Shown here: positions 1-12,778 of the stretch, one piece after another
How the letters are laid out: each line of letters starts with the position of its first letter
Position numbering within the stretch: the first letter of the stretch is position 1
IMG/VR virus record: IMGVR_UViG_2711768056_000012
Span: 1 to 12,778 of that record
DNA: 12,778 nt
Reading direction: 5' to 3' (one strand)
Origin: a virus
Lineage: Duplodnaviria > Heunggongvirae > Uroviricota > Caudoviricetes
Translations under genes and position numbers: made by a program
Notes under the pieces: generated by a model
The model's input: only the letters and a program-made list of their open reading frames with translations
Databases searched by the model: none
What the model was told of the DNA's origin: nothing

Positions 1-192
1 TCAGGAGCATTTCTGATTAACGCCACCGTTAAGAATCCACCCTTCAACAGCTTCACGAAGGTATGATTTGGGGTGGGTTCTGACTGGCTTCGGAAATCCG
101 TGCCGTTTGGTATAGTTCCAGATTGTCTGACGTGATGAAACACCGAGCTTGTTCATCACTTCTTTCTCAGGAATCAGGCTGGTATCGGTCAT
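1..192 (-). CDS. Xis/AlpA-family small DNA-binding protein (putative excisionase), 63 aa
   Basis: Complete ORF with ATG at 192..190 and TGA at 3..1. GGAGA Shine-Dalgarno about 7 nt upstream. Translation has an AlpA/Xis-like pattern (GVSSRQTIWNYTKRHGFPKPV ... EGWI). Sits at the distal end of the leftward operon where lambdoid xis lies. Family assignment is from recall, not a search. Confidence 0.5.
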   Translation of the reverse strand: MTDTSLIPEKEVMNKLGVSSRQTIWNYTKRHGFPKPVRTHPKSYLREAVEGWILNGGVNQKCS

Positions 193-271
193 CTTAATTC
201 TCCAGGCAAAAATAAACCGCCATACAGCGGCTCTATCAGATATGAACAGGCCTCATCGAGTGTGAGGCGGG

Positions 272-616
272 TTAGTCCTTGCGTAGCTCGCTGATTCTTC
301 TGTAAGTCTCTGGTGCTTTGTTCCCGTACGTCTTCATTTCAGACTTCAACAGAGCAACGAGTGAATCCCATTCGTTGAGGATTCCTTTGAATGCCGGAAC
401 GCGCTTTGCAACCTTGTCGAATGAATCCCTGATTTCTGGGATCTGCTCAACAAGTGCAACGCATCGTCGGAAATCGGCTGCGTCATGTGGAGCGCCGAAG
501 TGATGACCATAGATATTCTTTTTCAGGCCACATGCGATTGAGGCAAGAGTTGCGCTACTGATGCCGACATCGCCAGTCGATTGCCATTTCAAAACCTTCA
601 TAGCCAAATCTGACAT
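272..616 (-). CDS. hypothetical phage protein, 114 aa (start taken at internal ATG 616)
   Basis: ORF-track frame 272..643. ATG at 616..614 is preceded by GGAGA (revcomp of 621..625) at good spacing. The longer 643 start would run into the upstream hairpin. No recognisable motif. Confidence 0.45.
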   Translation of the reverse strand: MSDLAMKVLKWQSTGDVGISSATLASIACGLKKNIYGHHFGAPHDAADFRRCVALVEQIPEIRDSFDKVAKRVPAFKGILNEWDSLVALLKSEMKTYGNKAPETYRRISELRKD

Positions 617-620
617 TTCT

Positions 621-652
621 TGTCTCCAATAAAAAACCGCCATCAGGCGGTT
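621..652 (-). terminator. putative intrinsic terminator (7-bp stem, 4-nt loop, T-tract) on leftward transcript
   Basis: Plus strand aaccgcc-atca-ggcggtt (635..652) preceded by an A-run at 627..634, so the minus-strand RNA has a hairpin followed by UUUUUUAUU. Sits between the 57-aa ORF and the 114-aa ORF. Confidence 0.4.
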
Positions 653-812
653 TGGTGTTCTTTCAGTTCTTCAATTTGAATATTGGTTACTTCTGCATGT
701 GCTATCTGCGCCCATATCATCCAGTGGTTATAGCAGTCATTGATGTCCTCTGCTTCGATAACTCTGTCGAATGGCTCTCCATTCCATTCACCTGTGACTC
801 GGAAGTGCATTT
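639..812 (-). CDS. small hypothetical protein, 57 aa (below ORF-track cutoff)
   Basis: Hand-translated: ATG 812..810 preceded by GGAGA at 6-nt spacing, giving MHFRVTGEWNGEPFDRVIEAEDINDCYNHWMIWAQIAHAEVTNIQIEELKEHQTA. Stop lies in the loop of the 635..652 hairpin. Confidence 0.3.
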
Positions 813-820
813 ATCATCTC

Positions 821-848
821 CATAAAACAAAACTCGCCGTAGCGAGTT
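821..848 (-). terminator. putative intrinsic terminator downstream of the AT-rich moron gene
   Basis: Plus strand aactcgc-cgta-gcgagtt (831..848) preceded by A-rich 821..830. On the minus strand this is a 7-bp stem hairpin followed by UUGUUUUAU. Confidence 0.45.
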
Positions 849-898
849 CAGATAAAAGAAATCCCCGCGAGTGCGAGGATAGTTACTTGTTCATATTA

Positions 899-1180
899 TT
901 AATCGTCAATGTATTTTGAGCATTGTGGGCAATCATCAATCCCACAATACGATTCATATGCATCCTTTATTGCGTCGCGGGCTTCAGTAAGAGTATTGAA
1001 TAAGTTGCAGCTATTATCTTTTTGATATAGGTAAGTTCCTAATTTATAAGCAGAAGAAGCATCATTTCCGCTGTCTAAAATTACATCGTTATGGATTCTG
1101 CACCTTGCAAGAACTCCTGATCCCATAAGGGTCTGCATAGCCCATTGCTCTTGATCTTCACACAAATCATGAATGCTCAT
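899..1180 (-). CDS. AT-rich moron: small Cys-containing hypothetical protein, 93 aa
   Basis: ORF-track frame 899..1198 begins at a GTG; the first ATG is 1180..1178 (MSIHDL...) with a GAGAGGTG SD-like sequence upstream. Local GC is visibly lower than the neighbours (a 60-nt hand count at 901..960 gave about 35% versus about 53% in a sample at 11041..11100). Flanked by an AT-rich upstream region (1199..1294) and a downstream hairpin terminator. C-terminus has C-x4-C-x2-C (YCGIDDCPQC). Confidence 0.5.
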   Translation of the reverse strand: MSIHDLCEDQEQWAMQTLMGSGVLARCRIHNDVILDSGNDASSAYKLGTYLYQKDNSCNLFNTLTEARDAIKDAYESYCGIDDCPQCSKYIDD

Positions 1181-1294
1181 TTCAACACCTCTCTTCACGT
1201 TTCACACACGTTAAGATTAACAGTGTTTTTACATGCTTTGGAAGATTTATTTTATAAAAACTCTTTTAATACAAATAGATATAATAGTTCACTA

Positions 1295-2122
1295 TTATAG
1301 CTCCTTTAATCGAGGCGGTTCTGGTAGTGGCATCCAGTGTGACGGCTCACATACCCCCTCAACACCATTCATGTAAAAGAATTGAAATAACCCTTTACCT
1401 TTGTGAAACCCTACCATCTGCTCTTTTGTGTCTGAGCAATAAACCAAAACATCTTCTTCGTTCGGCATTCGCTCACTACAGCTTATCCAACCATCCGGAG
1501 TTACCGGAGAGTTGCCATTCACAAGGTCAGCTCGAACATATAGCGTGTCATCATGGTGCTGATTGTGGCTGCACCACGTTAATTCGCTTAACTCGCCATC
1601 TTCTGGCCATACTCCAGCCGTTTGCAGCCAGATATGGGCTGGCGCATCTTTGCAAGGTGTATTAACTGGCAACTTGTAAGTTTGGCTTACAGGTTCGGCA
1701 CCATGAAGCATGGCGTCGCTCCGCTCTATGCCATCCAGCGCGATTCGCAGTGCATGAATTGTGGTAGAGCTATCGTTTGGGGCTATTCCATATCGCTCGA
1801 ATACAGCTAAATGGTTGCGCATAATCTCAGGCGTAAGCTCTTTGTAAGCATAAGCAAGAGGCTCTGATGCATTATCCGGCACAACCGACGCAGGCGCGGC
1901 AGCATAAACAGGAATAACGTCCGGTTGCTCTTTATTGCTTTCATCCGTTAAAGCCCAGAATAATTTTCCAGCCGGATGTTTGAAAATATAAGCAACTGGA
2001 TCTGCTTCCAGCGATGCCAGTGCAATTTCATAAGCCCGGCGTTCAATATTGTCTCGAACGTCCAGGCTGCTGATACGCTCTTTGATTTCTTTAATCAGTT
2101 CTTTGTCGGTGAAAGTGGTCAT
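1295..2122 (-). CDS. phage protein with C-terminal DUF551-like domain, 275 aa
   Basis: ORF-track frame 1295..2245. Start taken at ATG 2122..2120 (MTTFTDKELIKEI...), preceded by AAAGGAGAG and abutting the upstream gene stop (TGA-T-ATG). The C-terminal stretch DGWISCSERMPNEEDVLVY...GFHKGKGLFQFFYMNGVEGVCEPSHWMPLPEPP resembles the DUF551 domain common in enterobacterial prophage early-left genes (recalled). Confidence 0.55.
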   Translation of the reverse strand: MTTFTDKELIKEIKERISSLDVRDNIERRAYEIALASLEADPVAYIFKHPAGKLFWALTDESNKEQPDVIPVYAAAPASVVPDNASEPLAYAYKELTPEIMRNHLAVFERYGIAPNDSSTTIHALRIALDGIERSDAMLHGAEPVSQTYKLPVNTPCKDAPAHIWLQTAGVWPEDGELSELTWCSHNQHHDDTLYVRADLVNGNSPVTPDGWISCSERMPNEEDVLVYCSDTKEQMVGFHKGKGLFQFFYMNGVEGVCEPSHWMPLPEPPRLKEL

Positions 2123-2123
2123 A

Positions 2124-2732
2124 TCACTCTCCTTTAATGCGAATGCCAGCGGCGCGGATAGATTTCCATTGTTTCCACATTCGGTTGAAGTCTGTGCCTG
2201 ATAAGGTTGCGTTACGGTATCCAGTTTCAGTACGCAATCCTTCAAGCGTCGATTTGGAGATACAAATTGAATGCATTACCCATGATTCAAACAAATCACG
2301 CTCCCGGGCTTCGCAACTTTGCTTACTCATCTCTTCGATACGTTCAGCCATCGCAGCACACTCTTCAAAGTTGCTTAATGCTTTTCGCTCCCATTCGGCG
2401 CATTGTTTTCCAAGCTCTGCAATCAGCTTGTCTTTGCCTTCCAGCTCAACACGCAGCTTCCCTACCGTTAGCGCAATATCCTCGTTCTCTTGGTCGCGGC
2501 GTTTGATGTATTGCTGGTTCCTTTCCCGTTCATCCAGTAGTGCCAAAGCAACCTTTGGATTAAAGGCAGCAATAAATTCAGCGTTGTTTTTCAGAACGTG
2601 TTGCGCAATGGCCTGACTACTTAGTCGGACCTCATAACCACGTGCGCCACGGTGTGGTTTATATGAGTCCCAGTCTCCCCACGTTGCTTTCTCTGCCGCC
2701 TCACGCAGTGCCTGGTAATTAATTTTGGTCAT
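2124..2732 (-). CDS. hypothetical phage protein, 202 aa, coiled-coil-rich (possibly Ea22-like)
   Basis: ORF 2124..2732, ATG 2732..2730. Stop abuts the next gene start. The central region is charged and heptad-like (LALLDERERNQQYIKRRDQENEDIALTVGKLRVELEGKDKLIAELGKQ). Ea22-like assignment is tentative. Confidence 0.5.
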   Translation of the reverse strand: MTKINYQALREAAEKATWGDWDSYKPHRGARGYEVRLSSQAIAQHVLKNNAEFIAAFNPKVALALLDERERNQQYIKRRDQENEDIALTVGKLRVELEGKDKLIAELGKQCAEWERKALSNFEECAAMAERIEEMSKQSCEARERDLFESWVMHSICISKSTLEGLRTETGYRNATLSGTDFNRMWKQWKSIRAAGIRIKGE

Positions 2733-2733
2733 A

Positions 2734-3033
2734 TCACATCACCCTGAAGCCGTTGCATTTACGTAAGAAATCGCAGATATAGCCTTTCATTTTTTCATGC
2801 CAATCTCGATCATTCCCATTGCACCAACCATCAGGTGGAGTCCAGTTTTCTATCAGAGCAGCCATTTTCTTTGCTTTCGCCGGAGTAGCTGTTGCGGTAT
2901 CGCAGTAATGACGAGTGTTAACCAACGCATCCATACCATCGATATCAAGTACGCAAAACCATGTGTGATTCGGCATTTCAACAGATGGTATTTGTTGCCC
3001 ACGTCGACGTTTATCAATAAGACATACAGTCAT
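2734..3033 (-). CDS. hypothetical protein, 99 aa
   Basis: ORF 2734..3033. Its ATG (3033..3031) overlaps the TGA (3032..3030) of the upstream gene in an ATGA arrangement, suggesting translational coupling. No recognised motif. Confidence 0.5.
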   Translation of the reverse strand: MTVCLIDKRRRGQQIPSVEMPNHTWFCVLDIDGMDALVNTRHYCDTATATPAKAKKMAALIENWTPPDGWCNGNDRDWHEKMKGYICDFLRKCNGFRVM

Positions 3034-3656
3034 GGTTCCACCTTCTCTATTTGCTTAAGACCGTCTCTCACTGCATTAAGTACGCGTTCCAGATACTGGT
3101 ATTTCGGGTTTGGTACCGTTGGCCAGTCGGCATACCACGGATCATCACCAAAGAGATTCAGCAGTTTGTTACCGACGCCGAAACAACAGCAGCTTTCTTT
3201 TACGTCATCGGCGTTTTCCGCCTCGTCCCACATTTCGCGAGCCTGTACCGCGTCGATTTCTCTCTCTCTTCGTAACTTTATGATTTCTGACTTCACGAAA
3301 AGCAGATTTGCATCGTTGTCATCGTCGACCGTGCTTCGCAGTTGAGGTTCGAAATAGCCGATTAGATACTCGTTGCTGACCCGCTTAATGAACGTCTGCA
3401 CATCATCACCGCCCATAGCAAACCAAGCCGCAGTCCACGCTTTTCCGTAGCAGGTGATGGTGATTCTTCCCTTACCAGGTTCGTAGTTTTCAATCATCAC
3501 TCGAACCGGATCTAGTCGCTCTGCACCGGTTATAACGAATGACAACACATCAATCTTTTCAACCGTTACACTCACTGTTTGCCTCCTTTGCTCGCTGATT
3601 CCACTCTGCTCTAACCTCTGAATAAAAAATCGCGCAGTCATTTCCAGGAGCTGCAT
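3030..3656 (-). CDS. hypothetical protein (about 208 aa; start uncertain)
   Basis: ORF-track frame 3030..3767 overlaps the Lar-like gene for over 200 nt at its 5' end. Candidate ATGs at 3656 and 3641 have only weak SDs; an in-frame GTG at 3548 just after the Lar stop is also possible. Contains an acidic patch (STVDDDNDANLLF) and a CCC motif. Confidence 0.45.
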   Translation of the reverse strand: MQLLEMTARFFIQRLEQSGISEQRRQTVSVTVEKIDVLSFVITGAERLDPVRVMIENYEPGKGRITITCYGKAWTAAWFAMGGDDVQTFIKRVSNEYLIGYFEPQLRSTVDDDNDANLLFVKSEIIKLRREREIDAVQAREMWDEAENADDVKESCCCFGVGNKLLNLFGDDPWYADWPTVPNPKYQYLERVLNAVRDGLKQIEKVEP

Positions 3657-3795
3657 ATTTGCTACCAGATTGAGCGCGACACGTACCGCATCGAACGAAA
3701 TAGAATCGACCGCCAGAGCCATATTCAGGGTGATCTGCTTCGCTGGCAACGTGCGCTGCACCGCCACAGAATGGACATGGTAGTAGGTTGCTCAT
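3559..3795 (-). CDS. lar: Lar-family restriction-alleviation-like protein, 78 aa
   Basis: Start taken at ATG 3795..3793 ([16 protein letters not shown]...), which overlaps the TGA of the upstream 186-aa gene (ATGA). The CPFCGG ... RCGTCRAQ zinc-ribbon-like pattern matches what I recall for the Lar family (Rac prophage Lar). Confidence 0.5.
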   Translation of the reverse strand: MSNLLPCPFCGGAAHVASEADHPEYGSGGRFYFVRCGTCRAQSGSKYAAPGNDCAIFYSEVRAEWNQRAKEANSECNG

Positions 3796-4352
3796 GAATG
3801 CACTCCCTTGTGAAGCTGTTCCGCACAATGCAGCAGGGCGTCAGTCGCCTCTTTCACCGTAACGCAGTCGCCATCGTCCAGCCCGGACACCGACGCGTGC
3901 TTAACGAACGCCGCGCAAAGGTCATCAAACGCCTTAGCCCGGACTTCAGTCAGGAAAGCATCGGTGGCTGGGGTGTCTGATTGTATATACTTTGCGCGAT
4001 AGTCATTCCACCCTCTTGCATACATGGGATTAACTTGCACTCCATCTTTTACGCAATATGCCTGCCCTCCACGGTTGATAACCTTGATTTCGTCCATAGC
4101 GCCAGACTTCAGACCCGCATTCTCCGCTGCCAGTGCCGAAAACTTCTCGTGTGCCAACTTAACAGCCGAATCAGCCTGCTTAATTGACTCAATCGCTTTC
4201 TGTTGGTCTTCGGCCAGCGCCAAAATCTTGGCCTCCGCTTCAGCAAATTTACGCACCAGATATTCAGCGTTTGTTTCGTTAACCTTTAAATCTCGTGGGA
4301 TGCATTTACCTTTCAGAAAACCATCCATCTCAATTAGTGACATTTGTTTCAT
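3792..4352 (-). CDS. hypothetical phage protein, 186 aa, N-terminal coiled-coil
   Basis: ORF 3792..4352. ATG 4352..4350 overlaps the TGA of the upstream small ORF (ATGA). N-terminal half is alanine/glutamate-rich and helical-looking ([45 protein letters not shown]). Confidence 0.55.
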
Positions 4353-4513
4353 TTCTTCCCACTCCGCAACATCGCATTAAGATATTTGTTGTCATTAACA
4401 GAACCGAAACTATTTCTCTTAAGCAATTCCTCTCTCGATGGCATTGGCTTTACGCGTTGGCGAATAATCATTTCTGCCGGAAGAATGCCGGGATTGTATG
4501 CAAGTCCTCTCAT
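4349..4513 (-). CDS. small hypothetical protein, 54 aa (start uncertain)
   Basis: Frame of the 4349..4663 ORF. The internal ATG at 4513..4511 (MRGLAYNPG...) is preceded by GAGGAA and avoids overlap with the 97-aa gene. Its stop overlaps the downstream ATG. Confidence 0.3.
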
Positions 4514-4523
4514 GGTAAATTCC

Positions 4524-4817
4524 TCAGTCATTACTGATAGCGCCATAGCGTGAGCGGTAATTACGCAGTCGCGGGTCAATTTCAGGGAAGTGGGTATATG
4601 TGGCTTTGCGGAATGGTCGGATTGATGTCTGGTAAATTCGCTCGCGTTCTTCTTTCTCTGCAAGCCATATACAATGGCGAAATTCCTTTTCCTCTTTCGT
4701 TTCCTGCGGTAGCGACATTATCAGGTCGTAGTTTTTTCTGAATTTATCCAGCACCTCCGATACGGAATTGCCGGAACAGCGGCGCGGGTCATCCGCACCA
4801 TACTGAGGCGCTGGCAT
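4524..4817 (-). CDS. hypothetical protein, 97 aa
   Basis: ORF 4524..4817 with ATG 4817..4815 preceded by a strong AGGAGAAAAT SD, immediately downstream of ssb. Charged and Arg-rich, no recognised motif. Confidence 0.5.
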
Positions 4818-4830
4818 GATTTTCTCCTGA

Positions 4831-5337
4831 TTAAATTGCGTGAATAGCGTGACGAGGGAAGGGGAGAGTTACTGGTGCAAAGGGTATATCGTCGTCAAAA
4901 TCCATCGGAGGTTCGTTGTGTTGTGCTGGTGATGATTGCTGCTGTGGCTTCTGTGATTGCCTGCTGGCTGCTTGTTGTTTGCTGTCGCCAATGCCGCCAA
5001 GCATCTGCATCACGCCATTAATTCCGACATGAACCTCGGTTGTGTAACGGTCTTGCCCTGACTGGTCTTTCCACTTTCTGGTTCTCAGCATTCCCTCGAA
5101 ATAAATCTGATCACCTTTTTTCACATACTGCCCCACGACCTCAGCCAGTTTCCCGGATACAGCAACACGATGCCATTCAGTCAATTCCTTTTGCTCGCCA
5201 GTATTTTTATCTCGCCATTGTTCTGACGTGGCTATTGTCAGGTTAGCGAACGCTGTTCCTGATGGTGAGTATCGAACTTCCGGGTCTTGTCCTACCCGAC
5301 CAAGGATAATCACCTTATTTACGCCTCTGCTTGCCAT
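4831..5337 (-). CDS. ssb: single-stranded DNA-binding protein (SSB), 168 aa
   Basis: Translation has a typical SSB OB-fold N-terminus ([44 protein letters not shown]...), a Gln/Pro/Gly-rich linker and the acidic C-terminal tail ending in DFDDDIPF, characteristic of bacterial and phage SSBs. Confidence 0.9.
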
Positions 5338-6045
5338 TTATGCCGCCTGTTTTAGTTCGTTAACTCTGATGTTCATTACCTGAACGCATTTAGCCTGCGC
5401 TTCCTCGTTGCCAGCCATTAATTGCCAGTCACGCTGATAACGCTCGATGAGTTTTTTCTTATCAGTTTCTTTCGATGCATAATCGCTGAAGTCTTTCAGG
5501 ATTTGTTCGCAGTCAACCGATGGAGATTTCTGGTTGGTATTTTCTGGTGATGGTTTGTTATCTGATGCTGGGATTGCCCAGCCGGGCAGCGTTGGAGGGA
5601 GCCAGTAAAACCCTGTTCCATCCTTCAGTTTTGCCCTGTGCCACCCCTGCTTTTTATCGAGAGATGTTTGTGCGAAACCTTCCTCAAGGTTATACAGATA
5701 CCGACCGATTCCCCATTGAACGGCAGCGCGCTTCATTGCACCGGAACGACCACCTTTGACGGCTTCTACTTGCGTGTTTTCAGCAGCATCCCATTTGGTT
5801 ACCCATTCGGAATCAATCTTGATTGATATGCCGCATTCAACTCCGCCGTTGTTGGGAATATCGCGGTATTCATTGCGCCATCCTGCTTTGCCGCAAACAT
5901 CGTCCAGGCGTTTCATGATTGCCCTGTTCGTGACATAAGCCAGCACCATAGCCCACACTTTTCCATCGCGTGTTTTACCGCTTTGCTGTATTCGCCATTC
6001 GATATCTTCAGGGCTGAATGGCTCATCGAATTTATTCAAATCCAT
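5338..6045 (-). CDS. Rad52-like single-strand annealing protein (Sak-type recombinase), 235 aa
   Basis: ORF 5338..6045 with ATG 6045..6043 and a GAGGTG SD. Stop TAA directly abuts the ssb ATG. The motif VKGGRSGAMKRAAVQWGIGRYLY resembles the conserved core of phage Rad52/Sak-family proteins (recalled). Occupies the position of lambda bet. Confidence 0.6.
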   Translation of the reverse strand: MDLNKFDEPFSPEDIEWRIQQSGKTRDGKVWAMVLAYVTNRAIMKRLDDVCGKAGWRNEYRDIPNNGGVECGISIKIDSEWVTKWDAAENTQVEAVKGGRSGAMKRAAVQWGIGRYLYNLEEGFAQTSLDKKQGWHRAKLKDGTGFYWLPPTLPGWAIPASDNKPSPENTNQKSPSVDCEQILKDFSDYASKETDKKKLIERYQRDWQLMAGNEEAQAKCVQVMNIRVNELKQAA

Positions 6046-6144
6046 AATTCACCTCAGAATGGACATGGCCCAAGGAAATAACGCTGGTTTAATACTTCGA
6101 CTCTGGACAAATTAAGGCATACCCGCATTCCTTCGCGGTCACCA

Positions 6145-6303
6145 TTATGGCGATACCAGAGAGCTTTCTGCGTGTACATGCGTCTCTGTAACTTGCTCTC
6201 CTTCACTGTGGTTGCAAGTAACATGAATATCTCCTTCGTTACCGATTAATTCTTTCATCTGACGAATGAATTCTTCGTCTGACCAGTTATCTGTAAAACT
6301 CAT
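6145..6303 (-). CDS. possible small ORF, 52 aa (speculative)
   Basis: Hand-translated from ATG 6303..6301, which overlaps the TGA of the Kil-like ORF: MSFTDNWSDEEFIRQMKELIGNEGDIHVTCNHSEGEQVTETHVHAESSLVSP. SD is too close to be convincing; expression would depend on coupling. Confidence 0.2.
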   Translation of the reverse strand: MSFTDNWSDEEFIRQMKELIGNEGDIHVTCNHSEGEQVTETHVHAESSLVSP

Positions 6304-6452
6304 TTCCTGCGATACCACGGAAGGTTGATAGCTGATTTCATCGCTTTATTTGCTTCAAGCCACATTTTTGAATCACCAATAAATCTGGCTATTACTGCTT
6401 TGTTCTGTGCAGCACGAAGCATCTGGTGATTAATGGCTATTTCATTGCGCAT
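6300..6452 (-). CDS. Kil-like small protein candidate, 50 aa (below ORF-track cutoff)
   Basis: Hand-translated from ATG 6452..6450, preceded by GGAGGCGTT at 5-nt spacing: MRNEIAINHQMLRAAQNKAVIARFIGDSKMWLEANKAMKSAINLPWYRRK. Lies immediately distal to cIII, where lambda has kil, and is of similar size. Assignment is by position and size only. Confidence 0.4.
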   Translation of the reverse strand: MRNEIAINHQMLRAAQNKAVIARFIGDSKMWLEANKAMKSAINLPWYRRK

Positions 6453-6571
6453 AACGCCTCCAGTTGTTTCTTTGCTGCTCTGATTAATTGTTTAACTCGG
6501 CGTGATAATTCAGATTCGTGCGGGTAGAAAGCGGACATGACGCCGCTACCCGCGAGCTGAAAGTGCATCAT
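6437..6571 (-). CDS. cIII: CIII-like protein (protects CII from FtsH), 44 aa
   Basis: Internal ATG 6571..6569 of the 6437..6676 ORF is preceded by TAAGGAG at 6-nt spacing. The product MMHFQLAGSGVMSAFYPHESELSRRVKQLIRAAKKQLEALCAMK resembles lambda CIII as I recall it (AIAG...SESLLERITRKL...). The longer 79-aa form would span a terminator hairpin. Confidence 0.65.
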   Translation of the reverse strand: MMHFQLAGSGVMSAFYPHESELSRRVKQLIRAAKKQLEALCAMK

Positions 6572-6635
6572 GGGTAACTCCTTATATTTGATTGCATAAC
6601 GAAAACGCCTCGAGTGAAGCGTTATTGGTATGCAT

Positions 6636-6661
6636 ATAAAAAAGCCCTCACACTGGAGGGC
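6636..6661 (-). terminator. putative intrinsic terminator upstream of cIII (tL1-like)
   Basis: Plus strand A-run 6637..6643, then gccctc-acactg-gagggc (6644..6661). On the minus-strand RNA this is a 6-bp GC-rich hairpin followed by UUUUUUAU. Confidence 0.5.
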
Positions 6662-6723
6662 AAAGAAGATTTCCAATAATCAGAACAAGTCGGCTCCTGT
6701 TTAGTTACGAGCGACATTGCTCC

Positions 6724-6751
6724 GTGTATTCACTCGTTGGAATGAATACAC
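6724..6751. repeat. 9-bp inverted repeat (GTGTATTCA ... TGAATACAC) in the leftward transcript
   Basis: gtgtattca at 6724..6732 and its reverse complement tgaatacac at 6743..6751, separated by 10 nt. Intergenic, between the 80-aa ORF and the tL1-like terminator. Confidence 0.4.
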
Positions 6752-6789
6752 AGTGCAGTGTTTATTCTGTTGCTTATTCCAAAGCAAAT

Positions 6790-7032
6790 TTAACCATCAA
6801 CAAACTCTTCTGGTAATTTATCAACTATTTGATGACTTATTATCAGCCATTTGCCATCCTTCGTTTCGTATGCATATTTCTGGTCTTTTATCATCAGGTG
6901 TTCGGCTACTGCCTTAACTGCTTGCTCGGTGACATCTTCTTTCTTTCCTACCCACATTCCTTTTTCAGTGTTTAATGTTCCTTGAAAAATACGACCGCTT
7001 AATGGGCTTGCGCCCATAGTTTTTACTCTCAT
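6790..7032 (-). CDS. hypothetical protein, 80 aa
   Basis: ORF 6790..7032. Weak SD; start could alternatively be the ATG five codons in. Lys/Glu-rich. In the lambda ral/ea10 neighbourhood by position only. Confidence 0.45.
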   Translation of the reverse strand: MRVKTMGASPLSGRIFQGTLNTEKGMWVGKKEDVTEQAVKAVAEHLMIKDQKYAYETKDGKWLIISHQIVDKLPEEFVDG

Positions 7033-7096
7033 GTATCAGCTCTCAAATAATTGGTTTGCTGCCAAAACAATGAACCATCCGGAAATTCCAGATAGT

Positions 7097-7321
7097 TCAT
7101 AATTCACTCTTCAATACTTCCAGCTTACTAATCGCCGAAAGATATCCGCGCTGATAGGGCATCATCATTCCTTCGAGCTTGCCACTTCTTAACTCCTTCC
7201 TGAGCAATTGTATTGCTTGATCAATAACCTCTGACTTAGCGTCCTTTATGGCTTGCTTGCGGGGCTTTGCTTTCTGCTTTGGCAGATTTCTCAAGCATGA
7301 TGGAATGTATGTCTGATTCAT
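7097..7321 (-). CDS. hypothetical basic protein, 74 aa
   Basis: ORF-track frame 7097..7324 begins at GTG; the ATG at 7321..7319 is preceded by GAGGT at 6-nt spacing and lies directly after the N stop (TAA 7327..7325). Confidence 0.45.
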   Translation of the reverse strand: MNQTYIPSCLRNLPKQKAKPRKQAIKDAKSEVIDQAIQLLRKELRSGKLEGMMMPYQRGYLSAISKLEVLKSEL

Positions 7322-7324
7322 CAC

Positions 7325-7597
7325 TTACCTCGCTGTCAGTTGTTTTGATTTCCGGTAGCCTGCCGCGTAAATGGCTACGTTTGGCAGGCAAATACTTCCA
7401 CTGCATTCATCTTCCTTCTTGCAGCGAAGGCTTCCGAGTGATGCTGCTTTGTCTGCTCTGACGCAACCAGAGAGCTTTAGCGCAATTTTTCGCGCCAGTC
7501 GCTGTTCTTGCATTGCCTGCTCACGTTGAGCCTGTCTGCGTGCTCTGCGGCGATTTCTGGCGTTATCGTCAGCCAGATATGTAATGACTACTGTCAT
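7325..7597 (-). CDS. N: N-type transcription antiterminator, 90 aa
   Basis: ATG 7597..7595 with a GGAGG SD. N-terminal arginine-rich motif (DNARNRRRARRQAQREQ). C-terminus AAGYRKSKQLTAR resembles the P22-type N (gene 24) C-terminus as recalled. First gene downstream of pL and nutL. Confidence 0.85.
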   Translation of the reverse strand: MTVVITYLADDNARNRRRARRQAQREQAMQEQRLARKIALKLSGCVRADKAASLGSLRCKKEDECSGSICLPNVAIYAAGYRKSKQLTAR

Positions 7598-7703
7598 GTT
7601 GACCTCCGATGATTGACTTTGGCGGTGACGCGCCGGGTGCTTATCTTCCGGTTGCCGTCGTGCAGCTGCACTTCACGTCACCCCAAAGCCAACTACTCTT
7701 TGG

Positions 7704-7746
7704 TTCCCGCATTTCGGCGGGACAATCCCATCAATGTTAAAGAGCC
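7704..7746 (-). promoter_or_regulatory. nutL (boxA at 7737..7746, boxB hairpin at 7704..7722)
   Basis: Read on the minus strand, boxA is GGCTCTTTAA, followed after about 14 nt by boxB, which is 19/20 identical to the nutR boxB stretch. Lies between pL and N. Confidence 0.7.
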
Positions 7747-7791
7747 TGCCAATATGTTCCGTTTGGCTACCAGCGTCCTGCTGATGGCTAA

Positions 7792-7820
7792 AGAATACTG
7801 TAGGTATTTTATTGTGTAAA
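7792..7820 (-). promoter_or_regulatory. pL promoter candidate (-35 TTTACA, 17-bp spacer, -10 TATTCT)
   Basis: On the minus strand: -35 is the revcomp of 7815..7820 and -10 the revcomp of 7792..7797, with an exact 17-nt spacer. Both hexamers overlap operator sites. Confidence 0.5.
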
Positions 7821-7879
7821 TACCCAAGGTATTTATTTTTGATGAAATAATGATAAGCAAATGAATACAAAGGATATTT
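7793..7879. promoter_or_regulatory. oL operator cluster: three 17-bp sites with AATAC-N5-GTATT dyad symmetry
   Basis: GAATACTGTAGGTATTT (7793..7809), AAATACCCAAGGTATTT (7818..7834, a perfect palindrome) and the weaker GAATACAAAGGATATTT (7863..7879). Same half-site consensus as the oR sites. Confidence 0.6.
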
Positions 7880-7965
7880 ATTTTTTTCGGTGTCTGCTTG
7901 TTCAGTGCTTTTTATGCGGGATATGTGAAGTGGATCCCGATAGCTATTGCTGCCGGGATTATAGG

Positions 7966-8334
7966 TTAGTCAGCGAAGGTTAAGACGAGAATTACCTTAA
8001 TGATATCTGCTACAACAGACACGGCCATAGATAAACCAAAGACAATCCAAGCCATAGAGATGTCTTCACTACCATCGTATAGAGTTCCGTAATCACTGGT
8101 GTAAGGCGTAAATGTCGCGCCTTGATACAACAGGTATAAGCTTGAACCATAGAGGATAAATGCAGATATCCCTTGTATTGCTATGATCACTAGAATCATG
8201 AAACGAGCTGATCTATGCGCCCAAGCCTGGCTTATTTTTTCTGATAGAGATTTCGCAATAAAAGCATGCGCTAAGCCGTAAATTGTCGAGATTGCCAACA
8301 TCCCAAAAAAGCTTGCTATAGCGGTTCCAACCAT
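7966..8334 (-). CDS. small integral membrane protein in the rexAB-equivalent slot (candidate exclusion/abortive-infection protein), 122 aa
   Basis: ORF-track frame 7966..8355 begins at TTG; the ATG at 8334..8332 is preceded by AAGGGG and lies 17 nt downstream of the cI stop, consistent with co-transcription with cI. Three long hydrophobic segments separated by a basic loop (KSLSEKISQAWAHRSAR) and an acidic loop (TPYTSDYGTLYDGSEDIS). No similarity to lambda RexB that I can recognise. Confidence 0.6.
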   Translation of the reverse strand: MVGTAIASFFGMLAISTIYGLAHAFIAKSLSEKISQAWAHRSARFMILVIIAIQGISAFILYGSSLYLLYQGATFTPYTSDYGTLYDGSEDISMAWIVFGLSMAVSVVADIIKVILVLTFAD

Positions 8335-8351
8335 AATCGCCCCTTGCGTGA

Positions 8352-9068
8352 TCAAACCAGCCTTAGTTTTGTCTCAATTGCAACGCCTATAATCTTGCAG
8401 TTTCCATTGATTGGCACGAGAGGCCATGCAGGATTAAGTCCCTTGAGGTATTTATTTCCGCCGTCGATTATCAGCTTCTTGAATGTTGCTTCGTTAGAGT
8501 CAGAAAGTTTTGCTATGACCAAGCTGCCGTTGATCGCCTCCCTTCCGGTATCGAAAAGAACGAATGTTCCCTCTGGAATGCTTAACCCAACCGGTGCCGT
8601 CATTGAATCACCTTCCACTTTAAGCCAGAACGCATTACCTTGAATATGCGCGTCAGACTCAAGCCAAACATCTATGTCTTTAATGGTGTATGGTTCGCAT
8701 GCTTCACACCACGAGCCAGCCTGGATACTGCTTAACACCGGATACCTCTTTCCTGCTCTGTATTCCCCTGCATACCTTACGTTGGCATCGCTCTTAAGGC
8801 TTTCTGCCTGTTCTGCAACCTTGGCAGCAATTGACTGGCTAAAATCAGCAATTGAGACTTGCAACAGTCGTGCAAAACCAGATGCAACCTCAACGTTTAG
8901 CGCGTTTCTGCCATTAAGATAATGCCCTACCGCTCCTTGGGTGATACCCAGTTCATCAGCGATTGAGTATTGGGTTATCCCCAATTCTTTCTTTTTTGAC
9001 TCATACAAAGCCTTAAGCCGCTTAGCGTCTTCGAGCTGTTCTGTCGTCAGTGATTTTTTATTTTCCAT
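8352..9068 (-). CDS. cI: CI repressor (HTH DNA-binding domain plus LexA-like S24 autopeptidase domain), 238 aa
   Basis: N-terminus closely resembles lambda CI as recalled (KKSLTTEQLEDAKRLKALYESKKKELGITQYSIADELGITQGAVGHYLNGRNALN). C-terminal domain carries the Ala-Gly cleavage site (SIQAGSW), the catalytic Ser (EGDSMTAP) and Lys (TFKKLI). Divergent from cro across an operator region. Confidence 0.92.
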   Translation of the reverse strand: MENKKSLTTEQLEDAKRLKALYESKKKELGITQYSIADELGITQGAVGHYLNGRNALNVEVASGFARLLQVSIADFSQSIAAKVAEQAESLKSDANVRYAGEYRAGKRYPVLSSIQAGSWCEACEPYTIKDIDVWLESDAHIQGNAFWLKVEGDSMTAPVGLSIPEGTFVLFDTGREAINGSLVIAKLSDSNEATFKKLIIDGGNKYLKGLNPAWPLVPINGNCKIIGVAIETKLRLV

Positions 9069-9100
9069 AGCTTAATTCTAATAGCTAAGGTACTTAAACT
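9066..9100 (-). promoter_or_regulatory. pRM candidate (-10 TAGAAT; cI mRNA possibly leaderless)
   Basis: On the minus strand TAGAAT (revcomp of 9075..9080) ends 6 nt before the cI ATG, which would make the transcript start at or near the AUG as in lambda pRM. The -35 is poor (TTTAGT), consistent with an activator-dependent promoter. Confidence 0.35.
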
Positions 9101-9144
9101 AAAAATACCCTGAGTATTGATTGCTTTGAATACCTGTAGTATTC
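9079..9144. promoter_or_regulatory. oR operator cluster: OR3-like (9079..9095), OR2-like (9103..9119), OR1-like (9128..9144)
   Basis: AAATACCCTGAGTATTG and GAATACCTGTAGTATTC are clear AATAC-N5-GTATT dyads, with centres 25 bp apart. A degenerate third site AATAGCTAAGGTACT lies next to the cI start. Lambda-like tripartite layout. Confidence 0.65.
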
Positions 9145-9145
9145 T
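9117..9145 (+). promoter_or_regulatory. pR promoter candidate (-35 TTGATT, 17-bp spacer, -10 TATTCT)
   Basis: TTGATT at 9117..9122 and TATTCT at 9140..9145 with exactly 17 nt between; overlaps OR1 and OR2. Same -10 hexamer as the pL candidate. Confidence 0.55.
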
Positions 9146-9174
9146 TTGTTCATGGTTAATAACGGAGAGTGCAT

Positions 9175-9369
9175 ATGATTCGAATGACACTTGCCGATTA
9201 CGCCAAAATCCATGGACAGGCTAAAGCAGCCAGTGACTTTGGTGTAATCCAGTGCGCTATCAGCAAGGCCATTCTGGCAGGCCGTAACATTATGGTTACG
9301 GTAAAGCCTGATGGCAGTGTGATTGGAGAGGAGGTTCGACCTTTCCCAAGCAACAAGAAAAACAAATAG
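9175..9369 (+). CDS. cro: Cro repressor, 64 aa
   Basis: ATG at 9175 preceded by GGAGAG (9163..9168); the ORF-track start at 9169 is a GTG two codons upstream. Translation [62 protein letters not shown] matches lambda Cro closely as recalled. Confidence 0.88.
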
Positions 9370-9375
9370 TAACAC

Positions 9376-9420
9376 CGCTCTTTAACAGTCATGGTCCTCA
9401 TTCCCGCCGAAATGCGGGAA
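9376..9420 (+). promoter_or_regulatory. nutR (boxA CGCTCTTTAA at 9376..9385, boxB hairpin at 9401..9420)
   Basis: boxA matches the lambdoid consensus CGCTCTT(T)A. It is followed 15 nt later by a hairpin (stem uucccgc/gcgggaa, loop cgaaau). Located just after the cro stop, as in lambda. Confidence 0.7.
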
Positions 9421-9477
9421 TACAACGCGCATAAGTTGATGCGCATAACTTCTTATTTGTTAAGGAAATACTTACAT

Positions 9478-9756
9478 ATGGAACTTACAAGTACTCGCAA
9501 GAAAGCGAATGCAATTACAAGCAACATCCTGAATCGAATTGCTGTACGTGGTCAGCGAAAGGTTGCCGACGCGTTAGGGATTAATGAATCGCAAATTTCG
9601 CGATGGAAAGACAGCTTCATCCCCAAAATGGGAATGCTTCTGGCTGTTCTTGAATGGGGTGTTGAAGACGAGGAGTTGGCGGAACTGGCTAAGAAAGTAG
9701 CCAGAATGCTGACAAAAGAAAAAGCCCCGAAGAACGGCGAATTCTTCGAGGCCTGA
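9478..9756 (+). CDS. cII: CII transcriptional activator, 92 aa
   Basis: Start taken at ATG 9478 (MELTSTRKK...), which aligns the HTH ([19 protein letters not shown]) and the [10 protein letters not shown] motif with lambda CII as recalled. The ORF-track start at 9391 would lie inside nutR. Confidence 0.85.
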
Positions 9757-9790
9757 TGTAGAAAGACTGGATCAATCCACAGGAGTAATT

Positions 9791-9937
9791 ATGACAAAAC
9801 AACTCAGTCCTTACCAGGACAAAATTCACAAACACATACTACGTGATCGCTTCCTGTCCAGCTTCAAGCAGCCTGGTCGATTCCGGGCTGAGTTGGAAAA
9901 AGTGAAGCTGATGCAGAAGGAGAAAGGTCATGAGTAA
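9791..9937 (+). CDS. small hypothetical protein between cII and O, 48 aa
   Basis: Hand-translated: ATG 9791 preceded by AGGAG (9781..9785) at 5-nt spacing, giving [48 protein letters not shown]. Stop overlaps the O start by 8 nt. Confidence 0.35.
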
Positions 9938-10790
9938 TATTGCAACCGTAACACATTTAAGGCCTTCACAACGGCCTGTGGAGCGTCGTGTGGCAGAAGT
10001 TGAAGATGGTTATACCCGTCTTGCAAATGCCCTGTATGAAGAGCTTATCGGCGCAGATTTAACGAAAAATCAGAGCAAGGTTGCCCACGCCATATGCCGT
10101 AAAACATACGGCTACGGTAAAAAGATGGATCGCATCTCTGATAGTCAGTTAGCTCAAATTACCAGGCTGCCAAGACAGAAGGTAAACAAGGCCAAGAATG
10201 AGCTTATCGCGATGAAGGTTATCCTTCGCGAAGGCCAGCAAATCGGTCCTAACAAGAACATCGAAGAATGGCAAATCGAAGGGTGTCACTACTCTGGTGA
10301 TAATGTCACTGCATTGGTGACAAAAAGTGTCACCAAAACGGTGACAGCGCTGTCACCAAAACAGGGACACACAAAAGAAACTATTACAAAAGAAAAAAGA
10401 AATAATAAAAACACTATGTCCGAAAGTGTTCGGACGGAGTGTGAAAAATCACCTGACCGTCACGAAGAAACCGACAAGGCATTCGAGGAAATATTCTGGT
10501 GTGCAGGCATGCGGAAAGCCGGGAAGAAAAACGCAGCTTCGGCATTCAGAACACAGTTCAGGGAATGGCGTAAAACTACCAGGGGTACGGCAAGCGAGTT
10601 TGCCACGATGCTGGCAGAAGACATCGCATGCAGGAATGGTAAGCAGTTCGGATTCGACAGGTTGTTACCATCGAGCTACCTGAACGGTCAGCGCTGGAAC
10701 GACGAAAAGCCAGAAACCATTCAACCACAATCCAAACCATCATCCGCAATCACCGTATCGAAAACTGGCTACGTGTTTTTCGACAGGTGA
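9930..10790 (+). CDS. O: O-like replication initiator, 286 aa
   Basis: N-terminal domain resembles lambda O as recalled ([56 protein letters not shown]...GPNKNIEEW). AGGAGA SD. The coding sequence contains iterons and an AT-rich tract in its linker region. Confidence 0.85.
10281..10362. repeat. replication origin iterons (four repeats built on GTCAC ... GGTGA dyads) inside the O gene
   Basis: GTCAC occurs at 10285, 10305, 10329 and 10352 (spacing 20 to 24 bp), each paired with GGTGA(C/T) at 10296, 10316 and 10340. An A-rich tract follows at about 10363..10417, then an inverted repeat gtccgaa-agtg-ttcggac at 10418..10435. This mirrors lambda ori layout. Confidence 0.6.
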
Positions 10791-10793
10791 ACC

Positions 10794-10901
10794 ATGAAAT
10801 CAAAAATCAAATCGCTACTGGTCGCTGGTTATAACCACGGCTGGTTAAGTATTTCGTTTGTCGATTTCTGGTTTAAAAATCTCAATCTGAGGGAATCATG
10901 A
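10794..10901 (+). CDS. possible small ORF, 35 aa (speculative)
   Basis: ATG 10794 lies 4 nt after the O stop; TGA at 10899..10901 overlaps the ATG of the primase-helicase. Product MKSKIKSLLVAGYNHGWLSISFVDFWFKNLNLRES. No convincing SD. Confidence 0.2.
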   Translation: MKSKIKSLLVAGYNHGWLSISFVDFWFKNLNLRES

Positions 10902-12778
10902 CACCAAGTGAACTTAGCGACCTGCTTTGGGCGCAGGTTGACAGGGTGGCTCCGCACCTGTTGCCAAACGGCAAGAAAGAGGGGCATGAGTGGGTTGCCG
11001 GTAACGTCAACGGTGACAAGGGAAACAGCCTTAAGGTCAACCTTAGCGGCAAGAAAAAATGGGCTGATTTCGCTGAGGGAGACGGCGGTGACATGCTTGA
11101 TTTGTGGATGGCATGTCGTGGAATTAACCTGCATCAGGCTATGCAGGAAGCGAAAGCATTTCTCGGTATCAAGGATGACGATCACCATTTCGATGCCAAA
11201 CGTGAGAAAAAATTCTCCAGACCTGATCGCAAAAAAATCGCCCGCTACGTTACCAGAACAGAATCCCATCTTGAGTACCTGCAATCGCGTGGCATATCGC
11301 CAGAAGTCGTAAAGCGCTACGAGGTTGTCAGCGGCAAGGTGTGGAATGGAGAGCGGGAACTGGATGCTCTGGTGATTCCGTACAAACGCGATGGTGAGTT
11401 GTTGCAGGTCAAGCGAATCAGCACTGAGCGCCCGGACGGGAAGAAAGTCATTATGGCAGAAGGTGATTGCGAACCTTGTCTGTTCGGATGGCAGGCTCTG
11501 GACGCTGGCGTGAGGGCGGTTGTACTTTGCGAAGGCGAAATTGATTGTATGAGCTATGCGCAATACGGCATCTCGGCGTTATCCGTGCCGTTTGGTGGCG
11601 GGAAAGGCGCTAAGCAGCAGTGGATTGAGTTTGAGTATCACAATCTCGACAGGTTTGAGGAAATATTCATCTCGATGGACGTTGATGATGTTGGTCGTGA
11701 AGCCGCAAGGGAAATCGCAAGCCGACTCGGTGAACATCGTTGCCGTCTTGTTACTCTGCCGTACAAAGACATCAACGAATGCCTGATGAACGGTGTTACC
11801 GAGGATGAAATCTGGCAGTACATCGGCACGGCATCCTACTTCGACCCTGAAGAACTCTACAGCGCGCGAGAGTTTTACCAGGACACTATCAACGCTTTCT
11901 ACGGCAATCAGCAGTATCTGTTTAATCCACCGTGGGAATCTCTGGCAGATAAATTCCAGTTCCGTGAGGCCGAGTTGACGCTGGTCAATGGTGTGAACGG
12001 TCACGGAAAAACGGAGGTTGTCGGACATATGGCTCTTGAGGCAATGCGTCAGGGTGTGAAGACGTGCATCGCGTCACTTGAGCTGAAGCCTGGTATTCTC
12101 CTTAAGCGCCTTACCCGTCAGGCGACGTGCTGCAAGATGCCGCCAGTGCTGGAAATTGACTCTGCATTTAAATTTTATGACGAAAGACTTTGGGTGTTTG
12201 GTCTGACCGGAACGGCGAAAGCCGACAGGCTGATCGAAATATTCGACTACGCTCGCCGCCGATACGGGATCCAGTTATTCATCATCGACAGCCTGATGAA
12301 ATGTGGCATAGGAGACGATGACTATAACGGGCAGAAGGCGTTTGTTGACTCGATTTGCGACTTCAAAAACAAAACAAACTCCCACGTCATTCTCGTTACT
12401 CACTCGCGAAAAGGAGACAGCGAAGAAAAACCAACCGGGAAAATGGACGTAAAAGGCTCTGGAGCGATAACAGACCTGACAGACAACCTTTTCATCATCT
12501 GGCGTAACAAGGCTCGCGAGAGAGCATTACAGAGAGTTCAGAGTGGTGAAAAGATGTCAGAGAAGGACGAACAGCTACTGGCATCTCCGGCATCTGTTTT
12601 GATGCTTGAAAAACAACGTAACGGCGAAGGTTGGGAAGGTGGTGTCCCGTTGTTCCTTGACGAGCAATCGCACCAGTTCCTGCAACTTGAATCAGGATCG
12701 CCATATAGCTACATCGCCAATATGCCGAAATCGGAATATGACGAGGCGTGGCGACAGGAAAACGTGACGGAGTATTAA
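10898..12778 (+). CDS. fused DNA primase (Toprim) / DnaB-like (SF4) replicative helicase, 626 aa
   Basis: GAGGGAA SD before ATG 10898; complete ORF ending TAA at 12776..12778. Toprim signatures are present (VVLCEGEIDCMSYAQ and FISMDVDDVGREAA with DxD). C-terminal RecA-like domain has Walker A (LVNGVNGHGKTE) and Walker B-like (IQLFIIDSLMK) motifs. The N-terminal region looks like a primase zinc-binding domain lacking the cysteines (WADFAEGDGGDMLDLWM). Confidence 0.8.
   Translation: MTPSELSDLLWAQVDRVAPHLLPNGKKEGHEWVAGNVNGDKGNSLKVNLSGKKKWADFAEGDGGDMLDLWMACRGINLHQAMQEAKAFLGIKDDDHHFDAKREKKFSRPDRKKIARYVTRTESHLEYLQSRGISPEVVKRYEVVSGKVWNGERELDALVIPYKRDGELLQVKRISTERPDGKKVIMAEGDCEPCLFGWQALDAGVRAVVLCEGEIDCMSYAQYGISALSVPFGGGKGAKQQWIEFEYHNLDRFEEIFISMDVDDVGREAAREIASRLGEHRCRLVTLPYKDINECLMNGVTEDEIWQYIGTASYFDPEELYSAREFYQDTINAFYGNQQYLFNPPWESLADKFQFREAELTLVNGVNGHGKTEVVGHMALEAMRQGVKTCIASLELKPGILLKRLTRQATCCKMPPVLEIDSAFKFYDERLWVFGLTGTAKADRLIEIFDYARRRYGIQLFIIDSLMKCGIGDDDYNGQKAFVDSICDFKNKTNSHVILVTHSRKGDSEEKPTGKMDVKGSGAITDLTDNLFIIWRNKARERALQRVQSGEKMSEKDEQLLASPASVLMLEKQRNGEGWEGGVPLFLDEQSHQFLQLESGSPYSYIANMPKSEYDEAWRQENVTEY

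Follow-up and report, generated by a model that had tools for sequence, protein, structure and literature searches.

The AT-rich gene at the far end of a lambdoid pL operon corresponds to a known protein of the lambda Ea8.5 family

The closest described relatives of the locus considered here are ECO111_1119 of Escherichia coli O111:H- str. 11128 and the ea8.5 gene of bacteriophage lambda (lambdap36, positions 29374-29655). Expression of lambda's exo-xis region is held to result from N-antiterminated transcription from pL, and the predicted lambda terminators t3, t4 and t5 are listed in Table 4 of the same report (PMC4195576). Lambda ea8.5 was found by CRISPRi to be non-essential (PMC10695390). 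When present in multicopy, it significantly repressed paQ and slightly affected pI, and pE was unaffected (PMC7093339). The structure of Ea8.5 suggests a regulator, and a role in cell-cycle synchrony has been discussed (PMC8614690). In yeast two-hybrid experiments the lambda protein paired with Int, Q, Ren and itself, and these partners were called promiscuous (PMC3224144). The fold is described in the literature as a hybrid of a homeodomain-like structure and a zinc finger.

The morons of lambdoid phages were reportedly defined by Juhala, Hendrix and co-workers in 2000, for HK97 and HK022, and the classic examples were described in the late operon. A sequence-only reading had proposed such an element for positions 821-1294 of the window, which is the whole stretch of 12,778 nucleotides that was analyzed. 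That reading was sound in recognizing an AT-rich, cassette-like unit, and it failed on the absence of relatives and on the terminator assigned to that unit. Like a moron, the locus is additional DNA lodged between elements that adjoin each other in relatives, its composition is deviant, and a terminator follows it. Unlike the classic morons, it shares its terminator with empty sites, so that the terminator lies outside the inserted DNA, its gene is located within the early operon and co-oriented with it, and its promoter is only putative.

The genes of the window are those of a lambdoid prophage's early region, with a cI-type repressor (8352-9068, minus strand), Cro (9169-9369), cII, O and a primase-helicase on the rightward side. 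Leftward, and all on the minus strand, lie N (7325-7597), cIII, a Rad52-type recombinase, SSB, the Abc2 anti-RecBCD protein and a DUF2737 protein, then Ead/Ea22 (2124-2732), a DUF551/EaA-type protein (1295-2245), the Ea8.5-like protein and a homologue of lambda orf55 (lambdap35), and lastly a 123-aa ORF and an AlpA/Xis-like protein (1-192). The Ea8.5-like gene is positioned at the distal end of the leftward early (pL) operon and is co-directional with pL, and N-antiterminated read-through is thus the default expectation for its expression. The features of the locus are listed in Table 1.

Table 1. Features in and around the AT-rich segment (window coordinates).
Feature	Position	Strand	Remarks
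Terminator hairpin, bidirectional; equivalent to lambda predicted t5	634..653	.	marks left end of shared block
Homologue of lambda orf55	643..810	-	PHROG 676; 55 aa
Second intrinsic terminator; equivalent to lambda predicted t4	830..849	-	terminator scan; fold; present in lambda
Intrinsic terminator, hairpin and T-tract; equivalent to lambda predicted t3	861..880	-	terminator scan; lambda; N7 empty site
ea8.5-family gene	899..1180, stop codon included	-	93 aa; PDB 2M7A / WP_000022062.1; RefSeq CDS has same coordinates
AT-rich upstream gap	1181..1294	-	114 nt; Shine-Dalgarno sequence and -10-like hexamers
Perfect palindrome TATAATAGT-TC-ACTATTATA, 9-bp arms	1280..1299 (extended 1277-1302)	.	overlaps DUF551 stop codon
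Last six codons and stop codon of DUF551 gene	1295..1313	-	cassette side of right-hand mosaic junction

Two of the neighboring reading frames deserve comment. The mechanically derived DUF551 ORF overlaps the Ead/Ea22 gene by 122 nt. Translation probably begins instead at the ATG at 2122 (residue M42), which lies 1 nt past the ead stop codon; the PHROG matches of the protein start at residues 40-42. For the 123-aa ORF (272-643), which separates orf55 from the Xis-like gene, the only matches are to PHROG (phrog_1229). Its HK022 annotation reads "N15 early protein homolog", and lambda lacks it at the equivalent position.

Translation of the ea8.5-family gene from the ATG at 1180 yields the 93-residue protein, with the Shine-Dalgarno sequence GAGG (approximately 1190-1187) positioned 6 nt upstream. 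The mechanical ORF begins further upstream, at an in-frame GTG (1198). The ATG start (MSIH...) agrees with that of lambda Ea8.5 (MSIN...) and with the RefSeq protein. The product had been described from its sequence as having no obvious relatives, and homology and structure searches had been called for; when these were run, a known family and a solved structure were found. The protein matches Pfam PF20735 (Lambda_ea8_5, "Bacteriophage lambda ea8.5-related domain") with a score of 58.7 bits versus a cut-off of 27, the match extending over residues 8-93 and the full profile (positions 1-90 of 90). PHROG 6325 is matched too, with an E value of 5.6e-57, and NCBIfam has no model that matches the protein. 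A phmmer search against the PDB sequences gave chain A of entry 2M7A with an E value of 3.9e-62 and all 93 residues identical. The title of that entry in Foldseek is Enteropathogenic Escherichia coli O111:H- str. 11128 ORF ECO111_1119, "similar to bacteriophage lambda ea8.5". The AlphaFold model has a pLDDT of 85.5, and its sole significant Foldseek matches are 2M7A and 2M7B. Some newer RefSeq records name the protein "Ea8.5 family phage-derived protein".

The window protein and ECO111_1119 (WP_000022062.1) are identical at 93 of 93 positions, and ECO111_1119 occupies the same prophage position in E. coli genomes. The two proteins do not differ, and the differences are confined to the prophage mosaic around the gene. 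Lambda Ea8.5 also contains 93 residues, aligns colinearly without gaps, and shares both the C-x2-H...C-x2-C pattern and the C-terminal ...IDD. The order of elements is likewise the same, namely an ea22-type gene, ea8.5, t3, t4, orf55, t5 and xis, and the GC contents of the two genes are similar (38.7% in lambda versus 38.3% in the window). Within the gene, however, the identity amounts to only 41% at the amino-acid level and 50% at the nucleotide level. The upstream non-coding sequences are unrelated, that of lambda being 191 nt long with 39% GC and that of the window 114 nt long with 27% GC and a palindrome. The upstream neighbor differs as well, being the DUF551/EaA-type gene in the window and ea22 itself in lambda. 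PP_3909 of Pseudomonas putida KT2440, the protein in entry 2M7B, is more distant, with approximately 20-22% identity, a phmmer E value of 0.05 and a different host.

A word-indexed protein search retrieved near-identical sequences only, and an exhaustive HMMER search was needed to reveal the family. Against 1.84 billion representatives, the latter gave 89 clusters at E <= 1e-3, almost all of which are stand-alone proteins with 85-100 residues. When 63 family members are aligned, exactly four columns are invariant, namely C27, H30, C84 and C87, and C79 is present in 5 of the 63. On these grounds the zinc site is likely C27-x2-H30...C84-x2-C87, which would bridge the N-terminal hairpin and the C-terminal helix, rather than the local C-x4-C-x2-C. 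The motif C79-x4-C84-x2-C87 pointed out in the sequence-only reading does exist in the protein, and was mis-assigned as a zinc motif. In a few longer proteins the Ea8.5 domain is found at the C-terminus (P0034, 343 aa; P0053, 182 aa; P0092, 184 aa; P0093, 150 aa), and their N-terminal parts might hint at function.

Profile score, size and colinearity, the CHCC set, the fold and the exo-xis location all agree with membership in the lambda Ea8.5 family, the exo-xis location being typical of that family and not universal. By its sequence, the 899-1180 gene is that of an already known small zinc-binding phage protein of this family. The finding is an ordinary one, since the product is identical to a solved structure, the family is known and the slot is the same as in lambda. 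As a discovery it holds little that is new, for protein family, structure and genomic slot are already described.

The compositional claim was borne out by sliding-window GC and codon-usage analysis. The GC content is not uniform; it is 36.1% for 821-1294 versus a window mean of 46.5% (standard deviation of 3.6% for 474-nt windows), and only 0.25% of the 474-nt windows are as low. The global minimum of the scan, 35.7%, lies at 840-1313. The 899-1180 gene has a GC content of 38.3% and a deviant GC3 of 0.32, as compared to 0.47 ± 0.05 for the 22 other genes of the window, and the gap upstream of it (1181-1294) has only 27.2% GC. Given that gene GC, GC3 and gap GC are all low, the compositional island is real. 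The contrast was overstated when the remainder of the sequence was put at about 53% GC; the genes flanking the AT-rich stretch have approximately 47%, and the difference is about 10 points, not 18. Two other low-GC islands were observed. One, at 6662-7135 (38.6% GC), holds a DUF7446 gene (6790-7032, GC3 of 0.32), and the other, at 7790-8263 (37.8% GC), covers the N-cI gap and an unassigned 129-aa ORF (7966-8355) that abuts cI. These could be other accessory or moron-type insertions.

The boundaries of the variable segment are provided by comparison with other phages and prophages. Identity to lambda is 91% over the 272 nt that follow the stop codon and 50% (nucleotide) over the gene, the latter value being made up of 46% over the first 235 nt and 70% in the last 47 nt. 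This jump in identity marks a sharp mosaic break at the gene's 3' end. Among sequenced phages, similarity on the left side extends to 883-890, and the right flank (N7, HK022, Louie and HK106) matches only at 1314-1339/1345, which corresponds to the DUF551 "PLPEPP" motif, and then at 1463-1517. The variable segment, where these flank matches end and with the terminators excluded, thus extends from approximately 886 to 1313 and takes in the last six codons of DUF551, the AT-rich leader and the gene together with a few bases beyond its end. Phage N7 provides the empty site, in which a distance of 2 nt separates the EaA/DUF551-type stop codon from the t3 hairpin. In HK022, Louie, Gally and HK106 the ea8.5 slot is occupied by unrelated genes, and the other accessory genes of the slot include Lar-like, queuine tRNA-ribosyltransferase-like and ASCH genes. 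A block of 713 bp (627/628-1339) is common to three E. coli prophages at 98.0-98.7% identity, and nothing else nearby is shared. These prophages reside at different integration sites (beside dsdC or sbcB), and their upstream genes encode a dATP/dGTP pyrophosphohydrolase-domain protein, an Ead/Ea22-like protein or a short DUF551 protein. This block, which accompanies the ea8.5 allele, includes the orf55 homologue. In L014, the closest diverged allele, there are four non-synonymous and no synonymous changes in the gene and no changes in either gap, numbers that are too few to interpret.

A hairpin with a T-tract after the gene had been noted beforehand, and it is indeed present, at two sites on the minus strand (880-861 and 849-830). 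In an RNA fold of 815-905 both hairpins form, with a z score of -3.6. The three hairpins of the window match lambda t3, t4 and t5 almost base for base, and the scan locates terminators at the equivalent lambda positions. All three terminators lie inside a 250-nt stretch and enclose the 55-aa orf55 homologue immediately before xis; they are approximately 91% conserved with lambda. Since t3 and t4 are present in lambda and t3 also at the N7 empty site, the pair belongs to the backbone outside the variable segment and not to the cassette; the claim that the gene has its own terminator cannot be upheld. With respect to the moron proposal, the segment is inserted between elements that are adjacent in N7 and is compositionally distinct (GC of 36% versus 46.5%, GC3 of 0.32 versus 0.47), and no terminator of its own was found on the inserted DNA. 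What stands is a cassette-like mosaic unit: the segment from approximately 886 to 1313 behaves as a mosaic, moron-like module.

At >= 99% identity the allele is carried by 111 of 5426 complete E. coli genomes (about 2%), including STEC O121 strains (RM8352, O121:H19); the lambda-type allele is carried by 246. A DNA search with 880-1300, run in distant mode against 50,697 phage records, gave no match, and tblastn gave lambda-type Ea8.5 only, at 41% identity. Prophages are the only known carriers of the window allele. Of window 1-3100, at most 66% is covered at a single locus in any complete E. coli genome of the collection. In approximately 18 E. coli genomes the gene is split by IS2 at window position ~984/985, as for example in E. 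coli APEC O78 (L019, 1263-2696). In one strain (L020, 1520-1747) a deletion truncates the gene and fuses it to other early-region remnants.

More distant family members are encountered elsewhere. Two lie in the nin region between the replication genes and RusA/NinG/Q (P0012 and P0013), and a third, P0016, is beside an Ea47-like gene. Loci of the family placed elsewhere include L010 (3001-3279), L018 (866-1147) and L015 (3001-3294). Each of the relocated members has non-coding gaps on both sides, the genes of L010, L017 and L018, all from enteric hosts, have a GC content 7-11 points under that of their surroundings, and in L018 a terminator follows directly after the gene. From the nin and Ea47 positions, the flanking gaps and the low GC, the family behaves as a portable, compositionally distinct unit, and its occurrence in the nin region and by an Ea47-like gene indicates that it moves between accessory hot spots of lambdoid genomes.

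The AT-rich non-coding stretch upstream of the gene had been given a length of 95 bp. It is AT-rich, and its length is as listed in Table 1; the value of 95 bp was probably arrived at by counting from the GTG at 1198, which gives 96 nt. The TATAAT-like hexamers cited in favor of an upstream promoter are also there, TATAAT at 1299-1294 and TATTAT at 1286-1281 on the minus strand. A scan of either strand of 500-1700 gave no promoter with at least 9 of 12 matches, the mean for shuffled sequences being 3.0. With a looser scan the best pairs, TTAAAG-17-TATTAT and AGAACC-17-TATAAT, reached 8 of 12 and are no worse than the best matches in the window's own pR region. The RNA fold of the upstream leader (1175-1320) is unremarkable, with a z score of -1.7. 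A search of 500-1600 against Rfam at E <= 1 gave only STnc420, mir-277 and rsmX, all far under their gathering scores, and an RNA gene in this region was rejected, the matches being sub-threshold chance.

Several alternative explanations for the locus were weighed. That the low-GC island is compositional noise, and the ORF not a real gene, might be argued from the existence of the other low-GC islands at 37.8% and 38.6%. The island holds the lowest-GC stretch of its size in the sequence, however, the protein has already been expressed and its structure solved, and the four invariant ligand residues are common to 89 family clusters at 50% identity. The identity to 2M7A and the invariant residues refute this explanation, which can be given practically no credence. 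A more serious alternative is that of a moron in the strict sense, with the AT-rich gap serving as a sigma-70 promoter in the repressed prophage, t3 and t4 ending the transcript, and the protein serving the lysogen, e.g. in modulating superinfection or defence, in cell-cycle control or in host gene regulation, rather than the lytic program. The distinct composition, the empty site in relatives and the hypervariable slot with its other accessory genes are in keeping with it, as are the perfect TATAAT and the TATTAT upstream, the 8 of 12 pairs comparable to those of the pR region, the family members that stand alone in the nin and b regions, and the terminator that L018 has for its own. A passage in PMC4195576 that cites ribosome profiling describes lambda ea8.5 as expressed in uninduced lysogens. 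As far as that passage goes, such expression cannot come from the repressed pL and hints at an additional promoter; the lambda leader is not homologous to that of the window. Arguing against a strict moron are the lack of any promoter of at least 9 of 12 on either strand of 500-1700, the backbone nature of the terminators, which occur at empty sites too, the co-directionality of the gene with pL and the breakage of the gene by IS2 in approximately 18 of the 111 E. coli carriers. Nothing points to the defence or lysogenic-conversion gene that had been envisaged; indeed, in PADLOC-DB 2.0 no family was matched at E <= 0.01 by the Ea8.5-like protein or by six neighboring proteins. On balance a strict moron is regarded as unlikely.

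The upstream palindrome invites a further possibility, namely that it is an operator bound by the Ea8.5-like protein or by another dimeric regulator, such that the unit would be autoregulated with its -10 elements in the operator arms. The 20-bp palindrome (9+2+9) is perfect and unique in the window, it is equalled in only 4 of 1000 shuffled versions of 1181-1313, and both -10-like hexamers lie in it; the self-interaction reported for lambda Ea8.5 in yeast two-hybrid experiments would suit a dimeric regulator. However, no comparable palindrome precedes ea8.5 in lambda or the gene at three of four other loci of the family, and a family-wide operator was rejected for this reason. The upstream gap is identical in all close relatives, and its conservation is consequently uninformative. 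Moreover, such repeats arise more easily in AT-rich DNA, and DNA binding by Ea8.5 is hypothetical. An operator at this site is accordingly thought highly improbable. A broader proposal would have the Ea8.5-family genes be mobile, AT-rich, self-contained units that move among the exo-xis, nin and b regions, are expressed in the repressed prophage via weak leader promoters, here perhaps gated by the 1280-1299 palindrome, and act on the host or on incoming phages and not only on the lysis-lysogeny switch. In that case the protein might be, for example, a small modulator of transcription or cell division, or an anti-defence factor. We give this proposal a decidedly small chance.

The explanation that is preferred, and which we consider very probable, is that the feature represents the ea8.5 locus in a lambdoid prophage whose early region is P22/HK620-like, that is, a mosaic AT-rich segment transcribed by read-through from pL and encoding a regulator that biases toward lysis. 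The Ea8.5-like gene is the last but one of the accessory genes in the pL operon, lying in the exo-xis region with the DUF551/EaA-type gene on one side and orf55-xis on the other. In this view the AT-rich segment of approximately 425 bp (~886-1313) is exchanged among lambdoid prophages by recombination in conserved flanks, namely the t3/t4/orf55/t5 block to its left and the DUF551 "PLPEPP" motif to its right. During infection or induction, transcription would proceed by N-antiterminated read-through from pL. Any N-independent transcript starting in the AT-rich gap would be expected to stop at t3/t4, giving a monocistronic mRNA of approximately 400 nt. The 93-residue protein is a small helical bundle, presumably held together by the Cys27-His30-Cys84-Cys87 zinc site. 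By analogy with lambda, it would function as a non-essential regulator that biases the decision to lysis by damping cII-dependent promoters (paQ, and weakly pI), probably through protein-protein or DNA contacts of its helical domain. We infer this regulatory role for the window allele from lambda phenotypes that were obtained from multicopy plasmids with a protein only 41% identical.

The value that remains in this locus is that Ea8.5 was named decades ago and the window allele is the one with a solved structure, the source strain being EPEC O111. The cassette boundaries, the CHCC set, the tandem terminators and the upstream palindrome defined here provide handles for promoter-mapping and deletion work.

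Follow-up and report, generated by a model that had tools for sequence, protein, structure and literature searches.

A probable 'ea'/exo-xis-type accessory segment in the early-left operon of an HK75-like lambdoid phage, with plausible counter-defence genes

The interval at positions 2734–4817 of the window (the whole stretch of viral DNA that was analysed, 12,778 nt) is an ordinary accessory stretch of an Escherichia coli lambda-like phage, of the sort that runs from the recombination genes to the excisionase gene. It belongs to a known kind of mosaic hotspot for counter-defence and host takeover, and is not a new system around its Lar-like protein. We assign a probability of about 0.75 to the fuller reading: a stretch of 'ea'/exo-xis-type accessory genes within the pL (early-left) operon of a lambdoid phage or prophage resembling HK75, with genes exchanged as cassettes and products that act independently. 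The leftward gene order is Abc2–DUF2737–EaE/YfdS/Oad2-family–Lar-family–phiTE_072-family–DUF7739 (Table 1). All six proteins are assignable to catalogued families, with near-identical copies annotated in RefSeq, although a characterised close relative is missing for four of the six. The neighbours of the Lar-like gene had been described as unrecognised in an earlier note on this DNA; each falls in a catalogued family (Abc2, DUF2737, YfdS/EaE, phiTE_072/PF26211 and DUF7739).

Table 1. Features of the accessory block, the next downstream gene and two inter-module joints in the window.
Feature	Positions	Strand	Length	Details
ORF A, abc2, anti-RecBCD protein 2	4524..4817	-	97 aa	Own ribosome-binding site, 13 nt past ssb stop
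ORF B, DUF2737 small basic protein	4349..4513	-	54 aa	pI 10.7; start 10 nt beyond abc2 stop
ORF C, EaE/YfdS/Oad2-family modular protein	3792..4352	-	186 aa	ATGA-coupled at both ends
Diverged joint copy at ORF C/Lar junction	3792..3818	-		CAGCTTCACAAGGGAGTGCATTCATGA; encodes EQLHKGVHS-stop
ORF D, Lar-family C4 zinc-ribbon protein	3559..3795	-	78 aa	CPFC 7-10, CGTC 36-39
Conserved inter-module joint	3571..3591	-	21 nt	GCAAAGGAGGCAAACAGTGAG; ribosome-binding site AAGGAGG and GTG start of downstream gene
ORF E, phiTE_072-family (PF26211) acidic protein	3030..3575	-	181 aa	GTG start at 3575
ORF F, DUF7739 protein	2734..3033	-	99 aa	ATGA-coupled to ORF E; sixth block member
Ead/Ea22-like coiled-coil protein	2124..2732	-	202 aa	Next downstream gene; Pfam PF13935, 100.9 bits

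The block lies distally in the early-left region, with a Rad52/Erf–SSB recombination module on one side and the excisionase gene on the other, and no terminator-like site was found on the minus (coding) strand from 6604 to 2012; the lambdoid early-left location proposed in the earlier note is borne out. That note had also described five leftward ORFs joined by overlapping stop and start codons. The ORFs of 97, 54, 186 and 78 aa exist as described, whereas the fifth is 181 aa long from a GTG start and not about 208 aa. ATGA overlaps are present at 4349–4352, 3792–3795 and 3030–3033, but the abc2 stop and the DUF2737 start are 10 nt apart without overlap, and the junction between the Lar-like gene and ORF E is a 17-nt overlap. 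The ATGA at 3030–3033 links ORF E to a sixth gene, encoding the DUF7739 protein, that had not been counted. Each start has its own ribosome-binding site, and the whole leftward operon is tightly packed (neighbouring genes repeatedly overlap by 1, 4 or 16 nt or are separated by 0 or +1 nt); close packing is no peculiarity of the six-gene block. Repeats in 2000–5400 are limited to short matches at chance level. We infer that the block genes are co-transcribed, the anatomy pointing to a single long transcript, probably N-antiterminated, from the recombination module to xis. The ribosome-binding site of each cistron would sit within the 3' end of the gene before it, and translation is probably coupled across cistrons, because stop codons overlap or almost abut the start codons that follow. 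The products themselves would function separately rather than as a single machine.

Corresponding segments are known from other lambdoid phages. The 'ea' region of P22 (abc2–orf56–eaE–orf45–eaF–eaD–eaI–eaA–eaG–eaC–xis) and the exo-xis regions of lambda and Stx phages occupy the same position in the pL operon as the block, between the recombination genes and xis. P22 resembles the window in its first three slots (abc2, a DUF2737 gene and an EaE-type gene), in the Ead/Ea22-like, DUF551 and Ea8.5-related genes downstream, in tight packing and in mosaicism, but lacks the Lar-family, phiTE_072-family and DUF7739 genes of the window. The Rad52/Erf and SSB recombination module of the window is like that of HK75 and, unlike that of P22, is without abc1 or arf. 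In HK75 and HK446, the order is abc2–DUF2737–EaE-like–(DUF7739)–xis, and identities to these phages are high (SSB 100%, Erf 98.7%, Abc2 and DUF2737 98%, DUF7739 92%). By comparison with HK75, the Lar-like gene and ORF E appear to have been inserted where the EaE-like gene would otherwise adjoin the DUF7739 gene. As it stands, the locus is routine lambdoid-phage anatomy.

ORF A is identified by profile and sequence matches as Abc2, a family with a structurally characterised RecBCD-binding member. It matches Pfam PF11043 (Anti-RecBCD_p2) with 213 bits against a cut-off of 25 (residues 1–97 on profile positions 1–97; phrog_656) and the 'Anti-RecBCD protein 2' of PDB 8b1t/8b1u with E 2e-58, again residues 1–97 on 1–97. 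All 97 residues align with P22 Abc2 at 94% identity, and identity to HK446 gp30 is 98%; between the P22 protein of these structures and ORF A there is no material difference, and both genes adjoin genes for single-strand annealing and SSB proteins. On the strength of this identity, ORF A would bind RecC and redirect RecBCD, as shown for the family. ORF B matches Pfam PF10930 (DUF2737; 106.8 bits against a cut-off of 25; phrog_1117), and is 98% identical to HK446 gp28 and HK75 gp29; its P22 counterpart is orf56.

ORF C (phrog_614, E 1e-57) has at least 8000 homologues, among which modules are shuffled. It comprises an N-terminal module (residues 1–42), a coiled coil, a conserved centre (72–138) and a variable C-terminal module ending in EQLHKGVHS. 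ORF C is 63% identical to a RefSeq 'YfdS family phage-associated protein', 42% identical to HK75 gp28, and 39% identical (E 2e-34) to HK446 gp27 (Oad2), which occupies the same slot after DUF2737; an EaE-like gene lies directly downstream of the DUF2737 gene in HK446, HK75, HF4s and two further loci. The likeness to Oad2 resides mainly in the first 42 residues, which are nearly identical, and in short motifs (a 13-residue motif and a QLxKG C-terminus), whereas the coiled coil, central domain and C-terminal module are all different. The match to P22 EaE is weak (46% over 37 aa). The AF2 model of ORF C is poor (pLDDT 60, pTM 0.26), and a fold search was therefore unjustified. A Pfam profile search with ORF C gave no family match, PF13935 included, and an assignment as an Ead/Ea22-like (PF13935) protein was rejected, BLASTP against the window's own Ead/Ea22-like protein giving E 2.7. 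Membership of phrog_368 is common to these two proteins and is the sole link between them.

Oad2 binds the abortive tRNase OLD of P2, whose activity it inhibits in vitro, and relieves the toxicity of OLD in cells deficient in recB; HK75 gp28, which is 54% identical to Oad2, does not inhibit OLD (bioRxiv 10.64898/2026.07.10.737580). Because a homologue as close as 54% is inactive, OLD inhibition is not to be assumed for ORF C at 39% identity. By analogy with Oad2, ORF C would most likely bind and block a host or prophage immune protein via its variable C-terminal half, and the target need not be OLD. The phage also encodes a Gp33-type protein (6145–6303), a reported OLD trigger, and the presence of this protein alongside a divergent Oad2-family protein in one phage makes a direct trigger/inhibitor test possible.

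As judged by family assignment, two or three of the block genes belong to families in which some members are known or suspected to counter defence. An anti-defence reading of the block is plausible, and is in part already published: the neighbourhood has been described as a counter-defence hotspot (10.1101/2023.04.06.535777; bioRxiv 10.64898/2026.07.10.737580), and the region adjacent to abc2 has been treated as an accessory region with counter-defence genes. Sequences of the block proteins were absent from the supplementary tables of an accessory-gene screen (PMC12373910). We regard as possible, but tentative, a more specific form of this reading, by which at least one of the DUF2737, phiTE_072-family and DUF7739 proteins (the phiTE_072-family protein being the best candidate) is an uncharacterised immune-system inhibitor, and/or ORF C is a new Oad2-family specificity variant, directed against a defence, OLD-type or another, that detects the phage's own Gp33-like and Abc2 recombination proteins. 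The value of the locus lies in a short, well-delimited counter-defence screen list of six small early genes, three of them without known function; annotation mentions but no functional study were found in the literature on DUF2737, DUF7739, PF26211 and Lar-like proteins. Searches of PDB by sequence and profile with ORFs B, C, D, E and F gave nothing significant, and no fold match for ORF E.

The position of the block, and its Ea22-like, Ea8.5-related and DUF551 neighbours, are those of an exo-xis region, and exo-xis genes of lambda and Stx phages have been reported to shift the lysis–lysogeny decision, rather than to counter defence: Ea22 is reported to be pro-lysogeny, and other genes of the region affect lysogenisation and induction (PMC7093339, PMC3824215, PMC10834534). 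The products could then be mainly modulators of development or host physiology (the lysis–lysogeny decision, prophage induction or the host cell cycle), a reading that is compatible with the main one and that we consider unlikely. Abc2 and Oad2 argue against it as direct precedents for counter-defence or RecBCD manipulation in the exact same slot, as do homologues of ORF E in strictly virulent Vequintavirinae phages, which have no lysogeny decision.

The Lar motif of ORF D is, on profile evidence, beyond chance. Membership of the Lar family, suggested in the earlier note from the zinc-ribbon pattern, is upheld by Pfam PF14354 (38.5 bits against a cut-off of 28.6; E 1.4e-9; profile positions 2–58 of 58) but not by the NCBIfam model TIGR03655 (anti_R_Lar), for which the score of 29.8 bits is under the cut-off of 39.6. 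PF14354 is carried by 15 of 15 close homologues, and the near-identical RefSeq protein (WP_071703549.1) is named 'Lar family restriction alleviation protein'. Across 148 family members there is no variation at C7, C10, C36, C39 or W65, and in an alignment that includes RalR these positions and R68 are likewise invariant. The function of the family founder, Rac Lar (E. coli K-12 b1348), is itself disputed between restriction alleviation (King and Murray, 1995, as cited in PMC4041452) and a DNase toxin: the gene is now annotated ralR, 'endodeoxyribonuclease toxin', and RalR is reported to cut methylated and unmethylated DNA (PMC4041452). The name 'Lar' is, by sequence comparison, a weak functional anchor for ORF D, which by analogy with Rac Lar may alleviate type IA restriction, weakly inferred as this is.

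That ORF D is instead a RalR-type DNase toxin, possibly one half of a type I toxin–antitoxin pair, would agree with the present annotation of Rac lar and the reported cleavage of DNA, and with a shared core. Both proteins match PF14354 and have a C4 zinc ribbon (PCPFCG ... CxxC) followed by an E..W.N.R helix, and both genes lie between the recombination genes and xis of a lambdoid phage or prophage. We nevertheless judge this very unlikely. ORF D and Rac Lar share only 26% identity across 42 aa, their alignment containing two insertions of 8–9 residues; 119 of the 147 best representatives are proteins of more than 100 aa in which the domain forms the N-terminal portion; and the gene is in the middle of an operon on the lytic early transcript. 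An Rfam scan of the window gave no family match (the presence of a RalA model in Rfam being unconfirmed), and the opposite (plus) strand showed no promoter-like site in 2700–4830.

Comparison across genomes shows that the genes are swapped as cassettes through recombination at short conserved joints, of which the clearest is the 21-nt joint of ribosome-binding site and GTG start between the Lar-like gene and ORF E. This joint is invariant in a five-way alignment in which upstream or downstream genes differ, and occurs as one exact copy per locus in seven loci, two of these copies being at the 3' ends of HK446 gp27 and HK75 gp28. It is present in at least 120 IMG/VR contigs and links, among the matches listed, at least 8 upstream with at least 10 downstream module clusters in at least 23 combinations, figures that are lower bounds from a scan pattern derived from the same loci that it counts. 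The diverged copy at the junction of ORF C and the Lar-like gene is the sole match in the window to a degenerate joint pattern (0 expected by chance), and corresponds to the ...QLRKGGNQ-stop C-termini of EaE-like proteins. The 21-nt joint is like the boundary sequences of lambdoid phages, for which a mechanism of mosaic joint formation is proposed in references 21 and 22 as cited in PMC3029335, in being short, shared by otherwise unrelated gene pairs, and located exactly at a module border. Unlike boundary sequences at large, it is also a ribosome-binding site and start codon, and in EaE-like and DUF2737-like proteins it additionally encodes the C-terminal ...RKGGNQ-stop motif. Translation-coupling junctions would be the same sites as gene-shuffling recombination joints here, on which account EaE-like and some DUF2737-like proteins share the ...RKGGNQ C-terminus, and gene callers mis-extend downstream genes. 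Cassette exchange at these joints makes the combination rare, though each part is common: at least 80% of 2700–4830 occurs in one place in 3 of 5426 E. coli genomes and in no phage record.

A coordinated, translationally coupled anti-restriction system centred on the Lar-like protein, with its neighbours as novel partners, is highly improbable against this background. The ATGA or 17-nt overlaps at four junctions, the score of ORF D above the Pfam cut-off, and the presence of the whole block at 94–96% identity in two or three E. coli genomes would fit such a unit, as the earlier note had conceived it. Of the 139 E. coli genomes with this Lar allele or ORF E, however, only 2 have the Lar-like gene and ORF E contiguous; in the other 137 they are apart, the matches breaking exactly at their junction, on the 21-nt joint. 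Elsewhere, the Lar-like gene is followed by Ead/Ea22-like genes (as in HF4s and RM13745), and ORF E comes after YfdS-like, DUF2737 or unrelated genes. Tight overlaps extend throughout the operon, and PADLOC models gave no match to eight ORFs, nor was there another system-level signature.

Homologues of ORF E range across temperate lambdoid phages, SSU5-type phage-plasmids, virulent Vequintavirinae, and Pseudomonas and Vibrio phages, and in SSU5, phiTE and Pseudomonas phage 8P its gene neighbourhoods are unrelated. ORF E resembles phiTE gp072 and relatives over its full length, with 41% identity to phiTE over 97% of the query (tblastn, E 4e-31); homologues carry precomputed PF26211 matches, and near-identical RefSeq proteins are named 'phiTE_072 family protein'. 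ORF E had no match in the Pfam and NCBIfam copies used, which presumably lack the PF26211 model. ORF F matches Pfam PF24881 (75.9 bits against a cut-off of 27; phrog_1239) and is 92% identical to HK75 gp27. The GTG at 3575 lies 6 nt past the ribosome-binding site AAGGAGG; homologues begin M-x-(I/V)-x-V-E-K, the RefSeq call is also 181 aa, and DNA identity stops 16 nt upstream of this GTG where the upstream neighbour of ORF E differs. The 208-aa and 245-aa readings are in an alternative frame that runs across the Lar-like gene. A fusion or conserved pair of Lar and ORF E, prompted by a phrog_3451 match confined to profile positions 104–282 of 287, was rejected because the long forms result from start miscalls in an alternative frame or from N-terminal extensions that are unrelated, and because the two genes assort independently. 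There is a negligible chance that the overlapping ORFs are one gene misframed through sequencing error, as the earlier note had allowed for and as the 245-aa frame running on into ORF E and occasional fused gene calls might suggest, since every ORF matches its own family end to end, the ORFs are found separately in many genomes, homologues of ORF E start at the GTG, and the five-way alignment agrees. The record of phage HF4s contains the same start miscall, deposited as a 270-aa 'EaD protein'.

The window spans early-region DNA from a lambdoid phage or prophage of E. coli, with the accessory block following SSB in the leftward operon. In no phage record does coverage of the window exceed 43%, and the recombination module is close to those of HK75 and HK446 (identity 100% for SSB, 98.7% for Erf, and 98% for Abc2). 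The block would be co-transcribed from pL, as supported by the finding of no terminator-like site on the coding strand from 6604 to 2012, and translational coupling between its genes appears probable. The strongest terminator-like hairpin of the early-left operon has a 14-bp stem with a T run behind it; it overlaps the stop codon of a 75-aa ORF and extends into the spacer past it, a position that fits an N-suppressible early terminator. On the cI strand, the gene directly downstream of cI encodes a predicted membrane protein of 129 aa, which matches phrog_6534 (function unknown) but has no Pfam family. Lambda has rexA/rexB in this slot, and the gene is a candidate for exclusion or defence expressed from the prophage. 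The listed 316-aa reading of the DUF551 gene, from a TTG, overlaps the Ead/Ea22-like gene; because family matches begin only near residue 40–42, the likely start is the ATG at 2122, 1 nt past the upstream stop.

Features of the early region and accessory block (window coordinates)
Feature	Position	Strand or direction	Remark
cI-type repressor	8352–9068	rightward	
cro/cII-like genes, replication O-like gene, primase-helicase		rightward	
129-aa membrane protein	7966–8355	(−)	
75-aa ORF	7097–7324		
Terminator-like hairpin	7070–7100	(−)	
N-like gene		leftward	
Kil	6300–6452	leftward	
Gp33 homologue	6145–6303	(−)	
Rad52/Erf-type annealing protein	5338–6045	leftward	
SSB	4831–5337	leftward	block follows
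ORF A, Abc2	4524–4817	leftward	block
ORF B, DUF2737	4349–4513	leftward	block
ORF C, EaE/YfdS/Oad2 family	3792–4352	leftward	block
ORF D, Lar-like zinc ribbon	3559–3795	leftward	block
Alternative frame	3575–3767	(−)	
Joint	3571–3591	(−)	GCAAAGGAGGCRAMCAGTGAG; 21 nt, ribosome-binding site and downstream gene's GTG start
ORF E, phiTE_072 family	3030–3575	leftward	block
ORF F, DUF7739	2734–3033	leftward	block
Ead/Ea22-like gene	2124–2732	leftward	beyond block
DUF551 gene	1295–2122	leftward (−)	beyond block
Ea8.5-related zinc-binding protein (PF20735)	899–1198	(−)	beyond block
AlpA/excisionase-like gene	1–192	leftward	beyond block

The sequence shows the gene order, family memberships, and junction geometry of the block, the independent assortment of its genes, and the shared joint. 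An earlier note described five ORFs joined by overlapping stop and start codons; its sizes for the four smaller ORFs and all three ATGA overlaps are confirmed, whereas a 10-nt gap separates the Abc2 and DUF2737 genes, and the fifth, ORF E, is 181 aa rather than about 208 aa. From ssb on, the junctions are a 13-nt gap, a 10-nt gap, ATGA, ATGA, a 17-nt overlap, ATGA, and a 1-nt gap; the last ATGA couples ORF E to a sixth gene of the same packed run, assigned to DUF7739 by Pfam. Tight packing goes on through the remainder of the leftward operon, and is an operon-wide property, not peculiar to the block.

ORF E starts at GTG 3575, 6 nt past an AAGGAGG ribosome-binding site, where its homologues begin M-x-(I/V)-x-V-E-K; it is annotated as 181 aa in RefSeq, and in genomes with another gene upstream of it, nucleotide identity ends 16 nt upstream of this GTG. 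The 208-aa and 245-aa readings were rejected as an alternative frame that is by chance open across the Lar gene. This frame is open over the whole Lar-like gene and enters the downstream gene, resulting in the 245-aa ORF here, a 270-aa “EaD protein” deposited for phage HF4s (L003 2385–3197 (−)), and several automated gene calls mis-extended likewise (230–282 aa).

The Lar-centred unit proposed earlier does not hold, the genes instead assorting independently. Of 5426 complete E. coli genomes, 1723 contain some part of 2700–4830, but at least 80% of it lies at one place in only 3 of them and in no phage record. A query of the Lar-like gene plus ORF E matches 139 genomes, with both contiguous in two; ORF E matches stop at query position 562 and Lar matches start at 538–542, so that the two sets share only ~21 nt, at the junction. 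In other loci, Ead/Ea22-like genes come directly after the Lar-like gene, and ORF E is preceded by a YfdS-like or RelA/SpoT-like gene or by small unrelated ORFs. Because the order in HK75 is abc2, DUF2737, EaE-like gene, DUF7739, xis, the Lar-like gene and ORF E appear to have entered as cassettes between the EaE-like gene and DUF7739.

The sequence at these module borders is the 21-nt joint; GCAAAGGAGGC(A/G)A(A/C)CAGTGAG is invariant in a five-way alignment of junctions with otherwise unrelated flanks. In one frame the joint codes for ...RKGGNQ*, the C-terminus typical of EaE-like proteins and of some DUF2737-like ones, and the TGA overlaps the GTG; the Lar-like gene reads it in another frame, and its stop therefore falls 17 nt later. 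The joint occurs exactly once per locus in seven of seven loci (L001, L002, L003, L008, L009, L012, and L013), with HK446 gp27 and HK75 gp28 carrying it at their 3′ ends, and in at least 120 IMG/VR contigs (L014–L093 and further loci). Among the matches listed, a sample biased by a search pattern taken from these same loci, 129 occurrences combine at least 8 upstream with at least 10 downstream clusters in 23 distinct combinations; upstream partners in these matches include EaE/Oad2-like, DUF2737, and Lar-like genes, and downstream partners Ead/Ea22-like, phiTE_072, and DUF7739 genes, among others. At the ORF C/Lar junction lies a diverged copy of the joint. The joint fits the established idea that mosaic joints have short, conserved sequences at their boundaries (PMC3029335).

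The neighbours of the Lar-like gene, previously taken as unrecognised proteins, all belong to catalogued families, and of the proposed anti-defence locus it is a plausible counter-defence hotspot that stands, not a Lar-centred system: Abc2 is the one certain member, ORF C a family-level candidate, and the Lar-like ORF a weak one. What is new is this combination; the modules and the kind of region are already known. Equivalent exo–xis genes of lambda and Stx phages reportedly affect lysogenisation and induction. In P22-like phages, the surroundings of abc1/abc2 have already been treated as a counter-defence-bearing accessory region in an accessory-gene screen (10.1101/2023.04.06.535777).

Abc2 matches Pfam PF11043 (213 bits) and, end to end, PDB 8b1t (“Anti-RecBCD protein 2”); RecBCD binding is established for the family. 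The counterpart of the DUF2737 protein is P22 orf56. DUF2737 adjoins an EaE/YfdS-type gene in three comparison loci (L002 3861–4815; L012 2492–3557; L013 2043–2686), yet L002 has RecT and Gp157 in place of the recombination module and lacks abc2; thus, the conserved pair may be DUF2737 and the EaE-like gene rather than DUF2737 and Abc2.

ORF C has no Pfam match and belongs to a large modular family (at least 8000 relatives; “EaE” in some phages, “YfdS family” in RefSeq) in which the N-terminal 42 residues and the centre are conserved, a coiled coil is optional, and the C-terminal modules are exchangeable. A July 2026 preprint reports that HK446 gp27, named Oad2 and related to P22 EaE, binds and inhibits the abortive tRNase P2 OLD, that the HK75 homologue (54% identical to Oad2) does not inhibit OLD, and that OLD is triggered by Gp33, a protein of 56 aa encoded between erf and kil (10.64898/2026.07.10.737580). 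HK446 gp27 directly follows the DUF2737 gene, the slot of ORF C; the two are 39% identical (E 2e-34), and most of the similarity falls within the N-terminal module and a pair of short motifs. ORF C may inhibit some immune protein by binding it directly, its variable half setting the specificity. The window also encodes a homologue of HK75/HK446 Gp33 (PHROGs label “recombinase”), which equals HK75 Gp33 through ...ETHVHA and then has a shorter C-terminus (ESSLVSP vs. AGVNVSPEGRS in HK75).

For ORF D, a C4 zinc ribbon, the earlier assignment to the Lar family agrees with Pfam Lar_restr_allev (38.5 vs. 28.6 bits), but not with the narrower NCBIfam anti_R_Lar model (29.8 vs. 39.6). ORF D keeps the PCPFCG, CxxC, and C-terminal E..W.N.R helix of Rac Lar, with two insertions (26% identity over 42 residues, BLASTP). 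Because the Rac founder gene of the family is now annotated as ralR, an endodeoxyribonuclease toxin whose antitoxin is an sRNA (PMC4041452), “Lar-like” is a weak functional label; ORF D might conceivably act on type I restriction-modification. A profile of its close relatives finds 1463 cluster representatives (E ≤1e-3). All of the best 147 (P0256–P0402) match PF14354, and 119 of them exceed 100 aa (median 137), with an N-terminal Lar-type zinc ribbon and tails without a Pfam family; this leaves stand-alone 64–78-aa forms, Rac Lar and ORF D among them, in the minority and hints at an adaptor-type module. Two zinc-ribbon proteins among these 147 have DUF551 tails.

ORF E is acidic (pI 4.6), and its family (phiTE_072/PF26211) is spread over lambdoid prophages, SSU5-type phage-plasmids, virulent Vequintavirinae, and Pseudomonas and Vibrio phages. 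A moderate-confidence model of ORF E gave no informative structural neighbour. In the Salmonella phage-plasmid SSU5 (L005 1863–3052), an ATGA overlap couples the ORF E homologue to an annotated guanosine polyphosphate pyrophosphohydrolase/synthetase gene, a neighbour quite unlike those in lambdoid prophages.

Follow-up and report, generated by a model that had tools for sequence, protein, structure and literature searches.

The stretch of DNA analysed here (the window, 12,778 nucleotides) very probably carries a Rec module of the HK75 type within the pL operon of a lambdoid prophage. This module is composed of a Rad52-family single-strand annealing protein (SSAP, or annealase), a phage SSB and the anti-RecBCD protein Abc2, and would depend on its host for the exonuclease. 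The module is already known: hundreds of E. coli genomes carry it with automatic annotation, it occurs in phages HK75 and ECP1, and it was classified in 2025. At a coverage of at least 80% of 1.5 kb, the trio was found, with PGAP annotation, in 363 of 5426 complete E. coli genomes. In the 2025 survey of 325 lambdoid phages the "HK75" type (anti-RecBCD+, SSB+, nuclease-, annealase (SAP)+) has 27 representatives (PMC12315714 Table 1), and the nuclease-bearing sister type, "ES18", is represented by 25 phages (Genome Res 2025, PMC12315714). The window contains such an HK75-type module as a contiguous early-left cluster, downstream of cI and pL. The features considered in this study are as follows.

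8352-9068, minus strand: cI
7325-7597, minus strand: N-type antiterminator
6300-6452, minus strand: kil
6145-6303, minus strand: small acidic ORF, 52 aa from an ATG overlapping the stop codon of kil (PHROG 2123, E 9e-42)
5338-6045, minus strand: SSAP, 235 aa (Pfam PF04098, Rad52_Rad22)
5638-6036, minus strand: Rad52_Rad22 core of the SSAP, aa 4-136 (Pfam PF04098)
5341-5520, minus strand: C-terminal domain of the SSAP, approximately aa 176-235, homologous to the one at the C-terminus of P22 Erf (BLASTP)
4831-5337, minus strand: phage SSB, 168 aa (Pfam PF00436, E 1.6e-36, 125 bits, cut-off 26), with its OB domain at aa 6-104 (Pfam PF00436)
4879-4902, minus strand: acidic tip DFDDDIPF of the SSB, aa 146-153
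4831-4878, minus strand: 15-codon extension and stop codon past the canonical SSB C-terminus
4818-4830, minus strand: SSB/abc2 spacer of 13 nt, TCAGGAGAAAATC, carrying a Shine-Dalgarno sequence (comparison of the HK75, mEpX2 and epsilon34 junctions)
4524-4817, minus strand: Abc2 anti-RecBCD protein, 97 aa (Pfam PF11043, Anti-RecBCD_p2)
4349-4513, minus strand: DUF2737 small protein, 54 aa (Pfam PF10930, E 2.7e-30; 75% identical to P22 ORF56)
3792-4352: ORF of 186 aa
3030-3575, minus strand: PF26211 protein of 181 aa

The window covers the part of a lambdoid prophage that contains its immunity and early genes. Its minus-strand genes are arranged, in the order of transcription, as cI, a 129-aa membrane protein, the N-type antiterminator, two small ORFs, cIII and kil, after which come two overlapping small ORFs, the SSAP, the SSB, Abc2 and DUF2737. 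Distal to DUF2737 are accessory genes (Lar, DUF7739, Ead/Ea22, DUF551 and ea8.5) and, leftmost, an excisionase-like ORF, while cro, cII, O and the primase-helicase gene are encoded on the plus strand. Given this early-left gene order, the SSAP and SSB genes are located where Rec modules are canonically found in the pL operon. The genes are tightly packed, with minus-strand spacers of 0 nt (SSAP/SSB), 13 nt (SSB/abc2) and 10 nt (abc2/DUF2737). All plus-strand ORFs within 4831-6045 are of 79 aa or less, and a scan of the whole window with Rfam revealed no RNA families.

Two small genes flank the trio. DUF2737 follows abc2 in 78 of the 79 related loci that carry abc2 (80 IMG/VR loci in all), and its membership in the recombination module is uncertain. 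The 52-aa acidic ORF sits at the position of P22 arf and is, equally uncertainly, a possible accessory factor. It gave no match to Pfam Phage_Arf, and its likeness to P22 Arf is confined to a 7-residue SDEEFI stretch (E 0.17); neither Arf nor Abc1 of P22 has a significant counterpart in the window.

The first-pass annotation of this DNA had described a Rad52/Sak-like protein directly followed by a phage SSB, and both assignments hold. The SSAP matches Rad52_Rad22 with an E value of 4.9e-26 (91.9 bits, cut-off 20.3) over profile positions 7-153 of 153, and no ERF or RecT match was obtained in Pfam at E values up to 0.1. PF04098 was also detected in all of the best 120 of 5591 SSAP homologues. 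The alignment of the family revealed invariant K105 and R106, as well as an invariant GIGRYLY segment; K105/R106 are presumably the equivalents of the groove residues K152/R153 of human RAD52. The TAA-ATG junction noted earlier is likewise as described: on the minus strand it reads ...GCGGCA TAA ATG GCA..., the stop codon of the SSAP gene directly abutting the start codon of ssb.

An AlphaFold2 model of the SSAP, built from a 30-sequence alignment (mean pLDDT 82), consists of the core, a low-confidence linker (approximately aa 162-176) and a three-helix C-terminal domain (aa 179-234; pLDDT about 90). When the model was compared with the PDB using Foldseek, ranks 1-17 were all occupied by human RAD52 or yeast Mgm101 (probability 0.80-1.00, E values 1e-3 to 3e-2). 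The TM scores of these matches are modest (0.21-0.43), which is explained by the extra C-terminal domain present in the model. Searches of the PDB by sequence, with the single protein or with a 30-sequence profile, recovered no RAD52 entry and gave chance-level matches (e.g. a WW-domain at E 0.04); the family assignment therefore rests on Pfam and the fold search. Both indicate that the predicted core of the protein is of the Rad52/Sak type, and that the SSAP is not a RecT protein nor its core an Erf one.

The C-terminal part of the SSAP has a different affinity. BLASTP aligned its residues 157-235 with residues 134-205 of P22 Erf at 62% identity (E 3.7e-29). In P22 Erf the ERF domain (PF04404) covers aa 5-146 (E 4.6e-46), so that the shared stretch falls beyond it. 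The SSAP thus combines a Rad52 core with an Erf-type three-helix domain, which explains its PHROG label "Erf-like"; swaps of Erf domains have already been described for Sf6, ES18 and epsilon34 (PMC2629481). By analogy with the C-terminal domains of other annealases, this domain is presumed to be a module that binds SSB or another partner, SSB binding being the likelier role. A function as an adaptor for Abc2/RecBCD was also considered, but it was not adopted as the main reading in view of homologues from Yersinia, Providencia and Enterobacter in which the domain is kept and Abc2 is lacking.

The OB domain of the SSB is of the bacterial type, and residues 1-153 of the protein could be aligned with residues 1-178 of E. 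coli SSB (1EQQ) with an E value of 6.6e-58. The gene that follows it, abc2, starts just outside 4831-6045 and is preceded by an AGGAG Shine-Dalgarno sequence. Its product matches PF11043 over residues 1-97 of 97 (E 4.9e-64, 213 bits, cut-off 25) and the P22 Abc2 chain of the RecBCD-Abc2 cryo-EM structure (PDB 8B1T, E 2.2e-58), is 93.8% identical to P22 Abc2, and belongs to PHROG 656 ("abc2 anti-RecBCD"). Pro68, through which P22 Abc2 engages the host protein PpiB (PMC9836394), is retained (...IRPFR...). In function Abc2 corresponds to lambda Gam, although its mode of action is different. The earlier view that no Gam-like ORF is present nearby must therefore be abandoned.

P22 Abc2 binds RecC near the Chi-recognition domains, leaving RecBCD with both its helicase and its nuclease (PMC9836394, eLife 2022). 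It was proposed to turn RecBCD into a constitutively Chi-activated-like 5'-strand nuclease that would pass ssDNA to the phage recombinase, a handover that is a proposal even for P22 (PMC9836394). According to Murphy 2000, as summarized in a passage of Hutinet 2018, Abc2 turns RecBCD into a 5'-3' exonuclease, by which ends are made ready for recombination. Taking into account its identity to the P22 protein, the Abc2 of the window probably also binds RecC and alters both the Chi response and the nuclease polarity of RecBCD.

A phage-encoded nuclease was searched for among the ORFs of the window of at least 50 aa on the coding strands. No match to a nuclease family was obtained with Pfam, with PHROGs (left-arm, i.e. 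pL-operon, ORFs except those at 1-192, 272-643 and 643-810) or with NCBIfam (ten of the left-arm ORFs), in agreement with the first-pass annotation, which had seen no exonuclease-like ORF nearby. Homologues of lambda Exo (YqaJ-type), Bet and Gam were also absent from the window ORFs in these Pfam, PHROG and NCBIfam scans. Two proteins without an assigned function were analysed further. One of them, initially read as an ORF of 245 aa, is almost certainly a 181-aa gene with a GTG start near 3575, since members of its family start there. Its profile found nothing in the PDB by sequence, and its mediocre AlphaFold2 model (pLDDT 67.5) gave no PDB fold match in Foldseek better than E 0.098, with probabilities of 0.15 or less. 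The other, the 186-aa ORF, has a coiled-coil-like N-terminus in common with Ead/Ea22-type PHROGs and no PDB sequence match. The searches for a hidden nuclease in these two proteins are weak negatives.

Comparison with characterized phages places the module among several related systems. In HK75 (HK75_32, HK75_31 and HK75_30) the order and spacing of the trio are those of the window, the identity is 100% for the SSB and 97.7% for the DNA of the SSB/abc2 junction, and inside the module there is no material difference. The flanking pL genes do differ: HK75 carries Nun and HK022-type immunity, whereas the window contains an N-type antiterminator and a different cI. The P22 cluster arf-erf-abc1-abc2 occupies the same pL position past kil and cIII and is likewise followed by DUF2737/ORF56. 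Both P22 and the window lack a phage exonuclease and have RecBCD co-opted, with 94% identical Abc2 and 62% identical C-terminal domains of the annealase. Unlike P22, the window has a Rad52_Rad22 core instead of ERF, an SSB with a bacterial-type OB domain at the position of abc1, and no Phage_Arf match.

Modules of the ES18/epsilon34/Sf6/mEpX2 type contain the same families of annealase, SSB and Abc2 (88-97% DNA identity). In mEpX2, mEp235 and epsilon34 an extra gene for a 182-aa Rv2179c-like DEDD exonuclease is located between SSB and abc2, whereas the junction of the window is clean; Sf6 has at this site an extra 159-aa endonuclease gene, which is absent from the window. Lambda Red shares the operon position and the underlying logic, i.e. 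RecBCD is neutralised or redirected, 3' ssDNA tails are produced and annealing follows. Lambda, in contrast, supplies its own 5'-3' exonuclease and blocks RecBCD with Gam, while the module of the window would leave resection to modified RecBCD and adds a phage SSB. The Sak4-SSB-Abc2 module of HK620 has the same layout (annealase, SSB, Abc2), but with the RecA-like Sak4 as annealase and an SSB that shares no homology with bacterial SSB. In this phage the cognate SSB stimulates Sak4 recombineering through its C-terminal tail, and Abc2 gave no stimulation of oligonucleotide recombineering (Hutinet 2018).

A scan of IMG/VR with the C-terminal domain of the annealase yielded 80 loci, which differ in the genes inserted between the conserved ones. 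They include (i) the compact form seen in the window (27 loci), (ii) a gene for a 155-159-aa endonuclease (PHROG 2340) alone between SSB and abc2 (17 loci), (iii) the 182-aa Rv2179c-like DEDD 3'-5' exonuclease gene alone at that site (19 loci), (iv) both of these genes together (6 loci), and (v) another endonuclease gene, of the HNH_3 type, between annealase and SSB (10 loci, one of which also has the PHROG 2340 gene between SSB and abc2). A Red-type resection enzyme works with 5'-3' polarity, which neither of the optional nucleases (HNH-type endonuclease, DEDD 3'-5' exonuclease) has; DnaQ-type genes have been called curious in Rec modules (Genome Res 2025, PMC12315714). The DEDD cassette shows a clean presence/absence pattern directly past the SSB stop codon. 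In the window this stop is joined to the start of abc2 as TAA, TCAGGAGAAAATC, ATG, while in mEpX2 the order is TAA, GGACTTAC, the exonuclease gene from its ATG to its TAA, TCAACAGGAGAAAACC, and ATG. For the other cassette, that of the Sf6 gp26-type endonuclease, the cassette-free junction reads GATATACCCTTTGCACCAGTAACTCTCC.

Abc2 is encoded in 79 of the 80 loci, which, all having been retrieved with the C-terminal domain at 98% identity or more, are not independent observations; the exception stops approximately 0.5 kb past the SSAP gene. In distant Rad52-like homologues (57-64% identity; prophages of Yersinia, Providencia and Enterobacter) the annealase-SSB pair is kept and Abc2 is absent. 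The pair therefore forms the conserved core, able to work without Abc2, and Abc2 is an accessory of close relatives, mainly in E. coli, Salmonella and Shigella.

The C-terminus of the SSB deserves separate comment. The DFDDDIPF motif is non-terminal: the canonical tip region (aa 143-153) is followed by 15 further residues. The final 45 nt of ssb (4831-4875) correspond to the 3' end of the endonuclease gene of sister modules, and DNA-level comparison showed this tail-coding segment to be identical between the window and three sister loci. As read from the DNA, the extension thus reflects a fusion of ssb, in frame, with the final 14 endonuclease codons. It is present in 113 of the 120 closest SSB clusters. 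Among the 80 related IMG/VR loci the tail is fused to SSB in 55, none of which has the PHROG 2340 endonuclease gene; in every one of the 23 loci carrying this gene 3' of ssb, the SSB ends in ...IPF* and the tail is on the endonuclease. What the sequences show for the SSB tail is that it is fused, that the fused form is widespread, and that fusion and endonuclease gene strictly alternate.

The relationship had left a trace in earlier annotation, as the Sf6 record already remarks that gp26 has 14 contiguous residues in common with "E. coli SSB". The tail falls outside the PHROG profiles of both the SSB and the endonuclease families, and therefore two origins stand side by side: the fused tail may have arisen by loss of the cassette, or the cassette may have entered an extended ssb by homing insertion. 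Endonuclease-bearing alleles of both SSB sequence types have in common a distinct tip coding MNFDD..IPF, which suggests that the cassette may move together with a short flank.

Since Abc2 is present, the missing exonuclease most probably comes from host RecBCD and not from an unassigned ORF. In the reading that we favour, Abc2 would bind RecC and make RecBCD deaf to Chi and unable to load RecA, while its helicase and 5'-strand nuclease would be preserved. RecBCD-Abc2 would then resect the ends of phage DNA, leaving 3' ssDNA tails, as shown for P22 Abc2 and as the 94% identity leads us to expect here. The resected ssDNA would be coated by the phage SSB, a role suggested by its family membership. 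The annealase, probably through its Erf-type C-terminal domain, would displace SSB or be recruited by it, and would pair the tail with complementary ssDNA at another end or at a replication fork. This annealing step is proposed on the basis of the Rad52, Sak and Erf families, and because cognate SSBs stimulate other phage annealases.

A rather unlikely alternative is that the annealase and SSB act alone at forks or ssDNA gaps, with no resection nuclease, and that Abc2 just shields linear phage DNA. The pair retained without Abc2 in the distant homologues would fit this, as would HK620, where SSB but not Abc2 stimulated Sak4 recombineering. It is at odds with the occurrence of Abc2, always in the same cluster, in 79 of the 80 (not independent) close relatives, and with the nuclease activity that RecBCD keeps in complex with Abc2, unlike RecBCD blocked by Gam or gp5.9 (PMC9836394). 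Less probable still is a phage exonuclease hidden in the flanking ORFs, i.e. the 186-aa ORF, the 181-aa PF26211 protein or one of the small ORFs located at 6054-6318. None of them has been assigned a function, and with a model of pLDDT 67.5 a fold match of the 181-aa protein could have escaped detection, yet neither the Pfam, PHROG and NCBIfam scans nor the PDB sequence searches pointed to a nuclease, and none of the Foldseek matches of that model reached an E value below 0.09 or a probability above 0.15. Moreover, DUF2737 separates candidate ORFs from the trio, the flanks vary in HK75, mEpX2 and epsilon34 while the trio is constant, and Rec modules form contiguous clusters in the published survey (PMC12315714). 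Hence, when the first-pass annotation proposed that the exonuclease is either one of the unassigned ORFs or a host nuclease, the first option has gained no profile, PDB or fold support, and the second agrees with a RecBCD modified by Abc2.

It is equally improbable that the locus is a degraded, partly non-functional remnant of a four-gene ES18-type module, from which the nuclease cassette was deleted with damage to the SSB tail. The in-frame fusion of ssb to the last 14 endonuclease codons, with the same 45 nt in both contexts, is what such a deletion could leave behind. Against this, a 100% identical fused SSB is encoded by the plaque-forming phages HK75 and mEpX2, the fused form predominates (55 of the 80 related loci and 113 of the 120 closest SSB clusters), and the optional cassettes (HNH-type endonuclease, 3'-5' DEDD exonuclease) are without the 5'-3' polarity of Red.

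The strategy based on Abc2 is known (PMC9836394) and the HK75 type has been catalogued (PMC12315714); therefore the exonuclease-less arrangement, with annealase, SSB and Abc2 acting on host RecBCD, is no puzzle. As a discovery it carries little weight, the module type being known, widespread and already classified. Its practical value lies in a compact, nuclease-free, RecBCD-dependent recombination cassette, which is a candidate for comparison with lambda Red in recombineering.

A more speculative proposal, to which we assign a low probability, concerns the 15-residue extension of the SSB, which might be a functional switch and not a neutral fusion scar; the same junction might also be the site at which the endonuclease cassette homes. 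If so, the extension would remove the free C-terminal Phe carboxylate, so that the phage SSB would no longer recruit host SSB-interacting proteins, and the ssDNA generated by RecBCD-Abc2 would be channelled to the phage annealase. The masked tip of the SSB and its link with a mobile endonuclease cassette bear on how a phage SSB chooses between host and phage partners.

By sequence comparison, the annealase (SSAP) is a chimera: its core is Rad52_Rad22, joined to a C-terminal domain resembling that of P22 Erf, a protein whose own core is of the ERF type. The paper on the epsilon34 genome (PMC2629481) has previously described such chimerism under the name "Erf domain swaps". Two segments of the SSAP are relevant here:

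5341-5575, minus strand: Erf-like C-terminal domain (aa 157-235), 62% identical to the P22 Erf C-terminal domain
5566-5670, minus strand: three-stranded sheet (aa 126-160), located after the Rad52 core and before the linker, confident in the predicted model

The sheet contains the invariant residues W148, P151, L153, P154, W156 and P159. Its similarity to the WW domains of PRP40 is at chance level (E 0.04), and the modelled fold may represent a WW-like insert.

Several neighbouring genes also deserve comment:

3030-3767, minus strand: 245-aa ORF of the PF26211 family
3559-3828, minus strand: Lar-like gene
6054-6224, minus strand: small ORF, strong PHROG match labelled "recombinase"
6145-6318, minus strand: second small ORF, likewise with a strong "recombinase" PHROG match
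7966-8355, minus strand: predicted membrane protein of 129 aa, PHROG 6534 (unknown function)
10898-12778, plus strand: replication module, lambda-O-type initiator plus a fused Toprim primase/DnaB-like helicase ORF

The two small ORFs, which are in different frames and share 80 nt, occupy the position of arf in P22, and neither matched Phage_Arf in a Pfam scan. A 52-aa acidic version of the 6145-6318 ORF, starting at an ATG overlapping the stop codon of kil, has only the SDEEFI motif in common with P22 Arf. The 245-aa ORF is probably mis-extended at its 5' end, since PF26211 members (~180 aa) align their starts with a GTG near 3575, where there is a slight overlap with the Lar-like gene's stop codon; even so, the 65 codons upstream of this point, which lie across Lar in a different frame, also match PHROG 4132 (E 1e-22). 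The membrane protein gene, which translationally abuts the end of cI, sits where lambda has rexA/rexB and may function in exclusion or defence. The O-type initiator is paired not with a lambda P-type loader but with the primase/helicase fusion, whose ORF continues past the window end.

The SSB carries a 15-residue extension (4831-4878, minus strand) past the canonical DDDIPF tip. Its last 45 nt recur identically as the 3' end of a PHROG 2340 endonuclease gene (155-159 aa) whenever this gene follows ssb, as it does in 23 of the 80 related loci; in 55 of the 80 the tail is fused onto SSB. Loci for comparison are:

L005, 5667-6146
L016, 5667-6146
L038, 5661-6128
L091 (Sf6), 1057-1536

Alleles with the endonuclease share a differently coded SSB tip (MNFDD..IPF*). 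This pattern resembles a footprint left by a mobile endonuclease cassette, or the target of one.

Between SSAP and Abc2, sister modules contain at least three distinct nuclease-type cassettes. A second, unrelated endonuclease gene (HNH_3 + HTH; L010, 5184-5651) lies precisely at the annealase/SSB junction in ~10 of the 80 loci, in place of the TAA|ATG abutment of the window. In a Providencia prophage (L087), a distantly related annealase-SSB pair is directly preceded by a predicted exonuclease of 230 aa (PF10108, DNA_pol_B_exo2; 3281-3973) and has no Abc2, an arrangement that answers the nuclease question in another way.

Follow-up and report, generated by a model that had tools for sequence, protein, structure and literature searches.

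Small inner-membrane proteins such as T4 Imm and HK97 gp15 block phage DNA entry at the cytoplasmic membrane. P22 SieA is a single prophage protein of the inner membrane, with three transmembrane (TM) segments, and it is by itself sufficient to block DNA delivery (PMC10883804). The interval between cI and N is a mosaic hotspot that is driven by the strong lysogenic promoter and that holds the defence genes rexAB and bstA (PMC8585504). RexB-type effectors are small polytopic membrane proteins, and four of the five RexAB-type systems described so far require both proteins for defence (PMC12894663). Two-hybrid interactions of lambda RexB with CI and with O have been reported, along with effects of Rex on induction (preprint, bioRxiv 10.1101/2021.04.19.439022). 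BstA, from the Salmonella prophage BTP1, is encoded directly 3' of the repressor gene, presumably from a shared promoter, and is highly expressed in lysogeny; it is an Abi protein that is found at phage DNA replication sites, with a DNA element called aba conferring self-immunity (PMC8585504).

Few positions in a prophage make the expression of a gene in every lysogen almost certain, and the slot that extends from cI to pL is one of them; the occupants known so far, rexAB and bstA, are defence systems. In a common E. coli immunity cassette, which includes those of Stx2c-converting phages and of phages HK620, HK140, HK630 and mEpX2, the sole occupant of the slot is the gene hkaS. After 25 years, its product has no assigned function, no homologue outside its own family and no assigned fold. 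The present analysis concerns the copy of hkaS in one viral contig, its inheritance along with the repressor gene, and the functions that its position and predicted structure would allow.

The hkaS gene and the repressor operon

The window analysed here is a stretch of 12,778 nucleotides (positions 1 to 12,778 of the IMG/VR record IMGVR_UViG_2711768056_000012) and is the early region of a lambdoid prophage. The features around the slot, in the coordinates of the window, are the following:

7325-7597, minus strand: N antiterminator, first gene of the pL operon, on the far side of the slot (PF25694, E 7e-16; phrog_271)
7793-7809, 7818-7834 and 7863-7879, minus strand: operators OL1, OL2 and OL3, all within 7793-7879 (operator pattern; HK620 annotation)
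7820-7792, minus strand: promoter pL, with -35 TTTACA, 17-nt spacing and -10 TATTCT (promoter scan; HK620 annotation)
7854-7885, minus strand: AT-rich counterpart of tIMM, overlapping OL3 (HK620 coordinates transferred via a 99%-identical alignment)
7934-7959, minus strand: hairpin that lacks a U-run, probably the 3' end or a stabiliser of the cI-hkaS transcript (dG -14.1 kcal/mol, z -2.9)
7966-8334, minus strand: hkaS-family coding sequence for a predicted three-helix inner-membrane protein of 122 aa (ORF, phrog_6534, identity to HK620, AlphaFold2 model)
8340-8345, minus strand: Shine-Dalgarno sequence AAGGGG of hkaS, 5 nt 5' of the ATG and within the spacer (sequence)
8352-9068, minus strand: cI repressor, with HTH_3 and Peptidase_S24 domains, first cistron of the presumed pRM operon (Pfam)
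About 9079-9095, pR/pRM region: operator OR3 (HK620 annotation)
9103-9119 and 9128-9144, plus strand: operators OR2 and OR1, pR/pRM region, 9103-9144 (operator pattern)

Cro (PF09048) and CII (PF05269) are encoded to the right of cI on the plus strand, and the cI protein itself is 99.6-100% identical to those of HK620, mEpX2 and HK140. The operators were sought with the pattern AAATAYCNNNNGTATTY, which gave 11 matches as against 1.07 expected by chance. An operator-like site within hkaS (8164-8180, two mismatches) was rejected, as it is not conserved in the homologues and is within chance expectation. The slot that holds hkaS thus lies between cI and OL3-OL1/pL (7793-7879), exactly where lambda has rexA and rexB. 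An earlier reading made from the sequence alone (the sequence-only reading) had placed the ORF in the lambda rexAB slot, from cI to oL/pL, and the positions of cI, N, the operators and pL confirm that placement. No second ORF occurs in the slot, either in the window or in any homologue lineage examined.

The hkaS ORF runs on the minus strand from an ATG to a TAA codon and encodes 122 aa, as both the ORF list and direct reading of the sequence indicate. The cI gene ends with TGA at 8354-8352 on the same strand, and the ATG follows 17 nt on, at 8334, after the spacer TCACGCAAGGGGCGATT (17 nt, 8335-8351). Some gene callers choose instead an in-frame TTG at 8355, which would give a protein of 129 aa. 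The homologues carry in-frame stops 5' of the ATG, so that TTG 8355 is not the conserved start; the ATG is the true one. The 122-aa length, the ATG 17 nt past the cI stop and the dedicated Shine-Dalgarno sequence had all been described in the sequence-only reading, and its description proved right in each detail open to checking.

Several properties of the cI-hkaS junction bear on the expected expression of the gene. The Shine-Dalgarno sequence is conserved as an AAGGA/AAGGAC-type motif, at the same distance from the start, in the Salmonella, Hafnia and metagenome homologues. Scans for promoters and terminators found no site resembling either between cI and hkaS, and the promoter scan found no promoter-like site within cI. 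An arrangement of hkaS as the second cistron of the cI operon, co-transcribed from pRM, is well supported by this anatomy, which also indicates that HkaS is probably made in every lysogen.

The 3' end of the presumed operon shows a similar regularity. A stable hairpin lies 7-22 nt past the hkaS stop in each of four lineages (7 nt in the window), with dG values of -14.1 kcal/mol in the window, -16.1 in Hafnia, -18.5 in Salmonella and -18.5 in the metagenome lineage, and with z values of -1.8 to -4.7. Three of the four hairpin sequences are unrelated to one another, so that it is the position of the hairpin and not its sequence that is conserved; no U-run follows any of the four. In HK620, the authors of the annotation marked an AT-rich hairpin that overlaps OL3, 3' of hkaS, as tIMM, and the counterpart of this element in the window was not detected by the consensus terminator scan. 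A canonical intrinsic terminator after hkaS was likewise sought and not found, the only candidates being the hairpin that lacks a U-run and the AT-rich tIMM of the HK620 annotation.

Distribution and inheritance of hkaS

The sequence-only reading had called the protein uncharacterised, and it has to be corrected in that the gene is on record: it is already catalogued as hkaS of HK620 and as PHROG 6534, with a function assigned in neither. Sixteen phage records hold a gene with 97.8-98.6% identity to the 369 bases of the ORF (97.8% at the nucleotide level for hkaS of HK620), and the phages named in these records include HK620, HK630, HK140, mEpX2, HF4s, HZ41, vB_EcoP-611R6, phi296, phi367 and two Stx2c-converting phages. 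The HK620 and HK630 records give this gene the name hkaS and the label "unknown"; it has been annotated in HK620 since the genome paper of 2001, with no function assigned. Identity to HK620 is 99% across the whole interval between the cI end and the N start, which in HK620 is annotated as cI, hkaS, tIMM, OL3-OL1, pL, nutL and N. The protein matches phrog_6534 ("unknown function") with an E value of 2.9e-79, residues 1-122 aligning with profile positions 1-122. At least 1000 publicly available contigs encode the exact HkaS protein, and each source calls it hypothetical, uncharacterised or HkaS. Of 5426 complete E. coli genomes, 146 (2.7%) carry the gene, always on the chromosome, and a plasmid scan detected no copy on plasmids. 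A literature search found no paper on the function of hkaS.

Homologues of HkaS, all of them 122 aa long, share 83% identity with the window protein in Hafnia, 61% in Salmonella and 52-55% in metagenomes. Every homologue locus examined, down to 52% identity, has the same order of elements, namely cI, a spacer of 17-20 nt with a Shine-Dalgarno sequence, the ATG, the gene, the hairpin and then OL3-OL1/pL. When the window is compared with Hafnia, dS is 0.78 for hkaS and 0.76 for cI, and these equal values argue that the two genes share a history. The corresponding dN/dS ratios are 0.12 for hkaS and 0.03 for cI. In comparisons with the more distant lineages the synonymous sites are saturated, and dN is 0.33-0.44 for hkaS and 0.07-0.09 for cI. 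The HkaS protein evolves some 4-5 times faster than cI, and it is kept under purifying selection all the same (dN/dS 0.12). The gene is intact, with no stops or frameshifts, in 80 of 80 IMG/VR viral contigs. Together with the dN/dS ratio and the full-length match to phrog_6534, this confirms that hkaS is a real gene and no chance ORF.

Polymorphism within the 80 viral contigs likewise differs between the two genes. HkaS has 19 protein alleles and cI has 6, and the polymorphic codons divide into 16 synonymous and 16 replacement in hkaS and into 30 and 5 in cI (Fisher p = 0.003). The replacement polymorphisms of HkaS are conservative (I/V, S/T, A/T, M/V). Among the phages, the hkaS copy of HF4s is one base shorter (368 nt) and was matched as two pieces, in keeping with a frameshift. 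The GC content is 41.5% for hkaS and 45.7% for cI.

The linkage between hkaS and cI is strict. In the 146 E. coli genomes, as in the 16 phage records, the two genes are found in a 1:1 ratio. Among the 80 viral contigs, cI, hkaS and oL/pL are the same as in the window in 79-80, the nutL-N segment is the same in 41, and the region to the left of N in none (0). The replication modules beside the cassette also vary, being of the lambda-P type, the DnaB type or the primase-helicase type. The strict linkage can be explained by hkaS being trapped between oL and oR, since the immunity cassette has to move as a unit, and it is therefore no evidence that the two genes are functionally linked.

Related repressor lineages have different genes in the slot. 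In Erwinia phage Eho49, with a cI that is 65% identical, the slot holds a TPR protein. In phages 434, HK446 and Huey (cI 51-52% identical) it holds a member of the Hex family, and in Serratia OS31 (cI 71% identical) and mEp213 (cI 51% identical) it is empty. The slot protein of the 434/HK446 group has 134 aa and a predicted N-terminal signal peptide, and it bears a PagP-like label in one record; in the phage 434 record OL657227.1 the slot gene is annotated as 'repressor protection protein'. This survey of the slot, which the sequence-only reading had proposed, found the HkaS family only behind HK620-type cI, the other repressor lineages carrying TPR, Hex or nothing. The varied contents match the mosaic hotspot described in the literature, and the proposal that the slot is a hotspot for lysogen-expressed defence genes is likewise supported there, by the cases of rexAB and bstA (PMC8585504).

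Searches for more distant relatives of HkaS returned very little. There was no significant match in Pfam, NCBIfam or PADLOC, and the best hit, to Cation_ATPase_C (E 0.0011, 19 bits as against a cut-off of 27) was dismissed as a hydrophobic-helix artefact. In PADLOC-DB v2.0, 0 families were matched at E<=1, and the RefSeq accessions of HkaS are absent from those supplementary tables of DefensePredictor that were consulted. The PHROG scan at E<=1 gave only phrog_6534 and one insignificant match, with no exclusion-annotated PHROG. A word-indexed homologue search with HkaS yielded 12 clusters, and an exhaustive search with its profile through 1.84 billion cluster representatives yielded one cluster and a 44-aa fragment; no confirmed relative was found in a set of one genome per species covering 185,579 species. 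A sequence search of the PDB returned nothing, and fold searches with the HkaS model returned generic helical bundles only and no structural analogue. These HMM and structure searches, which had been suggested along with the slot survey, matched no housekeeping or structural protein. HkaS had been said to bear no resemblance to RexB or SieB, and this was borne out: it was rejected as a relative of RexB (hhalign probability 0.7%, no Pfam match) and of lambda/P22 SieB (hhalign probability 1.8%). As judged from these searches, HkaS/PHROG 6534 is a tiny orphan family confined to Enterobacterales prophages.

Predicted protein and candidate functions

Kyte-Doolittle analysis of HkaS gives three hydrophobic stretches, at residues ~1-27, 45-70 and 93-121. 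An AlphaFold2 model built with seven sequences (pLDDT 92.3, pTM 0.79) has three long helices in corresponding places, in agreement with the three transmembrane helices predicted earlier, as well as a short helix and a small beta-hairpin. The predicted layout, in residues of HkaS, is as follows:

2-29 (approximate as a TM boundary): TM1
31-38: short cytoplasmic amphipathic helix
41-73: TM2
About 78-86: small periplasmic beta-hairpin
89-121: TM3

Loop 28-44 is positive (K28, K33, R41, R44), and the charged residues of loop 71-92 are acidic only (D81, D87, E90, D91). By the positive-inside rule, the N-terminus and loop 2 should be periplasmic, and loop 1 and the C-terminus cytoplasmic, so that HkaS is predicted to be an inner-membrane protein of N-out/C-in topology. 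In a comparison of five distinct lineages, 53% of the cytoplasmic loop (KISQAWAHRxARF) and 60% of the cytoplasmic half of TM3 (D110..K113.ILVLTFAD) are invariant, as against 18% of the periplasmic loop, and the helices contain a buried invariant D110/K113 pair and Q54. W38, H40 and R44 are invariant as well. The five lineages provide a hint, and only that, of a conserved cytoplasmic face with the periplasmic loop as the least conserved part. If the predicted orientation of this face is correct, a cytoplasmic partner is at least as well indicated as a periplasmic phage target.

The sequence-only reading had named this ORF the strongest candidate in the window for a defence or exclusion function; the anatomy and the precedent behind that proposal hold, and the searches gave the role itself no direct support. 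The best explanation of the genomic context, put forward tentatively, is that HkaS may be a lysogen-expressed superinfection-exclusion (Sie) factor of the inner membrane. According to this model, transcription from pRM in the lysogen would proceed through cI, cross the 17-nt spacer and enter hkaS, which would be translated from its own ribosome-binding site, and the transcript would end at the hairpin or tIMM just before OL3. With such read-through in the repressed prophage, HkaS should be made constitutively. The protein would reside in the cytoplasmic membrane, with three spanning helices, the N-terminus outside and the C-terminus inside, and would hinder superinfecting, heteroimmune phages in delivering their genomes, at the membrane step. 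Its logic would resemble that of P22 SieA or T4 Imm, without homology to either. Exclusion is favoured by the combination of a small, single polytopic protein, a place in what appears to be the operon most reliably expressed in the lysogen, and characterised slot occupants that are anti-phage, as well as by the precedent of P22 SieA, a three-helix protein that suffices to block DNA delivery (PMC10883804). Furthermore, a single gene without a sensor partner would fit Sie better than a two-part Abi system of the Rex type. The faster evolution of HkaS and its greater replacement polymorphism are compatible with changing phage targets, but the replacements are conservative, as expected from relaxed constraint rather than from an arms race. 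These conservative polymorphisms and the conserved cytoplasmic face are the main points against exclusion, and they keep its rivals alive. The negative search results also count against it, namely the lack of a match in PADLOC or among exclusion PHROGs, the hhalign probabilities below 2% against SieA, SieB, RexB and Hex, and the generic folds, as does the positional origin of the linkage to cI.

One rival reading makes use of the conserved cytoplasmic face and the buried D110/K113 pair and Q54, which could take a cytoplasmic trigger. HkaS would then be a stand-alone Abi effector, quiescent until perturbed by a superinfecting phage, that depolarises or permeabilises the membrane, so that the infected cell halts without progeny; the effect would be RexB-like but would dispense with RexA. 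The shared slot of rexAB, where the Abi gene bstA is found too, argues for such a role, as does the fact that RexB-type effectors are also small polytopic membrane proteins (PMC12894663). However, the operon lacks a sensor gene and none is conserved in its neighbourhood, where the flanks are mosaic, and both proteins are needed in four of the five RexAB-type systems described (PMC12894663). With three helices rather than four, an hhalign probability of 0.7% against RexB and no PADLOC match as well, a stand-alone Abi effector appears doubtful. The same conserved surface, being cytoplasmic, would also suit a modulator of the lysogenic switch or of early replication, a protein that binds cI or O/P-type proteins at the inner membrane face and so adjusts repression, inducibility or the onset of replication. 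Lambda RexB and 434 Hex have been proposed to act in similar ways, and support can be drawn from the RexB-CI and RexB-O interactions and the effects of Rex on induction (bioRxiv 10.1101/2021.04.19.439022), from the 'repressor protection protein' annotation of the 434 slot gene (OL657227.1), and from the co-expression with cI that the anatomy suggests together with strict co-inheritance with one cI lineage. Trapping between oL and oR accounts for the co-inheritance, however, and HkaS stays constant while the adjoining replication modules vary. Since HkaS is similar to neither RexB nor Hex, and the slot is empty in some related cI lineages, a modulator seems just as doubtful as an Abi effector.

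Outside these phage-centred roles, HkaS might be the product of a lysogenic-conversion moron that aids the host apart from the phage, by immunity to a membrane-active toxin (colicin- or bacteriocin-like), by envelope-stress tolerance or by altered transport. Pore-forming colicin immunity proteins are three- or four-helix inner-membrane proteins of a size similar to that of HkaS. The slot cargo of relatives also looks unrelated to defence (the TPR protein of Eho49 and the 134-aa signal-peptide protein of 434/HK446), and the GC content of hkaS, which is lower than that of cI, is moron-like. Against this reading, HkaS has no colicin-immunity, holin or transporter match in Pfam at E<=1, and there is neither a plasmid copy nor a toxin gene nearby; its identification as a pore-forming colicin immunity protein was rejected on these grounds. 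Confinement of the family to one phage immunity cassette would be unusual for a generally useful host trait, and the moron reading is on balance unlikely, if somewhat less so than an Abi effector or a modulator. A functionless passenger, retained merely because its position between oL and cI makes it hard to lose by recombination, would account for a block that is inherited as one piece, for a constraint weaker than that on cI and for the shortened HF4s copy, which is consistent with a frameshift. Yet dN/dS is 0.12 over a dS of 0.78, and the reading frame, the 122-aa length, the start and the Shine-Dalgarno sequence are kept down to 52% identity despite saturated synonymous sites. Deletion would also be easy, as the empty slots of related cassettes attest, and the purifying selection and the intactness of hkaS in all 80 viral contigs make a passenger highly improbable. 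A bolder conjecture, and a long shot that ranks below every functional reading above, is that HkaS may be a self-contained membrane device of a new family. It would either sense the DNA-delivery machinery of a foreign phage on its arrival at the inner membrane and block or abort infection without a separate sensor, or else anchor cI or early replication proteins at the membrane through KISQAWAHRxARF and D110/K113-ILVLTFAD, thereby coupling immunity to the state of the envelope. If true, either version would be a mechanism without sequence or fold precedent.

Should HkaS prove to be an exclusion protein, mutants that escape it would reveal which membrane step of phage genome entry is its target. 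If HkaS leaves phages unaffected, the case would be a caution against equating "gene next to cI" with "defence". The gene is common, orphan, cleanly delimited and present in genetically tractable model phages, and is accordingly a good experimental target. As an accessory membrane protein of a prophage repressor operon, the family is of a kind already known, and its existence should not surprise a specialist.

Comparison with known systems

Class I holins resemble HkaS in predicted topology only (three TM segments, N-out/C-in). HkaS was rejected as a class I holin: it has no holin match in Pfam or PHROG, its C-terminus (...LVLTFAD) lacks a basic tail, and the gene is located in the immunity region and not in a lysis cassette.

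The slot occupants of other prophages share the location of HkaS and differ from it in other ways. BstA, like HkaS, is encoded just downstream of a prophage repressor gene; it has not been described as a membrane protein, whereas HkaS is predicted to be one and has no PADLOC match. The Hex family (434, HK446, Sf6, Huey) is likewise encoded by a single gene directly 3' of cI (the repressors being ~52% identical) and has a similar length, at 134 aa. Unlike HkaS, however, the Hex protein has an apparent cleavable signal peptide and no segment that reaches the TM hydropathy threshold, and a relationship between HkaS and 434 Hex was rejected (hhalign probability 0.1%). The likeness to RexB is broader. 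RexB occupies this slot in lambda, is transcribed with cI from pRM to tIMM, and is a small polytopic inner-membrane protein of the lysogen. In contrast to HkaS, RexB has 144 aa and four predicted TM segments with both termini cytoplasmic, needs RexA and has the internal promoter pLIT; HkaS has three helices in a predicted N-out/C-in orientation and is accompanied by no rexA-like sensor, with only cI upstream and oL/pL downstream.

The single-protein exclusion systems differ from HkaS in genomic position. T4 Imm and HK97 gp15 are encoded at other kinds of location and, as judged from the PHROG scan at E<=1, have no sequence relationship to HkaS. P22 SieA is longer (162-164 aa), and its gene has its own promoter and lies next to the ejection-protein and immI region; HkaS was rejected as a relative (hhalign probability 0.3%). 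The likeness to SieA is one of general design, in that HkaS also is a single, small protein with three predicted membrane helices.

Sequence variation within and behind hkaS

Five E. coli genomes (loci L018-L022) share one identical RefSeq entry for cI, WP_000428318.1, and each of them has a different protein entry for HkaS, the predicted three-helix membrane protein encoded directly behind cI. Relative to cI, hkaS is markedly enriched in replacement polymorphism. The copy in the isolated phage HF4s (MT833387.1, 28097-28464) is 368 nt long; its match is split in two, and the phage record annotates two ORFs there, which indicates a putative frameshift or a sequencing error. If the frameshift is real, hkaS would be dispensable for plaque formation.

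A stable hairpin follows the hkaS stop codon in all four lineages (E. coli, Hafnia, Salmonella and metagenome), with three unrelated sequences among them.

Hairpins without a U-run, 3' of the hkaS stop
Window, 7934-7959, minus strand
Homologue locus L002, 5381-5421
Homologue locus L006, 5383-5412
Homologue locus L008, 1832-1859

In Hafnia an A-U pair replaces a G-U pair of the E. coli hairpin, and the loop reads GAGA in place of AAUA. Candidate roles for the structure are a terminator, an RNA stabiliser or a processing site.

The gene also contains an operator-like sequence:

8164-8180, hkaS codons 52-57: AGATATCCCTTGTATTG, two mismatches to the OL/OR consensus of the cI operators

The site was not found in the Salmonella, Hafnia or metagenome homologues of hkaS, and a match of this quality is no more than chance predicts.

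Gene starts and the replication region

9169-9369, plus strand: cro, listed from a GTG at 9169
9391-9756, plus strand: cII ORF, listed as 121 aa from an ATG at 9391
10898-12778: replication gene of primase/helicase type, 626 aa
10829-11563, minus strand: ORF of 244 aa with a TTG start, antisense to the replication gene

For cro, the start that matches the annotation of coliphage HK620 is the ATG at 9175, giving a product of 64 aa. The true start of cII is probably the ATG near 9478, because the Pfam CII domain begins only at residue 30 of the listed ORF and the HK620 protein is 92 aa long, as opposed to 121 aa in the window. Going by the HK620 annotation, nutR/tR1 falls in the upstream part of the listed cII ORF. 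Farther right, the antisense TTG ORF is probably spurious; an ORF of equal length and position at the Salmonella locus L004 matches Toprim_2 and AAA_25.

Content of the pL operon

An Rfam scan of the whole window, on both strands, returned no family at its gathering score.

6437-7324, minus strand: interval adjoining N, with small ORFs of 75 aa (phrog_5305), 80 aa and 79 aa, all uncharacterised
1-6045, minus strand: pL operon cargo, including DUF7739, a DUF551 protein and an Ea8.5-like protein
5338-6045, minus strand: Rad52-family recombinase
4831-5337, minus strand: SSB-like ORF
4524-4817, minus strand: Abc2, the P22-type anti-RecBCD protein
2124-2732, minus strand: Ead/Ea22

None of the 80 related viral contigs from IMG/VR is similar to the window across the interval next to N, which is therefore highly mosaic. 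The window has no sieB-like gene adjoining N, and HK620 carries hkaP at the position occupied here by the small ORFs. Judged from its translation, the SSB-like ORF has SSB hallmarks, including a C-terminal DDDIPF tail. For the early-left region of a lambdoid or P22-like phage, the cargo at 1-6045 is ordinary.

Follow-up and report, generated by a model that had tools for sequence, protein, structure and literature searches.

Among the replication modules of P22-like phages, a third type has been recognised (PMC10307801), which is the module carried by phage ES18. There, gp59 is an O-like protein, gp60 a very small one, and gp61 is annotated as "putative primase/helicase; similar to phage T7 gene 4". 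Copies of this gene are also carried by mEp043 (gp55), Sf101, SEN22, epsilon34 (gp52) and Stx2 phages, the latter including 24B, where it is labelled "P", Min27 and Stx2a_F451 (gp36). Papers on the "Eru" replication types of Stx phages list primase-containing types (PMC8044961, PMC8951638), and from the text of these two papers we made no match between the present module and a named Eru type.

In the window analysed here, by which we mean the whole stretch of 12,778 nucleotides, O, a micro-ORF and a primase-helicase gene correspond to gp59, gp60 and gp61 of ES18. DNA identity to the relatives is 87-98%, with mEp043, Sf101 and the Stx2 phages at 97-98%. The ES18-type relatives have in common the order cII, small ORF, O, micro-ORF, primase-helicase gene and nin region, and nothing essential differs between them and the window. 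In mEp043 the immunity region is different, such that the two DNAs match only from window position ~9634 onwards, and in the Stx2 phages the N-terminal half of O and the iterons are unlike those found here. The gene itself is ordinary in that it belongs to a recognised alternative replication module of lambdoid and P22-like phages and is already rightly annotated. Just one thing sets it apart, a DnaG-type zinc-finger fold that is strongly conserved but lacks all four ligands.

A primase-helicase gene in the position of lambda P

The reading frame of 626 aa begins with ATG and occupies positions 10898-12778 of the plus strand, its stop codon being the end of the window, and a Shine-Dalgarno-like GAGGG lies 5-6 nt 5′ of the ATG. 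It is made up of the following parts (ZBD, zinc-binding domain; RPD, RNA-polymerase domain):

10898..12778, + strand: primase-helicase gene, predicted to be bifunctional (626 aa plus stop)
10898..11173, + strand: ZBD-like domain, DnaG-type fold without Cys/His ligands (residues 1-92)
11174..11251, + strand: linker from the ZBD-like domain to the primase core (residues 93-118; mean identity 0.21)
11252..11797, + strand: primase RPD, N-terminal subdomain plus Toprim (residues 119-300)
11798..11932, + strand: primase-helicase linker, aligned with and equivalent to that of gp4 (residues 301-345; mean identity 0.23)
11933..12532, + strand: SF4 RecA-type helicase core (residues 346-545; from AAA_25, DnaB_C and the gp4 alignment)
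12008..12013, + strand: empty insertion site of an intein (codons K371 and T372)
12533..12775, + strand: variable C-terminal tail (residues 546-626; mean identity 0.25)

The original prediction held that this gene replaces lambda P, and that its presence downstream of a lambda-type O was unexpected. Its position is borne out, since mEp043 has the order cII, small ORF, O, primase-helicase and NinB, and no P, DnaC or DnaB gene is found at the P position in the synteny of mEp043 and ES18. Neither does the protein match a P, DnaC or IstB family in Pfam, PHROG or NCBIfam, and the lambda-type partner, a P-type loader that recruits host DnaB, is not what the locus encodes. The arrangement is less of a surprise than that prediction suggested; the gene has been annotated since the ES18 genome and its module type is recognised (PMC10307801).

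The claim that Toprim and DnaB-like SF4 helicase domains are combined in one 626-aa protein agrees with matches in Pfam, PHROG and PDB sequences. The domain searches, which could have returned neither fold, detected both: Pfam places Toprim_2 at residues 209-296 (E 3e-12) and AAA_25 and DnaB_C at residues 355-594. PHROG 239 ("DNA primase/helicase") matches residues 2-622 with an E-value of 2.7e-171, NCBIfam also gives domain matches that support the primase-helicase architecture, and PHROG 23248 and 32971 match the C-terminal tail (residues 546-626) only. Among PDB sequences, a search with the single sequence finds T7 gp4 (E 2e-23) and Twinkle (E 3e-14), and a family profile lowers the two E-values to 7e-56 and 7e-46, respectively. 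The helicase part aligns to gp4 helicase residues 260-507.

Residue conservation and mean identities were determined in a MAFFT alignment of 94 family members. The acidic Toprim residues of a gp4/Twinkle-type primase (E, DxD, D) are present, with E212, D261 and D291 kept in 94/94 and D263 in 92/94. The N-terminal subdomain of the RPD likewise has its basic cleft, in which R131 (93/94) and K172 (89/94) are the equivalents of gp4 R84 and K122 and complete the key residues of the primase domain. On the same polypeptide follows an SF4 helicase with Walker A (GVNGHGKT; K371, 92/94), E395 (91/94), Walker B (D464, 91/94), the motif H3 histidine (H502, 92/94) and the arginine finger (R536, 80/94). E212 and D291 fall on gp4 E157 and D237 in the HMMER alignment, and we take the aligned catalytic residues to be the equivalents of T7 gp4 E157, D207, D209, D237, K318, H465 and R522. 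An AF2 model of residues 1-330 has a pLDDT of 93 and a pTM of 0.89. We estimate at roughly three in four the probability that the product is a T7 gp4/Twinkle-type replicative primase-helicase and the second essential replication protein of the ES18-type lambdoid module. The enzymatic activities ascribed to it here are all predictions, and in the searchable literature we found neither biochemical nor genetic data for any of the family members.

A further question is whether the 626-aa frame might be a primase gene and a helicase gene that were joined by a sequencing error. Split records do exist, for example "P" plus "ORF31 putative DNA primase" in Min27 and two CDSs in vB_EcoP-720R6. However, for the Min27/Stx2 lineage at least, it is an allele with an intein that has been annotated as split, the Stx2-phage alleles carrying a 342-aa intein at K371/T372 that is absent from this copy. 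(Our literature search on Stx, intein and primase found nothing, and "class 3 intein" together with Min27 did not occur among the matches listed.) More than 90 clusters (50% identity) contain the single-polypeptide architecture of ~580-650 aa in unbroken form, as do 80 genome loci retrieved from many taxa; related loci were gathered with an 8-sequence alignment as query. The gene is present in 296 of 5,426 complete E. coli genomes (~5%), in 287 of them at ≥80% coverage, and at E ≤ 1e-10 the family as a whole comprises no fewer than 709 such clusters of 50% identity, spanning enteric prophages to Legionella and Geobacter elements. Residues 126-534 of the family profile, moreover, match T7 gp4 and Twinkle, both of which are single chains. 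Because the same architecture recurs across clusters, loci and E. coli genomes, the frame is a conserved single gene, and we reject a fusion artefact, the probability of which we regard as negligible.

A conserved N-terminal domain without zinc ligands

The N-terminus had been described as resembling a primase zinc ribbon with its ligand cysteines replaced, and both hhalign and the Pfam register confirm this. The motif quoted in support, WADFAEGDGGDMLDLWM (residues 55-71), aligns by hhalign with YHCFGCGAHGNAIDFLM of E. coli DnaG, such that Cys61 corresponds to D57 and Cys64 to E60, while in the first knuckle Cys40 corresponds to G35 and His43 to N38 (E 0.001 and probability 21% for the N-terminal domain). 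In the first knuckle the alignment could be shifted by one residue, and neither register offers a Cys or His. Pairs at non-ligand positions are W55~Y59, F58~F62, G64~G68, D65~N69 and L69~F73, and the register to Pfam Zn_ribbon_DnaG runs without gaps from 26-92 to 26-92. Since the CHC2 ligands align to G35, N38, D57 and E60, a Cys/His zinc site is not possible. Nor is there a Cys or His at the ligand positions, or a conserved one anywhere in the domain, among the best 150 of 2,749 homologues, and these best 150 matches likewise contain no Cys-bearing nearest relative.

Residues 1-201 gave no Pfam match even at E ≤ 1, and it was only from the isolated 118-aa domain that Zn_ribbon_DnaG was obtained, with a score of 12.9 bits (E 0.1), which falls short of the Pfam gathering threshold of 24.9. 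Of 36 family members, 6 match this Pfam family, with a best E-value of 3e-4. When the profile of the N-terminal domain was compared with PDB sequences, just two chance-level matches (E 1.7) were returned, and the case for kinship with the DnaG ZBD is therefore built from the comparison of folds, from hhalign and from the weak match in Pfam. Structural modelling of the N-terminus, which had been suggested as a check, yielded a confident AF2 model, and fold comparison of this model identifies the three-dimensional fold of the DnaG ZBD, here lacking the Cys4 or CHC2 ligands.

With a mean identity of 47% the ZBD-like domain ranks second in conservation among the segments of the protein family, close to Toprim (50%) and ahead of the helicase core (40%; 94 members). 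The domain had been called "degenerate or metal-free". The absence of ligands agrees with the second term, and we infer that the domain works without metal; "degenerate" is at odds with a conservation near that of Toprim. At the position of D57 every member has an acidic residue, Asp or Glu, and conservation is also high at D65 and E31; of the four ligand positions, two are occupied by Gly or vary freely. An internal translation start like that of T7 gp4B was considered, but Met residues behind the ZBD-like domain are not conserved, M66 being Leu in 83/103 members. As in gp4 and DnaG, the domain is followed by a variable linker (residues 93-118), in which pLDDT is ~74-84 in the model of residues 1-330 and ~61-79 in the model of the N-terminus only. 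Most likely, the ZBD-like domain serves as a flexibly tethered module of the primase that binds the template and handles the primer. Loss of the ligands together with high conservation, beside an active site that looks intact, is a combination for which we found no description in the searchable literature.

Is the primase active?

The zinc finger is the template-reading element in T7 and in plant Twinkle. A form of T7 gp4 that lacks the ZBD retains helicase activity, but template-directed primer synthesis is lost (PMC2910064), and human Twinkle, which has lost the zinc ligands as well as the Mg-binding Toprim site, is not a primase (PMC9860392). It is because of these two cases that the zinc-less domain raises real doubt about primase function. 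The protein might be a helicase only in practice, its primase part being a relic as in metazoan Twinkle and all four zinc ligands having gone; host DnaG would then make the primers, in the way in which P22 gp12 is stated to use host DnaG in what PMC8022706 cites of Wickner 1984. We searched for a precedent of a zinc-less active Twinkle-type primase and found none, the paper on Dictyostelium Twm1 being silent on zinc, cysteines and the finger. However, in human Twinkle the loss extends to the Mg-binding site as well as the ZBD ligands, and this double loss, typical of the inactive metazoan primase, is not what we see: the Toprim acidic residues, R131 and K172 are kept at the levels given above across sequences that are ~35-50% identical. 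A relic would not be under such constraint, and the primase part is therefore not one in our view, so that we consider a protein reduced to its helicase improbable.

It is also conceivable that the ZBD-like domain was put to another use, either as a docking site for proteins (the O C-terminal domain, the 35-aa protein, SSB or Pol III) or as a DNA-binding aid in helicase loading, and we would give this possibility a limited, though by no means trivial, chance. The helicase-loading variant is modelled on a report for the N-terminal domain of human Twinkle. Such a change of use sits poorly with the pattern of conservation in the family, which falls mostly on non-ligand signature positions that align to DnaG, and with the retained tether to a primase core that looks active. 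An active primase would be consistent with it, and it shares ground with the explanation that we prefer. Still less probable than a helicase-only protein is metal binding at a non-canonical site, for example by carboxylates such as D57 with E31, D62 or D65. The invariant acidity at D57 and the high conservation of D65 and E31 would suit such a site, but the domain has no conserved Cys or His anywhere, Gly or freely varying residues take up two of the four ligand positions, and the AF2 models fold confidently without a ligand, which is weak evidence. To our knowledge, all-carboxylate tetrahedral structural zinc sites are no known feature of zinc ribbons.

It may even be, at somewhat below even odds, that this is a family of naturally zinc-independent yet active primases of the DnaG superfamily, in which a metal-free ZBD would read the template and hand off the primer, and in which loading would depend on the O C-terminal domain and the 35-aa protein. 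If the enzyme does prime, it is the fold rather than the metal that matters.

Initiator, origin and micro-ORF

Upstream of the primase-helicase gene, the following features can be recognised:

9930..10790, + strand: lambda-type O initiator, 286 aa, with a Phage_rep_O N-terminal half
10284..10369, no strand: four iterons of 19-20 bp, presumed O-binding sites (repeat search)
10370..10429, no strand: A+T-rich block of 25% GC adjoining the iterons, presumed unwinding element (composition in 60-nt windows)
10398..10787, + strand: O C-terminal domain, ~residues 157-286 (PHROG 33384, E 1.7e-88)
10794..10901, + strand: micro-ORF of 35 aa (MKSKIKSLLVAGYNHGWLSISFVDFWFKNLNLRES), equivalent to ES18 gp60

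O matches Phage_rep_O at residues 20-114 (Pfam, E 1.2e-37) and TIGR01610 (E 1.7e-30). The iterons have internal dyad symmetry (TGTCAC...GTGACA), fall into two repeat families, D1 and D2, and are spaced by 20-24 bp; at the equivalent place the ES18 record has a rep_origin "similar to lambda ori". The features of a lambda-type ori, i.e., a Phage_rep_O domain, intragenic iterons and an A+T-rich region, are thus all present.

The C-terminal domain of O has no match in Pfam. Residues 167-286 are ~97% identical (116/120) to the initiator of Stx2a_F451, whereas the N-terminal halves of the two proteins are unrelated. Directly 5′ of the primase-helicase gene, the O C-terminal domain is found in 30 loci, as compared to 17 for the N-terminal type of the present O. 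In distant taxa the primase-helicase gene is always directly preceded by an ORF whose N-terminus varies, and in two loci (L064 and L078) these upstream ORFs have a common C-terminal half and different N-terminal halves. The micro-ORF, whose TGA overlaps the primase-helicase ATG (ATGA), belongs to PHROG 21848, a family of unknown function (E 4e-26). It lies directly against the primase-helicase start in 31 loci, with 26 distinct sequences that all contain a GYNHG motif. The O C-terminal domain and the micro-ORF are co-inherited with the primase-helicase gene, and it is on the ground of this co-inheritance that we propose the O C-terminal domain to be a recruitment domain for the primase-helicase.

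A possible course of initiation

In the mechanism that we envisage, O would bind the four iterons within its own gene and distort the adjoining A+T-rich block. The module-specific C-terminal domain of O would then recruit the primase-helicase, possibly aided by the translationally coupled 35-aa protein; that O is the recruiting factor is something we infer. It is the P-DnaB complex that O recruits in lambda. The SF4 ring, assembled on the opened DNA, would move 5′→3′ and unwind it. The N-terminal domain keeps its DnaG ZBD fold, held together without a Cys/His zinc site, and the Toprim primase of the same protein would make RNA primers for extension by host DNA polymerase III. A phage DNA polymerase gene is absent from the window and from the early-right regions of mEp043, ES18 and Stx2a_F451. 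A module with its own helicase and its own primase would, on this proposal, not need host DnaB, DnaC and DnaG at the phage fork; the independence from DnaB and DnaG that the original prediction foresaw is accordingly a reasonable one to expect.

If this is true, the function of the ZBD would have been separated from zinc for the first time in the DnaG-superfamily primase class, and the three genes would form a compact replication cassette independent of host helicase and primase. Together, the co-inherited O C-terminal domain and micro-ORF may constitute a minimal portable origin-firing cassette, of which no description was found in the searchable literature. Such a cassette could explain why Stx and other prophages might replicate without host DnaB, DnaC and DnaG. 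Both the zinc-less domain and the cassette merit a small biochemical study, though neither will come as a surprise to specialists.

Comparison with known systems

T7 gp4 is likewise one polypeptide consisting of a ZBD-type domain, a flexible linker, the RPD, a second linker and an SF4 helicase, but its identity to the present protein is only ~25%. The T7 ZBD is a short Cys4 zinc ribbon of ~56 aa, whereas a DnaG-type fold of ~92 aa without ligands is found here, and the family profile search gave no sequence-level alignment of the two N-terminal domains. Furthermore, T7 has its own DNA polymerase and no O-type initiator. Metazoan Twinkle is an accepted member of the gp4/Twinkle family that is also devoid of zinc ligands; in the human protein the Toprim residues that bind Mg are gone too, along with primase activity (PMC9860392), whereas the present family keeps these residues near-invariant. 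In the ZBD of DnaG (PF01807, CHC2; PDB 1d0q, 2au3) the ligands are Cys and His, where the present protein has G, N, D and E, and that domain goes with a DnaB-binding C-terminal domain, while the present one is fused to a helicase.

The overall plan of the locus is that of lambda O-P and P22 gp18-gp12, in which an O-type initiator with an intragenic origin is followed by a gene that supplies the helicase, and the initiators of lambda and P22 are also modular, binding DNA with the N-terminal and the partner with the C-terminal part. What differs is the partner: in lambda it is P, a loader by which host DnaB is hijacked, and in P22 it is gp12, a helicase of the DnaB type that works with host DnaG, whereas the partner in this module has both helicase and primase domains.

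Domain architecture and catalytic residues

The primase-helicase is encoded by a single ORF at 10898-12778 (+), with an ATG start closely preceded by the ribosome-binding sequence GAGGG, 626 codons and a stop at the window edge. It follows a lambda-type initiator gene and carries a primase-type and a helicase-type domain:

9930-10790 (+), O, lambda-type initiator upstream of the primase-helicase (Pfam Phage_rep_O, E 1e-37)
primase-helicase residues 209-296, Toprim_2 (Pfam, E 3e-12)
primase-helicase residues 355-594, AAA_25 / DnaB_C (Pfam)

PHROG 239, 'DNA primase/helicase', matches the 626-aa protein from end to end (E 2.7e-171), and NCBIfam dnaG matches in part, over residues 26-143. In a PDB sequence search the best relatives were T7 gp4 (E 2e-23) and mitochondrial Twinkle (E 3e-14), for which a 97-sequence family profile gave 7e-56 and 7e-46. 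The original prediction of a Toprim primase combined with an SF4 helicase behind a lambda-type O was thus accurate, and both the Toprim and the DnaB-like domain were found when searched for. It had also raised the possibility of two genes joined by error. This is excluded, because T7 gp4 and Twinkle show the same single-polypeptide architecture, as do the homologues.

Homologues found by a word-indexed search number 2,338, and 5,632 member sequences fall in the protein's own 99%-identity cluster. When the first 200 residues were searched exhaustively with HMMER, the cluster representatives numbered 2,749 at E <= 0.001 and 709 at E <= 1e-10; most homologues among the matches listed have a length of 580-650 aa. 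The gene is present in 296 of 5,426 complete E. coli genomes, where it is labelled 'toprim domain-containing protein', and the taxa in which a genome scan detected relatives include Enterobacterales, Legionella, Coxiellaceae, Competibacteraceae and Geobacteraceae.

Conservation of catalytic residues in an alignment of 94 full-length members (~35-50% identical to the query); RPD, primase RNA-polymerase domain
E212, Toprim acidic residue, 94/94
D261, Toprim acidic residue, 94/94
D263, Toprim acidic residue, 92/94
D291, Toprim acidic residue, 94/94
R131, RPD basic residue, 93/94
K172, RPD basic residue, 89/94
K371, helicase Walker A, 92/94
E395, helicase catalytic Glu, 91/94
D464, helicase Walker B, 91/94
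H502, helicase motif H3, 92/94
R536, helicase Arg finger, 80/94

This pattern is consistent with enzymatic activity of the primase-helicase.

A conserved zinc-binding-like domain without ligands

A weak but consistent signal appears to link the N-terminal domain (residues 1-92), which resembles a zinc-binding domain (ZBD), to the zinc ribbon of DnaG. Pfam Zn_ribbon_DnaG aligns to it without gaps (26-92 to 26-92, E 0.1) and matches 6 of 36 family members (best E 3e-4), and in hhalign 71 columns of the family profile align with residues 1-110 of E. coli DnaG (E 0.001). In the latter alignment the invariant S44 falls on the serine of the DnaG 'PSF', and the near-invariant W55, F58, G64, D65 and L69 share columns with DnaG Y59, F62, G68, N69 and F73. 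The zinc ligands Cys40, His43, Cys61 and Cys64 correspond to G35, N38, D57 and E60, in a register that is uncertain by one residue at the first knuckle and offers no Cys or His either way.

The metal-ligand cysteines of the ribbon are therefore replaced, as had been proposed, together with the histidine. Across the family, the G35 column is G in 91/94, N38 is variable, D57 is D/E in 94/94 and E60 is T/S/G, and none of the members in the family alignments has Cys or His at any of the four columns. The proposal of a 'degenerate or metal-free' domain held in part: a metal-free state would fit these columns, but 'degenerate' does not fit, because the domain is second only to Toprim in conservation (mean identity to the query in the 94-member alignment 0.47, against 0.50 for Toprim, 0.40 for the helicase core and 0.21 for the variable linker that follows). 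Judged by its conservation, the ZBD-like domain is not decaying.

Elsewhere in the domain, residue 33 is Cys in 28/103 members and residue 48 is Cys in 22/103 and His in 29/103, many of them distant members; the two residues sit on adjacent beta-strands and do not form a four-ligand site.

A co-inherited initiator domain and a micro-ORF

Within and behind O lie the following features:

10284-10369, four dyad-symmetric iterons of 19-20 bp, inside O
10370-10429, 25%-GC block after the iterons, inside O
10794-10901 (+), micro-ORF of 35 codons, overlapping the primase-helicase ATG by ATGA

Iterons followed by a 25%-GC block within O are the classic lambda ori layout, and in phage ES18 the site equivalent to the iteron region is annotated rep_origin. 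The DNA match to Stx2 phages begins mid-O: residues 167-286 are ~97% identical to the Stx2a_F451 initiator, and the N-terminal origin-binding halves are unrelated. Of 80 genome loci, 30 have the O C-terminal domain directly upstream of the primase-helicase, but only 17 have the N-terminal type of this O. In the loci from distant taxa, the start of the primase-helicase always coincides with the end of an ORF of 180-296 aa whose N-terminus varies (Phage_rep_O in one, MarR-like in another), and two Geobacteraceae loci (L064, L078) have a common C-terminal half and different N-terminal halves. A mosaic joint lies inside O, where the C-terminal domain (10398-10787 (+), residues ~157-286) travels with the primase-helicase and the iteron-binding half is exchanged. 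The C-terminal domain is PHROG 33384 and has no Pfam family. Lambda O-P is the model for an initiator recruiting its replication partner, and by analogy this domain would recruit the primase-helicase to the opened origin.

The micro-ORF is translationally coupled to the primase-helicase by the ATGA overlap. Its protein, the equivalent of ES18 gp60 (PHROG 21848, no function assigned), is conserved in 31 related loci (26 distinct sequences) with an invariant-like GYNHG motif, and may be an accessory factor. Among the E. coli genome rows listed, it is absent from the annotated features under the match.

Neighbourhood and proposed replication mechanism

The window is the early region of a P22-like/lambdoid phage, with genes for an Erf-type annealing protein, SSB, N, cI, cro, cII, a DUF2740 small ORF, O, the micro-ORF and the primase-helicase. 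Phages mEp043 and ES18 show the order cII, small ORF, O, (gp60), primase-helicase, nin genes. P, DnaC and DnaB genes are all absent from this stretch, which bears out the claim that the primase-helicase stands in place of lambda P. Such a protein would make replication independent of host DnaB, DnaC and DnaG. Primers made by the phage would presumably be extended by the host polymerase, because no DNA polymerase gene is found in the window or in the early-right region of mEp043, ES18 and Stx2a_F451. The early-left operon encodes an SSB (PHROG 44; 4831-5337 (-)), which could be a partner of the primase-helicase, and an Erf-like annealing protein (PHROG 1097; 5338-6045 (-)).

Between cII and O, a 48-aa ORF (9791-9937 (+)) matches PHROG 1913, labelled 'tail protein', a name that its mEp043 homologue (DUF2740) also bears in RefSeq; the label is doubtful, because the ORF sits in the early-right operon. 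The longest cII ORF (9391-9756 (+), 121 aa) matches Phage_CII only from residue 30, its homologues have ~93-99 aa (282 nt in mEp043), and the true start is probably downstream of 9391. With 9100-12778 as query, the mEp043/Sf101 match starts at position 535, and 9100-9634 (cro, immunity part) has no near-identical match in either phage, so that a further mosaic boundary is marked where the immunity and replication modules meet.

Stx2-phage alleles of the primase-helicase gene (gp36 of Stx2a_F451, L002:2996-5902, and the loci L033 and L034), with 98% identity in the exteins, are interrupted exactly within the Walker A P-loop (GHGK/T) by an intein of 342 aa that has Hint and LAGLIDADG domains. 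The window copy is the empty-site allele (12008-12013, codons K371/T372). In its residues (Ala first, Trp in 'DHLWEV', Cys in 'ECLCIMV', a 'THN' end and Thr at +1) the intein resembles a class 3 intein. At least in the Min27/Stx2 lineage, the records that show two genes instead of one are those of the intein-containing allele.

Comparison with known systems

The gene for the primase-helicase was known before and correctly annotated, and its kind is familiar among phage replication genes. ES18 gp61 bears the label 'putative primase/helicase; similar to phage T7 gene 4'. DNA identity is 97-98% to the copies of mEp043, Sf101 and many Stx2 phages, and about 87-92% to those of SEN22, ES18 and epsilon34. 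The arrangement is a recognised type of replication module (PMC10307801), and surveys of Stx phages report many non-O/P replication units, primases included (PMC8044961, PMC8951638). Of modest interest are three uncharacterised details: a conserved and probably zinc-free ZBD, the micro-ORF, and the C-terminal domain of the initiator that is inherited together with the primase-helicase. For a conserved but ligand-less ZBD, no description was found in the searchable literature.

In T7, removal of the ZBD abolishes template-directed priming and leaves helicase activity in place (PMC2910064), and in metazoan Twinkle primase activity was lost together with both the zinc ligands and the Mg site (PMC9860392). 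Because of these two precedents, it is a genuine and testable question whether the primase-helicase primes. Metazoan Twinkle is the nearest parallel to its ligand-less ZBD, but unlike Twinkle, the primase-helicase family has kept the Mg site.
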